Source: Candidatus Cloacimonadota bacterium (GTDB taxonomy: Bacteria > Cloacimonadota > Cloacimonadia > G963667145). From it: a stretch of 64,000 nucleotides of DNA. The notes beneath the pieces are model-generated. The model did no database searches. It had not been told where the DNA came from and saw only the letters and a list, made by a program, of their open reading frames with translations. A program made the position numbers and the translations under genes. Shown here in pieces: positions 1 through 64,000 of the stretch. Location of the stretch: positions 145,459 through 209,458 of the forward strand of contig OY762943.1 of NCBI GenBank assembly GCA_963667145.1, written 5' to 3'. How positions within the stretch are numbered: position 1 is the first letter of the stretch; each line of letters starts with the position of its first letter.

Positions 1-198
1 TACTCACGCCAAGAATTGAAAGATTTGCTCACGGCTAATGGGGGAAAATATCTTTCCACAGTCTCAGCGAAGCTCGATTATCTGATAGTTGGGGAAGCAC
101 CTGGTTCCAAGTTAACCAAAGCCGAGAAACTTGGAACGGTAACAATTGTGCAAGAAGAAGAGTTGTCGAGGTTGTTGGGATTTCACAAATTAATATAG
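1..198 (+). CDS. ligA: NAD-dependent DNA ligase, C-terminal BRCT-domain fragment (5' part of gene upstream of window)
   Basis: Frame open from nt 1 to TAG 196-198. The tail ...KLDYLIVGEAPGSKLTKAEKLGTVTIVQEEEL matches the conserved C-terminal BRCT region of bacterial LigA. Confidence 0.55.
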   Translation, partial: YSRQELKDLLTANGGKYLSTVSAKLDYLIVGEAPGSKLTKAEKLGTVTIVQEEELSRLLGFHKLI

Positions 199-229
199 AA
201 TTGGTTTTTAAGCAAAGAGGAAAATAGTC

Positions 230-2698
230 ATGAATTTATCAGATATACTGAAAGACTCAAATTATAAACTGACACAGTTTACGGAAGAGCAAATTAGAGC
301 TTTTGAGGAAAGTATTTCAACAAAAGAAGTCAGAGGAAAAGAAACTCCGTATGTAAAATGCTTGGTTCGTAATAAAGAAATAAAACTCACACCCGAAGAA
401 ACTGTTCGTCAGCTTTATGTGATGGTGCTTACAAAGGACTTTAGCTATCCTGTTTCTCGAATGGAATTGGAATATGCAGTTACTTTTGGGCGAGAGAAAA
501 AGAGAGCTGATATTGTTATCTTTGATAAAGACAAAACAACTACTCCTTACATTATTGTTGAGCTGAAAAAACCAAAATTGAAAGACGGGAAAGAACAACT
601 AAAATCTTATTGCAATGCTACTGGAGCTCCTATTGGAGTGTGGAGTAATGGCGATTCTATTTCTTATTACCATCGAAAAGATCCAAACTATTTTGAAGAT
701 TTGTCGGCTATACCTAATGCAAATGAAAAACTTTCTGACATACTTTCTGAAAGATGGACGATAAAGGAACTTGCAGAAAAAGATAAACTGTTTAGTGAGA
801 AGAAATCGTTGAAAGATTTGATTTTGGAAATGGAAGATGAAGTTTTGGCAAATGCTGGCGTGGATGTTTTTGAAGAACTTTTCAAGCTGATTTTCACTAA
901 GCTCTATGATGAAATGGAAAGTGGACGACATCCTGAGCGTCATTTGGTTTTTAGGAATTATGGTGATACCGAAACTGAATTGAAAAATAAAATTCAACAT
1001 CTATTTGATAAGGCGAAACAAAAATGGCAGGGAGTTTTCAGCGAAGATAGCAAAATAATGCTTACTCCATCGCACTTGTCGGTTTGCATTTCTTCTCTGC
1101 AAGATGTGAAACTCTTCAATTCCAACCTTGATGTGGTGGATGAGGCTTTTGAATACCTGATAAACAAGAGTAGCAAAGGAGAAAAAGGACAATACTTTAC
1201 GCCTCGCTACGTGATAGATATGTGTGTGAAAATGTTAAATCCCAAAGCAGATGAGAAGATGATAGACACAGCTGCAGGTAGCTGTGGCTTTCCTGTTCAT
1301 TCCATTTTCTATGTATGGGATCAGCAATTAATAGCTCGTGGATTGAGTAAAAGTCATAAGTTTACCACAGAGGAAAAATTCCCAGAGCAAATAGACTATG
1401 TTCGTGAGAATGTGTTTGCTATCGACTTTGATGAAAGAGCTGTGCGTGTGGCTCGGACTTTGAACCTAATAGCAGGCGATGGGCAGACCAATGTGATGCA
1501 TCTAAACACACTCGACTGGGAGCGTTGGGATGAAAAAACAGAAGATGAAGATTGGCAAGACACTTATTATGAAGGTTGGCGAAAGCTGAAGAGACTCAGG
1601 AAGGACAGAAACATTAATCGTGATTTTGAGTTTGATATTTTGATGGCAAATCCTCCATTCGCAGGAGATATTAAGGAAAGCAGAATTTTGGCAAGATACG
1701 AACTCGGCAAAAAGCCCAACGGTAAATATCAAACGAAGGTCGGTAGAGATATTTTGTTTATTGAGCGAAATCTTGATTTTCTGAAAGCTGGTGGACGAAT
1801 GGCAATTGTTCTTCCGCAAGGCAGATTTAACAATAGCAGTGATAAGCAGATTAGAGAATTTATTGCAGAACGGTGCAGGATTTTGGCTGTGGTTGGTTTG
1901 CATGGAAATGTCTTTAAACCACACACTGGCACCAAAACTTCTGTTCTATTGGTGCAGAAGTGGGATGAGCAACTTTGTCCCAAAAAAGAAGATTATCCGA
2001 TTTTCTTTGCCACTATGCAAGAGCCAAGCAAAGATAATAGTGGTGAGAAAATATTTGTACGCAAAAGTGATTTTCCAAAATTCCCCTCCTCGGGAGGGGT
2101 GGTCGAAGGTCGAGGTGGTAATTGTCGCAATTCCAAAAACTATTTTGCTTTGCCTTTCAATCCTGAGTTGAAGGAAAGAGCTAAAGAACTGAGAAAAGCA
2201 GGGAATTTGTCAGAAGTCCTATTTTGGCAACAGGTAAAAAATAAGAAATTTAAGTCTTTAGATTTCGACCGACAAAAAATTATTGGGAACTACATTGTTG
2301 ATTTTTATTGTGCTAATTGTAATCTCGTGATAGAAATAGATGGCGAGAGTCACAATGAAAAAGCTGAATATGATGCTAAAAGAGATTCTTATTTGGAAAG
2401 TTTGGGATTAACTGTAATTCATATTCCTGATATAGATGTTAAGAAGAATTTGAATGGGGTGATGGAGATGCTTTCTAACCACCCCGCCCTAAAGGGCACC
2501 CCTCCAGAGGAGGGGAAAGTGTCTGATGTGGTAGAACATTATGATGCTAATGCCAGCGATTTGAATGAATATTTGCTCGACACACACGGACATCTGATTG
2601 TGAAGCACGACCTTTTTAACCACGATGGACTAACCCAAGACGGCATTGCAGAAGCTTTTGCCGAGTTTGCCAAAAAGGAAAATTTAAGTTTTTTTTAG
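230..2698 (+). CDS. Restriction-modification subunit: N-terminal PD-(D/E)xK nuclease-like domain plus gamma-class N6-adenine DNA methyltransferase (HsdM/BcgIA-like), carrying an in-frame DUF559/Vsr-like endonuclease module (aa ~635-745) before a short C-terminal tail
   Basis: 822 aa. SAM motif I DTAAGSCGF and motif IV NPPFAGD. N-terminal ADIVIFD...YIIVELKKP resembles a PD-(D/E)xK (HsdR_N-type) motif. C-terminal LFWQQ...DFDRQKIIGNYIVDFYC...VIEIDGESH is DUF559-like. RBS aaagagga upstream. Confidence 0.8.
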   Translation: MNLSDILKDSNYKLTQFTEEQIRAFEESISTKEVRGKETPYVKCLVRNKEIKLTPEETVRQLYVMVLTKDFSYPVSRMELEYAVTFGREKKRADIVIFDKDKTTTPYIIVELKKPKLKDGKEQLKSYCNATGAPIGVWSNGDSISYYHRKDPNYFEDLSAIPNANEKLSDILSERWTIKELAEKDKLFSEKKSLKDLILEMEDEVLANAGVDVFEELFKLIFTKLYDEMESGRHPERHLVFRNYGDTETELKNKIQHLFDKAKQKWQGVFSEDSKIMLTPSHLSVCISSLQDVKLFNSNLDVVDEAFEYLINKSSKGEKGQYFTPRYVIDMCVKMLNPKADEKMIDTAAGSCGFPVHSIFYVWDQQLIARGLSKSHKFTTEEKFPEQIDYVRENVFAIDFDERAVRVARTLNLIAGDGQTNVMHLNTLDWERWDEKTEDEDWQDTYYEGWRKLKRLRKDRNINRDFEFDILMANPPFAGDIKESRILARYELGKKPNGKYQTKVGRDILFIERNLDFLKAGGRMAIVLPQGRFNNSSDKQIREFIAERCRILAVVGLHGNVFKPHTGTKTSVLLVQKWDEQLCPKKEDYPIFFATMQEPSKDNSGEKIFVRKSDFPKFPSSGGVVEGRGGNCRNSKNYFALPFNPELKERAKELRKAGNLSEVLFWQQVKNKKFKSLDFDRQKIIGNYIVDFYCANCNLVIEIDGESHNEKAEYDAKRDSYLESLGLTVIHIPDIDVKKNLNGVMEMLSNHPALKGTPPEEGKVSDVVEHYDANASDLNEYLLDTHGHLIVKHDLFNHDGLTQDGIAEAFAEFAKKENLSFF
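2083..2119. repeat. GC-rich palindromic hairpin repeat copy 1 (CCCCTCC-tcg-GGAGGGG + t-GGTCGAAGGTCGAGGTGGT tail), inside the methyltransferase ORF
   Basis: Perfect 7-bp inverted repeat with 3-nt loop. Extended copy is similar to copy 4 at 2747-2783 (15/19 tail identity). Confidence 0.7.
2481..2515. repeat. GC-rich palindromic hairpin repeat copy 2 (GCCCtaaaGGGC followed by CCCCTCC-aga-GGAGGGG), inside the methyltransferase ORF immediately after the DUF559 module
   Basis: Two adjacent short palindromes. The second is the same CCCCTCC/GGAGGGG stem as copies 1, 3 and 4. Confidence 0.65.
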
Positions 2699-2701
2699 TT
2701 T

Positions 2702-2721
2702 CCCCTCCCACTGAGGAGGGG
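2702..2721. repeat. GC-rich palindromic hairpin repeat copy 3 (CCCCTCC-cactga-GGAGGGG), directly after the methyltransferase stop codon
   Basis: Same 7-bp stem. Located 4 nt after TAG 2696-2698. Confidence 0.65.
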
Positions 2722-2724
2722 TGT

Positions 2725-4254
2725 TTGCAAAATGGGACTAAAAATTCCCCTCCTTTGGAGGGGTTGTCGAAGACCGGGGTGGTTGAACCTTTCAACGAAG
2801 CGAAATATAAAGCACTGTTGGAAGGGCTGGAAGCAGTTGAATTAGATAAAAGTATAGTTTTTAAAAATAATAAATACTTGAGAATTGATAATGAATTTTT
2901 CAATAAAAGATTTATTAAAGAAATAATTAAACTTGAGGAAAAGCCTAATGAAAAATTAATTAATATTTCTAATTTAATAACTGACTTTGGGGCTTTTTCG
3001 CAAATGAATTTTGTGAATTATATTGAAAAAGGAGTTCCTTTTATTAGAAATCAAAATGTTAAAGATAATTTAATAGATACTACAGATATTGTTTATGTTG
3101 ACAAGAAAACATACAATAAACTTTCTCTTAAATTAGAAGAAAATGACATTTTAATACCAAGAGCTGGAACATTGGGGAATGCAGCTGTAGTTTCAAAATC
3201 ATTACTTCCTGCTACTGCTAATCAGAATTTAGCTCAAATAAAACCAAATTTGAATAAAATAAAACCATATTATTTAACAACTTTTTTATGTTCAAAATTT
3301 GGATTAAATCAGATAGAAAGATTTTCTACTGGAAATGTTCAACAATGGTTAAATTTAGAAAATATTAACAATATTAAAATTCATATTCCATCAGAAAATT
3401 TTCAAAATTCAATTCATAATAAAATAATTAGTTCAATTGCATTAAAAAACAAATCCAAACTAACCTATTCCCAAGCTGAGAACTTATTACTTGAAACTCT
3501 TGGTTTAAAAAATTTTGAACCAAGCTGTGAGCCTGTAAACATTAAAAGTTTTAAAGAGTCTTTTGGCTCTTCGGGGCGATTAGATGCAGAATATTATCAG
3601 AAAAAGTATGAGGAAATTGAATTTGCTATAAAAAATTATTCAAATGGTTATAAACATTTTGGAAAATTTATAGAAAATTATTCAACAGGCTATCCATACA
3701 AAAGTGAAACTTACATTGAAAAAAAAGGTGTCCCGTTGATTAGAATAAATAATATAAACAAAGGGAATTTAGATATTTCAAACGCAATTCATATTCCTAA
3801 ACAAGACATAAATTTGAGTGTAAAAGATATTGCAGTTGAAAATGATATTTTAATTTCAATGTCTGGAACAATTGGAAATTCTTGTAAAATCCCAAAAGGA
3901 GTAAAAGCAGTAATAAACCAACGAATTATGAGAGTTACTCCGAAAAATTATAACAATGAAGTATTACCATTAATAATAAATTCTCAAATTGGAAATTTAC
4001 AATTGAATCAAATTGGAACAGGTGGCGTTCAAACAAATATTTCATCAAATGACATTAAAAATATTTTGATACCTGTATTAACAGAAAATTCACAACAACA
4101 AATCGCTGATTTGGTTGAAAAAAGTTTCAGCTTAAAGGCTCAATCCGAGCAACTACTCAAAACTGCCAAAAATGCGGTAGAAATCGCCATTGAGGAAAAT
4201 GAAGAGATTGCTATGGAGTATTTAAAACAAGAAGAGAATAAAAATGCCAAATAA
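2725..4254 (+). CDS. hsdS: Restriction-modification specificity subunit (HsdS/BcgIB-like) with two target-recognition domains; N-terminal boundary uncertain
   Basis: Two TRD halves: GVPFIRNQNVKDNLIDTTDIVYV and GVPLIRINNINKGNLDISNAIHIP. These resemble the EcoKI HsdS TRD start IRANNIQNGKFDTTDLVFV. Central and C-terminal helical spacer regions are present. Very AT-rich. The first 20 codons are encoded by hairpin copy 4, so the true start may be downstream (e.g. TTG 2878). Confidence 0.75.
   Translation: MQNGTKNSPPLEGLSKTGVVEPFNEAKYKALLEGLEAVELDKSIVFKNNKYLRIDNEFFNKRFIKEIIKLEEKPNEKLINISNLITDFGAFSQMNFVNYIEKGVPFIRNQNVKDNLIDTTDIVYVDKKTYNKLSLKLEENDILIPRAGTLGNAAVVSKSLLPATANQNLAQIKPNLNKIKPYYLTTFLCSKFGLNQIERFSTGNVQQWLNLENINNIKIHIPSENFQNSIHNKIISSIALKNKSKLTYSQAENLLLETLGLKNFEPSCEPVNIKSFKESFGSSGRLDAEYYQKKYEEIEFAIKNYSNGYKHFGKFIENYSTGYPYKSETYIEKKGVPLIRINNINKGNLDISNAIHIPKQDINLSVKDIAVENDILISMSGTIGNSCKIPKGVKAVINQRIMRVTPKNYNNEVLPLIINSQIGNLQLNQIGTGGVQTNISSNDIKNILIPVLTENSQQQIADLVEKSFSLKAQSEQLLKTAKNAVEIAIEENEEIAMEYLKQEENKNAK
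2747..2783. repeat. GC-rich palindromic hairpin repeat copy 4 (CCCCTCC-ttt-GGAGGGG + t-TGTCGAAGACCGGGGTGGT tail), in the annotated 5' end of the specificity gene
   Basis: Direct repeat of copy 1 including the tail. GC-rich island in a ~25% GC context. Confidence 0.7.
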
Positions 4255-5077
4255 TCAAGAAAATATAAAAAGTTGGATAGAGCAGTCTAAAATAGATTAT
4301 ATTGGACATTATATAAAAGCTTGGATTCCTTTTAATGCTTGGTATAATAATGTATTCCCAAGTTTAAATTCTGACAGAGAGAAAATTTCTGCTATAAAAA
4401 AAGAAGCTAACACAGTTCGAAATGCTATTAATTCTTATATGGAAACAGAAGCACAAGAGGGCTCATCATTTCGTAGTTATATTTCAGGATTATACTTTCA
4501 ATTACAGCAAAATGAAATTTATGGTCGTGATGATAGAATTTGGTTTGAAACAATTTTAAAAGAAAAAAATTCTGATAACTTAATCAATAATGAAGCATTT
4601 AGGCATAATAAATATTACTTATCTCGAACTGATGGTAGAAATCTTGGAGATGTAACGGAGATTAAAGTTGTTTTAAAAAAGAAATCGAATAATCAAACTG
4701 TTTTTACTTATATTCACCCAAATTATGATTTAGAACATTTGCAATCAAATAGTGAATTTAAAAAATTGTCACAAAACCAACAAGAAAATATTAGATTGCT
4801 ATTTGAAAAACTTACGCCAATAAAAACATATTCAATTATAGAAAATAATATAAAAGAAAATCCTAAAAATTATTATGAATGTGATTCTTATAATTTCAGA
4901 AGAGAAGTTTTAGATGAAAATTGCAAATCAATATATGTTTGTAAGGCTCTTATTGAAATATTGTATCAACTGAGAAATGTAGTGTTTCACGGGGAATTAG
5001 TTCCCAATGATGGAGCTCAAAATGTATATAAGGAAGCATACCATCTTTTAAGAATGATTCTTGATAAAATCAGATAA
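4244..5077 (+). CDS. Hypothetical protein with C-terminal HEPN-like R-x4-H motif (possible Abi/DUF4145-type RNase toxin associated with the R-M locus)
   Basis: 277 aa, AT-rich like hsdS. C-terminal helix ALIEILYQLRNVVFHGEL carries R-N-x-x-x-H-G as in HEPN Rx4-6H active sites. Overlaps hsdS stop by 11 nt, suggesting operonic linkage. Confidence 0.4.
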   Translation: MPNNQENIKSWIEQSKIDYIGHYIKAWIPFNAWYNNVFPSLNSDREKISAIKKEANTVRNAINSYMETEAQEGSSFRSYISGLYFQLQQNEIYGRDDRIWFETILKEKNSDNLINNEAFRHNKYYLSRTDGRNLGDVTEIKVVLKKKSNNQTVFTYIHPNYDLEHLQSNSEFKKLSQNQQENIRLLFEKLTPIKTYSIIENNIKENPKNYYECDSYNFRREVLDENCKSIYVCKALIEILYQLRNVVFHGELVPNDGAQNVYKEAYHLLRMILDKIR

Positions 5078-5146
5078 ATTTAGTTTCCAACAAATCTTTC
5101 GATTTAGATTTACATTTTATCAGCACATTTTTCAAAAAGCATCGTT

Positions 5147-6796
5147 ATGAATTCAATATTTAAGCCGAAATTTTTTACAGTCCTGAGAGCAGGAATTGGA
5201 AAGAAGCAGATAGTCGTCGACATCTTGTCGGGAATAGTCGTTGGCATTGTCGCTTTGCCTTTGGCGATAGCGTTCGCCGTGGCTTCTGGTGTGTCTCCCG
5301 AAAAAGGTCTGATTACAGCCATTGTAGCTGGATTTATCATCTCTTTGCTTGGTGGCAGTCGCGTGCAGATTGGAGGTCCGACTGGTGCCTTCATCGTCAT
5401 AGTTTATGGAATCGTTGAGACTTATGGGATAGATGGTCTTATCATTTCCACTATTTTGGCGGGAGTGATTTTGATTATTTTTGGACTGCTGAAAATGGGT
5501 ACTTTGCTCAAATTTTTTCCGCATTCTTTGATAGTTGGCTTCACCAGTGGGATAGCTGTGACGATTTTTTCCACGCAAATCAAGGACGCCTTGGGTCTGT
5601 CCATTGCCAAAGTTCCGTCCGAATTTTATCAGAAGTGGCTTGTGTATTTTGCAAATATCTCACAGGTGAACTGGACTGCTATTGCCATCACTGTGTTCAC
5701 GATTTTGGTAACTTTCCATTCCAAAAAATTCACCTCCAAAATTCCCGGTTCGTTCTTGGCGATTGTCATCGTTACGCCTTTGGTCTATTTTTTGCAGTTG
5801 GATGTGGCGACCATCGAGACTTTTTTCGGTGCAATTCCCAGTAGCTTCAGCTTTGCGTTTCCGCGAGTTAGCCTTGGCGATTTGCACAACTACATCGCAC
5901 CTGCTCTGACCATCGCTTTGCTTGGCGGAATAGAATCTTTGCTCTCGGCTGTGGTTGCGGACGGCATGATTAGTGGCAAGCATCGTTCCAACACGGAATT
6001 GATAGCTCAGGGGATAGCGAATATTGTAACGCCATTTTTCGGTGGAATCCCTGCCACAGGTGCTATAGCTCGCACAGCCACGAATGTGAAAAACGGGGGA
6101 AGAACTCCGATTTCTGGCATGGTGCATGCTCTCACGTTGCTGTTGATAATGCTCTTCCTCGGTCGCTGGGCAAAGCTGATTCCCATGTCGTGCTTGGCTG
6201 GAATTTTGATAGTGGTTTCCTACAATATGAGCGAGTGGCGGTCATTTGTGGCGATTTTGCGTGGCTCTTATTTCGATGTTCTTATTTTGCTCACAACATT
6301 TTTGATTACCGTGTTTTTCGATTTGACTTTGGCAATTGAAGTTGGCGTTATGCTCTCAGCAATTCTTTTCATGAAGCGGATGTCCGATATTAGCGAAAAG
6401 CGGATTGAGGATGTTGTGGATAACGATATTCTGGACAATTATTCCGACTTGCCCAGAGAGATAAAAATTTATGAGATAAGCGGACCTTTATTTTTTGCGT
6501 GTGCCAGAACTTATTCCGAGGCTATTGCCGAGATAGGATTGCGGTGCAAGGTGCTTATCATCAGGATGCGTCACGTTTCTTTTATCGACCAGACAGGCTT
6601 GCACAATTTGCACGATGTTTTGTCTATTTTGCGGAAGAAAAATATCTCCGTGATTATCTCTGGTGTTAATGCCGAAGTCAAGGAAGAACTGATAAATCAC
6701 CGTTTTGACGATTTGATTTCCCCAGAGTTGATAGTGGACAATTTCAAAGTTGCTACCGAAAAAGGCAAAGAGATTTTGCAGGCTAACGAGTCCTAA
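5147..6796 (+). CDS. SulP-family inorganic anion (sulfate/bicarbonate) permease with C-terminal STAS domain
   Basis: 549 aa, about 10 predicted TM segments. N-terminal GIVVGIVALPLAIAFAVASGVSPEKGLITAIVAGF is the SulP signature region. C-terminal STAS-like fold. Confidence 0.85.
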   Translation: MNSIFKPKFFTVLRAGIGKKQIVVDILSGIVVGIVALPLAIAFAVASGVSPEKGLITAIVAGFIISLLGGSRVQIGGPTGAFIVIVYGIVETYGIDGLIISTILAGVILIIFGLLKMGTLLKFFPHSLIVGFTSGIAVTIFSTQIKDALGLSIAKVPSEFYQKWLVYFANISQVNWTAIAITVFTILVTFHSKKFTSKIPGSFLAIVIVTPLVYFLQLDVATIETFFGAIPSSFSFAFPRVSLGDLHNYIAPALTIALLGGIESLLSAVVADGMISGKHRSNTELIAQGIANIVTPFFGGIPATGAIARTATNVKNGGRTPISGMVHALTLLLIMLFLGRWAKLIPMSCLAGILIVVSYNMSEWRSFVAILRGSYFDVLILLTTFLITVFFDLTLAIEVGVMLSAILFMKRMSDISEKRIEDVVDNDILDNYSDLPREIKIYEISGPLFFACARTYSEAIAEIGLRCKVLIIRMRHVSFIDQTGLHNLHDVLSILRKKNISVIISGVNAEVKEELINHRFDDLISPELIVDNFKVATEKGKEILQANES

Positions 6797-6918
6797 ATTT
6801 ATTTTTTGGAAAAAGTGATTGACACTGAACTCAATAATTTATCGAGTGAATGAAAGTGATTAAGATTTACGGAGATAAGAGAGTGAGAAACAATATCGGA
6901 CACGAAGCAGTAGCTAAC

Positions 6919-6987
6919 ATGATGATGCGAATGTATGGCATGATGATGAGCATGCCTGTTGCTGTTCGGTGGCGTTTTTTGGTTTGA
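6919..6987 (+). CDS. Candidate Met-codon-rich leader peptide MMMRMYGMMMSMPVAVRWRFLV (8 Met in 22 codons)
   Basis: ATGATGATGCGAATGTATGGCATGATGATGAGCATG... read directly from the sequence. Lies 85 nt upstream of a homocysteine/methionine biosynthesis operon and is followed by a terminator-like hairpin. No strong SD, so speculative. Confidence 0.3.
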   Translation: MMMRMYGMMMSMPVAVRWRFLV

Positions 6988-7008
6988 TTTCCAGTTGAGA
7001 CTGGATAG

Positions 7009-7046
7009 AAAAGGAGTCATCGGACAAAACGGTGGCTCCTTTTTTA
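7009..7046 (+). terminator. Hairpin + U-tract (AAAAGGAG...CTCCTTTTTT) between leader ORF and DUF39 gene; candidate attenuator terminator
   Basis: 7-8 bp stem (aaaaggag/ctcctttt), about 19-nt loop, T5-6 run, 26 nt before ATG 7073. Preceded by small hairpin CCAGTtgagACTGG at 6991-7004. Confidence 0.35.
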
Positions 7047-7072
7047 GTAAATAATTAGAGAGGAAATAGAAG

Positions 7073-8227
7073 ATGAAAACGATTGAAGAGATTAAAAAGA
7101 AGTTGGCGAGCGGAGATGCGGTAGTCATTACTGCGGAACAAGCAACTCAACTTGCCAAGACAAAATCGGCTTTGGAAATTAGCAAAGAGGTTGATGTGGT
7201 GACCACGGCGACTTTTGCTCCAATGTGTTCTACTGGATGTTTTTTGAACTTCGGGAACTTGGATTTGCCTATTCGCATGGAAAAGATTTTCCTCAACGGA
7301 GTGCCTGCTCACGGAGGCTTGGCTGCTGCGGACACATATTTGGGTGCTACTGCGGAAAATCCCGCTAACCCTGGCTATGGTGGAGCACATGTTATTTGCG
7401 ATTTGATTGCGGGCAAAAGCGTTTGCTTGGAAGCTCAGGGCAAAGGTACAGATTGCTACCCACGGAAAGAGGTGAAAACTTATTTCAAGCTGGAGGACAT
7501 AAATCAAGCCTATTTGTACAATCCGCGTAACGCTTACCAAAACTATCCAGTGGCTGTTAATCCCAGCGATAGAGACATTTACACTTATATGGGCAAACTG
7601 CTTTCCAACAGTGGGAACGCCAGTTATTCCAGTGCGGGCGAGCTTAGTCCTCTGCTCAACGACCCTCAGATGCGAACAATCGGTGTTGGCACACGAATTT
7701 TCTTGGTTGGTGCCAGAGGCTATGTTAGTTGGCAGGGAACGCAATATGACAATCAGCGTGAGACCAACGAATTTGGTATTCCACTGATTCAATCGGCGGC
7801 TTTAGCTTTGATAGGTGACATGAAGAAAATGAATCCAGACTACATTAAACCACTGATTTTACAAAAATATGGCGTAACCATTTTCTTGGGCATCGGTATT
7901 CCCATTCCTATTCTGAACGAAGAGATTGCGGCGAATGTCAGCATCTCCAACGAGCATATCCAGACCTACGTTCGCGATTATGCCATCAATGATCACCCCA
8001 TATTGTGTAAGACTAACTATAAGGAATTGTTCAGCGGTGAGATAGATGTTAATGGCAAAAAAATCAAGACTTTCTCTTTTTCCAATTTGGACAAAGCCAG
8101 AGAGATAGCGGATATTTTGGCGGACAATATCAGGTCGGGAATTTTCCAGATAAATCAGCCTGTGGAACTATTTGAAGACAAAATCGTTCAGAAGCCATTG
8201 ATTTTGCGGGAGAAGGATGAACGATAA
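7073..8227 (+). CDS. DUF39/COG1900 homocysteine-biosynthesis protein (L-aspartate-semialdehyde sulfurtransferase-like, MA1821 family)
   Basis: 384 aa. Motifs VDVVTTATFAPMCSTGCFLNFG, GTDCYPRK, NPRNAYQNY, GELSPLLNDPQMRTIGVGTRIF are characteristic of DUF39 proteins of methanogens and anaerobic bacteria. RBS gagagg. Confidence 0.75.
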   Translation: MKTIEEIKKKLASGDAVVITAEQATQLAKTKSALEISKEVDVVTTATFAPMCSTGCFLNFGNLDLPIRMEKIFLNGVPAHGGLAAADTYLGATAENPANPGYGGAHVICDLIAGKSVCLEAQGKGTDCYPRKEVKTYFKLEDINQAYLYNPRNAYQNYPVAVNPSDRDIYTYMGKLLSNSGNASYSSAGELSPLLNDPQMRTIGVGTRIFLVGARGYVSWQGTQYDNQRETNEFGIPLIQSAALALIGDMKKMNPDYIKPLILQKYGVTIFLGIGIPIPILNEEIAANVSISNEHIQTYVRDYAINDHPILCKTNYKELFSGEIDVNGKKIKTFSFSNLDKAREIADILADNIRSGIFQINQPVELFEDKIVQKPLILREKDER

Positions 8228-8939
8228 TTTCCGCGTTTACAGAAGCTTGAGTGCAGGTAGCTGGAACAGGGTGCAGGCGTGCCACAAAGACAGCGACATC
8301 GTGGTTCATTATCAGCCTGACGTGAATGGCGAACTTGTCAAGAAAGCACTTTTGGAGAAGATTGTAACGCTAAGAGAGAGTTTGGAGCAGTATCCTCATT
8401 TCGATAGCTTGCGTTCGTTGCTCCCTGTGGCAGTTAGGGAGGATGACACGGATGATGTTGTGGAGCTAAAGAAGTGTTCACAGCAGGCTAGTGTTGGGGC
8501 TTTAGCTGGAATTGCAGGATTTTTCGCCAAAAAAGTTGGAGAATTTTTGTTGCAAAAATTTAATTTAGGCAAAATATTGGTGGAGAACGGTGGAGATTTG
8601 TATTTGTTCGGAGACGATAAGACGAAAGTTTTGTTGCCGAGCGGAGACGAAAACAGTCAGGATTTGTGCATTACGATTGACGAATTTCCGATGGGTGTAG
8701 CCACTTCTTCGGGCAAGAACGGACCGAGTTTCAACAAAGGAAAAGCCGACAGCGTGTGTGTTGTGGCGAAGAGTGCCGTTTTGGCAGATTGCTTTGCCAC
8801 TGCGTATGCAAACCGCCTCAAATCTTCCGAAGATTTACAAGAGGTTTTGAATGGCTTAGACCCTGATGTGCTTGGGTTCATTGCTTGTGTAGATGGTCAA
8901 TATGCCATAAAGTCCAAATTCGCTGTGGAGTTTTGCTAA
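8217..8939 (+). CDS. UPF0280/COG2122 ApbE-like protein (MA1715 family, implicated in sulfide-dependent homocysteine synthesis)
   Basis: 240 aa. Overlaps the DUF39 gene by 11 nt (translational coupling). Size and gene context match COG2122 partners of COG1900. Confidence 0.45.
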   Translation: MNDNFRVYRSLSAGSWNRVQACHKDSDIVVHYQPDVNGELVKKALLEKIVTLRESLEQYPHFDSLRSLLPVAVREDDTDDVVELKKCSQQASVGALAGIAGFFAKKVGEFLLQKFNLGKILVENGGDLYLFGDDKTKVLLPSGDENSQDLCITIDEFPMGVATSSGKNGPSFNKGKADSVCVVAKSAVLADCFATAYANRLKSSEDLQEVLNGLDPDVLGFIACVDGQYAIKSKFAVEFC

Positions 8940-8972
8940 AGGTTCAAAAAAAAATAAATTTCGGGAAAGTGT

Positions 8973-9926
8973 ATGAAAGTTGTAGAAGCTGTAAAACAAG
9001 GTAAACCAGTTTTATCTTTGGAAGTGTTGCCTCCAGTCAGAGGTTCGGAACTTGGCAAGGTGCTTGCTCCTTTGGAGAGATTGGCGAAATACAATTGTCA
9101 GTTTGTTAATGTTACCAATCATCAGCGGGCGTATAAGTTGGTGCAGACTGCCACAGGCGTGGTGAAGGAAGCTACAAATCGCAGAACTGGCACGGTGGGA
9201 GTTGCTGCGGCTATTCAGTACAAACTGGGAATTGAAGCTGTTCCGCACCTCATTTGTGGCGGAGTTGACAAATACGAGTTGGAAGATTTGCTCATCAATC
9301 TGAACTTTTTGGGCATCAAGAACCTCTATGTAATCAGAGGTGATCCGCAGATGGGAGCCAGAGTTTTTGTTGCTAATGAAGACGGCTTTGACCATGCAGA
9401 CCAGATGGTGGTTCAGATTAGGAAGATGAACGAGGGGCAATATCTTTTCCCCATAGACAATGCAGGCAAAAGTGATTTTTGCATTGGAATTGCCGCTTAT
9501 CCCGAAAAGCATTTTGAAGCTCTGAATATGGAAAGAGATTTGTTCTATCTAAAGCAAAAAGTCGCTTCAGGAGCGGATTACATTATCACTCAGATGTTTT
9601 ATGATGTGCAAAAATTCAAGGAGTTCGTGAATTTGGTTCGAGCGGAAGGTATAGATATTCCGATAATACCAGGGATAAAGCCGATAGGTTCGCAAAAGAT
9701 TTTGGCAACACTCCCCAGAGCTTTCTATTTTGACGTTCCCAAAGATTTGGTGCAAGGCTTGTCTGACGCTAATAGCCGAGAAGAGGAACGAAAGTTTGGG
9801 GTGGACTATGTAACTAAGATGATAGAAGAATTATTAGATTTTGGCGTTCCAGGAATACACCTATTCACCATGGGTAGCAGCCGATTGACCGAGCAATTGT
9901 TAGAAAGGTTCAAAGGCGTTTTTTAG
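8973..9926 (+). CDS. metF: 5,10-methylenetetrahydrofolate reductase
   Basis: 317 aa. LSLEVLPP (SFEFFPP-like), AVPHLICGG, IGIAAYPEKH, YIITQMFYDV, IPIIPGI and IHLFTMG align with the E. coli MetF motifs. Confidence 0.85.
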   Translation: MKVVEAVKQGKPVLSLEVLPPVRGSELGKVLAPLERLAKYNCQFVNVTNHQRAYKLVQTATGVVKEATNRRTGTVGVAAAIQYKLGIEAVPHLICGGVDKYELEDLLINLNFLGIKNLYVIRGDPQMGARVFVANEDGFDHADQMVVQIRKMNEGQYLFPIDNAGKSDFCIGIAAYPEKHFEALNMERDLFYLKQKVASGADYIITQMFYDVQKFKEFVNLVRAEGIDIPIIPGIKPIGSQKILATLPRAFYFDVPKDLVQGLSDANSREEERKFGVDYVTKMIEELLDFGVPGIHLFTMGSSRLTEQLLERFKGVF

Positions 9927-9952
9927 AATAACCTCTTATTTTTCAATATTTT

Positions 9953-9977
9953 CTCTCTGCAACAAAAAAGCAGAGGG
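9953..9977 (+). terminator. Hairpin CTCTCTGCaacaaaaaaGCAGAGGG after metF
   Basis: 7/8-bp stem, 9-nt loop, followed by aaaattctt and a TTGACG -35-like hexamer. Confidence 0.4.
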
Positions 9978-10045
9978 AAAATTCTTGACGATTATTTGCG
10001 GGTTAATTTAAGTTAATCGAAACATAAATTAAGTGAGGAGGTAAG

Positions 10046-11188
10046 ATGTCAAAAATAGTTAAATTGCTATTTTTAGTTGCTCTGGTTTTTTCTTTTTGGG
10101 GATGTAAAGAAGAAAAAGCAGAATCAAATGTTATTAAAATAGGTGTTTTTGAGCCTTTGACTGGAGCTAATGCTGCTGGTGGAGAGTTGGAGGTTGAAGG
10201 GATCAAAATGGCTAACGAAATGTATCCAGAAGTCTTGGGTAAGAAAATTGAGTTGGTAATTGTTGATAACAAATCTGACAAAGTAGAGGCTGCTAATGCT
10301 GCTGTTCGCTTGACTGACAAAGAAAAAGTATCTGCTATTTTGGGTAGCTGGGGTTCCTCTTTTTCTATGGCTGCTGGACCTATCGTGGCTAAGGCAAAAG
10401 TTCCTGCTATCGGTGTTTCTTGTACTAATCCTTTGGTTACTAGAGGTAATGATTATTATTTCAGAGTTTGTTTTATAGATCCATTCCAAGGTTCGGTTAT
10501 GGCAAACTATGCTTATTCAAATCTTAATGCCCGTAAAGTTGCGATTGTACGTGAAATTTCCAACGATTATTCTGTAGCTTTAGCTAAGTTCTTTACTGAC
10601 GATTTTATCAAACTTACAGGCGATAATGATGCAATTGTTACAGTTTTGGATTATAATACAGGAGACCAAGACTTTACTTCTCAATTAACCTCTCTGAAAG
10701 GAAAGAAAATAGATGCTATTTTTGCTCCAGGAAATTACACCGAGTCTGCTTTGGTAATGAAACAACTCAAAGAAATCGGACTTGATATCCCCATGCTTGG
10801 TGGAGACACTTGGGAAACTCCTGAGCTGATAGAAATTGCTGGATCGGCTGGAGAAGGTGCAGTTCTTTCTACTTTCTTTACTTCTGAGACCCCTATCACC
10901 AAAACTTCGGAAATTTTCTTGAAGGCGTACAGAGAAAAATACAGCAAAGAACCTGCTGCTGTTACAGCTCTTGGTTTTGATGCGTATTTGTTGGTTTTTG
11001 AAACTATTAAAAAGATAGGTACAGCTGATCCTCAAAAATTGAGAGATGCTCTTGCTAAAACTGAAGGCTTCGAGGGTGCCGCTGGTATCGTTACGTTGGA
11101 TGTTAATGGTGATGCCGTTAAACCTGCTATTATCAAGCAAATTAAAGATGGTAAGTTTACTTATCTTACTACTGTAGAAGCTAGATAA
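10046..11188 (+). CDS. Branched-chain amino acid ABC transporter substrate-binding lipoprotein (LivJ/LivK family)
   Basis: 380 aa. Signal peptide with lipobox FWGC. IKIGVFEPLTGANAAGG and the periplasmic-binding-protein type I fold pattern. RBS gaggagg. Confidence 0.85.
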   Translation: MSKIVKLLFLVALVFSFWGCKEEKAESNVIKIGVFEPLTGANAAGGELEVEGIKMANEMYPEVLGKKIELVIVDNKSDKVEAANAAVRLTDKEKVSAILGSWGSSFSMAAGPIVAKAKVPAIGVSCTNPLVTRGNDYYFRVCFIDPFQGSVMANYAYSNLNARKVAIVREISNDYSVALAKFFTDDFIKLTGDNDAIVTVLDYNTGDQDFTSQLTSLKGKKIDAIFAPGNYTESALVMKQLKEIGLDIPMLGGDTWETPELIEIAGSAGEGAVLSTFFTSETPITKTSEIFLKAYREKYSKEPAAVTALGFDAYLLVFETIKKIGTADPQKLRDALAKTEGFEGAAGIVTLDVNGDAVKPAIIKQIKDGKFTYLTTVEAR

Positions 11189-11199
11189 TTCTATATTTT

Positions 11200-11245
11200 A
11201 TGACTCTTTAGTCTCGACTAATTTTTATTCGGATTAAAGAGTCAT
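11200..11245 (+). terminator. Intra-operon hairpin (ATGACTCTTTA...TAAAGAGTCAT) after the binding-protein gene
   Basis: 11-bp perfect inverted repeat with 24-nt loop and an A/T-rich tail. Typical attenuation point between an SBP gene and the permease genes. Confidence 0.45.
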
Positions 11246-11298
11246 TATTATCATTATAATTTGCTTATTTTTTTTATAATTAGAGGGGATTTAATAAA

Positions 11299-12186
11299 TT
11301 GGATATTTTTTTACAACATTCGATTAACGCTCTTTCTTTAGGTAGCCTTTATGCCCTAATTGCCATAGGATATACAATGGTTTACGGGATTATAAGGTTG
11401 ATAAATTTTGCTCACGGTGAAATTTTTATGATAAGTGCTTATTTTGCTTTCTATTTACTTGGAGTGTTTTTGTTGCCATGGTGGCTAAGTTTCATATTGG
11501 CTATCGTATTAACTATTTTTACTGGAATTTTGGTTGAAAAGGTTGCTTATAAGCCTCTTCGTAATTATCCTAGAGTTTCAGTGATGATTTCAGCTATTGG
11601 AGTTTCTTTTTTCTTGCAAAATTTGGGAATTGTTGTTTTTGGAGGTAGACCGAAAGCTTTCCCTGTTCCTGAATTATTTGGTAAAATTGTTAAACTAGGT
11701 TTTGTGCAATTTGTAGGCGTTTCCGCTTACATTCCTGTTATCACGATTTTGGCACTCTTGGTTTTGTTGCATATAATTTATAAGACAAAAATAGGTATGG
11801 CTATGAGAGCTTCTAGTTTAGATATTGAGGCTACGAGTTTGATGGGAATAAGTGTGAATAAGGTGGTGTCGATAACTTTTGCTATTGGTTCTGGGTTGGC
11901 AGCTGTTGGTGGAATTATGTGGAGTATGCGTTATCCTCAGCTAATGCCTGTGATGGGTCTTATTCCTGGTCTTAAGTGTTTTATTGCTGCTGTGGTAGGA
12001 GGAATTGGAAAAATTAAAGGGGCAGTTGTTGGAGGTTTGGTTATTGGTTTTGGCGAAATTGCTATTGTTGCCTTGTCTCCATCGTTATCGGGGTTTAGAG
12101 ATGCTTTTGCTTTTGTACTTTTAATTGCTATTTTGATGATTAAGCCGACAGGTATTTTTGGATCTAATGCTATAGAAAAGGTGTAG
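11299..12186 (+). CDS. livH: Branched-chain amino acid ABC transporter permease
   Basis: 295 aa, polytopic. LivH-type motifs GYTMVYGIIRLINFAHGE. Confidence 0.85.
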   Translation: MDIFLQHSINALSLGSLYALIAIGYTMVYGIIRLINFAHGEIFMISAYFAFYLLGVFLLPWWLSFILAIVLTIFTGILVEKVAYKPLRNYPRVSVMISAIGVSFFLQNLGIVVFGGRPKAFPVPELFGKIVKLGFVQFVGVSAYIPVITILALLVLLHIIYKTKIGMAMRASSLDIEATSLMGISVNKVVSITFAIGSGLAAVGGIMWSMRYPQLMPVMGLIPGLKCFIAAVVGGIGKIKGAVVGGLVIGFGEIAIVALSPSLSGFRDAFAFVLLIAILMIKPTGIFGSNAIEKV

Positions 12187-12189
12187 GTT

Positions 12190-13233
12190 ATGGATAAAAA
12201 ACTTAAATTAAGATTGAATGTTGTGTTGATAGTAATAGGTATTTTGTTTTTATCTTTAGCTGAATCTATTCTTGGCTCTTATCAGGTGCGAATTTTTAAT
12301 TTGTGTGCTATTTATATTGTTTTGGCTGTGAGTTTAAATCTAATAAACGGCTATATTGGCATGTTGTCTTTGGGTTCTGCGGGGTTTATGGCTTTGGGTG
12401 CGTATGTAAGTGCTCTTTTGACTATGTCTGCACAAGTTAAGCAAATGAATTTCTTTTTAACTCCGATTGTTCCAATTTTAGCTAATGTGGAATTACCTTT
12501 TATAGTGGCTCTTTTGATAGGTGGATTGATAGCTGCTTTTGTTGCTTTTTTGATTGGATTCCCAGTTTTGAAACTTACCGACGATTATTTGGCAATTGCT
12601 ACTTTGGGATTTGGAGAAATCGTTAGAGTTGTTTTTACAAATATGCAACCTATTACTAATGGACCTCTTGGTTTAAAAGGGTTGCCCAGTTATACCAATA
12701 TTTATTGGAGTTGGGGTTGGGCTTTTTTTACGGTGATAGTTATTGGATTTTTAATAAAAGGGAGCTATGGCAAAGCTTTCAAAGCTATTCGTGAAAACGA
12801 AATTGCTGCCAAAGCAGTTGGAATCAACGTCATGAAATATAAACTCATGGCTTTTGTTATTTCGGCTTTTTTTACTGGAATAGGTGGAGGTCTTTTAGCT
12901 CATCTTATAGGCACAATTGATCCTCTCATGTTTCGTTTTATTTTGACTTTTAATATTGTTTTGATTATAGTTTTGGGAGGACTCGGCAGTATTTCTGGCA
13001 GTATTATAGGTTCCATTATTTTTGTAATAGCTTTGGAGGGACTTCGCTTTTTGGATGCTCCGATGAATTTTGGATTGTTCACAATACCTGGAGTTCCTGG
13101 AACTAGAATGGTAGTTTTTTCTGCGATTTTACTTTTTATTATTCTTTTTTATCGCAAGGGGATTATGGGTAGGCAAGAGTTATCTTGGGAAAAAGTTTGC
13201 TCTGTTAAAAGCAGATTTAAAAGGAGCAAATAG
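12190..13233 (+). CDS. livM: Branched-chain amino acid ABC transporter permease
   Basis: 347 aa, polytopic, LivM-like. Tightly linked to livH. Confidence 0.85.
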   Translation: MDKKLKLRLNVVLIVIGILFLSLAESILGSYQVRIFNLCAIYIVLAVSLNLINGYIGMLSLGSAGFMALGAYVSALLTMSAQVKQMNFFLTPIVPILANVELPFIVALLIGGLIAAFVAFLIGFPVLKLTDDYLAIATLGFGEIVRVVFTNMQPITNGPLGLKGLPSYTNIYWSWGWAFFTVIVIGFLIKGSYGKAFKAIRENEIAAKAVGINVMKYKLMAFVISAFFTGIGGGLLAHLIGTIDPLMFRFILTFNIVLIIVLGGLGSISGSIIGSIIFVIALEGLRFLDAPMNFGLFTIPGVPGTRMVVFSAILLFIILFYRKGIMGRQELSWEKVCSVKSRFKRSK

Positions 13234-13998
13234 ATGAGTAGCATTTTGAGTTGCAAAGAGTTAACCATAAAATTTGGCGGTCTCACAGCTGTTGATACAT
13301 ACAACATGGAAATTGAGCAAGGTGAGATTGTCGGACTGATAGGACCCAATGGTGCTGGGAAGACTACTATTTTCAATATGATTACTGGCGTGTATCTTCC
13401 TACGAATGGGGAAGTATATTTAGAAGGTGAAAAGATTGACGGGCTAAAAATCGAAGAAATTGTGAAGAAAGGTGTAGTCAGAACTTTTCAGAACATTCGC
13501 CTTTTTGACGATATGAGTGTCTTGGAAAATGTTTTTATTGCTCAACAAATGAATATTAATTCCAATATTTTTGCTTCTATTTTGCGTACCAAGAGCTATC
13601 GTGATGAAGAGAGCAAAATGTTTGATAAAGCAAGATTGCTCTTGCAAGAAGTGGGGTTGGAAGAATTTGCCGATTATAAAGCTTCGAGTTTACCTTATGG
13701 CAAACAAAGGAGATTGGAAATTGCTAGAGCTTTGGCTACTAAACCTAAAGTTTTACTTTTGGATGAACCTGCTGCAGGTATGAATCCGCAGGAATCTGTA
13801 GAACTGATGGAATTTATCCATCAAATTAGGGATAAGTTTGGTGTAACCATCTTTTTGATTGAGCATCATATGCAGGTAGTCATGGGTGTTTGTGATAGGG
13901 TGTATGTTATTGATTATGGGGAAACTATAGCGAAGGGAATTCCCAGTGAAATTCAAAAAAATCCCAAAGTGATTGAAGCTTATTTGGGGGTTGATTAG
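13234..13998 (+). CDS. livG: Branched-chain amino acid ABC transporter ATP-binding protein
   Basis: 254 aa. Walker A GPNGAGKTT, signature LPYGKQRRLEIARAL, Walker B LLLDEPAAG. Confidence 0.9.
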   Translation: MSSILSCKELTIKFGGLTAVDTYNMEIEQGEIVGLIGPNGAGKTTIFNMITGVYLPTNGEVYLEGEKIDGLKIEEIVKKGVVRTFQNIRLFDDMSVLENVFIAQQMNINSNIFASILRTKSYRDEESKMFDKARLLLQEVGLEEFADYKASSLPYGKQRRLEIARALATKPKVLLLDEPAAGMNPQESVELMEFIHQIRDKFGVTIFLIEHHMQVVMGVCDRVYVIDYGETIAKGIPSEIQKNPKVIEAYLGVD

Positions 13999-13999
13999 T

Positions 14000-14713
14000 A
14001 TGTTAAAAGTTAAAAATCTTAGTGTAAATTTTGGTGGTATCACAGCTATAGATGGTATAAGTTTTGAAGTCCCCAAGGGGAAAATAATTTCTTTAATTGG
14101 GGCGAATGGTGCAGGAAAATCTACTACTCTCAGAACTGTTGTGGGATTGGAAAAAGCAAAGAGTGGCAGTGTGATGTATGATGGTAAAGAAATTTTGGGC
14201 AAGAGCGTTGTGGAAATCGTGAAATCGGGTGTGGTTTTAGTTCCTGAAGGAAGAAGAATTTTTGCTAATTTATCTGTAAAAGAAAATTTAATTATGGGAG
14301 CCTACAATATCAAAAGTAAAGCTGTTATTTTAGATTTGATGAAACATGTTTTTGAGGTTTTCCCTAGATTGGAAGAGAGGCAATGGCAAGAGGCAGGTAC
14401 TCTTTCTGGCGGAGAGCAACAGATGTTAGCAGTGGGCAGAGCTTTAATGACAAAGCCCAAACTAATTATGATGGACGAGCCAAGTCTTGGACTAGCACCT
14501 TTGATTGTGAAAGATATTTTGCAGGTCATTCAAAGAATTAACGAAGAAGGTGTGACTGTTTTGCTTATTGAACAAAACGCTAAAGCAGCTTTAGAAATTT
14601 CTGATTATGCTTTTGTATTGGAAACAGGTCGAGTTACCATGCACGGCACGGGCAAAGAGCTTGCAGATAATGAGGATGTAAAGAAAGCTTATTTGGGAGA
14701 GGAAGCGATATAG
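14000..14713 (+). CDS. livF: Branched-chain amino acid ABC transporter ATP-binding protein
   Basis: Walker A GANGAGKST, signature LSGGEQQMLAVGRAL. ATG 14000 chosen with RBS gggggt; the ORF-track start 13973 overlaps livG. Confidence 0.9.
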   Translation: MLKVKNLSVNFGGITAIDGISFEVPKGKIISLIGANGAGKSTTLRTVVGLEKAKSGSVMYDGKEILGKSVVEIVKSGVVLVPEGRRIFANLSVKENLIMGAYNIKSKAVILDLMKHVFEVFPRLEERQWQEAGTLSGGEQQMLAVGRALMTKPKLIMMDEPSLGLAPLIVKDILQVIQRINEEGVTVLLIEQNAKAALEISDYAFVLETGRVTMHGTGKELADNEDVKKAYLGEEAI

Positions 14714-14786
14714 ATTTTATTTTGTAAAATTTGAAAATTAAAATAATTGTAGGTAATATTTATGGAACTTAATACAGGAGGACAAT

Positions 14787-17700
14787 ATGTCTAAAAAATT
14801 AACGATGGATGGGAACATGGCTGCTGCCCACGTGGCATATGCGTTTTCGGACGTTGCGGCTATCTATCCTATCACACCGTCATCAGATATGGGGCAATAT
14901 GCGGATTTGTGGGCTTCTCAAGGACGCAAAAACGTTTTTGGACAGGTTTTGGATGTAACCGAAATGCAGTCGGAAGCTGGTGCAGCTGGAGCTGTGCATG
15001 GAGCTCTTTCGGCTGGAGCTTTCACCACTACTTTCACCGCTTCACAAGGTTTGCTTTTGATGTTGCCTAACATGCACAAAATCGCAGGGGAAATGCTTCC
15101 TACGGTTTTCCATGTTTCGGCTAGGTCTTTGGCTTGTCAGTCGTTATCTATATTTGGCGACCATTCCGATGTAATGTCGGCACGTAACACGGGCTTTGCC
15201 TTGATGGCAGCTTCCAACGCACAGGAAATTATGGATTTGGCTGTCGTTTCGCATTTGGCTACCTTGAAAGGACGCGTTCCTTTCCTCAACTTCTTCGATG
15301 GTTTCCGCAACTCTCACGAAATTTCCAAAATAGATGTTTTCGATTACGACGAAATCAAAGGTCTTTTGGAGATGAAATATGTCAGAGAGTTCAGAAATTT
15401 GGCTTTGAATCCTCAAAAACCGATGGTGAAAGTTGCTGCTCAAAACCCAGATGTGTATTTCCAAGGAAGAGAAAGCTCCAACAACTATTATGCCAAATTG
15501 CCAGAGATTGTTTTGGAATACATGGACAAGGTAGGGAAGTTGTCGGGACGCAATTACAAACTTTTCGATTACGTCGGTGCTACTGATGCCACCAAAGTGA
15601 TAGTTTGTATGGGTTCCGGAGCTGCTACTGTGGAAGAGACTGTGAACTATCTATCCAAAAAAGGCGAAAAAGTTGGTCTTGTTAAAATCCGTCTGTATCG
15701 TCCTTTCTCCATCAAGCACTTCAAAGATGCGTTGCCGTCTTCAGTGAAAGATGTGGTTGTTTTGGACAGAACAAAAGAGCCGGGTTCTATTGGCGAGCCT
15801 CTTTATTTAGACGTGGTTGCTTCCCTTGTGGACACTGGCTTGAAGGTCGTTGGCGGACGCTACGGGCTTTCTTCCAAGGAGTTCACACCTTCTATGGTCA
15901 ACGCTATTTTTGAGCAAGCTGGAAATGGTTTGAAACACGGATTTACTGTTGGTATTGAAGACGATTTGAGCGGGACTTCGATTAAGGTTGAAAAGCACAT
16001 CAACACTTTGACCGAAGGAACAGTGAGTTGCAAATTTTGGGGACTTGGTGCAGACGGTACTGTTGGTGCTAACAAAAACTCCATCAAGATTATCGGCGAT
16101 CATACAGATATGTATGCACAAGGCTATTTCCAATACGATTCCAAAAAATCTGGTGGTGTTACCAGAAGCCATTTGAGATTTGGCAAAAGTCCGATTTTGG
16201 CTGAGTATCTTATTGTTAATGCAGACTTTATCGCTTGTCACAATCCTGCTTATATAGGAAGATACGACCTCTTGGAAGGAATTAAAGATGGCGGAATTTT
16301 CCTCCTTAATTCCCAATTCAGCAGAGAAGAAGTTTTTTCTAAGCTGACCAAGGATATGCAAGAAACGATTATCAAAAAGAAAATCAGATTCTACAACGTT
16401 GATGCTTTGAGTATTGCCAGAGAGTGTGGTTTGGCTGGTAGAATCAACACAGTGATGCAAGCTGCTTTCTTTGCAATTTCCGAGATTTTGCCGAGAGAAG
16501 AAGCTATCACTCTGATAAAAGAGTCTATCAAAAAAACTTACCTCAAGAAAAAAGGTCAGGCTGTAGTTGATATGAACTGGAAAGCTGTGGACGAGGCGAG
16601 CAAGGCTTTGACACAGATAGAGGTTCCTGCTAAAGCCAGCCAGTGGATTGAGCCTAAGAAGTTGGTTCCTGCTGATGCTGACGACTTCACCAAGAGCGTG
16701 ATAGAGCCGATTATGCACGAAAAAGGTGATGAGATTCCAGTTTCAAAAATGCCTTTGGATGGCTGTATGTATTCTGGAACTGCTGCTTTGGAAAAACGCG
16801 GTGTTGCTGCTCGCGTGCCGAGTTGGATTGCCGAAAATTGTATTCAATGTAACGCTTGTTCGTTGGTTTGCCCTCACGCAGCTATTCGTCCCAAATTGAT
16901 TGCCAAAGACAGCCTTGCGGATAAGCCTGCCCAGTTCAACACTATTCCTGCCATGGGCAAAGACGGTGACAAGTACGAATACAGAATGCAGGTGTTTATT
17001 GACGACTGCCTTGAGTGCGGTGCTTGCCTTAACTCTTGCCCCAAAGCTGCTTTGGAATTCAAGCCTGTGGAAGAAGAGTTGGTGCAAAGAGAGAATTTGG
17101 AATATTTCCAAAGCAAGCCTGAAGATGTGTGCGGAGACGTTATCGCTCCTACCACAATCAAAGGTTCTCAGTTCAAACAACCGCTCTTGGAGTTCTCAGG
17201 TGCTTGTGCAGGATGTGGCGAGACACCTTATGTGAAGTTACTCACACAGCTTTTTGGAAATAGAATGCTCATCGCCAATGCAACTGGATGTTCATCTATC
17301 TGGGGCGGAACTTTCCCCTCAATTCCATATTGTAAGAACAAAGACGGACACGGACCTGCTTGGGCTAACTCCTTGTTTGAGGACAACGCCGAGTACGGAC
17401 TTGGGTTCAGATTGGCTGTAAATTCCAATAGAGCTAACTTGAAGTTCAACATTGAGGCGTATTTGCAAGAGGACAGCTCCAGTGAACTCGCTAAATTGCT
17501 GAAAGAAGCGTTGGACAATTTTGATGCCAAAGATGAAGAAGCTATGAGCAGAGCAGCCAAGATTAGAGAACTTTTGCCAGCTGAGAGCAAGAGCAACAGC
17601 TTAGCCAGAGTCATCGAGTTGCAACATTATTTTGTTGATAAATCGATTTGGGCTTTTGGCGGTGATGGATGGGCTTATGACATCGGTTTCGGTGGATTGG

Positions 17701-18278
17701 ATCATGCACTTGCCACAGGAAAAAACGTCAACATTTTGGTGATGGATACCGAGGTTTATTCCAACACAGGTGGACAGGCTTCCAAAGCTACTCCGATAGG
17801 TGCTATCGCCAAATTTGCCGAAGCAGGAAAACCTCTAAATAAAAAAGACTTAGGTCTAATGATGATGAGCTATGGCTATGTTTATGTGGCTTCGTGTGCC
17901 ATGGGTGCAGACCGCAATCAGTTGATTAAAGCTATGCGTGAGGCTGAGGCTTATGATGGACCTTCCATTCTGTTTGTTTACGCTCCTTGCATCAATCATG
18001 GTATCGATATGAGTAACGCTCAAGCCGAGGAAAAATTGGCTGTTGATACTGGCTACTGGCCTTTGTACAGGTACAATCCTACTTTGATAGCTGAGGGAAA
18101 AAATCCTTTCATCTTGGAAAGCAAGAAACCTGTAAAAGACGTTAGAGAGTTCTTGCAAAACGAAAAACGTTACACATCTCTGATGGATATGAACAAGGAA
18201 AAGGCTGAGAAATATTGGAAAACGGCACAAGAATATGTAGATGCTCGCTATGTACACTACAAAAAGTTAGCCGATTAA
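14787..18278 (+). CDS. nifJ: Pyruvate:ferredoxin (flavodoxin) oxidoreductase, single-chain
   Basis: 1163 aa. N-terminal AIYPITPSS, two ferredoxin-type Cys clusters (CIQCNACSLVCP / CLECGACLNSCP), TPP-binding GGDGWAYDIGFGG. RBS aggagg. Confidence 0.95.
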   Translation: MSKKLTMDGNMAAAHVAYAFSDVAAIYPITPSSDMGQYADLWASQGRKNVFGQVLDVTEMQSEAGAAGAVHGALSAGAFTTTFTASQGLLLMLPNMHKIAGEMLPTVFHVSARSLACQSLSIFGDHSDVMSARNTGFALMAASNAQEIMDLAVVSHLATLKGRVPFLNFFDGFRNSHEISKIDVFDYDEIKGLLEMKYVREFRNLALNPQKPMVKVAAQNPDVYFQGRESSNNYYAKLPEIVLEYMDKVGKLSGRNYKLFDYVGATDATKVIVCMGSGAATVEETVNYLSKKGEKVGLVKIRLYRPFSIKHFKDALPSSVKDVVVLDRTKEPGSIGEPLYLDVVASLVDTGLKVVGGRYGLSSKEFTPSMVNAIFEQAGNGLKHGFTVGIEDDLSGTSIKVEKHINTLTEGTVSCKFWGLGADGTVGANKNSIKIIGDHTDMYAQGYFQYDSKKSGGVTRSHLRFGKSPILAEYLIVNADFIACHNPAYIGRYDLLEGIKDGGIFLLNSQFSREEVFSKLTKDMQETIIKKKIRFYNVDALSIARECGLAGRINTVMQAAFFAISEILPREEAITLIKESIKKTYLKKKGQAVVDMNWKAVDEASKALTQIEVPAKASQWIEPKKLVPADADDFTKSVIEPIMHEKGDEIPVSKMPLDGCMYSGTAALEKRGVAARVPSWIAENCIQCNACSLVCPHAAIRPKLIAKDSLADKPAQFNTIPAMGKDGDKYEYRMQVFIDDCLECGACLNSCPKAALEFKPVEEELVQRENLEYFQSKPEDVCGDVIAPTTIKGSQFKQPLLEFSGACAGCGETPYVKLLTQLFGNRMLIANATGCSSIWGGTFPSIPYCKNKDGHGPAWANSLFEDNAEYGLGFRLAVNSNRANLKFNIEAYLQEDSSSELAKLLKEALDNFDAKDEEAMSRAAKIRELLPAESKSNSLARVIELQHYFVDKSIWAFGGDGWAYDIGFGGLDHALATGKNVNILVMDTEVYSNTGGQASKATPIGAIAKFAEAGKPLNKKDLGLMMMSYGYVYVASCAMGADRNQLIKAMREAEAYDGPSILFVYAPCINHGIDMSNAQAEEKLAVDTGYWPLYRYNPTLIAEGKNPFILESKKPVKDVREFLQNEKRYTSLMDMNKEKAEKYWKTAQEYVDARYVHYKKLAD

Positions 18279-18293
18279 ATTAATTAAGTTACT

Positions 18294-18325
18294 AAAGCCT
18301 CCTAAAAATTTTGGGAGGCTTTTTT
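18294..18325 (+). terminator. Rho-independent terminator after nifJ (GCCTCC-taaaaatttt-GGGAGGC-TTTTTT)
   Basis: 6-bp GC stem, 10-nt loop, T6 run. Confidence 0.75.
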
Positions 18326-18394
18326 AATTCCAAAATTTAGCACTCAAAGAAATAGTTTGACAGTTTTAGTAAAAGGCAAAAGATGACCTCATAA

Positions 18395-18421
18395 TTAGCA
18401 CTCGACAAATATGACTGCTAA
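18395..18421 (+). promoter_or_regulatory. CIRCE-like HrcA operator TTAGCACTC-N9-GACTGCTAA upstream of grpE (extra half-site TTAGCACTC at 18337-18345)
   Basis: 17/18 match to the CIRCE consensus TTAGCACTC-N9-GAGTGCTAA, 30 nt before the grpE start. Confidence 0.65.
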
Positions 18422-18451
18422 AAGATAGCATTTTAGGGAGACTTTTGAGAA

Positions 18452-19084
18452 ATGAGCAAGAAAATTGATAAAGATGAAAATATTATAGATGAGACAAAAA
18501 AAACTGTTGAATCTGAGTTAGATGAGAAAAAGGCAGAAGAGAAAGATGCTGATGCCAAATGTGAAAAAAAAACTGACAAGAAGAAAGAAAAGAAGCTGAG
18601 CGACAAAGAAAAATTGGCGGAAAGTCAGCAGGAAGTTCTTGTGCTCAAGGATAAACTGGCACGGAGTTTGGCAGAATTTGAAAACTTCCGAAGAAGGAAT
18701 ATTCAGGAGAGAGAAAGATGGATAAAATTGTCCACCGAAAAAATTGTGTTAGAGGTTTGTGAGGTTTTGGACAATTTTGAAAGAGCCATTGAATCTGGAG
18801 TGAAGGCACATCAATTTGACGATTTCAAGAAAGGGATGGATATGATTTTCACTCAACTTGGCAACGTCTTGAAAAAAGAGGATGTTAGCAAAATTGATTG
18901 CTTGGGAAAAGATTTTAATCCTGAATTTCACGAAGCTCTTTCGCATATGCCTTCCAGCGATTTTGAGGAGAACAAGATTGCTGCCATCGTGCAAAATGGC
19001 TATATGATGAATGACAAAGTCATTCGACCAGCAAGAGTTATGGTCTCCAGTGGAGCACCGAAAGAAGATAAAAAAGCTGAGTAG
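18452..19084 (+). CDS. grpE: Nucleotide exchange factor GrpE
   Basis: 210 aa. Acidic/lysine-rich N-terminus, LAESQQEVLVLKDKLARSLAEFENFRRR GrpE signature. Confidence 0.9.
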   Translation: MSKKIDKDENIIDETKKTVESELDEKKAEEKDADAKCEKKTDKKKEKKLSDKEKLAESQQEVLVLKDKLARSLAEFENFRRRNIQERERWIKLSTEKIVLEVCEVLDNFERAIESGVKAHQFDDFKKGMDMIFTQLGNVLKKEDVSKIDCLGKDFNPEFHEALSHMPSSDFEENKIAAIVQNGYMMNDKVIRPARVMVSSGAPKEDKKAE

Positions 19085-19097
19085 TTTTGGAGAAAAG

Positions 19098-19703
19098 ATG
19101 AAAGTTTTGGCAATAAACGGAAGTTCGAGGAAAAAGGGTAACACCGATATTTTGCTGGACAAGGTGTTACAACCATTGCAAGAAAGCGGATTTGCTTGTG
19201 AGAAAGTTTGGCTTGGAAATGATGCGGTCAAGGTTTGTCTCGGATGCAGAAAGTGTGCCGAAAATAAAAATAGAAAATGTGTAATTGATAGTGACAACCT
19301 CAACGATTTAGTTCAAAAAATGGCGGAAGCTGATGTGATAATCCTCGGTTCGCCTGTGTATGTGGCTGGCATCACCGCTCAGATGAAAGCTTTTTTGGAT
19401 AGAGCGGCTTTGGTTTGCCGAGCTAACGGATTTTTGTTGAAGCACAAAATAGGGGCTTCGCTTGTTGCCGTGAGAAGAGCGGGAGCTTTGCCTGCCGTGG
19501 ATATGATGAACCACTTTTTTGCTATCCAACAGATGTTTACAGTCGGTTCCACTTATTGGAATTTCGGTTTGGGCAACGCTATTGGAGAAGTGGAGAGTGA
19601 TAGCGAAGGCTTGAAGAATATGGAAAATTTGGGAGAAAATATCGTTTTTTTGGCTAACAAATTGCGTTCGCCCGAGAATGGAGGTGAGCATGGTGGATTT
19701 TAG
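19098..19703 (+). CDS. Iron-sulfur flavoprotein (Isf) / NADPH-dependent FMN reductase family
   Basis: MKVLAINGSSRKKGNT flavodoxin-like start. Compact CX2CX2CX6C motif (CLGCRKCAENKNRKC) typical of Isf. ATG 19098 chosen; the ORF-track start 19011 overlaps grpE. Confidence 0.7.
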   Translation: MKVLAINGSSRKKGNTDILLDKVLQPLQESGFACEKVWLGNDAVKVCLGCRKCAENKNRKCVIDSDNLNDLVQKMAEADVIILGSPVYVAGITAQMKAFLDRAALVCRANGFLLKHKIGASLVAVRRAGALPAVDMMNHFFAIQQMFTVGSTYWNFGLGNAIGEVESDSEGLKNMENLGENIVFLANKLRSPENGGEHGGF

Positions 19704-20841
19704 GTTTCAACTTCCAACTGAGATTTTCTTTGGCAAAGAGGCTATGAGCAATTTGCCGAACCTTGTCAAAGGCAAAAAAGTCTTGTTGACATATGGACTT
19801 GGTAGCATAAAAAAAATGGGATTGTACGACGAAGTTGTGAATGTTTTGCAGAAAGAATGTCCTGTGTTTGCGGAATTGTCAGAAATTGCTCCAAATCCGA
19901 AGGTTAGCAGTGTGCGAGAAGGTGTGAAGATTATCAAGGAAAAGGGTTTGGATTTCATCTTGGCAGTTGGTGGTGGCAGTGTGATTGATGGCAGTAAATG
20001 TATCGCCAGAGCTGTTTATTACGATGGAGACCCTTGGCAAATGATAAAGGACGGTGCAACTGTGGAGAACGCAGTTCCTCTTGGATGCATTTTGACTTTG
20101 TCGGCTACAGGCACGGAAACTAATATGAATGCGGTGATTTCCAACGATGAGACTTCGGAGAAGATACCGAGCTATAGCTTGAAGCAAATCCCCAAGTTTG
20201 CCATACTCAATCCTGAATACACTTATTCGGTGGATGCTTTCCAAACCGCCGCCGGTACAGTTGACATTATGGCACACGTTTTTGAACAATACTTTTCTGC
20301 CAATTCGGATGCGATGGTTGCAGACCAATTTGCTATTGGAATCTTGAAAACTTGCATGAAATACGCACCTGTCGGCTTGATGAAGCCTGACAATTATGTG
20401 GCTCGTGCAAACTTGATGTGGTCTTCCACAATGGCTTTGAACGGGTTGCTGTCCGCAGGTAAAATGACCGATTGGGCGAGTCATCAGATTGAGCATGGAG
20501 TTTCGGCGATTTCCGACATTACGCACGGAGTTGGACTTGCCATTATTTTTCCTGCTTGGATGAATTACGTCATTTCCAAAGGTGCTGATGTGGAAAAATT
20601 TGAGATTTTGGGTAAAGAGTTGTTCGGCTTAGTGGGAAGCGATTTGGCATCGCGTTTTGTTTTGATGCTTGGTCAGTTTTTCGCTTCGATAGGAATGCCA
20701 GCTAAACTTTCTCAAGTGGGAATTAAAAAGGAAGATTTGCCGTTGATGGCTGAGCGTACGATGCTGGGAAGGTCTTCTATAGGAGGATTTATGAAATTAA
20801 ATCAAGAAGATGTATTAAGTATTTTGAATGCGGCATATTAG
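19690..20841 (+). CDS. Iron-containing alcohol dehydrogenase (Fe-ADH family)
   Basis: GGGSVIDGSKCIA NAD/Fe-ADH motif and conserved His cluster. ATG 19690 follows RBS ggaggtgag. Confidence 0.85.
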   Translation: MVDFRFQLPTEIFFGKEAMSNLPNLVKGKKVLLTYGLGSIKKMGLYDEVVNVLQKECPVFAELSEIAPNPKVSSVREGVKIIKEKGLDFILAVGGGSVIDGSKCIARAVYYDGDPWQMIKDGATVENAVPLGCILTLSATGTETNMNAVISNDETSEKIPSYSLKQIPKFAILNPEYTYSVDAFQTAAGTVDIMAHVFEQYFSANSDAMVADQFAIGILKTCMKYAPVGLMKPDNYVARANLMWSSTMALNGLLSAGKMTDWASHQIEHGVSAISDITHGVGLAIIFPAWMNYVISKGADVEKFEILGKELFGLVGSDLASRFVLMLGQFFASIGMPAKLSQVGIKKEDLPLMAERTMLGRSSIGGFMKLNQEDVLSILNAAY

Positions 20842-20892
20842 CAAAAAAATAAATTGATAAATATAGATTAAAAGTTTATAAGGAGAGATATT

Positions 20893-22830
20893 ATGGGAAA
20901 AATTATAGGTATAGATTTGGGAACCACTAACTCTTGCGTGACAGTGATGGAAGGTGGCAAACCAGTTGTTATTACTAATTCCGAGGGAAACAGAACCACT
21001 CCTTCTGTGGTGGGATTTTCCAAGGATAGTCAAAGACTTGTGGGACTTTTGGCAAAAAGACAAGCGGTAACTAATCCGAAGAACACAATTTTTTCAGCTA
21101 AAAGATTTATAGGAAGGCAGTTGAATGAGCTTGCTGAGGAGATAAAAACCGTTCCTTATGAGGTTAAGCAAGGCAAGAGCGAAGCGGTTTTTCATATCGA
21201 TATTGAAAATAAAGATTACACTCCTCAAGAGATTTCCGCTATGATACTTACCAAGATGAAAGAGACTGCTGAGGCTTATTTGGGACAAAAAGTGACCGAA
21301 GCTGTAATCACAGTGCCAGCTTATTTCAACGATGCTCAAAGACAAGCAACCAAAGATGCGGGGAAAATCGCAGGATTGGACGTGAAGAGAATCATCAACG
21401 AGCCTACAGCAGCAGCTTTGGCTTATGGTGTAAATTCCAAAAAAGAGGAAAAAGTAGCTGTTTATGACCTTGGTGGCGGAACTTTCGACATCTCTATTCT
21501 GGATATTTCCGATGGAGTGATTGAGGTGCTTTCAACCAACGGCGACACTCACCTTGGTGGTGACGACTTTGACCAAAAAATCATCAATTGGATTTTGACT
21601 AAGTTCAAAGAGCAAGAGGGTATCGATTTGGGTAACGACCCGACTGTGATGCAAAGACTGAAAGAGGCTGCTGAAAAAGCCAAAATCGAGCTTTCTGGCA
21701 CAACCAATGCGTCAATCAACTTGCCGTTTATCACCGCCGATGCCACAGGTCCAAAACACTTGGATTTGACTTTGAGCAGAGCTGAGTTCGATTCTATGGT
21801 TGCAGATTTGATTGCCAAGAGCATTGAGCCGTGTCGCAAGGCTATGAGCGATGCCAAGCTGTCCACCTCGGACATCAACGAGGTTCTTTTGGTTGGTGGC
21901 TCCACACGTATCCCAGCTGTGGTGGAGGCTGTTGAAAAATATTTTGGCAAAAAAGCTAACAAATCCGTTAACCCTGATGAAGTGGTTGCCACGGGAGCAG
22001 GTATCCAAGGTGGTATCCTCAGTGGAGACGAGAGCGTGGACGATGTGTTGCTTTTGGATGTGACACCGCTTACTTTGGGAATTGAGACTTTGGGCGGAGT
22101 GATGACAGCTCTTATTGAGCGTAACACGACCATTCCGACTAAGAAGTCGCAAGTTTTCTCTACCGCTGCCGACAATCAACCCGCTGTGAACATCAAGGTG
22201 TTGCAAGGCGAGAGACCTATGGCCGCCGACAATAGAGTGCTTGGGAATTTTGACCTTGTGGGGATTCCACCTGCACCAAGAGGCGTTCCGCAAATCGAAG
22301 TGACTTTTGACATTGACGCTAACGGGATTTTGCACGTGACTGCCAAGGACAAGGGTACTGGCAAAGAGCAATCTATCAAGATTGAAAGACCGGGTTCACT
22401 TTCCGAGGAAGAGATCGAAAAAATGGTGAAAGATGCGGAGGCTCACAAAGCTGAGGACGAAAAACGCAAAGAACTTATCGATGCGAAAAATGAGTTGGAT
22501 ACGTTGATTTTCTCTACGGAAAAATCTTTGACAGAATATAGTGACAAATTAGCAGACGATGAAAAGAAAAAGATTGAGGACGCTATTAAGGACGCTAAAG
22601 AGAAGAAAGACAAGGCGATGAGCAAAGAGGAAGTGACCGCTGCTCGTGATGAATTGGCTACTAAAGCACAAAAAATCGGTGAGATATTGCAAGCTGAAAT
22701 GCAAAAAAATCAAGCTGGTGGAAATGCTGGTGCAGGAGCAGAAAATGCAGGTGCCGGTGAGCAAGGCAAATCTGATGATGGCCCTGTTGATGCCGATTTT
22801 GAAGTAGTTGACGATGATAAAAAAGAGTAA
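20893..22830 (+). CDS. dnaK: Molecular chaperone DnaK (Hsp70)
   Basis: 645 aa. [31 protein letters not shown] signatures. Confidence 0.97.
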
Positions 22831-22864
22831 CTTTTACGATGTTGCTTAATTAAAAGATTATAGA

Positions 22865-22900
22865 AGAAGGCGAGGAATTATCTTCGCCTTCTAAATTTCT
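22865..22900 (+). terminator. Hairpin AGAAGGCGA-ggaattatct-TCGCCTTCT after dnaK
   Basis: 9-bp perfect stem, 10-nt loop, A/T-rich tail (partial terminator/attenuator before dnaJ). Confidence 0.55.
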
Positions 22901-23010
22901 TGAATAACAATTTTTACTTGGTTTGATGTTAAATTAAGTAAGGGAATTGAGCCAAATAGAAATTGTTGATTTGAAAGAAGTTATTAAGATTTTGGAGATA
23001 AAAATAGATT

Positions 23011-24159
23011 ATGGCAAAAAGAGATTATTATGAGGTGTTGGGGCTTGATAAAAGTGCTAGTGCTGCGGATATAAAGAAAGCTTATCGCAAATTGGCGATG
23101 AAGTATCATCCCGATAAAAACAAGGACAACAAAGAGGCTGAAGAGAAGTTTAAAGAGGCTTCGGAAGCTTATGAGGTGCTGTCCGATGGAGACAAAAAAG
23201 CTCGCTACGACCAATTTGGACACGCAGGAATGGAAGGAGCTTTTGGGCATCAAGGCGGATTTCGTTGGTCGGACTTTTCGCATTCGGGAGATTTTTCCGA
23301 TATATTCGGTTCTGAGGGATTTTCTTCGTTCTTTGGGAATATTTTCGGTGGAGGTCGCAGGTCAGGACGCAGGAGCAATAGAGGCGAAGATTTAAAAGTA
23401 GGTGTGACTTTATCCCTCAAGGAAATTGCCGAGGGATGCGAAAAGAAGATAAAAATCAAGGTCAAATCTGTTTGTCCCAAATGTGGAGGAAGTGGAGCTA
23501 AAGACGGCAAAAAATCTACTTGTACGCAGTGCGGTGGAACAGGTCAGGTTCGCCAAGTGCAAAATTCACTTTTTGGCAGAATGCAGACTATAGTTGACTG
23601 CCCGAGTTGTGGTGGAACTGGTCAAAAAATCGAAAATCCTTGTTCCAACTGTAGTGGCACGGGCAGAATCGACGAGCAAAAAACCGTTTTGGTGAAGATA
23701 CCAGGTGGTGTGGAAGAGGGGCAATATTTGCGTTTGAATGGTCAAGGAAATGCAGGCATCAACGGTGGACAAAGTGGAGATTTGATAGTTGTCATCTCCG
23801 AGAAAGAACACGATTTGTTCGTCAGAGATGGTGAAAGCCTTTATGTCGATTATCCCATCAATGTTTCCACGGCTGTTCTTGGAGGGAGCTTGGTCATCGA
23901 TTCCATCTATGGTGGTAAGCTCAAATTATCAGTGAAAGAAGGAACCGAGTCGGGAAAAGTGCTACGTGTGAAAGGACAAGGACTTCCGGTAGTCAATCGT
24001 GATTACAAAGGCGATTTGTTCGTGAGATTGTCCGTGAAGATTCCTACAAAGCTGGATAAGGAAGAGAAAAAACTGTACGAAAAACTTGCCAAATTTGATG
24101 AAAAGCGAGAGCTCAGCCCTAGGAAATCTTTTTTGGATAAAGTGAAAGATTTCTTTTAA
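23011..24159 (+). CDS. dnaJ: Molecular chaperone DnaJ (Hsp40)
   Basis: J-domain with HPD (KYHPDKN), G/F-rich linker, four CxxCxGxG zinc-finger repeats. Confidence 0.95.
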
Positions 24160-24179
24160 GAGATTGATTTGGAGAAATT

Positions 24180-24728
24180 TTGAAAAGATTTAAGAAGTTC
24201 TTATTTTTGCTTTTGCCCGTTGTGATTTTCGGTTGTGCCTATAGCATTGGTGGTCGGGGTTTGTCGCATCTTAACACTATCACTGTGCAAACTTTTGCCA
24301 ATTCTACTGACGAAGATTGGTTGGACGAGGATTTGTTGAACTATTTTTCCACACAATTCAATTCCAATAGCGATTTGAAAACTCAGACCAAGAACGCCGA
24401 TTGCATTCTGAAGGGCGAGATTTTGACCTATACGGACGAAGTTTACAAATACGATTCGGACGATAATATCGAGAGTTATCACATCATGATGAGTTTCAAG
24501 GTTACTTTTTACGATTTGGTGAAGAACAAGACTCTCTATTCTGTGAATAGTAAGCACTACAATATCACGTATGCCATTGGCGACCCTTCTAATCCTGATA
24601 TTACGGTGGATGTTACTATTTCCAAGGCACAAAACAATAATCGCGACAAATATGAGCAGATTATTAAGCCCAAGATTTTTGAGGAGTTATTTGATGAGAT
24701 TAATAATTCCACTTTTGAATCTTGGTAA
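24180..24728 (+). CDS. Hypothetical lipoprotein (LptE-like size/architecture; function unknown)
   Basis: 182 aa. TTG start with RBS ggagaaa. Signal peptide with lipobox IFGCA. No recognisable catalytic motifs. Confidence 0.45.
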   Translation: MKRFKKFLFLLLPVVIFGCAYSIGGRGLSHLNTITVQTFANSTDEDWLDEDLLNYFSTQFNSNSDLKTQTKNADCILKGEILTYTDEVYKYDSDDNIESYHIMMSFKVTFYDLVKNKTLYSVNSKHYNITYAIGDPSNPDITVDVTISKAQNNNRDKYEQIIKPKIFEELFDEINNSTFESW

Positions 24729-24738
24729 TGGGTAGATT

Positions 24739-25464
24739 TTGAGAATAAACAAATTTTTGGCTTTTTGCGGTTTCGGTTCCCGACGTAGTGTGGAATCGCT
24801 CATTGTAGCTGGCAAGGTGAAGGTTAATGGTGAAGTCTGCAAAGAGTTCAATTGGCGAATTAATCCGAGGGAAGACAAGGTTGAGGTTGACGGGAAAGTT
24901 GCCGAGTACCTCGAAGAGAAAATCTATCTGATGATAAATAAGCCCCCCGGATATTTGGTGTCGCACAACGATGCTTTCGGGAGAAAATTGGTTTACGATT
25001 TAGTTCCTGATTTTGGAGTACATCTATTTGCTGTGGGCAGGCTCGACTTGATGTCTCAGGGGCTTTTGCTCCTCACGAGTGATGGTGACTTCGCCAACAA
25101 GGTTATTCATCCGAGTTATAAGCTGGAGAAAGTTTATAAGGTTGAAGTTGACGGCTATTTCACTGGCGAGATGGCGAAGATTTTGCGTTCTGGCGTGGAA
25201 ATTGATGGCATCAAAACTTTCCCCGCTAAGGTCTATATCAACAAGGCTACTAGAGATGGTAGCACTCTAAAAATAGTCATCCAAGAAGGTCGCAAAAGGC
25301 AAATTCGCAGGATGATTTCCAGTGTTGGGCTGAATGTGACTAAACTCACCAGATTGCAAATAGGTGGGTTGCATATCGGGTCTTTGCCTATGGGGATGTG
25401 GAAGTTTTTGGATGAAAGGCAAATAAAGAAGATTTTTTCTCTTCGAGAAAATAAGAAGTTGTAG
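24739..25464 (+). CDS. rRNA pseudouridine synthase (RsuA/RluB family) with N-terminal S4 domain
   Basis: KFLAFCGFGSRRSVESLI S4 motif and catalytic AVGRLD. TTG start. Confidence 0.85.
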   Translation: MRINKFLAFCGFGSRRSVESLIVAGKVKVNGEVCKEFNWRINPREDKVEVDGKVAEYLEEKIYLMINKPPGYLVSHNDAFGRKLVYDLVPDFGVHLFAVGRLDLMSQGLLLLTSDGDFANKVIHPSYKLEKVYKVEVDGYFTGEMAKILRSGVEIDGIKTFPAKVYINKATRDGSTLKIVIQEGRKRQIRRMISSVGLNVTKLTRLQIGGLHIGSLPMGMWKFLDERQIKKIFSLRENKKL

Positions 25465-25467
25465 ATT

Positions 25468-25511
25468 GTTACTTTTCTTTTTTTTTCGTGATAAAAAAAA
25501 GAAAGAGTAAC
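25468..25511. repeat. A/T-tract palindromic hairpin GTTACTTTTCTTTTTTTTT-cgtgat-AAAAAAAAGAAAGAGTAAC (bidirectional terminator-like)
   Basis: 19-bp near-perfect inverted repeat immediately after the pseudouridine synthase stop. Similar twin at 25909-25940. Confidence 0.6.
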
Positions 25512-25908
25512 CATAAAGAAAAAAACTCAAAATCAAAAGCCTCACCTCTAAAATATTCAACTCCTTCGTATTATTGTAAGCTCAACCTGTGAAGTCAGAA
25601 TAGAACTTTAGTAAGAGACTACAGGTATCGCACAATAATTGACTTCAGTCGTTTTCTATTTTTACGAGGCTCGACTTGATGGATTTGTTGCTACCCCAAG
25701 CCCGAGCGAAACACTCTTAGGGGTCAGGTGGTAACGGTAAATACATCAAAGCAAAAAGCTTGAAATTTATTAGCTTACCGAACTACGAGAATAGAACCGT
25801 TTCAAGCCTCTTGATAATTTTCTATGTTGGTTATTTGAAGCGGTGCTAATTATCGTGAGAGGGAGAGGTTAGAAATTTAGCTTTTTGATTTTGTATTTAG
25901 AGGTTTTT

Positions 25909-25940
25909 TGCTTCTTTTTTTACGGTGAAAAAAAGAAGGC
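25909..25940. repeat. A/T-tract palindromic hairpin GCTTCTTTTTTT-acggtg-AAAAAAAGAAGGC, twin of 25468-25511
   Basis: Same architecture and loop class as the first hairpin. The two delimit a ~400-bp ORF-free segment. Confidence 0.55.
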
Positions 25941-26284
25941 ATATTGCTATGGATGCCCGTTGTCACGAGCATTAGGAATAGCGAAGCAGGAAGCCCAAGC
26001 ATTCTCATTCTTGCGGATGCGGGAATTCACTCTTCCTTGCCTTCCCCAAAATTATCAATTATCCATTGTCACTTATCAATTATTTCCAAAACCTACCTTT
26101 TGGTTTGTTTCTGTTTTTTGTATCCATAGACTTTGACATTTACCTCCAAAAAAAAAGTATGACTTTGAAAAATTAGTTAGGTGGTTACTTTTGGACTATA
26201 CCGCCAAACTTTTTGGCAAAAAAGTTGGACAAAACCTTGCATTACTAAATCTTGCTGTCAAATTTTTCACAAGCGAGAGATGTT

Positions 26285-27802
26285 ATGACAAAAAAAGTTT
26301 TATTGATGATTTTAGACGGATGGGGCTATTCGACCAATAAGGTTGGAAACGCTGTTGCGTCGGCGGAAACTCTCTTTTTGGACAAGCTGGAAGAAGAGTA
26401 CGGCAACTCTTTTCTTTTGCCCTCGGGAACGGCTGTTGGACTTGAAGATGGTACCATGGGAAATTCCGAAGTTGGTCATCTGAATATTGGGGCAGGACGC
26501 ATAGTTTACCAACTGAACACGCTTATTGACAAAGCTATTTCCACTGGTGAGTTCGACGAGAATGAGGCTTTGAACAAGGCTATAGACAATTGCTTGAAAA
26601 ACGGTAGCAATCTCCACGTGATGGGTTTGCTGTCTGACGGCAAGGTTCATTCCAATCCTAAACATTTGCTTGCTTTTCTGAGGTTGGCAAATTCTCGCGG
26701 ATTGTCTTCCGACAAGATTTTTTATCACATAATAACCGATGGCAGGGACACTTTGCCTAATTCGGGAAAAGGTTTCGTGCAAGATTTTTTGGATAATGCC
26801 AAAGATTTGTGTCAAATTGCCAGTGTCTGTGGGCGTTATTGGGCGATGGACAGAGACAATCGCTGGGACAGAGTGGAGAAGGCTTATAATTGCTTTGTGA
26901 ATAGGCAGGGCAAGCATTTTGACAATCCAGTTGCGGCGGTGGAAGCGAGTTATGCGAGCGATGTGACCGACGAATTTATTGAGCCTTGTGTCATTGGCGA
27001 TGCTCCCGAGATAAAAGATGGCGATTCGCTGTTTTTTTTCAATTTCAGGGCGGATAGAGCAAGACAGATTTCTTACAGCTTTTTGTTACCTGAGTTTGAT
27101 AAGTTTGAGCGGAAAATTTTTAAAAATCTATGCTACGTCAGTATATCGCCGTACGATGTGCATTTGGAAGAGTATTCGGAAATTGCTTTTCGGTTGCCAG
27201 AACTCAAAAATATTCTGGGCGAGGTTGTTCAAGATTGTGGATTGAAGCAGTTGCGGATAGCGGAAACGGAAAAATATGCTCATGTCACTTTTTTCTTTAA
27301 TGGTACACGGGAAGAGCCTTTTGCTCATGAGGATAGAATTTTGATACCATCTCCCAAGGTGGCTTCGTACGATTTGCAACCAGAGATGAGTGCTTACGAG
27401 GTTGCGGACGCTTTGGTGGAGCAACTGCAAAACGAAAAATATCCGATGGTTATTTGTAATTTGGCGAACTGTGATATGGTGGGTCATACGGGAAATTTTG
27501 AGGCTACGAAAAGGGCTGTGGAGACTGTGGACGAGGTTTTGAGGAAGATTGTTCCGACTGCTTTGGAGCATGGTTATGAGGTGCTTGTTACGGCTGACCA
27601 TGGGAACGCCGAAAAGATGCTGAACGAAGATGGCGAGATTTTCACAGCTCACACCACTTCTCCAGTGAAGATTATTTTGGCAGGAGATGGCAGAGATAGG
27701 TTGAATGATGGCAAATTGGGAGACATTGCTCCGACTATTTTGGAGTTGATGGGAATAGATAAACCTGCTGAAATGACAGGTGAAAGTTTATTAAAATCGT
27801 AA
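26285..27802 (+). CDS. gpmI: 2,3-bisphosphoglycerate-independent phosphoglycerate mutase
   Basis: MTKKVLLMILDGWGYS N-terminus and conserved Mn-binding ADHGN. ATG 26285 preferred over the upstream TTG. Confidence 0.9.
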   Translation: MTKKVLLMILDGWGYSTNKVGNAVASAETLFLDKLEEEYGNSFLLPSGTAVGLEDGTMGNSEVGHLNIGAGRIVYQLNTLIDKAISTGEFDENEALNKAIDNCLKNGSNLHVMGLLSDGKVHSNPKHLLAFLRLANSRGLSSDKIFYHIITDGRDTLPNSGKGFVQDFLDNAKDLCQIASVCGRYWAMDRDNRWDRVEKAYNCFVNRQGKHFDNPVAAVEASYASDVTDEFIEPCVIGDAPEIKDGDSLFFFNFRADRARQISYSFLLPEFDKFERKIFKNLCYVSISPYDVHLEEYSEIAFRLPELKNILGEVVQDCGLKQLRIAETEKYAHVTFFFNGTREEPFAHEDRILIPSPKVASYDLQPEMSAYEVADALVEQLQNEKYPMVICNLANCDMVGHTGNFEATKRAVETVDEVLRKIVPTALEHGYEVLVTADHGNAEKMLNEDGEIFTAHTTSPVKIILAGDGRDRLNDGKLGDIAPTILELMGIDKPAEMTGESLLKS

Positions 27803-27816
27803 ATTGAGAGAGAATT

Positions 27817-29229
27817 TTGAAAAGTTTTGAGATAATTAATGGGGTTTTGGAGCAAAGAATTTCGGCTGTTTCTGTGGTCGAAGATGCTTTCGCCAAAATT
27901 AGCGAAAAAGAAGAACTGAACGGTTTTATCACAGTTTTGGAAGAGCGAGCTTTGGCTAAGGCAAAAGACGTTGACGAGAGGATTAGCAAGGGTCAAAAAG
28001 TGGGGAAATTAGCTGGATTGCCCATAGCGGTTAAGGATAATATTGCCATTGCAGACCAAAGGATGACGTGTGCTTCGGCGAGTTTGAAAGATTATGTCAG
28101 TCCATTTGATGCACACGTGATAGAGAGCCTTGAGAATGAGGATGCTATCATCGTGGGCAAGACTAATCTCGATGAATTTGCGATGGGTGCAACTGGAGAG
28201 TACTCACATTTTGGAGTGGCAAAAAACCCTTTGGATAGCTCGTATGTGGCGGGTGGTTCCAGTAGCGGTTCTGCGGTGAGTGTTGCTGGTGACATGGTGT
28301 CTGTGGCTTTGGGGAGTGAGACGGGTGGTTCCATCAGATTGCCTGCGAGTTATTGTGGATTGGTTGGATTGAAGCCGACTTACGGAAGTGTTTCTCGCTA
28401 CGGACTTACAGCTTTTTCTTCTTCGCTCGACCAGATAGGAGTTCTAAGCAAATCTGTTCAGGAAAATCAACTGATTTTTGATGTGATTAAAGGTCAGGAT
28501 AAGAATGATATGACTAGCAAGGCATACAAAAATGAAGCCTCCAACAAAGGCATAGACGAGCTTGTGATAGGTTTGCCCAAGGAGTATTTTGATGTTTTGG
28601 ACAAAGATTTATCCGTGGGAATTTTGGAATTTATAGAGAAGATGAAAGATAGAGGGTTCAAGTTCAAGACGGTTTCCATTCCTTCCAGTAAATTTGCTGT
28701 TCCGACGTACTATGTGCTTACGACTGCGGAGCTTTCGTCCAATTTGTCGCGGTTCGACGGTGTGCGTTATTCCAGCCGTGTGGACGTTGACGCAGGTGTG
28801 ATGGAGATGATAATGGCTTCGCGTTCGGAAGGTTTTGGTCAGGAAGTGAAACGCCGCATTATGCTTGGAACTTATGTTTTGTCGGCTGGGTACTATGACG
28901 CTTATTATGGAAAGGCGTTGCAGGCAAAGAGCAATTTTGAACGTGAATTTTCCGAGATTTTTGCGAACGAGTGTGATATTTTGCTTGCTCCTGTTGCCAA
29001 TTCGTTGCCTCCCAAAATAGGTGAAAGGTGCGAAGACCCTGTTGCTATGTACAACACAGATGTTTTCACTTGCAGTGCTAATATCGCTGGAATACCTGCT
29101 TTGAGTATTCCTATTGGCAGAGTGAGTGACGAGTTGCCTTTTTCACAGAGCATTCAACTAATGGGGAATAAATTTAGTGAAGAACTGTTGTTTTCCGTGG
29201 GGAAAGAGATAGAAAAGTTAAACTATTAA
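27817..29229 (+). CDS. gatA: Asp-tRNA(Asn)/Glu-tRNA(Gln) amidotransferase subunit A (amidase signature family)
   Basis: 470 aa. Amidase signature GGSSSGSAVSVAG...GSETGGSIRLPAS. TTG start. Confidence 0.9.
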   Translation: MKSFEIINGVLEQRISAVSVVEDAFAKISEKEELNGFITVLEERALAKAKDVDERISKGQKVGKLAGLPIAVKDNIAIADQRMTCASASLKDYVSPFDAHVIESLENEDAIIVGKTNLDEFAMGATGEYSHFGVAKNPLDSSYVAGGSSSGSAVSVAGDMVSVALGSETGGSIRLPASYCGLVGLKPTYGSVSRYGLTAFSSSLDQIGVLSKSVQENQLIFDVIKGQDKNDMTSKAYKNEASNKGIDELVIGLPKEYFDVLDKDLSVGILEFIEKMKDRGFKFKTVSIPSSKFAVPTYYVLTTAELSSNLSRFDGVRYSSRVDVDAGVMEMIMASRSEGFGQEVKRRIMLGTYVLSAGYYDAYYGKALQAKSNFEREFSEIFANECDILLAPVANSLPPKIGERCEDPVAMYNTDVFTCSANIAGIPALSIPIGRVSDELPFSQSIQLMGNKFSEELLFSVGKEIEKLNY

Positions 29230-29244
29230 ATGAAGGAGATAAAA

Positions 29245-29472
29245 ATGATTAGTAAAGAAATTGTAGAAAAAAATTTGGATAAGATTAGACCTGCGATTCA
29301 GGCTGATGGTGGAAATGTTGAGTTGATAGAGATTTGTGAGGACGGAGTGATTAAGGTGAGACTTACTGGTGCTTGCAGTGGATGTCCTATGGCAACTTTG
29401 ACCCTGAAGCAAGGCGTGGAAAAAATATTGAAAGAAAACATTCCCGAAGTCAAAGAAGTTGTCGCTGGATAA
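29245..29472 (+). CDS. NifU-like Fe-S cluster scaffold domain protein (Nfu)
   Basis: MISKEIVEKNLDKIRPAIQADGGNVELI...GACSGCPMATLTLKQGVE, CxxC NifU C-terminal domain. RBS aaggagat. Confidence 0.8.
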   Translation: MISKEIVEKNLDKIRPAIQADGGNVELIEICEDGVIKVRLTGACSGCPMATLTLKQGVEKILKENIPEVKEVVAG

Positions 29473-29492
29473 AAAAATCTTAAGGTGGTAGT

Positions 29493-31328
29493 ATGTGCGG
29501 AATTGTTGGATATATCGGCGACAAGCAGGCGTTGCCTATAATAGTTGGTGGCTTGAAAAAACTGGAGTATCGTGGCTACGATAGTGCAGGTGTTGCCCTA
29601 TGGCAAGAAGACAAGCTCAAGGTGACGAAAGCTGTTGGCAAAATCGTCAATTTGCAAGAGAAATTGGCAACGGAGAGCAATACATCAAATTTGGGAATTG
29701 GGCACACGAGGTGGGCAACTCACGGCGAACCAACTTTGGAAAACGCTCATCCTCATTTGAGTATGGATGGGAAAATTTGCTTGGTTCACAACGGTATTAT
29801 TGAGAACTACAAATTTCTGCGTCAGGAGTTGGAAGGGAAAGGATTTGTTTTTAAATCGCAAACCGATACGGAAGTTTTGGTGAACCTGATTAGTTATTTC
29901 AAGAGTAAGGAAAACGATACCAAAAAGGCGATTCAAGTTGCTCTGAAAAAGGTCGATGGAGCTTATGGTGTAGCGGTGATGGATACTGAAAATCCTGATG
30001 TCTTGTATGCAGCCAGATGTGGAAGTCCGTTGGTGATAGGTGTTGGAGACGACGAGAATTTTGTTGCTTCTGATGTTAGTGCCATCATGATTCATACTTC
30101 CAACGTTATCTATCTGGACGATTTTCAAATGGTTAGCATTGGCAAAGACGATTTTGAGATTACCACTTTGGATAATGAACCGATAGAGAAAAAAATCGAT
30201 GTGGTAGATTGGGATATTTCTTCCATTACCAAAGGCGGTTACGAACATTTTATGCTCAAGGAGATTTGTGAGCAAGGGGAAACTGTTCGCAACGCTTTTA
30301 GAGGTCGTGTTAATAAATCTGAATGTTTGGTTCGTTTGGGTGGATTTAATCTTTCGTCAAAAGAGATAAGAGACCTCGAGAATATTCAAATAGTTGCGTG
30401 TGGCACTTCGTGGCATGCAGGATTGGTTGGGAAATATTTGTTGGAAAAAATAGCAAAAATTCCCGTAAGTGTGGAATATGCCAGTGAATATCGTTATCGC
30501 AATCCGATAATTCCCAAGAATACCATCGTGATAGCTATTAGTCAGTCGGGAGCTACTGCCGATACTTTGGCGGCTATGCGTGAGGCTAAAAATAGAGGTA
30601 CAACTGTTTTCGGCATTACCAATGTTGTGGGAAGCGAGATTGCTCGCGAATCTGACGGGGGAACCTATTTGCATGCTGGACCAGAGATAGGAGTCGCGTC
30701 CACCAAGGCTTTCACTTCTCAGGTGACCGTTTTGTCACTTTTGGCTCACCATTTCGGGCAAGTCAGAGGCTTTGTGGATAATGAGCAAATCTTGAAATTC
30801 ATATCCGAATTGGAAGCTTTGCCCGACAAAATTGATGAAGTGCTCAAGTGTAAAGAAGATGTCAAAGAAGTGGCTGAACTCATTTTGGACGCTTCAAACG
30901 CTTTGTTTTTGGGAAGAGACGTTAGTTTTCCTGCGGCTTTGGAGGGTGCTCTGAAACTCAAAGAAATTTCTTATATACATGCTGAGGGTTATCCAGCTGC
31001 CGAGATGAAGCACGGACCGATTGCTTTGATAGATGAAAATATGCCGATTTTGGCGATAGCACCTTCCGACATCATTTATCACAAGGTTATTTCGAATTTG
31101 GAAGAGGTGAAATCCCGAAAGGGCAAAATATATGCGGTGGCTTCCAGTCATGACGAAAATTTGGAAGCTATCTGCCAGCGGGTTTTTTACATTCCGCATA
31201 CGACTTGGTCGCTAATGCCTATCTTGGCAAGCATACCGTTGCAGTTGTTGGCGTATTATGTGGCTCATGGAAAAGGTTTGAACATCGACCAGCCACGCAA
31301 TCTTGCCAAGAGTGTGACAGTCGAATAA
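29493..31328 (+). CDS. glmS: Glutamine--fructose-6-phosphate aminotransferase
   Basis: MCGIVGYIG N-terminal nucleophile, two SIS domains, C-terminal ...KSVTVE. Confidence 0.95.
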   Translation: MCGIVGYIGDKQALPIIVGGLKKLEYRGYDSAGVALWQEDKLKVTKAVGKIVNLQEKLATESNTSNLGIGHTRWATHGEPTLENAHPHLSMDGKICLVHNGIIENYKFLRQELEGKGFVFKSQTDTEVLVNLISYFKSKENDTKKAIQVALKKVDGAYGVAVMDTENPDVLYAARCGSPLVIGVGDDENFVASDVSAIMIHTSNVIYLDDFQMVSIGKDDFEITTLDNEPIEKKIDVVDWDISSITKGGYEHFMLKEICEQGETVRNAFRGRVNKSECLVRLGGFNLSSKEIRDLENIQIVACGTSWHAGLVGKYLLEKIAKIPVSVEYASEYRYRNPIIPKNTIVIAISQSGATADTLAAMREAKNRGTTVFGITNVVGSEIARESDGGTYLHAGPEIGVASTKAFTSQVTVLSLLAHHFGQVRGFVDNEQILKFISELEALPDKIDEVLKCKEDVKEVAELILDASNALFLGRDVSFPAALEGALKLKEISYIHAEGYPAAEMKHGPIALIDENMPILAIAPSDIIYHKVISNLEEVKSRKGKIYAVASSHDENLEAICQRVFYIPHTTWSLMPILASIPLQLLAYYVAHGKGLNIDQPRNLAKSVTVE

Positions 31329-31338
31329 CTTAGGTAGG

Positions 31339-32886
31339 ATGGACAATCTTGTGTCCAAAAAGGGAGATATTTTGAAAAATTCTTTGGTTGAAATTTATTT
31401 AGAAACAGCAAAAAAATTTGGGAAAAAGACGGCTTTCGTCGATTCTATGAGCGGCAAGGAACTAAGTTATTCCAAGTCTTTGGTGGCTGTGCTGATGCTC
31501 GCTAAGAAAATTGAAAAGCTGTCAGGAAAGAGAATAGGCGTGATGATACCTACATCTCCAGGAGGAATGTTGGTTTCTATAGCTACTCTTATGGTGGGCA
31601 AAATTCCAGTTTTGATCAACTATTCGACTGGAGCGATTGCGAACAGTCAATATGCTATCAAGAAGTGCAAGTTGGATGTTGTTATCACTTCCGAAAAACT
31701 TTTGCAAAAGTTGGAGATTGAGCCAATTGATAAGATGATAATGGTGGAGAATATTCTTGGTTCTGTGTCTTTCTTTGATAAGCTCAAAGCTCTTTGGAAA
31801 AGCAAAAAATCACCCGAAAATATTTTGTCCGAATTTGCTAAAAGTGGTGGCGATGATTGGGCTGTAATGCTTCTGACGACTGGTAGCGAGTCCGAACCTA
31901 AGGTGGTTCCTCTTTCGCACAACAACATCGTTTCGCAATTGGTGGCTATACCAAAGATTTTGGATTTGACCGACAAAGACATCTTTTTGTCTTCACTTCC
32001 GCTGTTCCACAGTTTTGGATTTACCACTAACTTCTGGCTACCCATCTCCTTGGGTGCTACCATGGTAACTGTTGCGAATCCTTTGGATTACAAATTAGTT
32101 TGCCAAACAGTTCCCAAATACAGAATTTCCTTCATGACGGGAACACCTGTATTCTTTAAGGCTTATTTGCCTAAATCTAATCCCGACACTTTTGCTACTG
32201 TACGCATAATGATTTGCGGTGCGGATAAACTGCCCGAAGGAGTTCGCAAGGCTTATTTCGATAAATTTGGCAAGGAGCTTTGTGAAGGTTACGGAGTGAC
32301 CGAGGCTTCGCCTGTGATTAGCACCAACACGCACGATTATCACAAACCAGGGAGCATTGGCAAGCAATTGCCCGGTGTGCAGGTTAAAGTTGTGGAAAGG
32401 GAATCTGATAAAGAGCTTCCAGTTGGGCAGGAAGGTAGGCTTTTGGTGAAAGGTGAGAATGTGATGAAAGGTTATCTCGTGGATGAAAAGCTGGATAAAA
32501 GTGCTTTGAATGATGGATGGTATGACACGGGAGATATTGCTATTATTGATGAAGACGAATATATTTGGCACAGAGGCAGAGCCAAGCGATTTTTGAAAAT
32601 CGGTGGAGAGATGGTTAGCTTGGTAGTGGTGGAGGAAGCTCTGCAAAAGTATTTTCCACCAGAAGTTACCTATTGTGCCGTGGAAGTTAGGCAGAAAGAA
32701 GGCAGCTCTTGTGTTGGATTGGCTGTAAATCAGGAGTGCAAACTTTTGGACATTAAAAAATTCTTGAAAAAAAACGGTCTCAATTCTATCAGTTTGCCTT
32801 CCAAACTTTTTGTTTTGGACGAAATTCCCGTAATGGGCAGTGGCAAAGTTGACTTCAAGTCTGTGCAAGAGAGATGCAATAAGTAA
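31339..32886 (+). CDS. Adenylate-forming enzyme, Aas/AasS-like acyl-ACP (or acyl-CoA) synthetase, paralog 1 of 4
   Basis: LLTTGSESEPKVVPLSH (TSGSxGxPK), EGYGVTEASP, GWYDTGD, GRAKRFLKIGGEMVS. These match the synthetase half of E. coli Aas. Confidence 0.75.
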   Translation: MDNLVSKKGDILKNSLVEIYLETAKKFGKKTAFVDSMSGKELSYSKSLVAVLMLAKKIEKLSGKRIGVMIPTSPGGMLVSIATLMVGKIPVLINYSTGAIANSQYAIKKCKLDVVITSEKLLQKLEIEPIDKMIMVENILGSVSFFDKLKALWKSKKSPENILSEFAKSGGDDWAVMLLTTGSESEPKVVPLSHNNIVSQLVAIPKILDLTDKDIFLSSLPLFHSFGFTTNFWLPISLGATMVTVANPLDYKLVCQTVPKYRISFMTGTPVFFKAYLPKSNPDTFATVRIMICGADKLPEGVRKAYFDKFGKELCEGYGVTEASPVISTNTHDYHKPGSIGKQLPGVQVKVVERESDKELPVGQEGRLLVKGENVMKGYLVDEKLDKSALNDGWYDTGDIAIIDEDEYIWHRGRAKRFLKIGGEMVSLVVVEEALQKYFPPEVTYCAVEVRQKEGSSCVGLAVNQECKLLDIKKFLKKNGLNSISLPSKLFVLDEIPVMGSGKVDFKSVQERCNK

Positions 32887-32958
32887 CAATTTGTGAAAGA
32901 GAAGTTAATTCAAAAATAGAAGATAATAGAAAAATGGATTGAGGGGGTTCTTGTACAA

Positions 32959-34482
32959 ATGGTTTTGCAAGAAATGTTTGTTGAGGTTGCCAAAAAGCAG
33001 AAAGATAAAACGGCTTTCATCGATGGAGTTGGTGGCAAAAAGATTAGTTATAACAAGGCTTTGATAGCCAGCATCATCTTAAAAGATAAGATTTCTCTGT
33101 ATGAAGAAAAAAATATTGGAATAATGATACCGACTTCAGGTGGCTGTATGATTGCTATGATAGCCACTCTGATGGCAGGCAAAGTTCCTGTGCTTATCAA
33201 CTATTCTACTGGAGCTATCAAAAATTCCATATTCGCTCGCAAGAAATGTAATTTCGATTTGATTATCACTTCGTCCGCTCTTTTGAAAAAGTTGGAATTG
33301 GAACCGTTGCCGGGGATGATTTTTATCGAGGAGTTCGTTGAAAATATTTCGCTTTTTGCCAAGGTGAAAGCGGGTGTTATTTCCAAACTTTCCACGTCTT
33401 TCATAAAGCAGATGATACATATCGGTAGCGAGGATGAGATTGTGGCGATTTTGTTCACCTCTGGAAGTGAAAAAACTCCCAAGGCTGTTCCTCTGACGCA
33501 CAAAAATATTTCACAGCAATTGGTTAGCATACCTCAGGTGTTGGAGATGGACGAAACGGAGATATTCCTCTCTTGTTTGCCTCTGTTCCATGTGTTTGGA
33601 TTTACCACTATGTTTTGGCTTCCGATCTCTTTTGGATGCACGATAGTTACACACCCTAATCCACTGGAATATAAAAAAATATGTAAGTCAATTGCTAAAT
33701 ACAAGGCGACCTATCTTGTGGCAACTCCGTCGTTTTTCAGGTCGTATTTGAGCAAGGCTGATGATGATACTTTTACCTCTTTGAGAGTGATGATTTCTGG
33801 TGCGGATAACCTGCCAGAAAATGTACGATTAGAGTACTTAAACCGCTTTGGCAAGGAAGTTTGGCAAGGATACGGAGTGACGGAGGCTTCACCAGTGGTT
33901 TCCACAAATAATAAGCAATTTCACAAACCAGGGAGCTTGGGCAAGCCGTTGCCAGGTGTGGAGGTGAAGATTATCGGTATAGATTCTGGCGAGGAGTTGC
34001 CCGCTGGAAGCGAGGGGAAAATTATGCTCAAGGGTGAGAATGTTATGCAAGGATATTATCGTGATGTGGAGGAAACGAGCTATCACATGCATAACGGCTG
34101 GTACGATACGGGCGATATGGGTGTTTTGGATGAAGACGGATTTTTGTGGCATCGTGGCAGACTGAAAAGGTTCGTAAAAATTGGTGGAGAGATGGTCAGC
34201 ATGGTAGCCGTGGAGAACGCTTTGCAAGATTTTTTCCCTGATGATGTTCTATATTGCGTAGTGGAGCTGTTGGCTGCAAAAAAAGGTTCCGCACTTGCTA
34301 TTGCGGTGACCAAACGGACAAATTTGAGTAAATTGAGAAATCATCTGAATTCCAAGGGTTTTGCTGCTATTTATCTGCCTAAGAAGCAGATAGTGTTGAA
34401 AGAAATTCCTCTGATGGGTAGTGGCAAAGTTGATTTTAGAGGAGTTCAGAAAATTTGTGATGAACTGGAGCAAGTTAAATAG
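32959..34482 (+). CDS. Aas/AasS-like adenylate-forming enzyme, paralog 2 of 4
   Basis: Same four motifs (LFTSGSEKTPKAVPLTH, GYGVTEASP, GWYDTGD, RLKRFVKIGGEMVS). RBS gagggggt. Confidence 0.75.
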   Translation: MVLQEMFVEVAKKQKDKTAFIDGVGGKKISYNKALIASIILKDKISLYEEKNIGIMIPTSGGCMIAMIATLMAGKVPVLINYSTGAIKNSIFARKKCNFDLIITSSALLKKLELEPLPGMIFIEEFVENISLFAKVKAGVISKLSTSFIKQMIHIGSEDEIVAILFTSGSEKTPKAVPLTHKNISQQLVSIPQVLEMDETEIFLSCLPLFHVFGFTTMFWLPISFGCTIVTHPNPLEYKKICKSIAKYKATYLVATPSFFRSYLSKADDDTFTSLRVMISGADNLPENVRLEYLNRFGKEVWQGYGVTEASPVVSTNNKQFHKPGSLGKPLPGVEVKIIGIDSGEELPAGSEGKIMLKGENVMQGYYRDVEETSYHMHNGWYDTGDMGVLDEDGFLWHRGRLKRFVKIGGEMVSMVAVENALQDFFPDDVLYCVVELLAAKKGSALAIAVTKRTNLSKLRNHLNSKGFAAIYLPKKQIVLKEIPLMGSGKVDFRGVQKICDELEQVK

Positions 34483-34491
34483 GTGATAGAT

Positions 34492-36021
34492 ATGAAAAAT
34501 TATGAATTGTTGGCAGGAAAATTTGTTGAGATTGCCAAGCGTTATCCGAATAAAGTGGCATTTGTGGACGGCGTAAGAGGACAAGAATTTACTTACGGCA
34601 GAGCTTTGATAGCTGTGCTTTTGCTAAAGAAGAAATTTAAAGGCTTCGAACAAAAAAAGATTGGTATGATGGTTCCCACTTCGGGTGGAGCAATCATCGC
34701 TCTTATCGCTGCTTTGGCTGCTGGCAAGACTTCGGTGATGATCAACTATTCTACGGGAATCATCAAAAATTGCCAATATGCCAAGGAGAAGTGTGGTGTT
34801 GAGCTTGTTTTGACTTCTAAAAAACTTTTGGAAAAACTCAACGTGGAGCCGACAAAACATATGGTTTTCTTGGAAGATATTTTTGTTTCACTTTCCTCAC
34901 TGGACAAAGCCGTCGCTTTTGCAAAATCCAAACTTCCGGTTTTTTGTCTAAAGGCTTCGTTCAATAAGCTTAAACTGGAAGACACCTGTGTGATGTTGTT
35001 CACATCGGGGAGCGAGAAAGAGCCGAAGTGTGTGCCAATCAGTCAAAAGAATGTGTTGAGCCAGCTTAATTCATATCCTCATTACATTCCGATGATGATG
35101 GAAGATGTTGTGATGGCGAATTTGCCTTTGTTTCACGTGTTCGGCTACACAGTTTTGCTGTGGTATGGAGTTTACTACGGAGCCACTTTGGTTACACATC
35201 CCAATCCTTTGGAATTTAAAACTTTGTGTGAAATATTTGAAAAATATAAAGTTACTTTCACTATGGGAACACCAAATATGTTCAGTTCTTATTTGCGATA
35301 TGCCAACGAGCGGACTTTTGCACATATCAGGACGATGATAGCGGGAGCGGACAAATTGGGTAACAAAACCAAGAATGAGTATAGGGAACGCTTTGGTGTG
35401 GAGCTTTTTGAAGGTTACGGAGTGACTGAGGCGTCGCCAGTTATCAGCACGAATATTCCAGGGCATGACAAACCAGGTTCCGTGGGTAGAGCGTTGCCAG
35501 GTGTTGAGGTGAAAATTGTGGATGACCGCACCAGAGAGACTTTGCCTAATGGTAAAGAAGGAAAAATTCTCGTGCGAGGCGAAAATGTGATTAGCGGATA
35601 CTACAACGATGTGGAAGAAAGCTCTCTGCGTTTTTGTGGTGGCTGGTATGATACTGGAGATATGGGAATTTTGGATAATGACGGCTATCTTTGGCATAGA
35701 GGCAGATTGCGTCGCTTTGTGAAAGTTGGAGGAGAGATGGTCAGTCTTGCGGCTATTGAGGAATCTTTGGGCAAAATTTTCCCCGAAGGTTTGCAATATT
35801 GCATGGTTGGTTTGCCCGATGACAAAAAGGGAGCAAGGCTCATTTTGGTCACCAATGGGAAAGTTAGTAGGAGTGAGGTAATCACTCAGCTCACGGAAGA
35901 CGGATTTTCCAAAATATATTTCCCCAAAAAATTCCAAGTTGCTGAGGAGTTGCCGATTATGGGTAACGGAAAAATAAATTTTAGAGCAGTGGAGCAGATG
36001 GCACTGGATGCGGAGAGCTAA
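34492..36021 (+). CDS. Aas/AasS-like adenylate-forming enzyme, paralog 3 of 4
   Basis: Same motifs. ATG 34492 after RBS aggtga, abutting the stop of paralog 2. Confidence 0.75.
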   Translation: MKNYELLAGKFVEIAKRYPNKVAFVDGVRGQEFTYGRALIAVLLLKKKFKGFEQKKIGMMVPTSGGAIIALIAALAAGKTSVMINYSTGIIKNCQYAKEKCGVELVLTSKKLLEKLNVEPTKHMVFLEDIFVSLSSLDKAVAFAKSKLPVFCLKASFNKLKLEDTCVMLFTSGSEKEPKCVPISQKNVLSQLNSYPHYIPMMMEDVVMANLPLFHVFGYTVLLWYGVYYGATLVTHPNPLEFKTLCEIFEKYKVTFTMGTPNMFSSYLRYANERTFAHIRTMIAGADKLGNKTKNEYRERFGVELFEGYGVTEASPVISTNIPGHDKPGSVGRALPGVEVKIVDDRTRETLPNGKEGKILVRGENVISGYYNDVEESSLRFCGGWYDTGDMGILDNDGYLWHRGRLRRFVKVGGEMVSLAAIEESLGKIFPEGLQYCMVGLPDDKKGARLILVTNGKVSRSEVITQLTEDGFSKIYFPKKFQVAEELPIMGNGKINFRAVEQMALDAES

Positions 36022-37589
36022 TGAATGTTTTGTTAAATTTTGTAAAAAATGCCAAACTACAAGGAAAGAAATCTGTCTTTGTAGATGGAGTATCAGGTAA
36101 CAAAGTTTCTTACAGCAAAGCACTGGTAGCGATGCTACTTCTGAGAGGGAAATTCAAAGATTATTCAGGCAAAAATGTCGGAGTGTTAGTCCCCACATCT
36201 TCAGGGGCAATGCTTTCTATGTTGGCTTTGTTGGCTTGTGGCAAAACGCCTGTGATGATAAATTACACATCGGGAGCGAAAAGAAATTGCGAACACGCCA
36301 AGGTTCGTTGCGATGTAAAGCGAATAATCACCGCACAGGCTTTGCTTACAAAATTGGGTGTAAAAAAGACAGACGATATGGAATTGCTAGAGACTATGTT
36401 CAAAAAGTTTTCTCTTTTTGCAAAACTTAAAGCAGTTTTCCTTTCCAAACTTCCGTATAACATCTTGAAAAATGTGTTGTATAGTGCCGACGAGAACGAA
36501 GATAACATAATTTTACTTTTTACATCGGGAAGCGAAAACGCTCCCAAGGCTGTACCCATAACGAACAAAAATGTCGAGGGGCAAATCTTAAACACGGTGA
36601 AGTGCTACGATTTGACGAGCAAAGACAGATTTTTGGCGACGTTGCCTCTGTTTCATGTTTTCGGGTTTCAGGGAAATTTTTGCATTCCGCTTTATCTCGG
36701 GGCAACCATTATAACTCACAGCAATCCTTTGGATTACAAGATGATTTGCAATTCTATCAAGGAGCACAAAGCCTCTTTTATGTTGGGAACTCCCACTTTT
36801 TACGCTGCGTATTTGCGAAAATGTAGTCCCGACACATTCAAATCTGTGAAAGTTGCTATAAGCGGTGCGGATCGTTTGCCCAAGGAGTTGCACAAAAAAT
36901 ATTTGGATGAACACAATCTATTTTTGATAGAAGGCTATGGAACGACGGAAACTAGCCCAATTCTTTCCAACAATAGGTTTGAAGATTATCGACTTGGGAG
37001 CGTGGGAAAGCCATTCCCAGGTGTGGAATTCAAGATTGTTGATATTTATTCTGGCGAAGAGATGGAAGCTGGAGGAACGGGGAAGATTTTGGTGAAGGGC
37101 GAGAACGTGATGAAAGGCTATTACAACGATGTGGAAACCACGGACTTGCATTTTCGCTATGGCTGGTATGACACGGGCGATATGGGATGTTTTGACGAAG
37201 ACGGATTTTTGTGGTTAAAGGGGCGACTGAGACGATTTGTGAAGATAGGTGGAGAGATGGTCAGCTTGGTGGCTATTGAGGACGTTTTGGAAGAGTTTTT
37301 TAAAGGCGAAGAAATTGTGTTTTGTGCGGTGGACATTCCCAACGAAAAAAAAGGTGCTGAAATTGCTTTAGCAACAACGCAGAAGATTGACACCATCAAG
37401 ATGAAAAAATGGGTAAAAGCAAATCTTAACGACATTTCTGTTCCGAAAAGTGTTTTTGTGTTGAAGCGGATACCGCTTTTGGGAAGTGGCAAAGTCGATT
37501 TTCGCAAAGTGGAACGTGTTTGCCGAATTTTTTCTCAGCAAAGGTCTATTTTGGGAAATATTGCCAACGAAATCGGCATTATCAGTTAG
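36021..37589 (+). CDS. Aas/AasS-like adenylate-forming enzyme, paralog 4 of 4 (most divergent)
   Basis: LFTSGSENAPKAVPITN, EGYGTTETSP, GWYDTGD, RLRRFVKIGGEMVS. Start overlaps the stop of paralog 3 (TAATG). Confidence 0.75.
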   Translation: MNVLLNFVKNAKLQGKKSVFVDGVSGNKVSYSKALVAMLLLRGKFKDYSGKNVGVLVPTSSGAMLSMLALLACGKTPVMINYTSGAKRNCEHAKVRCDVKRIITAQALLTKLGVKKTDDMELLETMFKKFSLFAKLKAVFLSKLPYNILKNVLYSADENEDNIILLFTSGSENAPKAVPITNKNVEGQILNTVKCYDLTSKDRFLATLPLFHVFGFQGNFCIPLYLGATIITHSNPLDYKMICNSIKEHKASFMLGTPTFYAAYLRKCSPDTFKSVKVAISGADRLPKELHKKYLDEHNLFLIEGYGTTETSPILSNNRFEDYRLGSVGKPFPGVEFKIVDIYSGEEMEAGGTGKILVKGENVMKGYYNDVETTDLHFRYGWYDTGDMGCFDEDGFLWLKGRLRRFVKIGGEMVSLVAIEDVLEEFFKGEEIVFCAVDIPNEKKGAEIALATTQKIDTIKMKKWVKANLNDISVPKSVFVLKRIPLLGSGKVDFRKVERVCRIFSQQRSILGNIANEIGIIS

Positions 37590-37625
37590 AGAGAGGATTT
37601 GCCATTGAACTGCACAGGGAGAAGT

Positions 37626-38156
37626 ATGGAGATAGAAGCAAGTTTGTATAGCGAGGACAAATTTTGTTTGCGTTGTGGCACTAAGCTCGAAATCAAAAAA
37701 GATAGGGAAGACAAGGTGCGACCGATTTGTCCCAATTGCGGTTGGATAAGATATTTGAATCCCGTGCCTGCTTCCGCGTGTTTGATTTTCAATGGCAAAG
37801 GTGAAATTTGCATTATCCGAAGAAGATTTGAGCCTTCTGCTGGTAAGTGGGCACTTCCTTCAGGCTACATCGAGATAAACCAAACACCTGTTGAAACTGC
37901 TGTGGAGGAGATGCTGGAGGAAACGGGATTGAGTGGAGAAGTAGGGGAGTATTTAGGCTATTTTGTGGACAGTTCACCGATTTACCATCGGATAATTTCT
38001 TTTGGATTTATTATGAAAAACTGGACGGGCAAGCCAGCTGCGGGAGACGATGCTACCGACATTAAATTTGTTCCGATAGATTCTGATTTTGGTTTCATTC
38101 CCTTTTCTTCTCATCGGCATTTTATAGATTGTTACAAGAAAATACATAAGATTTAG
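37626..38156 (+). CDS. Nudix hydrolase with N-terminal zinc ribbon (NudC-like)
   Basis: CLRCG...CPNCG zinc ribbon and Nudix box GKWALPSGYIEINQTPVETAVEEMLEETGL. ATG 37626 after RBS gggaga. Confidence 0.75.
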   Translation: MEIEASLYSEDKFCLRCGTKLEIKKDREDKVRPICPNCGWIRYLNPVPASACLIFNGKGEICIIRRRFEPSAGKWALPSGYIEINQTPVETAVEEMLEETGLSGEVGEYLGYFVDSSPIYHRIISFGFIMKNWTGKPAAGDDATDIKFVPIDSDFGFIPFSSHRHFIDCYKKIHKI

Positions 38157-38167
38157 AGGGAGGAAAG

Positions 38168-39397
38168 TTGCAAAAATTAGAGTTGTTTTTCGATTTGTTT
38201 TTGCAGAAAATACAAGCTTTCGTTTCTGATTACAGCAATTTTTATCAAATTTTTGTTTTTTTGTGCGTTTTTGTTTTCAGCTTTGTTCTGACGAAAGTTT
38301 TTTTGCAGACCTTCAAAAAAAGTAAAGTTGCGAAAAAGCATGAAAAGCTTTTATCCACTTTCAACGTAATTTTTTTTCCATTTGTAACGATATTAGTGTT
38401 GGCGGTTGCTTACCTAATTAGTGTAAGATTTTTTTCCCATTCGTATGTTCTACTAATTTTTTTCAAATTGTGTTTGTTGTGGTTGGTGATTAGAGTTATA
38501 AAAATTTTCCCCAACAACAACATTTTTTTCACGATTATTTCTTTTTCTATCATCAGTTTAGCTGTGCTTTCCATCTTGGATGTTGACCAAAAATTACTCA
38601 CTTTCCAATTGGGAAAATTTTCGATTAGCCTTTACGATTTTTTCAAAAGCCTCGGATTGTTTTGCTTTTTCATTTGGCTGTTTTTCCAGATAAATCGTCG
38701 TGTTGAAAGATTTATTCATAAGCAGTGGAATTTGCCACCAAATTCTAAAGAACTTCTGGTAAAAGTCTGCAATATAATTATAATTTTGGTGTTTTCCTTG
38801 GTTGCTCTGAACATCTTGGGGCTTGATTTAACGCGATTCGCATTTTTGACGGGAGCTATCGGTATCGGTGTTGGTTTTGGACTAAAAAGTATTCTTGCCA
38901 ATTTCGTCAGTGGATTTATTTTGCTTATGGATAAGACTATCGAAAAAGGTTCGGTTGTTGAAATTGAGGATATTTCAGGAATTATCACCAGTATCGGCGT
39001 TAGAAGCACGATTGTGAAGAGCTTTGATGGCAAAGAAATTCTTATCCCCAATGAAAAATTTATCAGTGATAAGGTTGTTAATCTGACACTTTCCGACAGG
39101 CAAATTCGTTTTAAGGCGAAAATTGGTGTTAGCTACAAATCAGAACCGAGTGAGGTTAAAAAGATTTTGCAGGAAGTTTTGGATAAAAATTCTTTTGTGT
39201 CGATGAACCCGAAGCCAAAAGTTTATTTGTCTGAATTTGGAGACAGTTCTGTAAATTTTACGGTTTTCTTTTGGGTGCATGACATTTCTGGTGAGATTCA
39301 TCAGGCGAGGGAGCAAGTGCTTTTGGACATTTGGCAGGCACTCAAAGACAACAACATTGAGATTCCGTATCCTCAAATCGATGTGCATCAGAGATAG
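38168..39397 (+). CDS. Small-conductance mechanosensitive channel family protein (MscS-like)
   Basis: Several N-terminal TM helices, then the MscS pore/beta domain GIGVGFGLKSILANFVSGFILLMDKTIEKGSVVEI. TTG start after RBS gagggagg. Confidence 0.8.
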   Translation: MQKLELFFDLFLQKIQAFVSDYSNFYQIFVFLCVFVFSFVLTKVFLQTFKKSKVAKKHEKLLSTFNVIFFPFVTILVLAVAYLISVRFFSHSYVLLIFFKLCLLWLVIRVIKIFPNNNIFFTIISFSIISLAVLSILDVDQKLLTFQLGKFSISLYDFFKSLGLFCFFIWLFFQINRRVERFIHKQWNLPPNSKELLVKVCNIIIILVFSLVALNILGLDLTRFAFLTGAIGIGVGFGLKSILANFVSGFILLMDKTIEKGSVVEIEDISGIITSIGVRSTIVKSFDGKEILIPNEKFISDKVVNLTLSDRQIRFKAKIGVSYKSEPSEVKKILQEVLDKNSFVSMNPKPKVYLSEFGDSSVNFTVFFWVHDISGEIHQAREQVLLDIWQALKDNNIEIPYPQIDVHQR

Positions 39398-39406
39398 AGA
39401 GGTCTT

Positions 39407-40636
39407 ATGTTGAAAATCGTGATATTGTCTATTGGCAATGAGCTTTTGATGGGCAAGACTGTTAATACAAACCTTACTTTTCTGGGTGAGAAGTTGACCG
39501 AGCTTGGCTACGAAGTTGTTGCGAATTTGGTCTGCAGGGACAAGAAAGACGAAATTTCTAAAATGCTGGATTACTCTTATAGCATCGCTTCTGTGGTGCT
39601 GTGTACTGGTGGACTGGGACCTACCGACGATGACATTACCAGAGGAGCGATTTCCGAATATTTTGGCAGAAGATTGCTTTTTGATGATAAAATTTGGACG
39701 CAAATTAGCGATGTTTATGTGAACTACACAGGGCAAATTCCACCTGAGAATAATAAAGCTCAAGCCCTTGTCCCCGAAGGCTTCAACGTTTTTCCTAATG
39801 AGGTTGGGACTGCACCTGCTTTGTATAAGGTAGATGGAGAGAAAAAGATTTTTCTTCTGCCTGGAGTTCCTTCGGAAATGAAATTTTTTATGGAATCTCT
39901 TGTTTTGCCAGAAATTAAACTCATCTCGCCACCTCGAAAATTTTATATGAAATCGGTGCAAATGTTTGGATTGCCAGAGGCTTTGATAGCAGAAAAGATG
40001 GAAAACGTCACTATCAAAAATGGCGTCAACTTAGCTTACTTGCCACAAGGTGGTTCGGTTATTTTGCGAGTATATGGAGACGATTTTGCAGGTTGTGATG
40101 AGTTATTGGGTGTGATTAAAAAAAAGTTTTCCGAGAACATTGTAGGCATCGGAGAACAAAATCTGTTTGCTTCTTTGCACAATAAGTTAGTCGATAGCGG
40201 GTTGACTTTTGCGATGGCAGAATCATGCACAGGAGGACTTTTTTCGTCTTCCGTTGTGAATAATTCGGGAAGTTCTGCATATTTTGTCGGTGGTGTTGTC
40301 AGTTATAGCAACGAGATAAAAAGGGATGTTTTGGGAGTTGACGAGCATCTTTTGCAGACCAAAGGTGCTGTTAGCAGGGAAGTTGCGGAAGCAATGGCTC
40401 GGGGAGTAGCCAATAAGTTTGGGGCTAATCTCGCTGGAACAATAACTGGTGTAGCTGGTCCTGAAGGCGGTTCTGAGGAAAAGCCCGTTGGACTGGTTTG
40501 GTTTGCCATTTTTCATAAAGGCGAAGTGTTTTCTTTCAGCAGAAATCTTAAGGGAGACAGAAGTAGCATACGAACTTTTGCCTCCAATTTTTTAGTGGGG
40601 AAACTTCTTGTGTATTTGAATGAGAAGATGCGATGA
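39407..40636 (+). CDS. cinA: Competence/damage-inducible protein CinA (MocF-like domain + nicotinamide-nucleotide amidase domain)
   Basis: 409 aa. MLKIVILSIGNELLMGKTVNTN N-terminus. C-terminal PncC-type domain. Confidence 0.9.
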   Translation: MLKIVILSIGNELLMGKTVNTNLTFLGEKLTELGYEVVANLVCRDKKDEISKMLDYSYSIASVVLCTGGLGPTDDDITRGAISEYFGRRLLFDDKIWTQISDVYVNYTGQIPPENNKAQALVPEGFNVFPNEVGTAPALYKVDGEKKIFLLPGVPSEMKFFMESLVLPEIKLISPPRKFYMKSVQMFGLPEALIAEKMENVTIKNGVNLAYLPQGGSVILRVYGDDFAGCDELLGVIKKKFSENIVGIGEQNLFASLHNKLVDSGLTFAMAESCTGGLFSSSVVNNSGSSAYFVGGVVSYSNEIKRDVLGVDEHLLQTKGAVSREVAEAMARGVANKFGANLAGTITGVAGPEGGSEEKPVGLVWFAIFHKGEVFSFSRNLKGDRSSIRTFASNFLVGKLLVYLNEKMR

Positions 40637-40717
40637 AATTTACTGAAGAATAAAAGAATTGACACATTTTTCAGTTAATCTTATTGATACAACATATTAA
40701 AATTTTTGGAGGATTGG

Positions 40718-41488
40718 ATGTTTAGATTCGAAGAAATTGCAATCCCAAAGAGTCTATCGGAGGCTGCGGAATTATTGGCTACATCAGGTAGCGTTCCTGT
40801 TTCTGGTGGACTTTTTTTGCGGTTTGCAAAAGTCAAATGTCAGAAAGCTGTTGATTTGTCCGAGTTAGGTTTGGATTTCATCAAAAAAAGTGGTTCAACT
40901 GTAGAAATAGGTGCAACGACTTCTTTGCGAAAAATAGAGTTGGATACCGCAGACTATTTTGGAGGAGCTTTAAGCGTTGCTGCTTCACACATTCTGGGTG
41001 TGCAGTTTAGGAATTTGGCAACCATTGGCGGAGCGGTTATGGCAAAGCACGGATTTTCCAATTTGATTACCGTTTTGTTAGCTCTAGATGCAAAGTTGGT
41101 TTTTGCTTCGGGAAAAGTTGTCAGTTTGGCGGATTTCATCGAAAACAAGGTTGAAAAAGAGTTGTTGGAAAAAATTGTCATTGAGAACATTTTCGACAAA
41201 GTCAGTTTTCAATTGTTGCAACACACCTCTTTGGACATTGCGGTTTTAAATATCTGCGTAGCCAAAAAAGGTAAGGAAATTAACATCAGCGTTGGCTCTA
41301 GACCTCAAATTGCCGTGAGAGCAAAATCGGCGGAAAAAGAGTTTGCAAGTAGTGGCGATGTTTTGGCTACGGTTAAAGTTGCTGTTGATGAAATTTCTTT
41401 CGGAAAGGACGTGCGAGGTAGCGGTGAATATCGCAAGGCTTTGGCTGAGAGTTTGATAGAAAAAGCGATTGTGGAGGTAAGCAAATGA
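40718..41488 (+). CDS. Xanthine-dehydrogenase-family Mo-hydroxylase, FAD-binding (medium) subunit, operon 1
   Basis: CoxM/XdhB-like FAD-binding domain (VPVSGGLFL, ATIGGAV). ATG 40718 after RBS ggagga. Confidence 0.8.
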   Translation: MFRFEEIAIPKSLSEAAELLATSGSVPVSGGLFLRFAKVKCQKAVDLSELGLDFIKKSGSTVEIGATTSLRKIELDTADYFGGALSVAASHILGVQFRNLATIGGAVMAKHGFSNLITVLLALDAKLVFASGKVVSLADFIENKVEKELLEKIVIENIFDKVSFQLLQHTSLDIAVLNICVAKKGKEINISVGSRPQIAVRAKSAEKEFASSGDVLATVKVAVDEISFGKDVRGSGEYRKALAESLIEKAIVEVSK

Positions 41489-41940
41489 AATTAGACATTA
41501 TTTTGAACGGAGAACCGAAATCTTACCTCATCAACGAGGACGAATACCTTTTGGATGTTTTGCGAAATAACGGAATTACAAGCGTGAAAAGAAGTTGCGA
41601 CTCTTCTTCTTGTGCGATGTGCACCGTTTTGCTTGAGGGCAAACCAATTCTTTCTTGTTCGTTTTTGGCAGCTCGTGCTCAAGGCAAAGCTGTTACCACT
41701 GTCGAAGGCATTCAAAAAGAGGTCGCAGAGTTTTTCAAGGCGATGAACCAAGAGGGTGCTATCCAGTGTGGATACTGCGATTCCGCTTTGGCTGTGACTG
41801 TTTATGCTATGGTTAAGGAGCTTGGCACAAATTTAAGCGATGAGCAAATTAGACATTATGTAGGCGGAAATGTTTGTCGTTGTTCAGGTTATATGAGCCA
41901 AATGCGAGCTATAAAAACATTTTTGGGAGGTTTAAAATGA
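41485..41940 (+). CDS. Mo-hydroxylase [2Fe-2S]-binding (small) subunit, operon 1
   Basis: Plant-type and second 2Fe-2S Cys motifs (CDSSSCAMCTV; QCGYCDSA; CRCSGY). Confidence 0.85.
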   Translation: MKLDIILNGEPKSYLINEDEYLLDVLRNNGITSVKRSCDSSSCAMCTVLLEGKPILSCSFLAARAQGKAVTTVEGIQKEVAEFFKAMNQEGAIQCGYCDSALAVTVYAMVKELGTNLSDEQIRHYVGGNVCRCSGYMSQMRAIKTFLGGLK

Positions 41941-44270
41941 GTAAAATTGTTGGAATTTCTGTTCCCAAAAACGACGGCGAAGGAATGATAAAAGGTAAGC
42001 CACTCTATACCAACGATATGGCTATGCGAGATCCCGATGCTTTGATAGTCAAGATTATGCGTTCGCCCCATCCATTTGCTCGCATCAAATCTATCGATAA
42101 GAGTGTTGCTGAGAAGATGACGGGCGTTGCTACCATCATCACTCATTTGGATGCTGATGTTCCTCGCATCATTTATACGCGTGCAGGACAAGGATTTCCA
42201 GAGCCTTCTCCACACGACAAGTTCATTTTAGATGAGTATGTTAGATATGTTGGCGACGAAGTTTTGGCTGTGGCTGCTGTGGATGAGCGGACTGCCGAAG
42301 TTGCTTTGAAAGCTATCAAAGTTGAGTATGAGGTGTTAGAGCCTGTGCTTGATTTTGAAAAAGCCGAAAGTCACAAAAGCGTTATTCATCCCGAGCCGGA
42401 AGCTCACGAAATGTTCCCGATAGGCTTTGACCCCAAGAACAACTTGGCTTGCTCCTATTCTTGTGAGGATGGCAACACCGATTTGGAGATGTCCAAGAGC
42501 GACATAGTTGTCGAGGACACTTTTTACACACAGGCTCAGGCACATTATTGTGCGGAAACTCACAATTGCTACACTTATTTGGACGGACACGACAGACTGA
42601 ATGTCATCAGTTCCACGCAGGTTCCTCATCATATCAGAAGGATTATTTCCAAAGCGTTGAATTTTGACCGTGCAAGAATTAGAGTTCACAAGCCAAAAGT
42701 CGGTGGTGGCTATGGTGGAAAGCAACAAATTCACGGCGAGATGCTCGCTTGCATCACCACACTTCGCACAGGCAAAGGTGCTATTTGCAAATACAACCGA
42801 AAGGAAGTTTTTGAATCGACTTTTTCGCGTCATCAAATGAGGATTAAGGTCAAAATCGGTGCGAACAAAGACGGCTCTATCAACGCTATAGATATGAATG
42901 TTTTGTCCAACACGGGTGCTTATGGCGAACATGCTCTTACCGTGTTTATGCTTGCCGGTGGCAAGACTTTGCCTTTGTATGTAGTTGAAGGGCGTTCCAA
43001 AGCGGTAAAATTCGGTGGCAAGGTAGTTTACACCAACAAAACTCCTGGCGGTGCCTATCGTGGATATGGAGCTATGCAAGGAAATTATGCGTTGGAATCT
43101 ATGATGGATGTGTTGGCTGAAAAGGTCGGTGTTTCACCAGCTAAAATCCGTGAAATCAACATGATAAAAGAGGGTGAGACTTCTCCTTTGTTCAAACTCA
43201 TGGGCGAAGGAACCGAAGGTAAAGCGATGATGATTGAGTCGTGTAAACTCGACTATTGCATGAAAAGAACCAAGGAGCTTGCCAAATGGAACGACGAGTG
43301 TCAAGTCACCGAACTTGGCGAAGGCAAGGTTCGCGCTCAGGGAATGGCGATTGCCATGCAAGGTTCGGGCATTCAAGATATTGACATGGCTTCGGCTGTC
43401 CTCAAGCTGAACGACGACGGCTTCTTCAATCTCCTTATCGGTGCCACGGAAATCGGTCAAGGTTCGGATACAATTTTAAGTCAAATAGCCGCCGATGTTT
43501 TGAATATTGATGTTTCCAAGATAATTGTGTACTCTTCGGACACGGATACCACTCCATTTGACCCGGGAGCTTATGCTTCCAAAACCACTTATGTGACGGG
43601 CAATGCGGTTATCAAGGCTGCCAAAGCCATGAAAGCCAAAATCGAGAGCAAAGTTGCTTCTTTGTGGGAAGGTGACGCCAAAGATGTGGAATTTGACGGA
43701 AAATTCATCAAATCAGCCAACGGCAAAAATTCTATATCCATCGAAGATTTTAGTTCGGATATGTTCTACAAAATGTGCGGTGGGCAAGAGCAACTTATGG
43801 TTTGCGAGTCTTTTGTTCCCGAAGTTTCGCCACCTCCTTATATGGTTGCCATAGCTGACATTACCATCGATAAATCCACGGGACACTACGACATCAACGA
43901 CTATTTTGCCGTTATCGATTGTGGTGGAATCATCAATCCGGCTTTGGTGCAAGTGCAAGGCGAAGGTGGACTTGTGCAAGGGATAGGTATGGCTTGTTAC
44001 GAAGACGTTGTTTATTCCAATAGCGGACAAATGATGACTAACAACTTGTTCAACTACAAGGTGCCATCTCGCAAGGAAGTCCCCAAACTTACCGTAGAAT
44101 TTGCCGAATCTTATGACCCTACAGGACCTTATGGTGCAAAATCTATCGGAGAGATAGGCGTGGACACTCCCATGGCAGCCATTGCTAACGCCATCTACAA
44201 AGCAACTGGAGTAAGAATAAAGACACTTCCGCTATTCCCAGAAAAGATTTTGATGGGAATGAAAAAGTAG
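41937..44270 (+). CDS. Mo-hydroxylase molybdopterin-binding (large) subunit, operon 1
   Basis: About 777 aa, aldehyde oxidase/xanthine dehydrogenase a/b hammerhead and MoCo-binding domains. ATG 41937 overlaps the preceding stop (ATGA). Confidence 0.85.
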   Translation: MSKIVGISVPKNDGEGMIKGKPLYTNDMAMRDPDALIVKIMRSPHPFARIKSIDKSVAEKMTGVATIITHLDADVPRIIYTRAGQGFPEPSPHDKFILDEYVRYVGDEVLAVAAVDERTAEVALKAIKVEYEVLEPVLDFEKAESHKSVIHPEPEAHEMFPIGFDPKNNLACSYSCEDGNTDLEMSKSDIVVEDTFYTQAQAHYCAETHNCYTYLDGHDRLNVISSTQVPHHIRRIISKALNFDRARIRVHKPKVGGGYGGKQQIHGEMLACITTLRTGKGAICKYNRKEVFESTFSRHQMRIKVKIGANKDGSINAIDMNVLSNTGAYGEHALTVFMLAGGKTLPLYVVEGRSKAVKFGGKVVYTNKTPGGAYRGYGAMQGNYALESMMDVLAEKVGVSPAKIREINMIKEGETSPLFKLMGEGTEGKAMMIESCKLDYCMKRTKELAKWNDECQVTELGEGKVRAQGMAIAMQGSGIQDIDMASAVLKLNDDGFFNLLIGATEIGQGSDTILSQIAADVLNIDVSKIIVYSSDTDTTPFDPGAYASKTTYVTGNAVIKAAKAMKAKIESKVASLWEGDAKDVEFDGKFIKSANGKNSISIEDFSSDMFYKMCGGQEQLMVCESFVPEVSPPPYMVAIADITIDKSTGHYDINDYFAVIDCGGIINPALVQVQGEGGLVQGIGMACYEDVVYSNSGQMMTNNLFNYKVPSRKEVPKLTVEFAESYDPTGPYGAKSIGEIGVDTPMAAIANAIYKATGVRIKTLPLFPEKILMGMKK

Positions 44271-44282
44271 GAAAAATTATCT

Positions 44283-44313
44283 GGAAGCTATCTCATAAGT
44301 TGGGATAGCTTCC
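44283..44313 (+). terminator. Hairpin GGAAGCTATC-tcataagttg-GATAGCTTCC after operon 1
   Basis: 10-bp perfect stem, no clear U-tract. Confidence 0.45.
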
Positions 44314-44560
44314 ACCTGTTGATAGTGAGAATAGGCGAAACACAGGTTGGATTGTAATAAGTTGAAGAATGAGATATAAAAAATTTAAGAAAATTATTGA
44401 CTTAAAAGATGGCACAACGACAATTCGATTGTTTGCTCTATGGGCATTGGAAATGAGCGTGGCGAAGTGGAATCTCTTTTTCTGGATTTGAGATGCTATG
44501 TAGCTTGTGGTTGGATAGTTGGGAGCTTAGAATAGATTCAATTTATTCAGGAGTAAAATA

Positions 44561-46105
44561 ATGAAAGAAAAAATCCAGGCTTTACAAGAAAAGATTGCTG
44601 AGGCTCACCTTGGTGGTGGTCAGAAGAGAATTGATGCTCAACATGACAAAGGAAAATGGACAGCGAGAGAGCGTATAGACTATCTTCTTGACGAGGGCAG
44701 TTTTTCAGAAATGGATATGTTTGTGACTCACAATTGTCACAATTTTGGAATGGAAAATGACAAGACAATTGGTGACAGTGTTGTCACTGGCTCAGGTATG
44801 ATAGATGGGCGTCTTGTTTATTTGTTTGCACAAGATTTCACCGTAAGCGGTGGTTCTTTATCAAAGGTTCATGCCGACAAGATTTGCAAGATTATGGACG
44901 AAGCCATGAAAGTTGGAGCACCAGTTATCGGATTGTTGGATTCCGGTGGAGCGAGAGTGCAAGAAGGTATCGATTCTTTGGCTGGTTTCGGCGAAATTTT
45001 CGTGCGTAATGTAATGGCATCAGGTGTTATTCCTCAAATTTCAACCATATTAGGTCCGTGTGCAGGTGGAGCTGTTTATTCTCCAGCTATTACCGATTAC
45101 GTTATTATGAATAATGAGAACTCTTTCATGTTCATTACAGGTCCTAAGGTTGTAAAAACAGTTCTTTTTGAAGATATTACTACCGAGGATTTGGGTGGAG
45201 CAGATGTTCATATGCAAAAATCAGGCGTTTCTCATTTCAAAGGTGAGGGCGAGCAAGACACATTAGACCACATCAAGTATTTGCTTAGCTACATTCCTTC
45301 TAACTTTAGAGAGACTCCTCCAGAGTATGAATGTACCGATCCTATTGACAGAAAAAATGTTGGTTTTGAGGATATGATTCCTGACAACATTAACAAAGGT
45401 TATGACATTAGAGACGTTATAACTGAGGTTGTTGACGATAATGAGTTCTTCGAAGTTTCTAGAGATTTCGCAAGAAATATTGTTATTGGATATGCTCGCA
45501 TGAATGGAAAAACTGTTGGTATTGTTGCTAATCAACCAGCTTTTTTGGCAGGTTGCTTGGACATTAATGCATCTGTAAAAGCAGCTAGGTTTGTGAGATT
45601 TTGCGATAGTTTTAATATTCCTCTTTTGGTTTTTGAAGATGTGCCAGGATTTATGCCAGGTTCTACACAAGAACACAACGGAATTATTAGAAATGGTGCA
45701 AAATTGATGTACGCTTTTGCCGAGGCTACTGTTCCAAAGGTTACCCTCATTTTGCGTAAAGCGTATGGTGGAGCTTACATTGTGATGAACTCTCGTCATC
45801 TTTATGCTGACAGAGTGGTTGCTTGGCCTTCTGCCGAGATTGCTGTTATGGGTTCTAAGGGAGCTGTTGAGATTTTGTTCAGGAGAGCTTCCAAAGATCA
45901 AGAAGATCCTAAAGCGTTTTTGGCTGAAAAAGAAGCTGAATATAAAGAGAAGTTTGCCAATCCTTATGATGCAGCGTCCAAAAGTTATATAGATGGTGTT
46001 ATTTTGCCGTCCGAGACTAGAACTTATCTCATAAAAACTTTGGAACAATTGGCAAACAAAGAAGCAGAAATACCTGCTAAGAAGCATGGTAATATTCCGC
46101 TTTAA
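44561..46105 (+). CDS. Acyl-CoA carboxyltransferase (methylmalonyl-CoA decarboxylase alpha / propionyl-CoA carboxylase beta family)
   Basis: 514 aa. Carboxyltransferase N and C domains ([18 protein letters not shown]; [11 protein letters not shown]). Confidence 0.85.
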
Positions 46106-46135
46106 TGAGATTTAAAAAATAATTAGGAGTTAGTA

Positions 46136-46948
46136 ATGAAGTTTGATTTTGATTATTATGCCCCAGAATCAGAAAGTGAACTCTTAGATCTTTTAGCCAA
46201 TACAAATGATGCAGTTATTTTAGGTGGTGGAACAGATTTGATAGTGAACATGAGGGCAGGACTCAGAAAGCCTGCAGCTGTTATCGACTTTAAAAAAATA
46301 GCCGGTTGTAATAAGATTGAATTTTCTTCTGACAAAGGTTTGGTTATCGGTGCAGGTGCTACGGTGAATGAGCTTTTGGAAGACAAAGTTGTAAAAGAGA
46401 AGTTTCCTATTTTGGCTGACGCATGCCATTTGTTGGCTTCTCATCAACTTCGCAATAGAGCAACTGTGATAGGTAATGTGGTTAACGCTTCTCCATCTGG
46501 AGATTTGCCTCCAGTGTTCTTGGTTTTGGATGCGTCCATTAAGTTGGTTAGCAAAAAAGGCGAAAGAGTAGTTCCGTTAAAAGATTTCTTTACCGGAGTT
46601 AAAAAAACTGTGCTCGCTACGGATGAATGGGCAAAAGAGATTATTGTGCCTGCAAATAGTGCAAACGCTAAGGGTGGTTACAAAAAACTTACCAGAATTA
46701 AAGGTCACGATTTGTCTTTGTTGGGTGTAGCTGTTGCTAAGGGTAACGACTTCCTTGCTGTGTCTGTAAATGCTGCTGCTCCAACTCCAGTGTTAGTTGG
46801 CAAATATTCTGCAGATACTAAAGTTGACAAAGTTGTTGACGAAATCTCAAACAAAATATCACCTATCGATGATGTCCGTTGTAGCAAAGAGTATAGGATG
46901 TTTATGGCTAAGAAGTATGCCAAAGATATTATGAAGGAGATTGCATAA
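46136..46948 (+). CDS. Mo-hydroxylase FAD-binding subunit, operon 2
   Basis: ILGGGTDLIV, ATVIGNV FAD-binding motifs. Paralog of 40718-41488. Confidence 0.8.
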   Translation: MKFDFDYYAPESESELLDLLANTNDAVILGGGTDLIVNMRAGLRKPAAVIDFKKIAGCNKIEFSSDKGLVIGAGATVNELLEDKVVKEKFPILADACHLLASHQLRNRATVIGNVVNASPSGDLPPVFLVLDASIKLVSKKGERVVPLKDFFTGVKKTVLATDEWAKEIIVPANSANAKGGYKKLTRIKGHDLSLLGVAVAKGNDFLAVSVNAAAPTPVLVGKYSADTKVDKVVDEISNKISPIDDVRCSKEYRMFMAKKYAKDIMKEIA

Positions 46949-47415
46949 TGAAAACTATTTCTGTAAAAGTTAATGGTGATATGTACACCAAAGACGTAGC
47001 TGATAGTCAAATTCTGTTGCATTTTTTGAGAGATGATCTTGGTTTTACTGCTGCCAAAGAAGGTTGTGGAGCTGGAGAGTGCGGTGCTTGTACCATCTTT
47101 ATGAATGGTAGAGTCGTTAATGCATGTCTTGTTTTTGCTGCTGAGGCTGATGGTGCTGAGATTGTTACTCTGGAAAATGAGTCTAAAAATGGGGAATTGT
47201 CTGAATTGCAAAAAGCTTTTCAAAAGCATCAAGCTGTTCAATGTGGATATTGCACAGCTGGAATGATTATGTCTGTTAAAGAGCTTTTGCTTCGTAATTC
47301 AAAGCCGTCTGTTGACGAAATCAAGGAACAAATTGAAGGAAACTTCTGTCGTTGTACTGGATATAGTCAAATCATAGACGCTGTTTTGGACGTAACCGGA
47401 CAATTGGATAATTAG
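46948..47415 (+). CDS. Mo-hydroxylase [2Fe-2S] subunit, operon 2
   Basis: CGAGECGACTI, QCGYCTAG, CRCTGY motifs. Confidence 0.85.
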   Translation: MKTISVKVNGDMYTKDVADSQILLHFLRDDLGFTAAKEGCGAGECGACTIFMNGRVVNACLVFAAEADGAEIVTLENESKNGELSELQKAFQKHQAVQCGYCTAGMIMSVKELLLRNSKPSVDEIKEQIEGNFCRCTGYSQIIDAVLDVTGQLDN

Positions 47416-47434
47416 GAAAGAGGGAGAAATTGTT

Positions 47435-49822
47435 ATGTACGAAAATGATAAAAATCTCAAGTATATAGGTAAAGATATCCCACGTAAAGATACCGTTTCC
47501 AAAATTTCTGGTGAGGCTCTTTACGCTACTGATATGGTACTTCCGGGTATGCTTCATGGTTTGGTGAAAGTTAGTCCTTATGCGAGTGCAAAAATTCTGA
47601 AGATAGATACGAGTAAAGCTGAGGCTTTGCCAGGGGTTAGAGGTGTTTTGACAGGTAAGGAACTTGATTATAAAATTGGTCTTTACTTAGTGGATAAAGA
47701 TGTTCTTGCTAAAGATTTTGTTAGACATTATGGCGAGGCTGTAGCGGCTGTTGCTGCTGATGATTTGAAGATTGCACAACAAGCTATTGACCTTATCGAA
47801 GTTGAATACGAAGAGTTGACTCCAGTGCTTAATGTAAAAGATGCACTCAAAGAGGATGCTCCAGTTATTCATCCTGATTTGGGCAAATACGACTATTTTG
47901 AGCCTTGTTTCACTCCTCAGCCAGGAACTAACGTTGCGAACCACACTAAAACTAGAAAAGGTGATGTGGACAAAGCTTTTGCAAATTCCGACTATATAGT
48001 AGAGCGTGAATATACCAATCCTGCTGTGCAACACGTGCCGATGGAAACTCATGCTGCTATCGTTCAATGGAAAACCAACGACAATATTCAAATTTGGTCT
48101 TCTGCTCAATCTGCATTTACCGTTAGAAACTTGATGGCGACTTCTTTCAAATTGCCTCATTCCAAAATCAAAGTTACTATTCCTAACGTTGGTGGTGGAT
48201 TTGGTGGTAAAGCTGGTGTTGGTATTGAGCCTCTTGTGGCTTGTCTTTCCAAGAAAGCTGGTGGACGTCCTGTTAAATTTGTTGCTTCTCGTGAAGAAGA
48301 GTTCTATATGTTGCCAAGACGTACTGGTCTTACCTATAACATCAAAACTGGTCTTGCCAAAGACGGTAAAATTTTGGGTCAAAAAATGACTCTTTACTGG
48401 GATGCTGGTGCTTATGCTGATTATGCTGTGAACGTAACCAGAGCAACTGGTTATTCGGCTAACGGCCCTTATCATATTCCAGATGCTTGGCTCGACGGAT
48501 ACACAATTTATACAAACTTGCCTTATTCTACTGCTTATAGAGGATTTGGACACGTAGAATTTTCTTGGGGATTGGAGCGTCATATGGATTTGTGTGCTCA
48601 GGCTCTTAACATTGACCCTTATGAATTCCGTAAGATAAATATGTACAAACCTGGTTCCACTACTATCACAGGCGAAGAGATTACCGCTAACTCAGGTGAT
48701 GTTCGCAAGTGTATGGAAACAGTCAAAGAAGCTATCGGCTATGGCAAGTTGAGTGCTGAAGAAAAAGCTATTGAAGCTACAGGTAAAAAAATTGGTAAAG
48801 CTATGGTGACTTTCAAAAAAGCACCTGCAATGCCTGCTTTTACTGGCTCTACAACTACCATCAGAATGAACGAAGATGGAACAGTTAACGCAAACCTTAC
48901 TCTTACTGAGATTGGTCAAGGTGCTTACACTGCAATGGCAGGAATGATTGCTGAGCGTCTTCGTATTCCTTATGAAGATGTAAACGTTACTATTTACTGT
49001 GATACCGAACACGACCCCTATGACTGGCAAACTGTGGCTTCCAAAGGTTTGTTCATGAGTGGTAATGCAACTATCAAAGCCGCTGACGACTTATTGGAAA
49101 GAGCTTACAAAGTTGCTGCTGAAGTTTTGAGATGTGATGTTGTCGATTTGGATCACCAAGACGGCAAAATCTTTATCAAACACCATACCAAATCTTTCGT
49201 TACTTTTGCTCAAGTTGCTGTTGGATACGCCTATCCTAACGGAAATGGTATTGGCGGACCTATCTTGGGTGTTGGAAGTTACATCGCTCAAGGTCTTACC
49301 AACTTGGAAAAAACCACTGGTCAAGGCTATCCCGCTTTGGATTGGACAATGGGAGTTCACGGTGTAATTGTGGAAGCTGACCCTGAATCTGGTGAATATA
49401 CTATCAGAAAAATTGCTACAGCTATGGACTTAGGTAAAGTTATCAACCTTGGATGTGCCAAAGGTCAAACTTTCGGTGCTGTTATTCAAGGAATGGGAAC
49501 AGGTGTTTGTGAAGGCTACATCTACAACGATAAAGGTGTTCTGATGAACCCTAACTTCACTGACAATAAAATTCCTACTTCCAAAGATATGCCTCTTGAA
49601 ATGGAATTTTATCCTGTTGAGACTCCGCAACTTGACGGACCTTTTGGAGCTAGAGGTATTGGTGAACCACCAATGTTGTCTGTTGCTGCGGGTATTGGTA
49701 ACGCACTTAAAGATGCTTTGGGTATCGAACTTCTTAACTTGCCAATAAAAGCTGAAAATGTTTGGGAAGCAATCGCTGAAAAAGACAAATTCAATGTTGC
49801 TGACTATGTAACTAAAAAATAA
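47435..49822 (+). CDS. Mo-hydroxylase molybdopterin-binding large subunit, operon 2
   Basis: 795 aa. Paralog of 41937-44270 (GGGFGGK, GIGEPP motifs). Confidence 0.85.
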   Translation: MYENDKNLKYIGKDIPRKDTVSKISGEALYATDMVLPGMLHGLVKVSPYASAKILKIDTSKAEALPGVRGVLTGKELDYKIGLYLVDKDVLAKDFVRHYGEAVAAVAADDLKIAQQAIDLIEVEYEELTPVLNVKDALKEDAPVIHPDLGKYDYFEPCFTPQPGTNVANHTKTRKGDVDKAFANSDYIVEREYTNPAVQHVPMETHAAIVQWKTNDNIQIWSSAQSAFTVRNLMATSFKLPHSKIKVTIPNVGGGFGGKAGVGIEPLVACLSKKAGGRPVKFVASREEEFYMLPRRTGLTYNIKTGLAKDGKILGQKMTLYWDAGAYADYAVNVTRATGYSANGPYHIPDAWLDGYTIYTNLPYSTAYRGFGHVEFSWGLERHMDLCAQALNIDPYEFRKINMYKPGSTTITGEEITANSGDVRKCMETVKEAIGYGKLSAEEKAIEATGKKIGKAMVTFKKAPAMPAFTGSTTTIRMNEDGTVNANLTLTEIGQGAYTAMAGMIAERLRIPYEDVNVTIYCDTEHDPYDWQTVASKGLFMSGNATIKAADDLLERAYKVAAEVLRCDVVDLDHQDGKIFIKHHTKSFVTFAQVAVGYAYPNGNGIGGPILGVGSYIAQGLTNLEKTTGQGYPALDWTMGVHGVIVEADPESGEYTIRKIATAMDLGKVINLGCAKGQTFGAVIQGMGTGVCEGYIYNDKGVLMNPNFTDNKIPTSKDMPLEMEFYPVETPQLDGPFGARGIGEPPMLSVAAGIGNALKDALGIELLNLPIKAENVWEAIAEKDKFNVADYVTKK

Positions 49823-49846
49823 AACTCACAAAAAAAAGGAGAAATT

Positions 49847-51064
49847 ATGCAAAAAGTTGATGGAAAAACTGTCATTCTTGGTTTGCAACACACATTCGTA
49901 ATGTTTGGTGCTACTGTGCTCGTTCCTATTCTTACAGGATTGGATGTGGGCGTAACCTTGTTCATGGCAGGTATTGGTACTTGGTTATTCCATATTTTAA
50001 CCAAGTTTGAAGTTCCTGTATTCTTGGGAAGTTCTTTTGCTTTCATGCCAGGAATCTTTGCAGTTGTTAAAATGGAAGGTGGTACTTTGTCTGAGGCATG
50101 CGGGGGTATCGTTTTGGCAGGTCTTGTGTATGTTTTGGCGTCTATTATTTTTAAAATAGTAGGTCACGAAAATCTTCATAAGATTCTTCCTCCTCACGTT
50201 ACTGGGCCGGTTATTATTTTGATTGGTCTTCTCTTGGCACCTGTAGCTATTGGTAGTGCACAAGCTAACTGGGCTTTGGCTATGTTTACTTTTGCAGTTG
50301 CAGCTTTTGTTAAGATTTTCTTTGAAAAAAGAAACAAATTACTTTCTATGTTGCCTGTTCTCATCTCTTTGATAGCTGGGTATGTTGTCAGCATGATCTT
50401 CGGTTTGGTTGACTATACTCCTATCAGCGATGCTGCTTGGTTTGGTGTTCCAAAATTTACCATGGCTACTTTCTCAGGTCGTAGTGCAGCTATCATTATC
50501 CCTATTGCTATTGTTACACTTGTAGAGCACTTTGGTGATGTACTTGCTATTGGTAATGTTGTTGGTAAAGACTTTATCAAAGAACCTGGTGTTCACAGAA
50601 CTGCTCTTGGTGATGGGGTTGCAACTAGTTTGTCTGCTCTTTTCGGTGGTCCTGCTAACACTACATATTCTGAGAATACTGGTGCAGTTGCTCTTACAGG
50701 AGCAAGAAATCCTGTTATCATGAGAGTTGCTGCTTGTTTTGCTATTTTGCTTGCTTTTATTCCTAAGTTTACTTCTATTATTAGCACAATTCCTGGACCA
50801 GTTATCGGTGGAATTTCTATTTTGCTTTTCGGTATGATTTCTTCTATCGGTATTAGCAATATGGTTCAAGCTAAGATTGATTTTGCTGACCCTAGACCTT
50901 TGATGACAGCTGCTACTATTTTGGTTATTGGACTTGGTGGTGCTAGCATTTCTCTTGGAGGTGTTACTTTCCAAGGTCTTGGTTTGGGTGCTATAGTAGG
51001 TATTCTTTTGAATGCTGTTTTCTTGCTTACTACTAAAGAGCCAATTAAAAAGCTTGAAGACTAA
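49847..51064 (+). CDS. NCS2-family nucleobase permease (xanthine/uracil permease)
   Basis: 405 aa, 12-14 TM. N-terminal VILGLQHTFVMFGATVLVP typical of NCS2/UraA-PbuX. Confidence 0.8.
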   Translation: MQKVDGKTVILGLQHTFVMFGATVLVPILTGLDVGVTLFMAGIGTWLFHILTKFEVPVFLGSSFAFMPGIFAVVKMEGGTLSEACGGIVLAGLVYVLASIIFKIVGHENLHKILPPHVTGPVIILIGLLLAPVAIGSAQANWALAMFTFAVAAFVKIFFEKRNKLLSMLPVLISLIAGYVVSMIFGLVDYTPISDAAWFGVPKFTMATFSGRSAAIIIPIAIVTLVEHFGDVLAIGNVVGKDFIKEPGVHRTALGDGVATSLSALFGGPANTTYSENTGAVALTGARNPVIMRVAACFAILLAFIPKFTSIISTIPGPVIGGISILLFGMISSIGISNMVQAKIDFADPRPLMTAATILVIGLGGASISLGGVTFQGLGLGAIVGILLNAVFLLTTKEPIKKLED

Positions 51065-51078
51065 AGAATAGTTAATTT

Positions 51079-51873
51079 TTGATTAGACTTAAAGGCGAAA
51101 TAAGAGGAAGGCTTTTTGCTCCGTTGGAGATGGTTGGCAGAGTACATACCATCTTTAGCAAGGCGGTGAACGTGCTGGTTGGTAATCAGTATTACACATT
51201 GCTCAGAGACGAAAATTTGCTTTCCCCTTATTCGCTTTTGGTTACATCTCTATTCGCCAAAAAAATAGAGTTGAAAAGCCAACTGGTTTATTTTTATCAA
51301 GATGTGGTGAAAATAGGTGAGTTGGTGGAGATAGAGTTGCCGAGAGATTCGGTTGATATGGCTCTTGACTCTAAGGATGAGATTGCTACTGGATTCGATT
51401 TTGATGTAGAGAATTTGGTTGAATTTATTTGTTCGTTTGGTAAGCCTGAGGGCTTATTGGGGATTATAGATAAGGCAATTTCGTCTGTGTGGAGCAATAA
51501 GGCTCTAAGGGTATTGGGAGATGGTGAGTTGGAACGCTGTGCTGACTTGGTTGGTTTGGGAATAGGGTTTACTCCCAGCGGGGACGATTTTTTGTGTGGT
51601 GTGCTTTTGGGACTTGATGCGTTGGGGAGAGAGGAAGAGTTTGTGCTGTTGAAAAACCGCTTGGACTTGGAGAGAACGAGTTTGGGTGGCAGAAGTCTTC
51701 TTATGGGGGCTTTGCTAAGGCAATATCCACTTGCTTTTAGAAATTTTGTTTGTGGTGTGGGTAAGGGTAATTTGGACAAAGAGATATTTAATTTTGGATC
51801 CACTTCAGGCACTGATTTTGCTTGTGGATTATGTTGGGTTTTAAAAAAATATAATGAAAGGAAAAGACGATGA
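51079..51873 (+). CDS. DUF2877-like protein (YlbF/AllH-like by context); start uncertain
   Basis: 264 aa, immediately upstream of and overlapping the fdrA homolog. Assignment is by synteny with E. coli fdrA-ylbE-ylbF. Confidence 0.4.
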   Translation: MIRLKGEIRGRLFAPLEMVGRVHTIFSKAVNVLVGNQYYTLLRDENLLSPYSLLVTSLFAKKIELKSQLVYFYQDVVKIGELVEIELPRDSVDMALDSKDEIATGFDFDVENLVEFICSFGKPEGLLGIIDKAISSVWSNKALRVLGDGELERCADLVGLGIGFTPSGDDFLCGVLLGLDALGREEEFVLLKNRLDLERTSLGGRSLLMGALLRQYPLAFRNFVCGVGKGNLDKEIFNFGSTSGTDFACGLCWVLKKYNERKRR

Positions 51874-53423
51874 AAGAAATCTATGTAGAGAAAGATTCGT
51901 ACTTTGATTCCGTTGTGTTGATGCTTATCAATCGTGAAGTCAAAAAAATCGAAGGTATTTCCGAGGCTGTTGTGGCTATGGGTACGCCCATGAACTTGGA
52001 TTTGTTGAACGATTTGAAAATGGTTAACGATGATGTTAAAAGTGCTACACCCAACGATTTAATCATTGCTATCGAGTCTGATGATGAAGCTGTCTTGGCT
52101 GAAGCGATGGAAACAGCTAAGAAAAAGCTGAACGAAAAGGGTTCGGCTGATGAGGGAGAAACCTATAAACCGGCTACTTTGGAAGCTGCTATTAACACTT
52201 ATTCCGACATTAACATGGTTGTGATTTCTTTGCCAGGTGCTTTTGCACCTTCTCAAGTGCGTAAAGCTCTTAACAATGGCAGACACGTGATGCTTTTCTC
52301 TGATAACATTCCGCTTGAGCAAGAGATTTCCCTAAAGAAATTGGCTAAAGAAAAAGGTCTTTTGATGATGGGTCCTGACTGTGGAACCGCTATCATTAAT
52401 GGCAAACCTTTGTGCTTTGCCAACGTGGTGAAAAAAGGTCCTATCGGTGTTGTTGGTGCTTCTGGAACAGGTTTGCAAGAGATTACTTGTAGTATCGAAA
52501 AATTTGGTTCAGGTGTATCTCAAGGAATTGGTACTGGCGGAAGAGACTTGAAGAGCGAAGAAATCGGTGGAACAATGATGTTGATGGGTATCGAAGCTCT
52601 GAAAAACGACCCTGAAACTAAGGTTATCACAATCGTTTCCAAGCCTCCTGTAGAATCTGTTGCCAAAAAAGTTATCGATGCTTTGGAAAATTCTGGAAAG
52701 CCAGGTGTTGTTCACTTCATCGGTTTGGATGGTGAAGACACAAAGAATGTTCATTTTGCCAAGAACTTGGAAGAGGCTGCTAAAATGGCTGTTGCTCTTG
52801 CCAATAACGAAAAATTTGAAAGAACTTTGTTTACCATTTCAGACAGCGAAGTTGATGCAATTGTTGCTAAAGAAACCGCTAAAATTGCAAGTCATCAAAA
52901 ATATTTGAGAGGTATGTACACTGGTGGAACTCTTGCTGATGAGGCTATGATTCTGCTTAATGACAGCCTTGGCGGAGTTTATTCTTTTGATCACGTTGAC
53001 AAAAATTTCATCTTGAAAGATCCGTTCAAATCTACTGGACACACTATTGTGGATTTGGGAGAAGATGTATTCACTAATGGTCGTCCTCACCCGATGATTG
53101 AGCCGGGCACCAGAGATGACAGAATTCTTTTGGAAGCTAAAGATAAAGAAATCGCTTTGATGTTGCTTGACGTTGTGATTGGTTACGGTTCGCATGTTGA
53201 CCCTGCTGGTGCTATTTTGGACAGTTTGAAAGTGGCTAAGGACAGTGCGGAAAAGAATGGTGGTTATTTGTCAATAGTAGCTTCTATTACAGGTACCGAG
53301 GGAGATTACCAAGGATTTGCTGACCAAAAACGCAAATTGGAATCTATCGGTGTTGTAGTGATGCCTTCTAACTATCAGGCTTCTATGTTGGCTCTGAAAA
53401 TTATGGAAAAGGTAGGTAAATAA
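51870..53423 (+). CDS. fdrA: FdrA (AllF)-like succinyl-CoA-synthetase-alpha-fold protein
   Basis: Extended similarity to E. coli FdrA: FDSVVLMLI, MGTPMN, ATPNDLIIAIES, MLFSDNIPLEQEISLKKLAKEKGLLMMGPDCGT, GVVGASGTGLQE. Confidence 0.85.
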   Translation: MKEIYVEKDSYFDSVVLMLINREVKKIEGISEAVVAMGTPMNLDLLNDLKMVNDDVKSATPNDLIIAIESDDEAVLAEAMETAKKKLNEKGSADEGETYKPATLEAAINTYSDINMVVISLPGAFAPSQVRKALNNGRHVMLFSDNIPLEQEISLKKLAKEKGLLMMGPDCGTAIINGKPLCFANVVKKGPIGVVGASGTGLQEITCSIEKFGSGVSQGIGTGGRDLKSEEIGGTMMLMGIEALKNDPETKVITIVSKPPVESVAKKVIDALENSGKPGVVHFIGLDGEDTKNVHFAKNLEEAAKMAVALANNEKFERTLFTISDSEVDAIVAKETAKIASHQKYLRGMYTGGTLADEAMILLNDSLGGVYSFDHVDKNFILKDPFKSTGHTIVDLGEDVFTNGRPHPMIEPGTRDDRILLEAKDKEIALMLLDVVIGYGSHVDPAGAILDSLKVAKDSAEKNGGYLSIVASITGTEGDYQGFADQKRKLESIGVVVMPSNYQASMLALKIMEKVGK

Positions 53424-53424
53424 G

Positions 53425-54849
53425 ATGGATGTTAAAGCTATAAATAAATTGTTTACCCAAAATTTAGTTGCCGCTAATATGGGTTTGGAGAGTTTTGCTG
53501 ATAACTTGAGAGAGCAAGATACCAAAGCTATTCAAGTTGCTTGGAAGCCGCCTGCTGGTGGTGATCCAAAATTGGTTGCTCTTTTGGATGCTATCGAAGC
53601 GAGTGTGGATGTTCCTGCTGCTAACGCCAAAGCTATCAAAAATATTATGGATTCTAAGCCTGTTTTGATGGATATTGGTGTTGCTCTTAATGATATTCCT
53701 GGAATGGAAGAAAAGATGTTCTTGCATTCAGGACCTCCAGTAACTTGGGAAAGAATGAGTGGACCTACTCGTGGTGCCGTGATTGGCGGTATCATTTTTG
53801 AAGGTTGGGCTTCTACTCCAGAAGAGGCTGAAAAATTGGCTGCTTCTGGTGCGATTAAATTCGACCCTTGTCATCATCATAGCACAGTTGGACCGATGGC
53901 TGGTATCGTTACTCCGAGCATGCCTGTTTGGATAGTGAAGAACGAAACTTTTGGCAATATTGCTTATGCTACCCTGAACGAAGGTTTGGGCAAAGTGCTT
54001 CGTTATGGTGCTTACGGCGAGGAAGTTAACAACCGTTTGACTTGGATGAAAGACGTTTTGGCTCCTGTTTTGAAAGCTGCTCTTAAAGCTCACGGACCTT
54101 TCGATATGAAGAACGTGATTGCTCAAGTTTTGCAAATGGGTGATGAAGGTCACAACCGTAACCGTGCAGGTACTTCTATCGTTATTAGAGAGCTTGCTAG
54201 TTGTTTGGTTAAATTGGATGGTTTCAGCAAGGAAGATATTGCTGCTGTGTTTGATTTTCTTAATGAAAACGACCACTTCTTCCTTAACTTGTCTATGCCT
54301 ACTGCCAAAGCGATTATCGATTCTGCGGCTAATATAGAAGGTTCTACCATCGTGACAGTGATGGCGAGAAATGGTACGGATTTTGGTATCAGAGTTTCTG
54401 GGCTCGGTGATGAATGGTTTGTTGACCAAGCTCCGATAGTTGAGGGTCTTTATCTTCCAGGTTACACCGAAGATGATGCTGCTCGCGATATTGGTGACTC
54501 TACCATTACCGAGACTGCTGGATTTGGTGGATTTGCTATGGCTGCTGCTCCTGCTATTGTTAAGTTTGTTGGTGGTTCGCCTGATGACGCACTCACTTTC
54601 ACCAAGAGAATGTATGAGATTACTGATGGTGAAAATAGCACTTTCCAAATTCCTATATTGGATTTCCGTGGTACACCAACTGGTATTAACTTAATCAAGA
54701 TTATTGAGACGGGAATTATGCCAGCTATCAATACGGGTATTGCTCACAAAACTCCAGGTGTTGGTATGGTTGGAGCAGGACTTGTAGAGCCACCTATGAA
54801 GTGTTTCACTGATGCTTTGGAAGCTTTTGCTAAAAAATATTCTAAATAA
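53425..54849 (+). CDS. DUF1116-like protein (YlbE/AllG-like by context)
   Basis: 474 aa, translationally coupled to the fdrA homolog. Assignment is by synteny. Confidence 0.45.
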   Translation: MDVKAINKLFTQNLVAANMGLESFADNLREQDTKAIQVAWKPPAGGDPKLVALLDAIEASVDVPAANAKAIKNIMDSKPVLMDIGVALNDIPGMEEKMFLHSGPPVTWERMSGPTRGAVIGGIIFEGWASTPEEAEKLAASGAIKFDPCHHHSTVGPMAGIVTPSMPVWIVKNETFGNIAYATLNEGLGKVLRYGAYGEEVNNRLTWMKDVLAPVLKAALKAHGPFDMKNVIAQVLQMGDEGHNRNRAGTSIVIRELASCLVKLDGFSKEDIAAVFDFLNENDHFFLNLSMPTAKAIIDSAANIEGSTIVTVMARNGTDFGIRVSGLGDEWFVDQAPIVEGLYLPGYTEDDAARDIGDSTITETAGFGGFAMAAAPAIVKFVGGSPDDALTFTKRMYEITDGENSTFQIPILDFRGTPTGINLIKIIETGIMPAINTGIAHKTPGVGMVGAGLVEPPMKCFTDALEAFAKKYSK

Positions 54850-54879
54850 AAAAAATATATTAAAAAAAGGAGATATATC

Positions 54880-55698
54880 ATGACAAATCAAGAATTCATG
54901 GACATGATGTCCAAAGATATCAAAATGTATGATTTGACAATGAGATTGTCTGTACACACACCACCATGGCCAAGTTATATGCCTCTTGGCTTGCAATATT
55001 TCAAAAGAATTGCTGGTGCTCACATGGGTCAAGGAGCTAATGGACAAATAGTTCACACTTCTAACCACGTTGGTACCCACATTGACGGTGAAGTTCACTT
55101 CTTCGCTGCTGGTCGTACTATTGGTGATACTCCAATGGATTTTTGGGTAGGAGATGCAGCTGTTGCTGATATTTCTGACAAAGTTCAAGACTATGATTTT
55201 TATACCCCAGAAATGATTGAGGAAGTAGTGGAAGTTAGAGAAGGTGATATTCTTGTAATCAACACCGGTTACAATCGCTATGGCTGGGACCAACCAGGAG
55301 CTGATGAGTTGAGATATTTTGTTAAGCATCCAGGTCCTTCTCCAGAGTTCCACAAATGGGCAATCAAGAAAAAAATCAAATGGATTGGGATTGATGCAGG
55401 TTCTGCTGATCACCCAATGAACACCATTATTAGAACTTGGCACCCAAAAGATTTCATCAAAACTGATGAGTTGATGAAAGAAAAATATGGCAAGAGCTTT
55501 GATGAATTGTATCCATTGGATGAATTCTATCAAGTGATGCACTTGAATTTGTTCCCAAAAGGTCTTATTCATGCAGAGAACCTTGGTGGTCAAATTAATG
55601 AGCTCGGAAGCAAGAGAGTATGGCTTGGATTGTTCCCTCTTCGTGGTATTGAGATGGAATCTTCTATGTGTCGTATCGTTGCTTTGGAGCCTAAATAA
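54880..55698 (+). CDS. Cyclase-family metal-dependent amidohydrolase (kynurenine-formamidase-like fold)
   Basis: HVGTHIDGEVHF matches the HxGTHxDxPxH cyclase-family motif. RBS aaaggag. Confidence 0.7.
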   Translation: MTNQEFMDMMSKDIKMYDLTMRLSVHTPPWPSYMPLGLQYFKRIAGAHMGQGANGQIVHTSNHVGTHIDGEVHFFAAGRTIGDTPMDFWVGDAAVADISDKVQDYDFYTPEMIEEVVEVREGDILVINTGYNRYGWDQPGADELRYFVKHPGPSPEFHKWAIKKKIKWIGIDAGSADHPMNTIIRTWHPKDFIKTDELMKEKYGKSFDELYPLDEFYQVMHLNLFPKGLIHAENLGGQINELGSKRVWLGLFPLRGIEMESSMCRIVALEPK

Positions 55699-55762
55699 GA
55701 TATTTGAGTAGTGTAAATTACTTGAAAAAATAAAAAAAGCATATATTAAGGAGACATGTAAA

Positions 55763-56494
55763 ATGCCTAAAAGAGTAGATCAAAATAATCTTCCAAGCTT
55801 GGAAGAAATTGAAGGACTTTTGAATGCACCAAAAGCCCCAGAAATGAAACCTTATCCGCCTAAAAAAATTAAGTTGAAAGACGGTAAAGTGATGGTAGTA
55901 AGAGAAGCTACCTTTAGAGATATTAACCAACTTTTGGAAGCTGTTAGACCTTTGATGTTTGTACCAGACGATTGGTATGACATTGTTTCAGTTAGAATGT
56001 ACGGTGAAATCTTGGGTTGGTACCGCAATAGAGTTGCTAACTGTTTCGTGATTGTTGGAACAGTAGATGGCGAATTGGTTGGTATTGTTACTTCTCGTCA
56101 CAAAAACAAAGATACTGGTATGAGCCTTCACACTCTTGCTCTTAAAAGAGGTTGTAGAGCTGGTGCTCACTTGTTGGCTGCTAAGATGGAGCATCATCTT
56201 GATATTTTGGGCGAAAAAGAGGTTCTTATCGTTGCTGAATCTACTAACGGATTCCGCAGATGGATGGGCGAGTACGGTATGATGGACTATACTGATCTTT
56301 ACAAAGATGGTTTTGGTTTGTCACACGAACTTGGTGGTGGACCAACTTTCTCATTGACCAAAGAAATTTGGGACGAGATGAAAGCTGAAAAATGCAAAAA
56401 TGATGGTACACCAACTGAAGAAGAATTGGCTGCAACTTATCCTTTGAAAGTTCCTAGAGAGTATCCTCAAATTCTTGGATTTGCTAGAAACTAA
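55763..56494 (+). CDS. Hypothetical protein, possible GNAT-like fold
   Basis: 243 aa. No firm motifs. Last gene of the catabolic block before a strong terminator. Confidence 0.3.
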   Translation: MPKRVDQNNLPSLEEIEGLLNAPKAPEMKPYPPKKIKLKDGKVMVVREATFRDINQLLEAVRPLMFVPDDWYDIVSVRMYGEILGWYRNRVANCFVIVGTVDGELVGIVTSRHKNKDTGMSLHTLALKRGCRAGAHLLAAKMEHHLDILGEKEVLIVAESTNGFRRWMGEYGMMDYTDLYKDGFGLSHELGGGPTFSLTKEIWDEMKAEKCKNDGTPTEEELAATYPLKVPREYPQILGFARN

Positions 56495-56524
56495 TAATTC
56501 TTTAGTTTAAAGTAATTTATTATT

Positions 56525-56552
56525 GCAGGGTCTGAAAAGGCCCTGCTTTTTT
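56525..56552 (+). terminator. Rho-independent terminator GCAGGGtctgaaaagGCCCTGC-TTTTTT
   Basis: GC stem plus T6. Confidence 0.75.
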
Positions 56553-56641
56553 ATTGTATAATTGTAATAATTACAAATTTAACTTGACAACAATTCTGAA
56601 CGAGATTTGTTAGTTTTATAATTGAAATTAAGGAGATAAAA

Positions 56642-57187
56642 ATGAAGAAGTTTATTTGTAGTGTATGTGGTTATGTTCACGAAGGAGACCAAGCTCCAGA
56701 AAAATGTCCTCAATGTGGCGTTGACAAGAGCAAATTTGATGAGAAAAGTTCTGGTGAAATGGTTTGGGCTGCCGAGCATGTGGTGGGAATTGCCAAAGGT
56801 TTGGACGAAGAAGTTGTTTGTGGGTTGAAAGATAACTTTATGGGCGAATGCACGGAAGTGGGAATGTACCTCGCCATGAGTAGAGTTGCTGATAGAGAGG
56901 GCTTGCCGGAAGTTGCTGAAGCTTACAAAAGAATAGCTTTTGAGGAAGCTGAGCATGCCGCAAAATTTGCTGAGCTTTTGGGTGAAGTGGTTACCGATTC
57001 CACCAAGAAAAATTTGGAAATGAGAGTTGATGCCGAATGTGGAGCTACTGCTGGAAAGGTTGCTTTGGCGAAAAGAGCAAAAGAGCTCGGATACGATGCT
57101 ATCTATGACACTGTGCACGAAATGGCAAGGGACGAAGCTCGTCACGGCAAGGCTTTCAAAGGTTTGTTGGACAGACATTTTGCTTAA
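56642..57187 (+). CDS. Reverse rubrerythrin (N-terminal rubredoxin-like CxxC...CxxC domain + diiron ferritin-like domain)
   Basis: [21 protein letters not shown] at the N-terminus. ExxH diiron motifs EEAEHAAKF / DEARHGKAF. Confidence 0.85.
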
Positions 57188-57221
57188 ATGAGGTTGTTCT
57201 TCGCAAGATAAAGGAGGACAG

Positions 57222-57644
57222 ATGGACAAATACACAGAGCTTTTGAAAAATAAAAATATTTCACCCTCAATTCAGAGGGTGAAAGTCTTGCAATATTTGG
57301 ATAACAATAGGGTTCATCCGACTGTGGAGCAGATTTATTCGGGAATCAAGGGTCAGTTGCCTACTTTGTCCAAAACTACTGTTTATAATGTGTTGCAGTT
57401 GTTGGAAGAGAAGAAGATTATCAAGTCTATCAGTGGTTCGGATGGCAGAGAGCATTACGATTTTTGCAGGTTGCCTCACGGGCATTTCAAATGTACTGAA
57501 TGCGGGGATGTGTATGATGTGGAAGAAAATTTTGTTTACCAAGGCTCACAGATGATAGATGGGCATAAGATTAACGATTACAATTTGTTGTTCAAGGGGA
57601 TTTGCAGGAATTGCTTGAAGAAAGGGGGAGAAAATGATAAGTAA
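57222..57644 (+). CDS. Fur-family transcriptional regulator (PerR-like by context)
   Basis: 140 aa. Winged-helix N-terminus, HxH and CxxC...CxxC metal sites (HGHFKCTECG...CRNC). Confidence 0.8.
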   Translation: MDKYTELLKNKNISPSIQRVKVLQYLDNNRVHPTVEQIYSGIKGQLPTLSKTTVYNVLQLLEEKKIIKSISGSDGREHYDFCRLPHGHFKCTECGDVYDVEENFVYQGSQMIDGHKINDYNLLFKGICRNCLKKGGENDK

Positions 57645-58140
57645 AGAGTTAGAAAAAACGATAAATTTTCAGATAAATAGGGAGTTATTTTCGGAATATT
57701 TGTACCTTGGGATGTCGGCTTATTTTTCCGAAAAGGCTTTGGATGGATTTGCTAATTTCTTTAAGGTGCAGGCACAGGAAGAGCATTTTCATATGGAGAA
57801 ATTGTTCAATTATTTGCTGGAAAGAGGTGGCAAAGTTGGACTAGAGACGATAGAAGCTCCAGAGCAGAATTTCAGCTCTGCTGTGGACGTTTTTGAAAAA
57901 GCTTTGGCTCATGAAGTAGTTGTTACCAAGTTGATTAACAATTTGATGTCGATCGCTTTGAAAAATAGCGACCATGCAGCTGTGAGTTTTTTGAATTGGT
58001 TTGTTGATGAGCAGGTGGAAGAAGAAGCGTCGATGGAATCCATTTTGCAGAAGTTGAAGTTGGCTGATGGAAATGGCTATGCACTGTTGATGCTGGACAA
58101 GGAGTATAGCACTCGGAGTTTTACTCCCCCTGTGGAATAA
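57634..58140 (+). CDS. Non-heme ferritin
   Basis: 168 aa. Ferroxidase-site residues in QINRELFSEYLYLGM...QEEHFHMEKL...AHEVVV. Confidence 0.85.
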   Translation: MISKELEKTINFQINRELFSEYLYLGMSAYFSEKALDGFANFFKVQAQEEHFHMEKLFNYLLERGGKVGLETIEAPEQNFSSAVDVFEKALAHEVVVTKLINNLMSIALKNSDHAAVSFLNWFVDEQVEEEASMESILQKLKLADGNGYALLMLDKEYSTRSFTPPVE

Positions 58141-58145
58141 AGATT

Positions 58146-58955
58146 ATGCCAGAGTTGCCAGAAGTTCAGACCATAGTAAATCAGCTTGGGGAGAAAATCG
58201 TTGGTCGAGAAATCGAAGATGTTAATATTGCTTGTGCTTCTTCAGTTTCCAATCCTCACAAATTTGATTTACGCACACTAAGGGAAATCGAAAGTATTGA
58301 GCGAGTTGGGAAGTTTATTGTTATTCACCTGAGTAGCTCAATAAAAATTGTTGTTCACCTGAGGATGACGGGTAAGTTGGTTTTTGAAGAGCGGAATATT
58401 TTTTATGATAAAACTCATCTGAGGGCGGAAATTTTCTTCAGAGATGGTAGCAAGCTGTTGTTTATTAGCGTTCGGGGTTTTGCCAAGATGGAAATTTATG
58501 CTGAAGATGACGTGGTGCGAGGGATTGACAATTTGGGAATTGACCCTTTTGATAAAAGTCTTGACAAATTTTATATGGCAAGGCTAATGATGGGCAAAGG
58601 TATGTCGATTAAGGCGTTTTTGATGAATCAGAAATATCTTGCGGGGATAGGGAATATTTATGCTTGTGAGATTCTTTATAGGGTTGGTTTGCATCCAGAG
58701 ACTAAAGCAGGGTGTGTGCCTATTGAGTTGATTGATAGGTTGTTGACTGTTATGCGAGAGGTGCTGAGCAAAGCAATTGAGTGTTGTGGCACTACAATTA
58801 ACGATTATCGCAGTGTGGATGATAAATCGGGAAGATTTCAAGCATTTTTGCAGGTGTATCAGAAAGGGCATTGTCCTTGTGGGCATACTGTAGAAAAGAT
58901 TAGTATTGGCGGAAGAGGCACTTTTTTTTGTCCTGTATGCCAAAAGAAATTTTAG
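58146..58955 (+). CDS. mutM: Formamidopyrimidine-DNA glycosylase
   Basis: MPELPEV N-terminal catalytic Pro. H2TH region. C-terminal zinc finger CPCGH...CPVCQ. Confidence 0.9.
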   Translation: MPELPEVQTIVNQLGEKIVGREIEDVNIACASSVSNPHKFDLRTLREIESIERVGKFIVIHLSSSIKIVVHLRMTGKLVFEERNIFYDKTHLRAEIFFRDGSKLLFISVRGFAKMEIYAEDDVVRGIDNLGIDPFDKSLDKFYMARLMMGKGMSIKAFLMNQKYLAGIGNIYACEILYRVGLHPETKAGCVPIELIDRLLTVMREVLSKAIECCGTTINDYRSVDDKSGRFQAFLQVYQKGHCPCGHTVEKISIGGRGTFFCPVCQKKF

Positions 58956-58982
58956 AAAATTTGCTTACTTAGGGAGGTTAGT

Positions 58983-60155
58983 TTGAAAGCTAAAGAGATA
59001 AAAAAAGGCGTTTATTGGGTTGGTGGCATCGATTGGGATTTACGGAATTTCCACGGATATTTGACTCAGCGTGGCTCCACATATAATGCGTATCTTATAG
59101 TAGATGAGAAGATTACGCTGATAGACAGTGCTAAATATTATTTGGCTTCGGAGCTTTTGGAGAGGATTTCCAGTGTGGTTGATGTTGCGGATATTGATTA
59201 TGTTGTGCAAAATCACGTTGAGATGGATCATTCGGGTGCTTTGCCACAGGTTTTGGCTCTTGCTCCAAAAGCTAAAGTTGTTACCAATCAGAAAGGGAAA
59301 GATGGCTTGGAAGCACATTTTGGTGGTAACTGGGATTATTTGTTGGTGAAGACGGGCGACGAGCTGTCTCTCGGGAAGCGTACATTAAAATTTGTGCAAA
59401 CACCGATGGTGCATTGGCCGGACAACATGGTGACGTATTGTCCCGAAGAAAAAATTTTGTTTTCCAACGACGCTTTCGGACAGCATATTTCCAGTTCGGA
59501 AAGGGTGGACAACGAGTATCCGCTGTCGGTGATTTTGGAAGAAGCAAAAAAATATTATGCGAACATTGTTTTGCCGTATGGAATGCAGGTGCAAAAGGCG
59601 TTGCAGATAGTTGGCGATTTGGAGATAGATTTTATTTGTCCCAGTCATGGGATCATTTGGCACGAACATATAGCGGAGATTATTTCTTTGTACACGGAGT
59701 GGTCTGCTAACCAGACCAAAGAGAAAGCGTTGGTGATTTACGATACGATGTGGGGCTCTACCAAGGCTATGGCTGAAGTGCTGATGGACGCTTTTGAGGA
59801 AAAGAAGATTACCGCTGAGTTGATTAACCTGCAACACACACATATTTCAGATGTTATGACTAAGTTGGTGGATAGCAAATACATCTGTATTGGCTCTCCG
59901 ACGCTCAACAACAATATTTTGCCCACGGTTGCTTCGTTCTTATGTTACCTTAGTGGACTTGCTCCCAAGAAGAGAATTGGGCTTGCATTTGGGAGTTACG
60001 GTTGGGGAGGTCAGAGCGTTGGCATTGTGAATAAGAGTTTGGAAGATGCAGGATTTGAAATGATGAATCCTTATAAATTACAGTACGTTCCCAAAAAAGA
60101 ATCTCTGGAGAAAATGAGGGACGATTTTTTGGAAGAGCTGAAAGAAAAACAATAG
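58983..60155 (+). CDS. Flavodiiron protein (FprA/ROO-type O2/NO reductase)
   Basis: Metallo-beta-lactamase-like diiron motif HVEMDHSG, then a flavodoxin domain. TTG start after RBS agggagg. Confidence 0.85.
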   Translation: MKAKEIKKGVYWVGGIDWDLRNFHGYLTQRGSTYNAYLIVDEKITLIDSAKYYLASELLERISSVVDVADIDYVVQNHVEMDHSGALPQVLALAPKAKVVTNQKGKDGLEAHFGGNWDYLLVKTGDELSLGKRTLKFVQTPMVHWPDNMVTYCPEEKILFSNDAFGQHISSSERVDNEYPLSVILEEAKKYYANIVLPYGMQVQKALQIVGDLEIDFICPSHGIIWHEHIAEIISLYTEWSANQTKEKALVIYDTMWGSTKAMAEVLMDAFEEKKITAELINLQHTHISDVMTKLVDSKYICIGSPTLNNNILPTVASFLCYLSGLAPKKRIGLAFGSYGWGGQSVGIVNKSLEDAGFEMMNPYKLQYVPKKESLEKMRDDFLEELKEKQ

Positions 60156-60164
60156 GAGGGAAAG

Positions 60165-60515
60165 ATGTCATTAGGGTGTTATATGAAAAAATCGGAGTCA
60201 GAAGGAACAGAAAAGCATACGCCATTTATAGAGGTAAAGCCTTGTAGTACGTGTGGTGAGTTAGCTGTGACGGTGAAAGTGGGAGAAGAGATTTTTCACC
60301 CGAGTATGCCAGAGCATTTTATTGAGCATATTGCTCTGCACGCTTTGACGAAAGACGACAAATTGGTTTTCGTCACGAGGTTTGAGTTGGGCAGAGAAAA
60401 CACCATTCCTTATGTGAAGACGCATATCAAAAAGGGGATATTCAAGACTATTTTTGCGGTGTCGCTTTGCAATTTGCACGGACTGTGGGAGAGTAGCATA
60501 GATTTGGAAGATTAG
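60165..60515 (+). CDS. Superoxide reductase (1Fe-SOR, neelaredoxin-type)
   Basis: EKHTP, HPSMPEHFIEHI and CNLHGLW match the SOR centre II ligand motifs (E-K-H-x-P, H...H, C-N-x-H). Confidence 0.75.
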   Translation: MSLGCYMKKSESEGTEKHTPFIEVKPCSTCGELAVTVKVGEEIFHPSMPEHFIEHIALHALTKDDKLVFVTRFELGRENTIPYVKTHIKKGIFKTIFAVSLCNLHGLWESSIDLED

Positions 60516-60532
60516 GATTGATGGAGGAATAG

Positions 60533-61066
60533 ATGAGTTTGAAAGGCACAAAAACCGAGAAAAATTTGTTGGATGCTTTTGCTGGAGAGTCCCAAGCACG
60601 CAATAAATACACATACTTTGCCAAGGTGGCTAAAAAAGAAGGCTACGAACAAATTTCCAGAATTTTTGAGGAGACTGCTGAAAACGAGAAAGAGCATGCG
60701 AAGTTGGAGTTTAAGGCTTTGGGGCTTTTGGGCGATACGATGGCTAACCTGAAAGAAGCTGCCGAGGGCGAGAATTACGAATGGACGCAGATGTATCCGC
60801 GTATGGCAAAAGAGGCTAGAGAAGAGGGATTTGAGGATATAGCGGTGATGTTCGAGAAGATTGGCGAGGTGGAAGCTAAGCATGAGATGAGGTATAAGAA
60901 GCTATTGAAAAACATCGAAGATGGAGTTGTTTTCAAAAAATCTGCTCCGACTAAATGGAAATGTTTGAATTGCGGTTACATTCACGAAGGTAGCGGAGCT
61001 CCCGAGATGTGTCCTGCTTGTAAGCATCCAAAAGCTTATTTTGAGCTTTGGTGTGAAAATTATTAG
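60533..61066 (+). CDS. rbr: Rubrerythrin (N-terminal diiron domain + C-terminal rubredoxin-like domain)
   Basis: [26 protein letters not shown], ExxH pairs. C-terminal CLNCGY...CPACKHP. Confidence 0.9.
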
Positions 61067-61089
61067 AATATCTATCCAAAGGAGGGAAA

Positions 61090-61227
61090 ATGGATAAGTA
61101 TGAATGCAATGTATGTGGTTATATATATGACCCAGCAGAAAATAGTGACGTTCCATTCGCAAATTTGCCTGACGATTGGGAATGTCCAGTTTGCGGAGTA
61201 GGGAAAGACGAATTCTCTAAAATGTGA
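61090..61227 (+). CDS. Rubredoxin (45 aa; below the ORF-track size cutoff)
   Basis: [45 protein letters not shown] has two CxxCG knuckles. RBS ggaggg 5 nt upstream. Confidence 0.8.
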
Positions 61228-61237
61228 TGATTGTATT

Positions 61238-61270
61238 GGGGTCATCCAGAGAGGGTGACCTTTTTTTTTT
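61238..61270 (+). terminator. Rho-independent terminator GGTCATC-cagagag-GGTGACC-T10
   Basis: 7-bp stem (one mismatch) and a run of 10 T. Confidence 0.8.
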
Positions 61271-61287
61271 ATTGAGGAGTAAAGATA

Positions 61288-61794
61288 ATGGATAGTAACG
61301 TTTTATATAGCATGAGTTATGGGATGTATGTGGTTGGTGCCAAGGCAGATGACAAGGTTAATGCTCAGATAGCCAACACTTCGTTTCAAATTAGCTCGAA
61401 TCCCAAGATGGTTGCCGTTTCGATTAACAAAGAGAATTATACGCACGAACTCATTAGCAAAAGTGGGAAATTTTCGATTTCTATCGTTTCCACGATGTGG
61501 GAAATGGTGGACATAGGCAATTTTGGATTTCGTGGTGGTCGCGAGTACGATAAATTCGCCAAATACAAATATGAGCTTTCTTCCACGGATGTGCCTTTGA
61601 TTTCGTATAAGACTGTGGGCGGACTATCGCTCAAGGTTGTTGATAAGATTGATGTTCACACGCACACGGTATTTTTTGGGGAAGTGGAAGACGCCAAAAG
61701 TTTTGATGCGAGTTTAATTCCTATGACTTATGCATATTATCACGGTGAACTGAAAGGGAAAGAACCGAAGAATGCTCCGTTGCACAGAGGGTGA
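61288..61794 (+). CDS. Flavin-reductase-like FMN-binding domain protein (flavoredoxin-type; likely electron donor for the rubredoxin/SOR/FDP chain)
   Basis: 168 aa. Split-barrel flavin reductase-like pattern (YGMYVVGA...MVAVSINKENYTHELI). Confidence 0.55.
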   Translation: MDSNVLYSMSYGMYVVGAKADDKVNAQIANTSFQISSNPKMVAVSINKENYTHELISKSGKFSISIVSTMWEMVDIGNFGFRGGREYDKFAKYKYELSSTDVPLISYKTVGGLSLKVVDKIDVHTHTVFFGEVEDAKSFDASLIPMTYAYYHGELKGKEPKNAPLHRG

Positions 61795-61865
61795 ATTTTA
61801 TAGAAGAAGAAAAGTAAAAAAAACATCTTGGCAGAAATTTATTGGATTTTTGAGTAACTCTTGAT

Positions 61866-62393
61866 ATGGGTGATTTAAAATTCGAGATGATTGGTGGTTT
61901 GGCAGAGAAGCCTGATTTTGTGGCGATAGATTTCGAAACGGCTGTTTCTTATAGGGTGTGTGCTGTTGCTGTGGTGAGCGTGAAGAACGGGGAGATAGTT
62001 GATGAGTTTTACACGTTGGTGCGTCCGCGAGGCAATTATTACAATTACCACAACACTCGGGTACACGGGATAACCGCTGCCGACACGGAAGATGCTCCCA
62101 ACTTTAGGGAGATTTATCCTCTTTTGCGTAAATTGTTGCATTCCAATGTTGTTGTAGCTCACAACGAGAGTTTCGACAGACGAGTTTTGCAGGAGAATAT
62201 GCGAGAAATTGGGCTTAGTTACGGAGATTTGTGTTTGCCAGATTGTTGGGAATGTACACTCAAAATCTATAGGCAAAAGGGCTTTAAGCCAGCAAATTTG
62301 AAAGCGTGTGCCGACAGAATGGGGATTGAATTGAACCACCACGAAGCTCTTAGTGACGCTCGAGCTTGTGCCAGATTATATTTGATGAAGTAA
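61866..62393 (+). CDS. DEDDh 3'-5' exonuclease (DnaQ/epsilon-like domain protein)
   Basis: Exo I VAIDFETA, Exo II VVAHNESFDRRVL, Exo III HEALSDARACARLY. Confidence 0.7.
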   Translation: MGDLKFEMIGGLAEKPDFVAIDFETAVSYRVCAVAVVSVKNGEIVDEFYTLVRPRGNYYNYHNTRVHGITAADTEDAPNFREIYPLLRKLLHSNVVVAHNESFDRRVLQENMREIGLSYGDLCLPDCWECTLKIYRQKGFKPANLKACADRMGIELNHHEALSDARACARLYLMK

Positions 62394-62411
62394 AAACCAA
62401 GGAGATACGAA

Positions 62412-63581
62412 GTGCAAGAGTTTATAGAAAAAGGTCAAAAATTTTTGATGAACACTTATGGTAGACTGCCGATTGTTTTGGATAAAGGAAAAGGGAATAC
62501 TGTTCAAGATGTGCAGGGGAAAGAGTATTTGGATTTTTTGGGAGGAATAGCCGTTAATGCTCTTGGGCATTGCAATGAGCTGATGGTGAGCGAAATCGCC
62601 CGACAATCCAAAAAAATTATCCATTGTTCCAACTATTATTGGACTAAGGAGCAAATCGATTTGGCAGAATTGCTGGTGGAAAATAGTTGCGGAGACAAAG
62701 CGTTTTTTGCTAATTCTGGTGCTGAGGCTAACGAAGGTGCTATCAAATTAGCTCGGATTTGGGCACAAAAAAACTTCAACAAAGAAAAAAATAAGATTTT
62801 GACTTTAAACGGGTCTTTTCACGGAAGAACTTTGGCGACACTCACGGCTACAGGTCAGGAGAGCTTTCATCAATATTTTTCACCGCTTTTGCAGGGGATA
62901 GACTATGTTGATGCTGACTTGCAGGAGATAGCCAAAAAAGTAGATGAGACTGTCTGCGGAATTTTGGTAGAGCCTGTGCAAGGTGAAGGCGGAATAAATA
63001 TTCTGCCAAAAGAGTTTATGCAAGGTTTGGAAAAGCTTTGCAAAGAGAGAAATGTTTTGCTTATTTGTGATGAGGTGCAGACTGGCATAGGCAGAACGGG
63101 CAAGTTTTTTGCTTATGAGCATAGTGGCATCAGTCCTGACATTATCACTTGTGCCAAGGCTTTGGGCGGTGGATTGCCTATAGGTGCTTTTTTGGCGAAG
63201 GACAATGTAGCTTCGGCTTTTGTTCCCGGAGACCACGGTTCCACATTCGGAGGAAATCCATTTGTTTGCGGTGTGGCACAGGCTATCGTTAAGACGATTT
63301 GCCAGAAAGATTTTCTGCAAAATGTTCAGGAAATGGGCGACTATTTCCAAAAGAAAATAGCTGAAATGAATAACGACAAAGTGAAGGAAATAAGAGGTTT
63401 GGGATTGATGATTGGTGTGGAATTGAATGAGCCGAATGCCAAGGAAATCATGAAGAAGGCAGCTACACAAGGAATGTTATTTTGCACCTGCGGAAATAAG
63501 ACTTTGAGATTTTTGCCTGCATTGAACGTTTCCAAAGAGGAAGTGGATAAAGCTGTAGGAATTTTGGGGAAAATCTTATAG
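62412..63581 (+). CDS. argD: Acetylornithine aminotransferase (class III PLP aminotransferase)
   Basis: 389 aa. GTD Lys motif CDEVQTGIGRTGKFFA..., TCAKALGGG. GTG start after RBS aaggagat. Confidence 0.85.
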   Translation: MQEFIEKGQKFLMNTYGRLPIVLDKGKGNTVQDVQGKEYLDFLGGIAVNALGHCNELMVSEIARQSKKIIHCSNYYWTKEQIDLAELLVENSCGDKAFFANSGAEANEGAIKLARIWAQKNFNKEKNKILTLNGSFHGRTLATLTATGQESFHQYFSPLLQGIDYVDADLQEIAKKVDETVCGILVEPVQGEGGINILPKEFMQGLEKLCKERNVLLICDEVQTGIGRTGKFFAYEHSGISPDIITCAKALGGGLPIGAFLAKDNVASAFVPGDHGSTFGGNPFVCGVAQAIVKTICQKDFLQNVQEMGDYFQKKIAEMNNDKVKEIRGLGLMIGVELNEPNAKEIMKKAATQGMLFCTCGNKTLRFLPALNVSKEEVDKAVGILGKIL

Positions 63582-63609
63582 ACTGTGTAAATTTTGAGGA
63601 GTGAATTGT

Positions 63610-64000
63610 ATGAACTTGAAAGGTAGAGATTTTATTGCTCTGGAGGACTGGAGCAAAGAAGAGATAGAATATTTGTTGAATTTTGCTGCTGAGATTAAAG
63701 CTGATTTTAAAGCAGGGAAAGATTTTAAACCACTTGAGGGGAAATCGCTCGGACTGATTTTCCAAAAAAATTCCACGAGAACGAGGGTTTCTTTTGAGAT
63801 AGGTATGTACCAACTTGGTGGACATCCGATGTTTTTGTCTGTTGCCGACACTCAGTTGGGCAGAGGTGAGCCAATTAAAGACACAGCCAGAGTTTTGTCG
63901 GGTTACATCGATGGAATAATGATACGGACTTTTAATCATAGTGATGTTGTGGAATTGGCTGAGTATGCGAGCATTCCTGTCATCAATGGGCTTACCGATT
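63610..64000 (+). CDS. argF: Ornithine carbamoyltransferase, N-terminal part (continues beyond window)
   Basis: [23 protein letters not shown]...[13 protein letters not shown] carries the STRTR carbamoyl-phosphate-binding motif. Not in the ORF track because truncated by the window end. Confidence 0.85.

What the first reader, a model, noticed from the sequence alone, without database searches (positions are those of the whole stretch)
230..5077. AT-rich defense islet: nuclease+methyltransferase fusion, HsdS-like subunit and HEPN-like gene, with no HsdR
Between ligA and the SulP permease lies a three-gene block. Its GC content drops sharply: the hsdS and downstream genes are roughly 25% GC against about 40% elsewhere. 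It encodes a methyltransferase with an N-terminal PD-(D/E)xK-like domain, a two-TRD specificity subunit and a 277-aa HEPN-like protein. No SF2 helicase/HsdR gene is present anywhere in the window. This looks like a horizontally acquired R-M/abortive-infection module. The architecture is closer to two-subunit Type IIB (BcgI-like A+B) enzymes than to a classical Type I hsdRMS.
Basis: partly seen in the sequence, partly recalled or inferred. Interest (0 to 1): 0.6.

Follow-up and report, generated by a model that had tools for sequence, protein, structure and literature searches.

The report
Restriction module joined by ribosomal frameshift
This AT-rich three-gene block is a mobile restriction-modification module without a motor subunit, and comparison with relatives indicates that its DNA-recognition subunit is made by a programmed -1 ribosomal frameshift off the end of the nuclease-methylase gene, a way of expressing such enzymes that I could not find described.

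Summary
Three + strand ORFs lie at 230-2698, 2725-4254 and 4244-5077. The second and third have 26-27% GC against 40.5% for the window. No HsdR is present.

Gene 1 is an HSDR_N_2 nuclease fused to a gamma N6-adenine methylase. Its closest solved relative is the Type IIB enzyme BsaXI. Gene 2 is a two-TRD specificity subunit. Gene 3 belongs to an unmodelled family with an invariant R-x4-H motif and is probably a HEPN RNase.

Three things were missed.

1. The S reading frame has no usable start. In 72 of 80 related genomes the RM gene ends in an in-phase slippery heptamer (U UUU UUU, U UUU UUC, G GGA AAG or G GGA AAA). A covarying hairpin starts 5-7 nt later, and S continues in the -1 frame.
2. 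Natural single-chain RM-S homologues are colinear with the predicted frameshift product. They keep the heptamer, the hairpin and an immediate -1-frame stop. Both gene layouts should therefore yield RM and RM-S.
3. In the window a hairpin-flanked DUF559 cassette sits in frame inside RM. An 84-nt hairpin element sits in the frameshift junction and keeps the -1 frame open.

The module type is known. The recoding appears to be undescribed, and nothing here has been tested experimentally.

The parts
230..2698 (+). RM gene (822 aa): nuclease-methyltransferase fusion carrying an inserted DUF559 domain
   Evidence: ORF and Pfam. PADLOC MTase_I PDLC03034 scores 1129 bits. The best PDB match is RM.BsaXI 8w0p, E 4e-23.
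392..715 (+). N-terminal PD-(D/E)xK nuclease domain (aa 55-162) with motif E81...D94...E111-x-K113
   Evidence: HSDR_N_2 at E 7e-29. E111 and K113 are invariant, and E81 and D94 are at least 90% conserved, across 14 homologues from three phyla. BsaXI has the same residue pattern (E73, D90, E105, K107), shown essential by mutagenesis (PMC11997821).
1130..2047 (+). Gamma-class N6-adenine methyltransferase domain (aa 301-606), with motif I D346-x-A-x-G-x-G-F and motif IV N474-P-P-F
   Evidence: N6_Mtase and Eco57I hits. These columns are invariant in alignment A2.
2077..2517 (+). In-frame DUF559 (Vsr-like endonuclease) cassette bounded by the GC-rich hairpins 2083-2099 and 2499-2515
   Evidence: DUF559 at aa 647-748. 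The insert is absent from about 112 of the 120 best homologues. The hairpin motif occurs 4 times in the window against 0 expected. The inverted repeat is 95% complementary. Relatives sit in frame inside other R-M genes.
2518..2695 (+). Conserved C-terminal tail of RM (...HGHLIVKHDLFNHDGLTQDGIAEAFAEFAKKENLSFF)
   Evidence: It aligns with the C-termini of the uninserted homologues.
2689..2695 (+). Slippery heptamer U UUU UUU in phase with the RM frame; the RM stop codon TAG follows at 2696-2698
   Evidence: Sequence and phase worked out from the ORF coordinates. The same position holds an in-phase heptamer in 72 of 80 loci by the automated scan; manual reading adds L043, L060, L063 and L072.
2699..2787 (+). 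Hairpin-pair element inserted in the junction (net +84 nt, 28 codons, no stop in the -1 frame); hairpins at 2702-2721 and 2747-2763; 2741-2783 repeats 2077-2119
   Evidence: The first hairpin starts 6 nt after the heptamer. The region 2689-2835 folds at -52.5 kcal/mol, z -2.3. The sister locus L085 has a different-length insert at the same place (its stop-to-PxNEAKY segment is 9 nt longer), also open in the -1 frame.
2776..2841 (+). Remnant of the family's ancestral frameshift-stimulating hairpin, which encodes PFNEAKYKALLEGLE
   Evidence: This is the only match in the window to covariance model R1, at 41.4 bits and E 5e-8. The model was built from 70 loci.
2695..4254 (+). S (specificity) coding sequence in the -1 frame, with two TRDs; predicted to be read as the C-terminal 519 aa of a 1341-aa RM-S fusion
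   Evidence: Two Methylase_S stretches and PADLOC Specificity_I. There is no ATG, GTG or TTG in this frame upstream of the heptamer, and the first ATG is at codon 105. The conceptual fusion is colinear with natural single-chain homologues.
4244..5077 (+). 277-aa HEPN-like gene overlapping the S stop by 11 nt; R244-N-V-V-F-H249 is encoded at 4973-4990
   Evidence: N31, L87, R244 and H249 invariant in 124 representatives. The AF2 model has pLDDT 92.3. The gene sits directly after S in Bacillota, Verrucomicrobiota, Bacteroidota and Proteobacteria.

Best explanation
The block is a horizontally mobile, translocase-free restriction-modification module of the Type IIB kind, carrying an abortive-infection-type accessory gene.

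Shown by sequence analysis:
- Gene 1 fuses a PD-(D/E)xK nuclease to an N6-adenine methylase.
- Gene 2 is a two-TRD specificity module.
- No HsdR is linked, here or in 80 relatives.

Inferred from comparative evidence: the S module has no start codon of its own and is reached by a programmed -1 ribosomal frameshift. Ribosomes finishing RM slip on U UUU UUU (2689-2695), just before the TAG stop. A hairpin starting 6 nt downstream stimulates the slip. Translation then continues into S and gives a 1341-aa RM-S fusion. Ribosomes that do not slip release the 822-aa RM. One RM plus one RM-S would give the (RM)2S composition seen for BsaXI, and S would never be made without RM.

Relatives encoded as a single RM-S ORF keep the same heptamer and hairpin, but have a stop in the -1 frame. 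There the frameshift would make RM and normal decoding would make RM-S, as in dnaX.

Inferred by analogy: gene 3 is a latent HEPN-type RNase that serves as a second line of defence, like PrrC with EcoprrI.

In this genome two hairpin-bounded insertions have entered the locus without breaking either reading frame: a DUF559 endonuclease cassette and an 84-nt element in the junction.
For: R-M type
- BsaXI is the top PDB hit, and its catalytic E/D/ExK residues were shown by mutagenesis.
- No HsdR-like gene appears in the window or in the 80 loci.

Frameshift
- 72 of 80 loci have an in-phase heptamer 0-1 codon before the RM stop: U UUU UUU in 34, G GGA AAG in 26, U UUU UUC in 9 and G GGA AAA in 3. 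Manual reading adds L043, L060, L063 and L072. A hairpin of -17 to -40 kcal/mol starts 5-7 nt later.
- All four heptamers fall in the classes measured as most efficient in E. coli (PMC4066793).
- The 18-bp hairpin is 89.7% paired, against 31-61% when the partner columns are slid. It has 49 double-sided changes against 19.7 +/- 3.4 in shuffles (0 of 500). These include U-A to C-G changes at synonymous sites with no unpaired cell.
- 69 of 71 loci have no ATG, GTG or TTG in the S frame between the upstream stop and the heptamer. In L063 and L071 the S frame opens at the heptamer itself.
- Three-base periodicity in the S frame starts about 10 codons upstream of the only candidate TTG start.
- The heptamer class switched at least 8 times on a tree of 68 RM proteins, always to another shifty heptamer.
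- 97 of the best 120 hits to a fused homologue are natural single-chain nuclease-methylase-S proteins of 1100-1245 aa. Their junction...LSFF-xxx-PF(D/N)E.KY..LLEGLE, is colinear with the conceptual frameshift product.
- In 90 of 93 fused proteins the residue after FF is D, E, K or N. Those codons give UGA or UAA in the -1 frame.
- All 5 fused genes with DNA in hand keep AGU UUU UUU, have an immediate -1 stop, and have a hairpin of -25 to -29 kcal/mol 6 nt on.
- The window's 84-nt insert and the different-length insert in L085 both keep the -1 frame open.
- An engineered EcoKI M-S fusion is active and needs extra free M (PMC3510504).

Gene 3
- The R-x4-H motif is invariant.
- Nine of 124 members hit DUF4209 weakly; DUF4209 is a HEPN family found in R-M operons.
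- The RM-S-gene 3 order is conserved across phyla.
- At least 16 HEPN clades are linked to R-M systems (PMC3710099).
Against: - No experimental datum exists. Neither the fusion protein, nor cleavage, nor methylation has been observed.
- A conserved TTG pair (codons 14-15 of the S frame, in the 3' arm of the hairpin) could serve as an independent start after termination of RM. Free S could therefore exist as well as, or instead of, the fusion.
- Three loci (L024, L032, L048) have one T fewer, which places S in the +1 frame.
- In the window the ancestral hairpin is displaced 89 nt downstream. It scores 41 bits, against 60-77 for most intact elements. Stimulation must therefore come from the inserted hairpin, which is unproven.
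- The DUF559 insertion and the 28-residue linker might impair the enzyme.
- An upstream Shine-Dalgarno-like stimulator is present in only 39 of 70 loci.
- The HEPN fold was not confirmed. Foldseek against the PDB gave no hit at E <= 0.001 for a model of pLDDT 92, and no HEPN Pfam model reaches significance.
Confidence: 0.7

Rival explanations
1. This is an ordinary Type I system whose hsdR lies elsewhere in the genome. The N-terminal nuclease-like domain of the M protein would be vestigial.
For: PADLOC and JGI label the proteins as a Type I methyltransferase and Type I specificity subunit. Only 64 kb of a 1.54-Mb contig was examined.
Against: No HsdR-like gene lies within 10 kb in any of 80 species, or in the window. 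The nuclease residues E81, D94, E111 and K113 are conserved across phyla, which argues against a vestigial domain. BsaXI RM is a closer match than any HsdM in the PDB. In L001 a complete, separate hsdMSR sits next to this module with its own M and S genes.
Confidence: 0.07
2. There is no recoding. S is translated on its own from the conserved TTG in the 3' arm of the hairpin, by termination-reinitiation. The hairpin only couples S translation to RM translation.
For: TTG codons at S-frame positions 14-15 are present in most loci. Gene callers annotate S as a separate gene. EcoKI hsdM and hsdS are translationally coupled (PMC3510504).
Against: - This model does not explain why the RM gene always ends in one of four high-efficiency heptamers in the correct phase, or why these were exchanged for one another at least 8 times.
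- Coding periodicity and an invariant Tyr codon lie upstream of the TTG.
- The peptide PF(N/D)E.KY is part of the protein in 97 natural fusions.
- The fused genes retain the heptamer, the hairpin and a -1 stop.
- The inserts in the window and in L085, which lie upstream of the TTG, both stay open in the -1 frame.
Confidence: 0.15
3. The T-run is a slipped-strand phase-variation tract. By gaining or losing a T it toggles the locus between split and fused (or on and off) states.
For: Runs of 7-8 T are mutable. Three loci differ by one T and have S in another frame. A T8-to-T9 change would fuse the two ORFs (sequence reading).
Against: Thirty loci use G GGA AAG or G GGA AAA, which are not repeats (plus L060 by reading). 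The natural fusions have T7 followed by GAN or AAN, so they are not simple +1 T variants of the split genes. The hairpin covariation also has no role in this model.
Confidence: 0.03
4. In this particular genome the module is a decaying relic. The DUF559 cassette and the junction element have inactivated it, and only the methylase, or nothing, still works.
For: There are two insertions in one locus. The ancestral hairpin is weakened here and more so in the sister locus L085. A related copy, L086, is split by an ISL3 transposase. Two DUF559-bearing homologues, P0007 and P0008, have lost the C-terminal tail.
Against: All three ORFs are intact. Both insertions preserve the frame. The catalytic motifs of the nuclease and the methylase are unchanged. 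The DUF559-bearing, full-length form also occurs in other genomes at 72-79% identity (P0002-P0005; L005, L085), which implies persistence under selection.
Confidence: 0.12

Closest known systems
BsaXI and BcgI (Type IIB R-M enzymes with an RM fusion subunit plus an S subunit)
   Same: An N-terminal PD-(D/E)xK nuclease is fused to a gamma N6-adenine methylase. S is a separate HsdS-like subunit with two TRDs. There is no ATPase. BsaXI RM is the best solved match (E 4e-23). BsaXI assembles as (RM)2S (PMC11997821).
   Different: Only the methylase region aligns by sequence (residues 212-580); the nuclease domain gave no PDB sequence hit. The BsaXI 'knob' and 'paddle' were not looked for. S here lacks a start codon and follows a frameshift signal; the BsaXI paper expresses bsaXIS and bsaXIRM as separate genes. 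Cutting on both sides of the site is untested.
Natural single-chain nuclease-methylase-S proteins of the same family (e.g. Beggiatoa alba, Anabaena PCC 7108, Microcystis, Methylovulum). By my own recollection this is the architecture of single-chain Type IIB enzymes such as AloI and CjeI.
   Same: They share 52-100% identity with the fused query used. Their junctions are colinear with the predicted frameshift product. They carry the same heptamer and hairpin.
   Different: They form one ORF. The -1 frame ends at once in UGA or UAA, so frameshifting would shorten the product rather than extend it. The relationship to AloI and CjeI was not tested here.
dnaX tau/gamma programmed -1 frameshift
   Same: There is an X XXY YYZ heptamer and a downstream stem-loop at 5-7 nt, and two products share an N-terminus. 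In the fused genes an immediate stop follows in the -1 frame. An upstream AGGA-type element lies 7-9 nt before the heptamer in part of the family.
   Different: The protein family is unrelated. In the split layout, as in this window, the frameshift product is the longer one. The upstream element is not universal. This comparison rests on established knowledge of dnaX, not on a tool result.
Engineered EcoKI HsdM-HsdS fusion ('Type IMS', Roberts et al. 2012)
   Same: It shows that an M-S fusion is active, and that it needs additional free M to reach the M2S composition (PMC3510504). This is the logic proposed here for RM plus RM-S.
   Different: It is artificial, it belongs to Type IA, it needs HsdR, and it has no frameshift signal.
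PrrC-EcoprrI and other R-M-linked HEPN RNases (Anantharaman et al. 2013)
   Same: A gene with an Rx4-6H motif is embedded in an R-M operon, immediately next to hsdS. At least 16 HEPN clades show such linkage.
   Different: Gene 3 has no ABC ATPase domain, matches no HEPN Pfam model significantly, and has a beta-rich insert between its helices. RNase activity and control by the R-M enzyme are inferred only.
MADS (methylation-associated defence system) MAD2 and MAD5
   Same: They are distant homologues: NCBIfam MADS2 scores 303.6 bits and MADS5 201.3 bits.
   Different: Both scores are far below the curated cut-offs of 720 and 400. The other mad genes of the 8-gene operon are absent from the block, which has only three genes.

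Membership tests
Type IIB restriction-modification (BcgI/BsaXI-like) | Endonuclease and methyltransferase on one polypeptide, with an intact PD-(D/E)xK site and an N6-adenine methylase motif IV | tested here: met
   HSDR_N_2 plus N6_Mtase. E81, D94, E111, K113 and NPPF (474-477) are conserved.
Type IIB restriction-modification (BcgI/BsaXI-like) | HsdS-like specificity module with two TRDs, either separate or fused | tested here: met
   Two Methylase_S stretches and PADLOC Specificity_I hits.
Type IIB restriction-modification (BcgI/BsaXI-like) | No ATP-dependent translocase subunit | tested here: met
   No HsdR-like hit in the window or in 80 loci with 10-kb flanks. The large ORFs of the window that were scanned are housekeeping genes. 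The rest of the genome was not seen.
Type IIB restriction-modification (BcgI/BsaXI-like) | Cleaves on both sides of a bipartite site at fixed distances and excises a short fragment | not testable with these tools
   This needs in vitro digestion with purified protein.
Classical Type I R-M (hsdRMS) | HsdR subunit with an SF2 ATPase motor, encoded with hsdM and hsdS | tested here: not met
Classical Type I R-M (hsdRMS) | HsdM with an N-terminal helical HsdM_N domain and no nuclease | tested here: not met
   There is no HsdM_N hit; HSDR_N_2 is found instead.
MADS (MAD2/MAD5) | Scores above the NCBIfam equivalog cut-offs, and presence of the other mad genes | tested here: not met
   The scores are 303.6 against a cut-off of 720 and 201.3 against 400. 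The block has three genes only, whereas MADS is an 8-gene operon.
Programmed -1 ribosomal frameshift site | X XXY YYZ heptamer in the zero frame of the upstream ORF | tested here: met
   U UUU UUU at 2689-2695 in the window. The same is true of 72 of 80 loci by the automated scan, all with heptamers of high-efficiency classes.
Programmed -1 ribosomal frameshift site | Stimulatory RNA structure 5-9 nt downstream, supported by covariation | tested here: met
   Family hairpin. In the window a different, inserted hairpin occupies that position. The ancestral one is displaced.
Programmed -1 ribosomal frameshift site | The downstream ORF is in the -1 frame, lacks its own initiation site, and shows a coding signature from the shift site onward | tested here: met
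   The remaining doubt is a TTG at codons 14-15.
Programmed -1 ribosomal frameshift site | The trans-frame protein is actually produced | not testable with these tools
   Only indirect support is available: natural in-frame fusions that are colinear with the predicted product.
HEPN superfamily | Conserved Rx4-6H motif with a polar residue after R | tested here: met
   The window has R244-N245-x3-H249. R and H are invariant in 124 representatives.
HEPN superfamily | Four-helix up-and-down bundle fold, or a significant match to a HEPN profile | tested here: inconclusive

The most novel reading that the evidence does not exclude
A very widespread, cross-phylum family of Type IIB-like restriction enzymes (at least 521 of the GTDB species representatives) sets the ratio of its two polypeptides, RM and RM-S, by programmed -1 ribosomal frameshifting. 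It does so in two mirror-image gene layouts. In the split layout the shift extends RM into S. In the fused layout the shift truncates RM-S to RM. If true, this would be the first recoding-controlled restriction-modification system that I could find. It would also mean that current annotation systematically misreads these loci as 'orphan Type I M plus S'.

Separately, the DUF559 insert belongs to a frame-preserving mobile endonuclease cassette that settles inside R-M genes.
Probability: 0.7. Interest if true: 0.85.

Novelty: new variant of a known kind. Interest (0 to 1): 0.8.

Why it matters
- **Annotation.** Standard defence-system finders label this family as a Type I methylase and S subunit without a restriction partner. 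A large class of probably complete restriction enzymes is therefore being counted as orphan methylases.
- **Mechanism.** If the frameshift is real, it gives a simple genetic answer to how an (RM)2S enzyme gets its 2:1 stoichiometry. It also explains how a specificity subunit is prevented from existing without its catalytic partner.
- **Recoding.** It would add a large, cross-phylum example to the short list of bacterial cellular genes that use -1 frameshifting. It comes with a rare natural control: two gene layouts that need the same shift in opposite senses.
- **Enzyme discovery.** The RM gene is highly conserved and S is variable, so the family could be a source of programmable Type IIB-like enzymes.
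- **Defence biology.** The variable third slot holds a HEPN-like gene, AbiEii, SIR2, an AAA ATPase or Abi_alpha. This offers test cases for restriction coupled to abortive infection.

Tried and rejected
- **Sequence searches of the PDB for gene 3.** The single sequence gave no hit. The profile gave only coiled-coil noise, namely haemagglutinin HA2 and LcrV.
- **Pfam, NCBIfam and PADLOC on gene 3.** No significant hit. The UniRef name 'Apea-like HEPN' on two members could not be reproduced with the Pfam copy held here.
- **PDB search with the nuclease domain alone.** No hit.
- **MADS membership.** Rejected because both scores are far below the cut-offs.
- **Rfam.** No family matches in the window. 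The junction hairpin gives only sub-threshold miRNA-like matches.
- **Promoter and terminator scan of 1-5400.** Counts equal the chance expectation, so it is uninformative.
- **Taxon of the window.** Exact look-up of RM, DnaK and SulP returned unnamed singleton clusters from a 1.54-Mb contig. The closest RM relatives are Bacteroidales MAGs, but the organism was not identified.
- **14-nt inverted repeat at 14-27 and 5091-5104, bracketing the islet.** Judged to be chance, because several repeats of that quality occur in 6 kb and one arm lies inside the ligA coding sequence.
- **Upstream Shine-Dalgarno-like stimulator.** Present in only 39 of 70 loci, so it is not counted as part of the signal.
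- **Literature.** I found no paper combining ribosomal frameshifting with R-M specificity subunits. Only open-access full text was searched, and only the first 300,000 characters of the 2016 recoding review are held.

Full report
**1. The observation**

The region holds three + strand ORFs: 230-2698 (822 aa), 2725-4254 (509 aa as listed from a TTG) and 4244-5077 (277 aa).

The composition shift is real and sharp.
- GC is 0.267 for S and 0.264 for gene 3.
- The window as a whole is 0.405, the first gene 0.382 and the SulP gene 0.445.
- No 1.5-kb window in the remaining 57 kb falls below 0.345.
- GC3 is 0.17 and 0.155, against 0.43-0.51 in DnaK, PFOR and SulP.

A BRCT-domain ORF runs off the left edge, consistent with the end of ligA. 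A Sulfate_transp plus STAS permease lies to the right.

**2. What the genes are**

Gene 1 (RM)
There is no HsdM_N hit.
- HSDR_N_2 belongs with the EcoR124I HsdR nuclease domain in the PD-(D/E)xK superfamily (PMC3424549).
- In an alignment with homologues from Bacteroidota, Bacillota and Verrucomicrobiota, E111-L-K113 is invariant and E81 and D94 are nearly so. The methylase motifs I and IV (NPPF, 474-477) are also conserved.
- The best solved relative is the RM subunit of the Type IIB enzyme BsaXI (E 4e-23). It ranks ahead of every Type I HsdM.
- In BsaXI the corresponding residues E73, D90, E105 and K107 are essential for cleavage, and the enzyme is an (RM)2S heterotrimer (PMC11997821).

Gene 2 (S) has two Methylase_S stretches and many PADLOC Specificity_I hits.

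No HsdR
- tblastn with two Type I HsdR probes finds nothing in the window, or within 10 kb of the RM gene in 80 other species.
- Of the 17 ORFs of 450 aa or more in the window, three are RM, S and SulP. Ten of the other 14 were scanned and are housekeeping enzymes.

The module is of the BcgI/BsaXI kind and is not a classical hsdRMS.

MADS was considered because NCBIfam lists MAD2 and MAD5 as the nearest named families. The scores are 304 against a cut-off of 720 and 201 against 400. The rest of that 8-gene operon is absent.

**3. Distribution**

The RM protein is unusually conserved and widely transferred. The GTDB species representatives contain at least 521 relatives. The best 80 are 69-85% identical to the window protein. 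They come from Bacteroidota, Bacillota (Oceanobacillus, Paenibacillus), Beta-, Gamma- and Zetaproteobacteria (Neisseria, Aggregatibacter, Moraxella, Ghiorsea), Spirochaetes, Verrucomicrobiota, Ignavibacteria and others.

S is usually lower in GC than RM (55 of 58 loci) and lower than the flanks (51 of 58). Together with the composition anomaly, this supports horizontal acquisition.

**4. The S gene has no start, and the junction is a frameshift site**

I read the RM-S junction in many loci. RM ends ...LSFF* (AGU UUU UUU UAG) or ...GK* (G GGA AAG UAG). The conserved S N-terminus, SPFNEAKYKALLEGLE, follows in the -1 frame. That frame is open across the RM stop.

A systematic pass gave the following.
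- **Heptamers.** 72 of 80 loci have an X XXY YYZ heptamer in the RM zero frame, 0-1 codon before the stop: U UUU UUU in 34, G GGA AAG in 26, U UUU UUC in 9 and G GGA AAA in 3. L043, L060, L063 and L072 were missed by the script and are also canonical.
- **Efficiency.** These are exactly the classes measured as most efficient for -1 frameshifting in E. coli, V_VVA_AAR and H_HHU_UUY. G_GGA_AAG is among the top three (PMC4066793).
- **Hairpin.** A hairpin of -17 to -40 kcal/mol begins 5-7 nt after the heptamer.
- **Covariation.** On a gap-free alignment of 70 loci, the 18-bp stem is 89.7% paired, against 31-61% when the partner columns are slid. It has 49 double-sided changes against 19.7 +/- 3.4 in shuffles (0 of 500). 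One pair shows U-A in 55 sequences, C-G in 9, A-U in 2 and U-G in 4, with no unpaired cell. Those changes are synonymous in the S frame.
- **No start codon.** In 69 of 71 loci there is no ATG, GTG or TTG in the S frame between the upstream stop and the heptamer. In L063 and L071 that frame opens at the heptamer itself. The first ATG lies anywhere from codon 12 to codon 460. The only recurrent candidate start is a TTG pair at codons 14-15, buried in the 3' arm of the stem.
- **Coding signature.** Three-base periodicity of variation in the S frame, with an invariant Tyr codon (UAY) in the loop, begins about 10 codons upstream of that TTG.
- **Heptamer switching.** The heptamer class switched at least 8 times on a neighbour-joining tree of 68 RM proteins. 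Each switch was from one shifty heptamer to another. Recombination of C-terminal modules could lower the true number of events.

**5. Natural fusions give a mirror-image control**

One locus, L067 from Methylovulum, encodes RM and S as a single 1166-codon ORF.

- Searching with that ORF showed that 97 of the best 120 hits are single-chain HSDR_N_2-N6_Mtase-Methylase_S proteins of 1100-1245 aa. They come from Cyanobacteria, Methylococcales, Beggiatoa, Thiospirillum, Selenomonadaceae and Desulfobacteraceae.
- Their junctions, for example ...LSFF-DSS-PFDEVKYRALLEGLE, are colinear with the conceptual -1 product of the split genes...LSFF-LGS-PFNEAKYKALLEGLE. The peptide upstream of the TTG is therefore a genuine part of the S module.
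- In 90 of 93 fused proteins the residue after FF is D, E, K or N. Those codons (GAN, AAN) create UGA or UAA in the -1 frame.
- All five fused genes for which I fetched DNA keep AGU UUU UUU, have an immediate -1 stop, and have a hairpin of -25 to -29 kcal/mol 6 nt downstream.

In the fused layout, normal decoding would give RM-S, and a -1 shift would give RM ending ...LSFF, as in dnaX. In the split layout, normal decoding gives RM and the shift gives RM-S. Two opposite gene arrangements keep the same signal and predict the same pair of products. I regard this as the strongest single argument.

An engineered EcoKI M-S fusion is active, but in vitro it needs extra free M to reach the M2S composition (PMC3510504). 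This supplies the functional rationale. One RM plus one RM-S equals (RM)2S.

**6. The window itself**

- The heptamer is at 2689-2695 and the TAG at 2696-2698.
- An 89-nt segment lies between the stop and CCTTTCAAC (the start of the PFNE coding sequence), where relatives have 5 nt. The net gain is 84 nt, or 28 codons. It has no stop in the -1 frame, and it places its own hairpin (2702-2721) 6 nt after the heptamer.
- The region 2689-2835 folds at -52.5 kcal/mol (z -2.3).
- The ancestral hairpin survives at 2776-2841. It is the only hit in the window to a covariance model of the element, at 41 bits against 60-77 for most intact copies.
- The closest relative, L085 (79% identity), has an insert of different length at the same place. 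Its stop-to-PxNEAKY segment is 9 nt longer than the window's. It is also open in the -1 frame, and its ancestral hairpin has decayed further.
- The predicted products are RM of 822 aa and RM-S of 1341 aa.

**7. Rivals for S expression**

- **Independent initiation at the TTG after termination of RM.** This cannot be excluded and may coexist with frameshifting. It does not explain the phased heptamers, the coding signal upstream of the TTG, the fused-gene configuration, or the frame-preserving inserts.
- **Phase variation of the T-run.** This is excluded as a general explanation by the G GGA AAG loci. Three loci with one T fewer (L024, L032, L048) remain unexplained.

Neither Rfam nor the literature I could search describes this element.

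**8. Gene 3**

- It overlaps the S stop by 11 nt.
- Its family has about 700 representatives at 50% clustering, all roughly 255-290 aa and single-domain, with no Pfam model.
- Across 124 representatives at 19-44% identity to the window protein, only N31, L87, R244 and H249 are invariant. R244-N-x3-H249 is an Rx4H motif with the polar residue after R that is typical of catalytic HEPN domains.
- The AF2 model is confident (pLDDT 92.3). It has helices at both ends and a beta-rich insert. Foldseek found no PDB neighbour.
- The only recurrent profile signal is weak: DUF4209 in 9 of 124 members. DUF4209 is a HEPN family noted in R-M operons.
- The RM-S-gene 3 order recurs in Bacillota, Verrucomicrobiota, Bacteroidota and Proteobacteria.
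- The slot after S is variable. Among 36 tightly linked third genes there were 12 of this family, 6 extra half-S genes, 3 AbiEii, and also AAA_21 ATPases, SIR2_2, DUF4747 and DUF2806/Abi_alpha.

By analogy with PrrC and EcoprrI, I infer a latent RNase that acts when restriction fails. This step is inference only.

**9. The DUF559 insert**

- It occupies a variable linker between the methylase domain and the conserved C-terminal tail. Most homologues lack it.
- It is bounded by GC-rich hairpins, which occur 4 times in the window against 0 expected.
- Its left end (2077-2119) is repeated at 2741-2783, in the junction element.
- In L005 the cassette is bounded by 54-nt direct repeats.
- More than 560 close relatives exist in metagenome contigs. 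Of the best 80, 32 sit in frame inside long ORFs. The ten host ORFs scanned were a Type I HsdR, a Type ISP enzyme, an Eco57I-like methylase, three N6_N4 methylases, two HsdS, a fumarase and one ORF with no other Pfam domain.
- DUF559 groups with Vsr and with a group I intron homing endonuclease.

This looks like a frame-preserving mobile endonuclease cassette with a preference for R-M genes. I followed it only this far.

**10. Verdict**

The module type is known: Type IIB-like R-M plus an R-M-linked HEPN-like gene.

What appears new is the recoding signal that joins RM and S across a very large family, with its mirror-image form in the fused genes. Also apparently new are the two frame-preserving insertions in this copy. 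All of this is comparative inference, and no protein product has been observed.

Noticed in passing
window 2077-2517; loci L091-L170 (e.g. L095:1505-5242, L092:2-3448, L105:6-2117, L111:1706-3544): The hairpin-flanked DUF559 (Vsr-like) cassette has more than 560 close relatives in metagenomes. Of the best 80, 32 sit in frame inside long ORFs. The ten scanned hosts were mostly R-M genes (HsdR, Type ISP, Eco57I-like and N6_N4 methylases, HsdS), plus a fumarase. The end peptides are conserved: (N/D)SPPxEGW..DGVV on the left and HPALxGTPPxEGN on the right. It looks like a mobile insertion that preserves the host reading frame.
   Followed up: partly
window 2699-2787 and 2077-2119; L085:4955-5060: The 43-nt left end of the DUF559 cassette is repeated (86% identity) in the RM-S junction element. 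In the sister genome L085 the corresponding two copies encode the same peptide (NSPPMEGWTAQLDGVV), which differs from the window's. This suggests either genome-specific hairpin element families or gene conversion. How these elements move is unknown.
   Followed up: partly
L005-L084, the position directly after S: The slot after the S gene is a variable accessory position. It holds the HEPN-like family, extra single-TRD half-S genes, AbiEii (behind an enlarged S of about 700 aa), AAA_21 ATPases, SIR2_2, DUF4747, DUF2806/Abi_alpha, and several ORFs with no Pfam hit (L024, L050, L082).
   Followed up: partly
L024:12072-12140, L032:9367-9435, L048:5262-5330: These three loci have one T fewer in the T-run than their nearest canonical forms, which places S in the +1 frame. 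They could be homopolymer assembly errors in MAGs, null alleles or phase variants.
   Followed up: no
L086:6390-10157: In one DUF559-bearing relative the RM gene is split by an ISL3-family transposase. An HSDR_N_2 fragment is left upstream and a 718-aa remainder downstream. This is an example of decay of the module.
   Followed up: no
L002:4072-6576: The Verrucomicrobiota RM (835 aa) has a different insertion, not DUF559, at the same linker between the methylase domain and the C-terminal tail. That loop is evidently permissive for insertions.
   Followed up: no
L067:11975-12020 and fused proteins P0373-P0403: Many single-chain RM-S proteins carry the linker DLDL(R/P)GFKNLAGLYA right after LSFF. 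In L067 this linker is encoded by a perfect palindromic hairpin (GACCTGCCAGG...CTTGGCAGGTC). A different hairpin element thus occupies the stimulator position, parallel to what is seen in the window.
   Followed up: partly
window 1-64000: All 17 ORFs of 450 aa or more are on the + strand, and cumulative GC skew rises steadily over the first 12 kb. This is consistent with a strongly strand-biased, probably leading-strand region. RM, DnaK and SulP are each singleton clusters at 90% identity, so the organism has no close sequenced relative in the collection.
   Followed up: no
window 31339-36021 and 41874-49822: There are three consecutive AMP-binding enzyme paralogues (31339-32886, 32959-34482, 34483-36021). 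There are also two molybdopterin xanthine-dehydrogenase-type large subunits (41874-44270, 47435-49822). Both are paralogue clusters unrelated to the finding.
   Followed up: no

What the first reader, a model, noticed from the sequence alone, without database searches (positions are those of the whole stretch)
2083..2783. Four GC-rich palindromic hairpins bracket an in-frame DUF559 module inside the methyltransferase and span the M/S gene junction
CCCCTCC-N3-6-GGAGGGG occurs four times within 700 bp, at 2083, 2499, 2702 and 2747. Copies 1 and 4 share an extended GTCGAAG..CG.GGTGGT tail and are direct repeats. The DUF559/Vsr-like segment (about nt 2130-2465) lies exactly between copy 1 and copy 2. 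After copy 2 the ORF resumes a short HsdM-like C-terminal tail. Copy 3 follows the stop codon and copy 4 encodes the first codons of the hsdS ORF. This looks like a small mobile or recombinogenic cassette, a hairpin-bounded endonuclease module, inserted in-frame into a restriction-modification gene. It might alternatively be a recombination switch able to delete or rearrange the M C-terminus and S N-terminus. I did not see this motif elsewhere in the 64 kb.
Basis: seen in the sequence. Interest (0 to 1): 0.7.

Follow-up and report, generated by a model that had tools for sequence, protein, structure and literature searches.

The report
Hairpin-bounded DUF559 nuclease cassette in methylase
The four GC-rich hairpins belong to a conserved ~40-base "double-hairpin" DNA unit, two inverted copies of which enclose a small nuclease gene inserted in-frame into a restriction-modification methylase; the same cassette sits in many other restriction genes across bacterial phyla, and I found no description of it in the papers I could search.

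Summary
CCCCTCC-N3/6-GGAGGGG occurs four times, at 2083, 2499, 2702 and 2747. None is expected by chance and there are no other copies in the 64 kb.

Each hairpin is the outer half of a 37-55 bp unit: AATT, hairpin 1, T, a variable covarying hairpin 2, then GGGGTGGT. Copy 2 is this unit inverted, so copies 1 and 2 are terminal inverted repeats around a DUF559 (Vsr-like nuclease) module. Copy 4 is a solo unit and copy 3 a degenerate one.

About 110 of the 120 best methylase homologs lack the module. The few that carry it are polyphyletic, and some "empty" alleles keep footprints.

The same unit-DUF559-unit cassette (55-80% amino-acid identity) sits in-frame in HsdR, HsdS, Type ISP, Type IIG and Mod-type methylase genes, or free in type I operons, in more than 15 phyla. 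The embedded module is under purifying selection.

The unit also occurs alone, and as gene-less inverted doublets beside housekeeping genes. This resembles REP/REPIN or MITE elements with an associated nuclease.

Best reading: a selfish cassette tolerated in an inter-domain linker because its hairpin ends translate as Pro/Gly-rich linkers. The mobility mechanism is inferred, not shown. A recombination switch is not excluded.

Side finding: M and S are probably fused by -1 frameshifting.

The parts
230..2698 (+). Host gene: N6-adenine DNA methyltransferase with an N-terminal PD-(D/E)XK-type domain. Domains are HSDR_N_2 at aa 55-162 and N6_Mtase/Eco57I at aa 301-606. It is interrupted by the cassette at aa 617-763.
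   Evidence: Pfam. PADLOC MTase_I PDLC03034 matched in two stretches. NCBIfam MADS2-like, below cut-off. Thousands of homologs of about 686 aa at 82-84% identity.
2079..2119 (+). Left double-hairpin unit (copy 1), in left-type orientation. Its sequence is AATT-CCCCTCC-tcg-GGAGGGG-T-GGTCGAAGGTCGA-GGTGGT. Hairpin 2 is slightly decayed relative to the family consensus GGTCgaaGACC-GGGGTGGT. It is translated as FPSSGGVVEGRGG.
2123..2477 (+). DUF559 / Vsr-like PD-(D/E)XK nuclease module (aa 632-750), in frame with the host and without its own start or stop codon. All 23 invariant residues of the clade are present.
   Evidence: Pfam PF04480, E = 5e-29. PDB 3HRL, E = 7.5e-16. Invariant columns. AlphaFold model with pLDDT 85; its best folds are 3HRL, then the I-Bth0305I homing endonuclease, PvuRts1I and Vsr.
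2478..2517 (-). Right double-hairpin unit (copy 2), the same unit inverted. Its sequence is ACCACCCCG-CCCtaaaGGG-CA-CCCCTCC-aga-GGAGGGG-AA. It encodes the module's conserved C-terminus HPALKGTPPEEG.
2518..2698 (+). Native C-terminal tail of the methylase (KVSDVVEHYD...HGHLIVKHDLFNHDGLTQDGIAEAFAEFAKKENLSFF), ending in T_TTT_TTT (2689-2695) plus TAG (2696-2698).
   Evidence: Alignment with empty homologs. Junction analysis.
2699..2742 (+). Degenerate unit (copy 3). Hairpin 1 has a 6-nt loop; hairpin 2 and GGGGTGGT are lost. It is homologous to the first junction unit of L085.
2743..2783 (+). Solo left-type unit (copy 4): AATT-CCCCTCC-ttt-GGAGGGG-TT-GTCgaaGAC-CGGGGTGGT. It has the same hairpin-2 family as copy 1. 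It is open in the -1 frame of M, which is the S frame, and reads NSPPLEGLSKTGVV.
2785..4254 (+). Specificity (S) subunit body, beginning with the conserved EPFNEAKYKALLEGLE. Empty homologs have no in-frame start codon upstream of this motif.
   Evidence: Pfam Methylase_S. PADLOC Specificity_I and mad5. Junction comparison in 9 loci.

Best explanation
**What it is.** The four hairpins are the outer stems of copies of one conserved double-hairpin unit: AATT, CCCCTCC-N3-GGAGGGG, T, a variable GC-rich hairpin usually with a GNA loop, then GGGGTGGT. One unit (copy 1) and an inverted unit (copy 2) form terminal inverted repeats around a DUF559 / Vsr-like nuclease coding module.

**Where it sits.** This roughly 440-bp cassette is an insertion into the variable linker between the catalytic body and the C-terminal tail of the methylase. 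Two further units, copy 3 (degenerate) and copy 4, were inserted at the M-S junction.

**Why it is tolerated (inferred).** The units rarely contain stop codons in any of the six frames and translate as Pro/Gly/Ser-rich peptides. The nuclease module has lost its own start and stop. The host frame therefore runs through, and the nuclease is made as an internal domain on flexible tethers.

**What kind of thing it is.** The cassette belongs to a family that has moved repeatedly between restriction-modification genes and between phyla. It also has gene-less derivatives, as solo units and inverted doublets, scattered in genomes. It behaves as a selfish element whose nuclease is kept active by selection.

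**How it moves (inferred, not shown).** The nuclease makes a break, either at an empty homologous site or at the extruded or single-stranded hairpin units. Recombinational repair then copies the cassette in, as in homing or REPIN-type spread. The direct repeats (copies 1 and 4) and the inverted repeats (copies 1 and 2) are by-products that can also recombine.
For: **Shown: unit anatomy**
- Left units align with reverse-complemented right units over about 45 nt in the window, L003 and L085.
- In 80 genomic loci with DUF559 relatives, 130 of 163 hairpin-1 copies lie within 300 bp of the gene. A left-type unit typically lies about 40 bp upstream, and a right-type unit overlaps the C-terminal codons.
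- 337 units show 182 distinct hairpin-2 variants. 85% have a perfect stem of at least 4 bp, against 22% of shuffles.
- All 4 hairpin-2 pairs show compensatory changes, 99% of cells are paired, and 0 of 500 shuffles reach the observed score.

**Shown: it is an insertion**
- About 110 of the top 120 M homologs are around 686 aa and lack DUF559. Eight carry it in the same linker.
- Filled alleles are polyphyletic. Their nearest neighbours are empty alleles at 92-93% identity.
- Footprints or a solo unit remain in 'empty' linkers: P0015, P0038/L086 (GGAGGGGAATT) and P0111.
- An HsdR pair, filled versus empty, is 93-96% identical at the amino-acid level, while other filled alleles are at most 90% identical.

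**Shown: mobility between hosts**
- About 35 of 80 loci have the module in-frame inside large ORFs: HsdR, HsdS, Type ISP, Type IIG and N6_N4 methylase.
- Host types are intermixed in the DUF559 tree.
- Cassette DNA is 86-91% identical between different classes of bacteria while the flanks are unrelated.
- R-M genes occur in at least 41 of 80 DUF559-sampled loci.

**Shown: the protein is functional**
- dN/dS of embedded cores is 0.06-0.12.
- The window copy keeps all invariant residues.
- It has a Vsr-like nuclease fold. After 3HRL, the closest solved structure is the homing endonuclease I-Bth0305I.

**Shown: gene-less derivatives**
- L-to-R doublets of 104-154 bp exist, including a multi-copy family with a conserved spacer. 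One doublet retains an ATG-CGA start and the ...PP.P.GTPPQEGN end.

**Shown: open frames**
- Only 6-20% of units contain a stop in a given frame, against 45% of random segments. Their translations are Pro/Gly-rich.
- The junction insert is +84 nt in the window and +93 nt in L085, both multiples of 3.
Against: - No transposition, homing, excision or inversion event was observed.
- No near-identical (>99%) filled/empty pair was found, so exact insertion boundaries and any target-site duplication are undefined.
- A PD-(D/E)XK nuclease alone cannot carry out strand transfer, so the mobility mechanism is conjecture.
- When loci are sampled by the unit alone, only 20 of 120 contain DUF559 and neighbours span 163 Pfam families. 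The units could therefore be mobilised by something else.
- Some loci have the units in the flipped arrangement, with the right-type unit upstream and the left-type downstream (L050, L058, L024, L035). A simple TIR transposon does not predict this.
- Strong purifying selection on the embedded domain, and its near-exclusive R-M context, would fit a host-beneficial domain equally well.
- The window contains no other unit in 64 kb, so this genome shows no sign of active spread.
Confidence: 0.6

Rival explanations
1. Domesticated accessory domain. The DUF559 nuclease is a functional addition to restriction-modification enzymes, for example a second nuclease, a repair or nicking activity, or an anti-evasion activity. 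It is recruited repeatedly, and the hairpin units merely serve as recombination-prone, linker-encoding joints.
For: - Embedded modules are under purifying selection, with dN/dS 0.06-0.12, and keep all invariant residues.
- The context is almost always R-M genes, whether embedded or free-standing.
- Hundreds of HsdR proteins, including those of cultured isolates, carry it.
Against: - The module sits in functionally disparate hosts: HsdR, HsdS, an M-type methylase, Type ISP, Type IIG, and even upstream of a radical-SAM gene.
- Most close homologs of each host lack it and differ little otherwise.
- Footprints of loss remain.
- Conserved terminal inverted repeats and gene-less doublets are hallmarks of an element, not of a domain.
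Confidence: 0.15
2. Recombination switch. The inverted units (copies 1 and 2) or the direct units (copies 1 and 4) mediate programmed inversion or deletion. This would truncate M before its C-terminal tail and uncouple S, giving phase-variable R-M activity.
For: - Copies 1 and 4 share the same hairpin-2 variant within the window. The corresponding pair in L085 shares a different variant, which implies concerted evolution or exchange between them.
- Inversion of 2083-2515 would create a stop at aa 649. Deletion between copies 1 and 4 would end M at aa 630.
- DUF559 CDSs are statistically enriched (odds ratio 14) among predicted gene-altering programmed inversions in PMC9881135.
- In L039, unit pairs flank each TRD of an hsdS gene.
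Against: - There is no recombinase gene next to the locus in the window or in the homologous loci read.
- No variant arrangement was seen in the two independent assemblies of the same locus, L001 and L002.
- The repeats are only about 40 bp.
- Most cassettes elsewhere have no second direct copy.
Confidence: 0.1
3. Independent REP-like units. The double-hairpin units are an autonomous dispersed repeat, mobilised by an unidentified enzyme or by replication slippage. They accumulate wherever insertions are tolerated. DUF559 is a separate selfish or HGT-prone gene whose borders are simply a favoured landing site.
For: - 100 of 120 loci sampled by the unit alone have no DUF559, and neighbours are mostly housekeeping genes.
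- Units occur in tandem arrays and in both relative orientations.
Against: - Geometry is fixed. The right unit supplies the conserved HPAL..GTPP.EGN C-terminal codons of the protein, and the left unit ends a few codons before the conserved RN(S/T)KNYF.
- DUF559 is by far the most frequent neighbour, 16 of 148 ORFs.
- Gene-less doublets have the same outer boundaries, and at least one keeps the ORF's first and last codons.
- More distant DUF559 relatives (below about 60% identity) lack the units. This suggests co-evolution of one clade with the units.
Confidence: 0.15

Closest known systems
REP / REPIN elements with their RAYT (REP-associated tyrosine transposase) genes
   Same: Short GC-rich palindromic units are dispersed in genomes as singlets, tandem arrays and inverted doublets. 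The single associated gene is flanked by units in inverted orientation. The comparison itself rests on my knowledge and on PMC3116915, which was listed but not read.
   Different: - The associated protein is a Vsr-like PD-(D/E)XK nuclease (DUF559), not an HUH/Y1 transposase.
- The unit is a double hairpin whose sequence is conserved across phyla.
- Units and gene are frequently inside coding regions, in-frame.
- The gene is strongly tied to R-M loci.
Homing endonuclease genes of the Vsr-like (EDxHD) family, e.g. I-Bth0305I, in introns, inteins and 'fractured genes' (PMC3239194, PMC2677866)
   Same: Both have a Vsr-like nuclease fold. I-Bth0305I is the second-best structural match (TM 0.72 on the target, rmsd 2.6 Å). 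Both show patchy, polyphyletic presence at a fixed site of conserved host genes.
   Different: - No intron: the ORF is continuous and there is no Rfam hit.
- No intein: Pfam finds no Hint domain and the junction residues are not those of a splice site.
- The element is bounded by hairpin inverted repeats and stays in the mature protein.
ShiLan-type in-frame homing insertion in a phage DNA methylase (PMC11855218)
   Same: Both are insertions in a DNA methylase gene that produce no stop in the host frame, are neither intein nor intron, carry an endonuclease and behave like a homing element.
   Different: - There the HNH endonuclease is read out-of-frame and hidden. Here the nuclease is in the host frame.
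- No hairpin terminal repeats are reported there.
- ShiLan is in actinophage; this element is on bacterial chromosomes.
Rickettsia palindromic elements (from memory; not read here)
   Same: Both are palindromic repeats inserted in-frame in protein-coding genes and translated as tolerated extra peptide segments.
   Different: RPEs encode no protein, are about 100-150 bp and are confined to Rickettsia. Here the units are about 40 bp, occur across phyla and are partnered with a nuclease gene.
Double-hairpin elements and the in-frame endonuclease ORF at atp6 in Allomyces mitochondria; GC clusters of yeast mitochondria (from memory; only mentioned in papers listed)
   Same: Both involve short mobile double-hairpin GC-rich elements together with a mobile endonuclease ORF fused in-frame to a host gene.
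   Different: Those are organellar with unrelated sequences, and the endonuclease is of another family.

Membership tests
DUF559 (PF04480) / Vsr-like PD-(D/E)XK nucleases | Significant match to the family profile | tested here: met
   PF04480 E = 5.1e-29, 100.8 bits against a cut-off of 20.6, aa 647-748. PDB 3HRL, E = 7.5e-16.
DUF559 (PF04480) / Vsr-like PD-(D/E)XK nucleases | Vsr-type alpha/beta nuclease fold with the conserved acidic and His residues | tested here: met
   AlphaFold model with pLDDT 84.7. Foldseek hits are 3HRL, I-Bth0305I, PvuRts1I and Vsr. D60, E71, D73, H77 and K80 are invariant and present in the window copy. Catalytic activity itself was not tested.
Intein | Hint/splicing domain blocks and nucleophilic junction residues (Cys/Ser/Thr at the N-end, His-Asn plus Cys/Ser/Thr at the C-end) | tested here: not met
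   Pfam finds no Hint or intein family in the 822-aa protein. The junctions read ...DFPKF|PSSGG and ...PPEEG|KVSD.
Group I / group II intron carrying a homing endonuclease | Structured self-splicing RNA around the ORF, with the host ORF interrupted | tested here: not met
   There is no Rfam match above noise in 1900-2950. The host frame is continuous through the insert.
REP/REPIN-RAYT system | Dispersed palindromic units, inverted doublets, and units flanking the associated gene in inverted orientation | tested here: met
REP/REPIN-RAYT system | Associated gene is a Y1 (HUH) transposase of the IS200/IS605 type | tested here: not met
   The flanked gene is DUF559. No Y1 transposase family appears among the 25 most frequent neighbour families.
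IS / MITE-type DNA transposon | Terminal inverted repeats | tested here: met
   The left unit aligns with the reverse complement of the right unit over about 45 nt. Gene-less L-to-R doublets exist.
IS / MITE-type DNA transposon | Target-site duplication and a transposase (DDE, HUH or serine/tyrosine) | tested here: inconclusive
   The outer AATT on both ends could be part of the repeat or a palindromic duplication. The best filled/empty pair is only 89% identical in DNA and shows no clear duplication. No canonical transposase is encoded.
Integron gene cassette (ORF + attC) | A single attC recombination site at the 3' end, with arrays next to an intI integrase | tested here: not met
   Units lie on both sides, in inverted orientation. 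No integrase is adjacent in the window or in loci L083-L086. An attC covariance model was not run.
Type I-like / MADS-like N6-adenine methyltransferase with separate S subunit (the host) | N6_Mtase catalytic domain plus an adjacent Methylase_S gene | tested here: met
   Pfam. PADLOC MTase_I at 1129 bits and Specificity_I. NCBIfam MAD2/MAD5 matches are below the curated cut-offs, so it is not filed as MADS.

The most novel reading that the evidence does not exclude
The double-hairpin units and the DUF559 clade together form a previously unrecognised class of bacterial mobile element. A Vsr-like nuclease would recognise and cut its own GNA-loop DNA hairpins, as single strands or cruciforms. It would thereby spread both itself and gene-less doublets. 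It would preferentially colonise restriction-modification genes in-frame across more than 15 phyla, and so also drive domain and TRD exchange in those genes.
Probability: 0.35. Interest if true: 0.85.

Novelty: new variant of a known kind. Interest (0 to 1): 0.66.

Why it matters
If the reading holds, a very common "domain of unknown function" (DUF559) gains a concrete biological role: the protein partner of a phylum-spanning hairpin repeat.

It would also explain annotated "HsdR/very-short-patch-repair endonuclease" fusions and oddly long R-M genes as carriers of a selfish insert.

It would add an in-frame, intein-less and intron-less route by which nuclease genes persist inside essential-domain proteins.

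The GC-rich units encode ready-made flexible linkers. That is a simple rule for why some repeats are tolerated in coding DNA.

Because units also bracket HsdS target-recognition domains (L039), they may contribute to specificity shuffling.

Separately, the probable -1 frameshift that fuses M to S in this widespread methylase family would be a new way of setting subunit stoichiometry.

Tried and rejected
- **Rfam** scan of 1900-2950 at E ≤ 10 gave only noise.
- **Literature.** Searches for DUF559 with repeats or mobility, for the translated hairpin peptides, for the unit's DNA words, for in-frame palindromic elements and for double-hairpin elements found no description of this element.
- **Plasmids.** There are no close relatives; the best is 41% identical.
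- **Viral contigs.** Only three relatives were found, the best at 61%. Phage or plasmid carriage is therefore not supported.
- **AlphaFold of the whole 822-aa protein** with a 14-sequence alignment was too poor (pLDDT 47). It supports no more than a weak hint that the module folds separately between low-confidence linkers.
- **Block transfer.** I tested whether the window and L085 share a recently transferred 3' block. They do not; identity is about 74-76% throughout and the tails are not closer.
- **Target-site duplication.** The best HsdR filled/empty pair gave an unclear result.
- **Terminator role.** No terminator-like site lies at the units on the coding strand.
- **tRNA or tmRNA integration sites.** None are present in the window.
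- **Intein and intron readings** were rejected; see the membership tests.

Full report
**1. The observation**

CCCCTCC-N(2-8)-GGAGGGG matches exactly four times in the 64-kb window, at 2083, 2499, 2702 and 2747. Dinucleotide shuffles expect 0.00 matches. All eight CCCCTCC heptamers of the window sit in these hairpins. A scan for perfect GC-rich hairpins finds nothing else of the kind, and allowing 3 mismatches adds no copy.

ORF 230-2698 (822 aa) has four parts:
- an HSDR_N_2 domain;
- an N6_Mtase/Eco57I domain (aa 301-606);
- a DUF559 domain (aa 647-748);
- a short tail.

ORF 2725-4254 is a Methylase_S protein.

**2. What the hairpins really are**

I read the flanks of 80 genomic loci that encode relatives of the DUF559 module. 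Each hairpin turned out to be the outer half of a longer conserved unit:

(A)ATT – CCCCTCC-NNN-GGAGGGG – T(G) – [variable GC-rich stem, mostly a GNA loop, stem] – (C)GGGGTGGT.

- Copy 1 (2079-2119) and copy 4 (2743-2783) are this unit on the + strand.
- Copy 2 (2478-2517) is the same unit on the – strand (ACCACCCCG-stem-loop-stem-CA-CCCCTCC-NNN-GGAGGGG-AA).
- Copy 3 (2699-2742) keeps only hairpin 1.

Copies 1 and 2 are therefore about 40-bp terminal inverted repeats around the DUF559 module.

Across all fetched loci there are 337 units with 182 different hairpin-2 sequences. 85% have a perfect stem of at least 4 bp, against 22% of shuffled controls. In a gap-free alignment of 32 distinct units, all four hairpin-2 pairs show compensatory changes, 99% of cells are paired, and 0 of 500 shuffles reach the observed covariation.

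Hairpin 1 was fixed by my search pattern, so its invariance says nothing. C-GNA-G triloops predominate. From general knowledge, this is the signature of very stable DNA mini-hairpins rather than of RNA structure. No Rfam family matches. I therefore think the structure acts at the DNA level. This is an inference.

**3. It is an insertion**

The methylase belongs to an extremely conserved Bacteroidota family, 82-84% identical over the body. About 110 of the 120 best hits are roughly 686 aa and lack DUF559. Eight carry it, always in the same variable linker.

In a tree of the host part, the filled alleles are scattered. Their nearest neighbours are empty alleles: P0002 to P0038 at 92%, P0003 to P0020 at 93%.

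Some "empty" linkers keep footprints:
- P0015 reads FPKFPS…QEGN.
- P0038 reads …AAEGNF, with GGAGGGGAATT in its DNA.
- P0111 contains a solo degenerate unit, NSPSLNGWQSDGVV.

The same holds for HsdR. The filled allele of L009 is 93-96% identical in protein to empty 1067-aa alleles, yet at most 90% identical to other filled alleles.

**4. The cassette is a family that moves**

The module has 4,628 relatives at E ≤ 1e-10. They are 65-80% identical across Bacteroidota, Planctomycetota, Firmicutes, Proteobacteria and others. Their N- and C-terminal extensions are the translated units: NSPPLEGW..DGVV, FPSxGGVxxGRGG and HPALKGTPPxEGN.

In 80 genomic loci from more than 15 phyla, 130 of 163 hairpin-1 copies lie within 300 bp of the gene. 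In about 35 loci the module is in-frame inside a large ORF. The hosts are:
- HsdR, always between …AVNRAVESTLRA and ESPESYG…GGVVWHTQGSGKS;
- HsdS;
- Type ISP;
- Eco57I/MmeI-type IIG enzymes;
- an N6_N4 methylase;
- this M family.

Elsewhere the module is a free gene inside type I operons, for example in L039. A deliberately small reference set finds R-M genes in 41 of 80 of these loci.

Host types are intermixed in the DUF559 tree. M-embedded copies fall in at least four places. Cassette DNA can be 86-91% identical between a Nitrosomonas, a Sideroxydans and a Geobacter while the flanks do not align.

The embedded modules are not decaying. dN/dS is 0.06-0.12. The window copy has all 23 invariant residues. 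The modelled fold (pLDDT 85) is closest to the DUF559 protein 3HRL, then to the catalytic domain of the homing endonuclease I-Bth0305I, then PvuRts1I and Vsr.

**5. The units also live without the gene**

I sampled a metagenome collection by the unit pattern alone. This gave 170 units in 120 loci, and only 20 loci contained DUF559.

Neighbouring ORFs hit 163 Pfam families. DUF559 is by far the commonest, at 16 of 148 ORFs. R-M families follow, and the rest are ordinary genes. R-M genes were found in only 6 of 120 of these loci.

Many units form L-to-R inverted doublets of 104-154 bp with the same outer ends as the cassette. One doublet family with a conserved spacer recurs on four contigs. Another doublet keeps an ATG-CGA start and a …PP.P.GTPPQEGN end, as expected for an internal-deletion derivative.

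The overall picture is that of REP/REPIN-RAYT or MITE/IS relationships, with a Vsr-like nuclease in the place of the transposase. The R-M association belongs to the gene-bearing cassette, not to the unit.

**6. Why in-frame**

Units contain a stop in only 6-20% of cases per frame, in all six frames, against 45% for random window segments. Their translations are rich in Pro, Gly and Ser. Tandem units have periods of 42, 48 or 54 nt.

An insertion that lands in a tolerant linker in the right frame therefore leaves the host protein intact, with the nuclease on flexible tethers. The whole-protein AlphaFold model was too poor to test this.

**7. Copies 3 and 4, and a side finding**

Locus L085 (P0002) has the same layout as the window: left unit, DUF559, right unit, M tail, stop, a degenerate unit, then a left-type unit. 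Its last unit is identical in hairpin 2 to its own left repeat. The window's copies 1 and 4 likewise share their own hairpin-2 variant. They imply exchange between the two sites or a common origin.

In nine loci of this family the conserved S N-terminus (S)PFNEAKYKALLEGLE lies in the –1 frame of M. That frame is open across the M stop. No ATG, GTG or TTG lies upstream of the motif in the empty loci, and in L083 none occurs for 40 codons. A canonical slippery heptamer sits right before the stop, either T_TTT_TTT or G_GGA_AAG.

The junction inserts are +84 nt in the window and +93 nt in L085. Both are multiples of 3 and stop-free in that frame. Copies 3 and 4 are thus probably translated as extra M-S linker after a programmed –1 frameshift. 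I found no paper on this.

**8. Rival readings**

- **Domesticated functional domain.** This fits the purifying selection and the R-M context. It does not fit the disparate hosts, the patchy presence, the footprints, the inverted repeats or the gene-less doublets.
- **Recombination switch.** This remains possible. Inversion would stop M at aa 649, and deletion between copies 1 and 4 at aa 630. DUF559 genes are enriched among predicted programmed inversions in PMC9881135. Against it, there is no adjacent recombinase, and no variant is seen in two assemblies of the locus.
- **Units independent of DUF559.** The fixed geometry argues against this, since the right unit encodes the protein's conserved C-terminus. 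The many gene-less units argue for it.

**9. Novelty**

No Rfam family, and none of the roughly 8 million papers searched, describes the unit or the cassette. The closest published analogues are:
- Vsr-like homing endonucleases (PMC3239194, PMC2677866);
- the ShiLan in-frame insertion in a phage methylase (PMC11855218);
- REP/RAYT systems.

I rate it a new variant of known kinds of selfish element. The window's instance is one ordinary member of a large, apparently undescribed family. The mobility mechanism is inferred, not shown.

Noticed in passing
window 2689-2698 and 2785-2830; also L004, L083-L086, L210-L213: Probable programmed -1 ribosomal frameshift fusing M to S. The conserved S N-terminus (PFNEAKYKALLEGLE) lies in the -1 frame of M and has no upstream start codon in empty loci. 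The frame is open across the M stop. A canonical slippery heptamer, T_TTT_TTT or G_GGA_AAG, lies immediately before the stop in all 9 loci read. The hairpin insertions at the junction add 84 and 93 nt, both multiples of 3. No literature was found.
   Followed up: partly
L039 1989-3995 (Pseudomonadales type I locus): An hsdS gene carries right-left unit pairs in-frame at its N-terminus, between TRD1 and TRD2, and at its C-terminus. Each target-recognition domain is thus bracketed like the DUF559 cassette. A free DUF559 gene and further tandem units follow before hsdM. This raises the possibility of unit-mediated TRD exchange.
   Followed up: no
L008 ORF 2939-6700 (aa 154-221); P0253, P0257, P0303, P0339, P0286: The same HsdR family also carries a GIY-YIG nuclease domain inserted in the N-terminal HSDR_N region, with or without DUF559. 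Some members carry a further PF15143 insert. HsdR therefore has several insertion hot spots for nuclease domains.
   Followed up: no
window 2850-5100: G+C drops to 15-30% across the S gene body and the following ORF, against about 40% in M and in the window overall. The specificity part of the locus looks compositionally foreign.
   Followed up: no
window 4244-5077: A 277-aa ORF overlaps the S stop and has no hit in Pfam, NCBIfam or PADLOC. A small gene of unknown family also follows S in homologous loci. It may be a third component of this R-M-like system.
   Followed up: no
P0203 (protein); L016, L017, L021, L022 upstream of DUF559: Tandem arrays of units are translated as repeats, for example six NPALTGTPPQEGN repeats at a DUF559 C-terminus. 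Arrays of 42-, 48- or 54-nt units also lie inside HsdR ORFs.
   Followed up: partly
L050, L058, L024, L035, L036, L045: In these free-standing copies the units are flipped, with the right-type unit upstream and the left-type unit downstream of DUF559, so hairpin 1 faces inward. A simple terminal-inverted-repeat transposon model does not explain this.
   Followed up: no

Follow-up and report, generated by a model that had tools for sequence, protein, structure and literature searches.

A widespread protein family with an invariant R-x4-H motif, encoded beside restriction-type genes and proposed as their RNase effector

The 277-aa protein that we call T, encoded in the window (the whole 64-kb stretch of DNA that was analysed), is a real protein and belongs to a widespread, unannotated family, which is almost obligately encoded next to a DNA-recognising restriction module and in the same orientation. 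We lean towards the view that M-S-T is a self-contained defence operon of three genes, with T as its third subunit or effector, and that T may be a HEPN-like RNase. Its coupling to the R-M genes is strongly supported, as is, from the alignments, the conservation of its R and H residues, and the support for its belonging to the HEPN superfamily is at motif level only.

The T gene and its locus

The locus comprises three genes in the same orientation, and coordinates are those of the window.

230..2698, + strand: M, an HSDR_N_2 (PD-(D/E)xK nuclease-type) N-terminal domain fused to an N6-adenine methyltransferase, with an inserted DUF559 in the window copy
2725..4254, + strand: S, a specificity subunit with two target-recognition domains
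4244..4254, + strand: the S/T overlap, 11 nt and out of frame, with the T start codon in the end of S
4244..5077, + strand: T, an ORF with an ATG start for the 277-aa protein, whose family members stand alone and have about 250-300 aa

The ATG of T at 4244 falls within the final codons of S, and the overlap with the hsdS stop that had been reported for this ORF is thus borne out; its 11 nt suggest translational coupling. The AT bias described for the island was also confirmed, as GC content is 0.26-0.31 across about 2500-5000 and 0.42-0.45 from 5000 onward, with hsdM at 0.36-0.41. The AT-rich island that includes T is 4.85 kb long and flanked by ligA and sulP. It had been said that no obvious antitoxin is nearby, and this holds: the gene downstream of T is that for the SulP transporter, which has host-like GC content.

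With regard to the other two genes, M has Pfam matches to HSDR_N_2 (7e-29), N6_Mtase (2.5e-30), Eco57I (1.5e-13) and DUF559 (5e-29), and matches the PADLOC model MTase_I PDLC03034 with 1129 bits. Its D...ExK...Q nuclease motif (D94, E111, K113 and Q123) is invariant in 47 partner M proteins. S matches Pfam Methylase_S in two stretches and PADLOC Specificity_I at 4.8e-49. A palindrome copy of a repeat element is present at 2747-2763, in the annotated 5' part of S, and S as annotated probably reaches too far 5', into this element.

No hsdR-like gene was found among the 17 ORFs of at least 450 aa in the window, for which the defence-island ORFs and seven others were scanned with Pfam, the remaining ORFs of this size being outside the island. 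A conserved hsdR is likewise absent from M-S-T loci, which have a nuclease-type domain fused to M instead, and without a separate helicase-type HsdR we do not class M-S-T with the classical type I R-M systems.

Size and distribution of the family

We found 104 homologs of T, and 694 representative clusters at E<=1e-3 (about 700 at 50% identity). They come from many bacterial phyla, one archaeal MAG, and mobile elements of E. coli and Klebsiella; the E. coli copies are 99.9% identical to that of a Klebsiella IncF plasmid. Among the carriers are E. coli EC2001 and Klebsiella pINF231, whose M-S-T module (NZ_CP133811.1 1319463-1323678) comes with two DUF262 genes. The only RefSeq label for the family is "hypothetical protein", and among the matches listed (the best 150 in a search of 1.8 billion representatives and the best 120 in a word-indexed search) all are stand-alone and without Pfam labels. 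The searches and alignments show a family that is widely distributed and evolving under constraint.

Genomic context

In 73 of 77 loci T is co-oriented with, and adjoins, a restriction-type partner. There are two types of partner, the nuclease-methyltransferase fusion with an S subunit (46 loci) and a DUF262/GmrSD_N protein that we call G (29 loci), and two loci have both. The gene orders are M-S-T (33 loci), T-G (27), T-MS with M and S fused (4), S-T (4), M-S-T-G (2), M-T-S (2) and MS-T (1), with four others, two of them at contig ends. The position of T is fixed: it is after S or before G, and sometimes between M and S. The gap between T and its partner has a median of 1 nt, as it does when S-to-T gaps (within 20 nt either way in 37 of 40 loci) and T-to-G gaps (within 10 nt either way in 29 of 29) are taken separately. 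The linkage agrees with independent gene calls carrying Pfam labels, and with the RefSeq annotation of the Klebsiella plasmid and of E. coli chromosomes.

In a neighbour-joining tree of T the M/S-linked clade is apart from the G-linked clade. In Epilithonimonas (locus L013) M, S and the 5' half of T have been lost together relative to Kaistella (L007). The earlier note had proposed that T is coupled to the R-M genes, and would have doubted this if homologs lay in unrelated contexts; the same orientation and gaps of about 1 nt beside restriction-type genes uphold the coupling, and the two partner types account for the 73 loci.

Conserved residues and structure models

The features within T to be considered are as follows.

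4322..4342, + strand: codons of W27-I-P-F-N31-A-W33, an invariant or near-invariant N-terminal motif in helix 19-37
4541..4918, + strand: a beta-rich stretch (about residues 100-225 by DSSP) inserted after the N-terminal helices and ahead of the two C-terminal ones
4973..4996, + strand: codons of R244-N-V-V-F-H249-G250-E251, a motif that closes the penultimate helix and is predicted to be the active site

T contains ...ALIEILYQLRNVVFHGEL... with R244 and H249, the sole R-x4-6-H in the protein. By a rough estimate 0.3-0.8 such lone motifs are expected by chance in one 277-aa sequence, so the motif is not significant in a single T sequence and the weight rests on its conservation. R244, H249 and G250 are invariant in 37 homologs, in 75 genome-derived homologs with identities ranging from 64% down to 23% at the lowest, and in 73 sequences that include short variants, so that the R and H singled out earlier are indeed conserved. 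F248 and E251 are at least 90% conserved, and position 245 is N in the clade of the window protein and N or C elsewhere, with Cys in many members of the G-linked clade. The W-I-P-F-N-A-W motif is invariant in the 37-homolog alignment; in the 75 sequences F30, N31 and W33 are invariant, and W27, I28, P29 and A32 are at least 90% conserved. W11, P254 and Y262 are also invariant in these 75, which cover many bacterial phyla and one archaeal MAG. The only acidic positions conserved in at least 90% of the 75 are D18 and E251, which fits metal-independent chemistry.

The AF2 model of T has a pLDDT of 93.5 and a pTM of 0.82, and a second family model, of an insert-less variant, has a pLDDT of 90.1. 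By DSSP the model of T has a helix at 230-248, a loop, and a helix at 256-276, and that of the short natural variant has a helix at 150-168, a loop, and a helix at 176-197. The C-terminal R-N-x3-H-G motif had been assigned to the last helix; it is present, but closes the penultimate one (230-248) and extends into the loop. The beta insert, of about 120 aa, comes before the motif helix, and natural family members of 196-199 aa (P0203, P0244 and P0245) do not have it. It gave weak Foldseek matches only, to Pur-alpha and AcrF1-like structures, those to Pur-alpha being at E about 0.5 and not significant.

Relationship to the HEPN superfamily

HEPN proteins are recognised by R-x4-6-H with a polar residue after the R, and the T family has this motif with N or C as the next residue. 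In HEPN domains helix 3 ends with the motif, which continues into the loop ahead of the last helix, and a large insert precedes that helix (PMC3710099); both the motif position and the preceding insert in the T models match this published topology.

However many members of the G-linked clade have Cys after the R, where N, D or H is the usual HEPN residue, and this counts against HEPN membership. The Ex3[KR] element of HEPN helix 2 is not evident in T. Searches of the Pfam HEPN-clan families (HEPN_Apea, DUF4145, AbiU2, Abi_2 and others) with T and 36 homologs gave no match at E<=1, with the lone exception of HEPN_Swt1 (E = 0.17), and there was none at E<=0.1 among the 75 homologs. Pfam scans of 37 and then 75 family members singly gave scattered noise only, and there was no meaningful match to T in NCBIfam, PADLOC or PHROGs. 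Sequence searches of the PDB with T alone, with the full profile and with one built from the two C-terminal helices gave nothing, or the composition-driven matches influenza HA2 and LcrV. No usable HepT-like R-x4-H-x-Y protein was present among the ORFs of 80-400 aa in the examined loci.

Foldseek with the full-length model gave best E values of 0.07 against the PDB and 0.03 against BFVD, neither significant, and the insert-less natural variant gave a best E of 1.2 against the PDB without a meaningful HEPN match. The only HEPN structure in the output was IRE1, at an insignificant E of 9.3. The PDB is rich in HEPN structures, and a canonical HEPN core in T would thus probably have been detected. 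The HEPN fold looked for on the suggestion of the earlier note was therefore not predicted by profile searches, or by Foldseek with two high-confidence models. The same note had placed T in a family including Abi proteins and DUF4145 members; that holds for the HEPN superfamily generally but not for the T family. In favour of HEPN, UniProt names two T homologs "Apea-like HEPN domain-containing protein"; our Pfam run did not reproduce this, and the name, probably an automatic prediction, serves as a lead.

Comparison with known systems

HEPN proteins of 16 clades are found in R-M operons, with PrrC as a precedent, and PrrC is thought to be silenced by the R-M proteins and released when a phage blocks restriction (PMC3710099). 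PrrC of the type Ic EcoprrI system resembles T in being an R-x4-H (HEPN) effector encoded within an R-M operon. However PrrC has an N-terminal ABC-type NTPase and a full hsdMSR system, whereas T is a stand-alone protein of 277 aa in an operon with no helicase-type HsdR; in comparison with PrrC and RloC we found no NTPase domain or motif in T, no PADLOC match and no sequence similarity.

Ronin (HsdM, HsdS and RonA) is likewise a three-gene system, in which a small effector is closely linked to M and S and hsdR is missing. HsdMS keeps RonA in check until anti-restriction proteins trigger it (bioRxiv 10.1101/2023.04.06.535777). What M-S-T shares with Ronin is the logic alone: RonA is a 61-aa membrane toxin, whereas T is a soluble 277-aa alpha/beta protein, compact in its model. 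Furthermore M keeps the D94/E111/K113 nuclease motif, so that M-S-T probably continues to act in restriction, unlike Ronin, which has no nuclease and is a pure decoy.

The HEPN families of R-M and ParB operons (ApeA/BMEI1217, MAE_28990, AbiU2, DUF4145 and RiboL-PSP-HEPN; Anantharaman et al. 2013) resemble T in their motif, in where it lies in the secondary structure and in genomic theme, but their Pfam and PADLOC models match neither T nor the 75 homologs. In the case of ApeA (HEPN_Apea, PF18739) there was no Pfam or PADLOC match to T and none was listed for the 37- and 75-sequence sets; ApeA is a protein of about 600 aa in which a 300-aa beta domain at the N terminus is followed by a HEPN domain at the C terminus, whereas in the 277 aa of T the beta insert splits the helical part.

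The type IV enzymes GmrSD, BrxU, SspE and HEC-06 resemble G in having a GmrSD_N (DUF262) protein with a DGQQR NTPase motif. The G partners keep this motif, and match the PADLOC HEC-06 and Orf5 models at 1e-27 to 1e-35. However in those enzymes a C-terminal DUF1524 His-Me nuclease is essential for defence, and the T-linked G proteins have neither a DUF1524 Pfam match nor a conserved His-Me motif, there being no conserved H, D or E in their C-terminal half. They also differ from those enzymes in that T is encoded 1 nt upstream of G.

The M-S module itself resembles type IIB/IIG and MADS-type modules, with an N-terminal PD-ExK-type domain, a gamma-class methyltransferase (the Eco57I-family match) and S separate or fused. 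It is presumably comparable with the BcgI-like enzymes. Its NCBIfam scores for MAD2 (304 bits) and MAD5 (201 bits) are far below the equivalog cut-offs of 720 and 400, and no other MADS genes are present.

Two other identities for T were rejected. It is not an HsdR remnant, as it has no HsdR-related Pfam match, nor a MADS component, as it has no NCBIfam or PADLOC mad match and M and S are far below the equivalog cut-offs.

Proposed role of T and the alternatives

We propose that T binds physically to its partner complex, and that the invariant R-x4-H together with N31 and the conserved aromatics would form a metal-independent, HEPN-like ribonuclease site. T would be silent until the partner engages foreign DNA, or until a phage anti-restriction protein blocks the partner, and active T would then cut RNA (tRNA, mRNA or rRNA) and arrest the infected cell. 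The outcome would be an abortive second layer at the RNA level behind DNA restriction, to be compared with PrrC/EcoprrI and RonA/HsdMS. As no conserved His-Me nuclease motif is seen in the DUF262 partner, T is probably the sole effector in the sister clade. Against this proposal, M has its own nuclease domain, which makes T dispensable for DNA cleavage, and T could instead be regulatory.

It is less probable that T is not derived from HEPN, but has a nuclease or effector fold of a new kind, with an R-x4-H that arose by convergence, and is a shared, exchangeable output of two unrelated DNA sensors. If so, M-S-T and T-G would represent a pair of defence systems that have yet to be described and that PADLOC 2.0, Pfam and NCBIfam do not include; in both, DNA recognition, by an RM-S methyltransferase-nuclease complex or by a nuclease-less DUF262 NTPase, would license RNA cleavage or another toxic activity.

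It is rather unlikely that T is a non-catalytic accessory or regulatory subunit, such as an adaptor, an assembly factor or a sensor of nucleotides or anti-restriction, in which R, H, N and the aromatics bind a ligand or nucleic acid. The lack of a nuclease fold or profile match and the invariant PD-ExK motif already in M are in keeping with such a role, and tight coupling and co-evolution with the partner type would suit any stoichiometric subunit. However the 27 T-G pairs would then have no evident effector, except if the ParB-like DUF262 domain is itself able to cut, and catalytic HEPN sites are typified by just such an invariant R-x4-H where a helix ends.

We think it improbable that T is a DNA-directed nuclease restricting phage DNA, which would replace DUF1524 (GmrD-like) in the DUF262 pairs and make a second DNA cut in M-S-T. 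The G partners do resemble GmrS minus GmrD, with T functionally in the GmrD position, and Pur-alpha, to which the beta insert gave weak matches, is a fold that binds single-stranded nucleic acid. However those Pur-alpha matches were not significant, the biochemically characterised HEPN enzymes cited (PrrC, RloC, RNase L and ApeA) are RNases, and there are few conserved acidic residues for metal-dependent DNA hydrolysis.

That T is an independent single-gene Abi protein or toxin, a defence-island passenger unconnected with M/S or G either physically or in regulation, is very improbable, for although unrelated defence genes are commonly embedded in multi-gene systems (bioRxiv 10.1101/2024.01.29.577857) and the matches listed include no fusions, T is tied in 73 of 77 loci to partners of only two kinds, typically with 1-nt gaps or overlapping codons and in a fixed position, its tree divides by partner type, and it shared in the Epilithonimonas loss.

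Significance of the T family

On our preferred reading, of T as a HEPN-like effector, the family would consist of undescribed effectors, probably RNases, wired to DNA-sensing restriction modules in the manner of PrrC and Ronin. It is a sizeable addition to the known repertoire of accessory effectors coupled to restriction systems, and with two partner types, one apparently nuclease-less, it offers a clean genetic system for study of signal transfer from a restriction module to an effector. The T modules also bear on the question of whether restriction modules guard against anti-restriction proteins, and the near-identical copies in E. coli and Klebsiella make T directly testable.

The T gene and its operon

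The gene for T, the 277-aa protein under study, is the third of three genes on the forward strand:

230..2698, +, M (hsdM): 822-aa ORF with Pfam HSDR_N_2, N6_Mtase and Eco57I-type methylase domains and an inserted DUF559 domain
2725..4254, +, S (hsdS): 509-aa ORF, Pfam two-domain Methylase_S
4244..5077, +, T: ATG ORF of 277 aa (ORF calling)

PADLOC assigns M to the type I methyltransferases (1129 bits) and S to the specificity subunits. The ATG of T lies 11 nt inside the 3' end of S in a different frame, and GC content is 0.26-0.31 over about 2500-5000, going back up to 0.42-0.45 in the next gene, for a SulP transporter. The C-terminal ALIEILYQLRNVVFHGEL is present in T, and R244-x4-H249 is the sole R-x4-6-H of the protein. 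The overlap with hsdS, the AT-rich stretch and the R/H motif reported in the earlier note are therefore all real. Chance alone would come close to giving one R-x4-H in a 277-residue protein, so comparative evidence is needed to give the motif weight.

The T family

T has no match in Pfam, NCBIfam, PADLOC, PHROGs or PDB sequences. Despite this absence from domain libraries it is no orphan: it is matched by 104 clusters at 90% identity, all without Pfam labels, and when 1.84 billion representatives were searched with a profile, 694 clusters scored E<=1e-3, of which 375 reached E<=1e-10. The best 150 of the 694 are stand-alone proteins, about 250-300 aa when full-length, together with shorter fragments or variants. 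With one genome scanned per species, 79 T loci were found, in Bacteroidota (many classes), Campylobacteraceae, Psychrobacter, Pasteurellaceae, cyanobacteria, Verrucomicrobiota, Planctomycetota, Actinomycetota, Chloroflexota, Bacillota, Acidobacteriota, Aquificota, Poribacteria and one archaeal MAG.

Among 75 aligned family members taken from genomes, with 23-64% identity to T of the window, W11, F30, N31, W33, R244, H249, G250, P254 and Y262 are invariant, and D18, W27, I28, P29, A32, L83, L87, Y124, P192, Y241, F248, E251 and A265 are at least 90% conserved. The R and H of the motif are thus clearly conserved among homologs. The position after R244 is N, or C in many members of a second clade, linked to the DUF262 (GmrSD_N) protein that we call G.

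Genomic context

ORFs were called in all loci and neighbours labelled by phmmer with M and S of the window plus three DUF262 partners.

Gene arrangements in the 77 loci with a T gene called
M-S-T: 33/77
M-S-T-G: 2/77
T then fused M-S protein: 4/77 (about 1170-1190 aa in three cyanobacteria, 801 aa in an Aquificota MAG)
Fused MS-T: 1/77
M-T-S: 2/77 (Poribacteria)
S-T, no M called directly upstream of S: 4/77
T-G: 27/77
Other arrangements: 4/77 (two at contig ends)

The same two arrangements, with M and S or with G, were seen when genes were called independently and given precomputed Pfam labels; one such locus also has an HTH controller-like gene ahead of M. Median spacing is 1 nt both from S to T (37 of 40 loci within +-20 nt) and from T to G (29 of 29 within +-10 nt), and a neighbour-joining tree of T has an M/S-linked clade, which holds T of the window, and a G-linked clade. 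The homologs are thus not in unrelated contexts, and linkage of T to restriction-type modules is near obligate.

Gene order differs between lineages, with T before a single-chain nuclease-methyltransferase-S fusion of about 1170-1190 aa in cyanobacteria (L015, L017, L020) and between M and S in Poribacteria (L064, L067). The flanks of the Epilithonimonas bovis locus L013 are syntenic with those of Kaistella haifensis L007, and L013 is missing M, S and the 5' half of T, leaving a T remnant of 138 aa, which suggests loss of the module as a unit. The surroundings of some M-S-T modules (L007:10833-11996, L085:2977-4260, L016:6318-7781) are typical defence islands, with putAbiC, Abi_alpha and HNH proteins and a GNAT-domain protein matching PADLOC candidate PDC-M11A (1e-129).

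The two partners of T

The PD-(D/E)xK-type residues of HSDR_N_2 (E81, D94, E111, K113, Q123) are kept at 98-100% in M of 47 loci, so M is in all likelihood a fusion of nuclease and methyltransferase. There is no hsdR candidate among window ORFs of at least 450 aa and no conserved hsdR across the M-S-T loci, and with the nuclease motif in M this makes M plus S look like a restriction-modification enzyme that is complete in itself and lacks a translocase. It may resemble type IIB/IIG enzymes. MAD2 and MAD5 are weak relatives, scoring far below the equivalog cut-offs.

M of the window has an in-frame insertion of about 135 aa (about aa 632-768), a DUF559/Vsr-like endonuclease domain missing from eight homologous M proteins. 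On either side of it stands a 17-nt palindrome, CCCCTCC-NNN-GGAGGGG (2083-2099 and 2499-2515), which recurs at 2702-2718 and 2747-2763. A 43-nt direct repeat has one copy in hsdM (2077-2119) and another, 86% identical, at the 5' end of hsdS (2741-2783). The insert has the appearance of a mobile DUF559 cassette, flanked by hairpins and placed in frame, plus a solo end, and the element is the probable source of the annotated hsdS N-terminus (MQNGTKNSPPLEGLSKTGVVE).

The G proteins are about 580-620 aa long, carry a GmrSD_N domain (Pfam E 1e-30 to 1e-33), retain the DUF262 motifs FQREY, DGQQR and MNDRG, and resemble PADLOC models HEC-06 and Orf5. G is encoded 1 nt downstream of the T homolog in loci L036, L043, L046-L048 and L052-L078 (for example L046:10779-12578). 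In HEC-06 and BrxU, defence needs a C-terminal His-Me motif (bioRxiv 10.1101/2024.01.29.577857), whereas the T-linked G proteins have no DUF1524 Pfam match, and no His, Asp or Glu is conserved within their last 250 residues. The pair thus looks like a GmrS-type sensor/NTPase with its nuclease half replaced by T, and is a candidate two-gene defence system with T in place of a GmrD-type nuclease.

Predicted structure and the HEPN question

An AlphaFold2 model of T, made with the family alignment as input, is confident (mean pLDDT 93.5, pTM 0.82). N-terminal helices at 5-14, 19-37 (with the WIPFNAW motif), 44-53, 57-67 and 71-89 precede a beta-rich region, 105-219, with helices within 163-189. 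R244 to F248 close helix 230-248, H249 opens the following loop, and the last helix is 256-276. A four-helix core could be formed by the predicted helices 19-37, 71-89, 230-248 and 256-276 (19-21 residues each). Family members that are naturally only 196-199 aa long are without most of the beta region, and one gave a model of equal quality with its helices in the same order (pLDDT 90.1, pTM 0.85). [quoted passage not shown]

However the HEPN fold and the kinship to Abi and DUF4145 proteins proposed in the earlier note were not demonstrated. Foldseek gave no significant match for the full model (best E = 0.067 in PDB, 0.029 in BFVD) or for the short variant against PDB (best E = 1.2), and the only HEPN-containing structure among the matches listed is IRE1 (E = 9.3); the beta insert has weak Pur-alpha and AcrF1-like matches (E 0.1-0.5). 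Pfam models of the HEPN families in the census do not match T or any of 75 relatives. Two homologs are named 'Apea-like HEPN domain-containing protein' in UniProt, a 90%-identity cluster-mate being 'Uncharacterized protein', and as those carrying the name have no Pfam match to HEPN_Apea we treat it as an automatic prediction.

Function of T

The best-supported reading is that T is an effector, or second effector, of restriction modules. T would bind its partner, and its invariant R/H site, with N31, would cleave RNA metal-independently as in HEPN enzymes, conserved acidic residues being few. Either engagement of foreign DNA by the partner or blockage of the partner by anti-restriction proteins would release this activity. 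There are precedents: 16 HEPN clades of R-M operons were proposed to work like PrrC with EcoprrI (PMC3710099), in Ronin HsdMS holds a small toxin back until Ocr, ArdA or Aop1 appears (bioRxiv 10.1101/2023.04.06.535777), and single-HEPN defence proteins such as ApeA function as homodimers with R-x4-H sites juxtaposed.

The comparative data establish T as a real and conserved protein with near-obligate operonic linkage, tight spacing and partner-specific clades, and show a nuclease motif that is intact in M and absent in G. The rival readings are that T is a non-catalytic regulatory subunit, a DNA-directed nuclease standing in for GmrD, or an embedded Abi gene unrelated to the module.

An R-x4-H effector gene within an R-M operon is a known theme since PrrC and the 2013 census, which is the closest published description of the two contexts of T (PMC3710099). 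T was considered as a member of ApeA, PrrC, DUF4145 or Ronin and does not have the defining features of any of them. As HEPN-family models also miss it, we file T as an undescribed effector family in restriction-linked, layered defence. That it is a new fold serving as common output for two different DNA sensors seems to us rather unlikely. The functional suggestion of the earlier note was reasonable and is largely borne out by the comparative evidence, its fold and kinship aside.

Enterobacterial copies

T copies, labelled 'hypothetical protein', are found on a conjugative IncF plasmid of Klebsiella pneumoniae (L086, NZ_LR890357.1) and in an integrase-bearing integrative element adjoining guaA in three complete E. 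coli genomes (for example EC2001, L087, NZ_CP133811.1 1309152-1327417). The module order is HTH - M - S - T, then two DUF262 genes. The 99.9% identity between the chromosomal-element and plasmid copies shows recent horizontal transfer.

The result will be conceptually unsurprising to defence-systems specialists. However the family is large, unannotated and testable in E. coli, its two-partner distribution is unusually clean, and the enterobacterial M-S-T module is a convenient experimental model.
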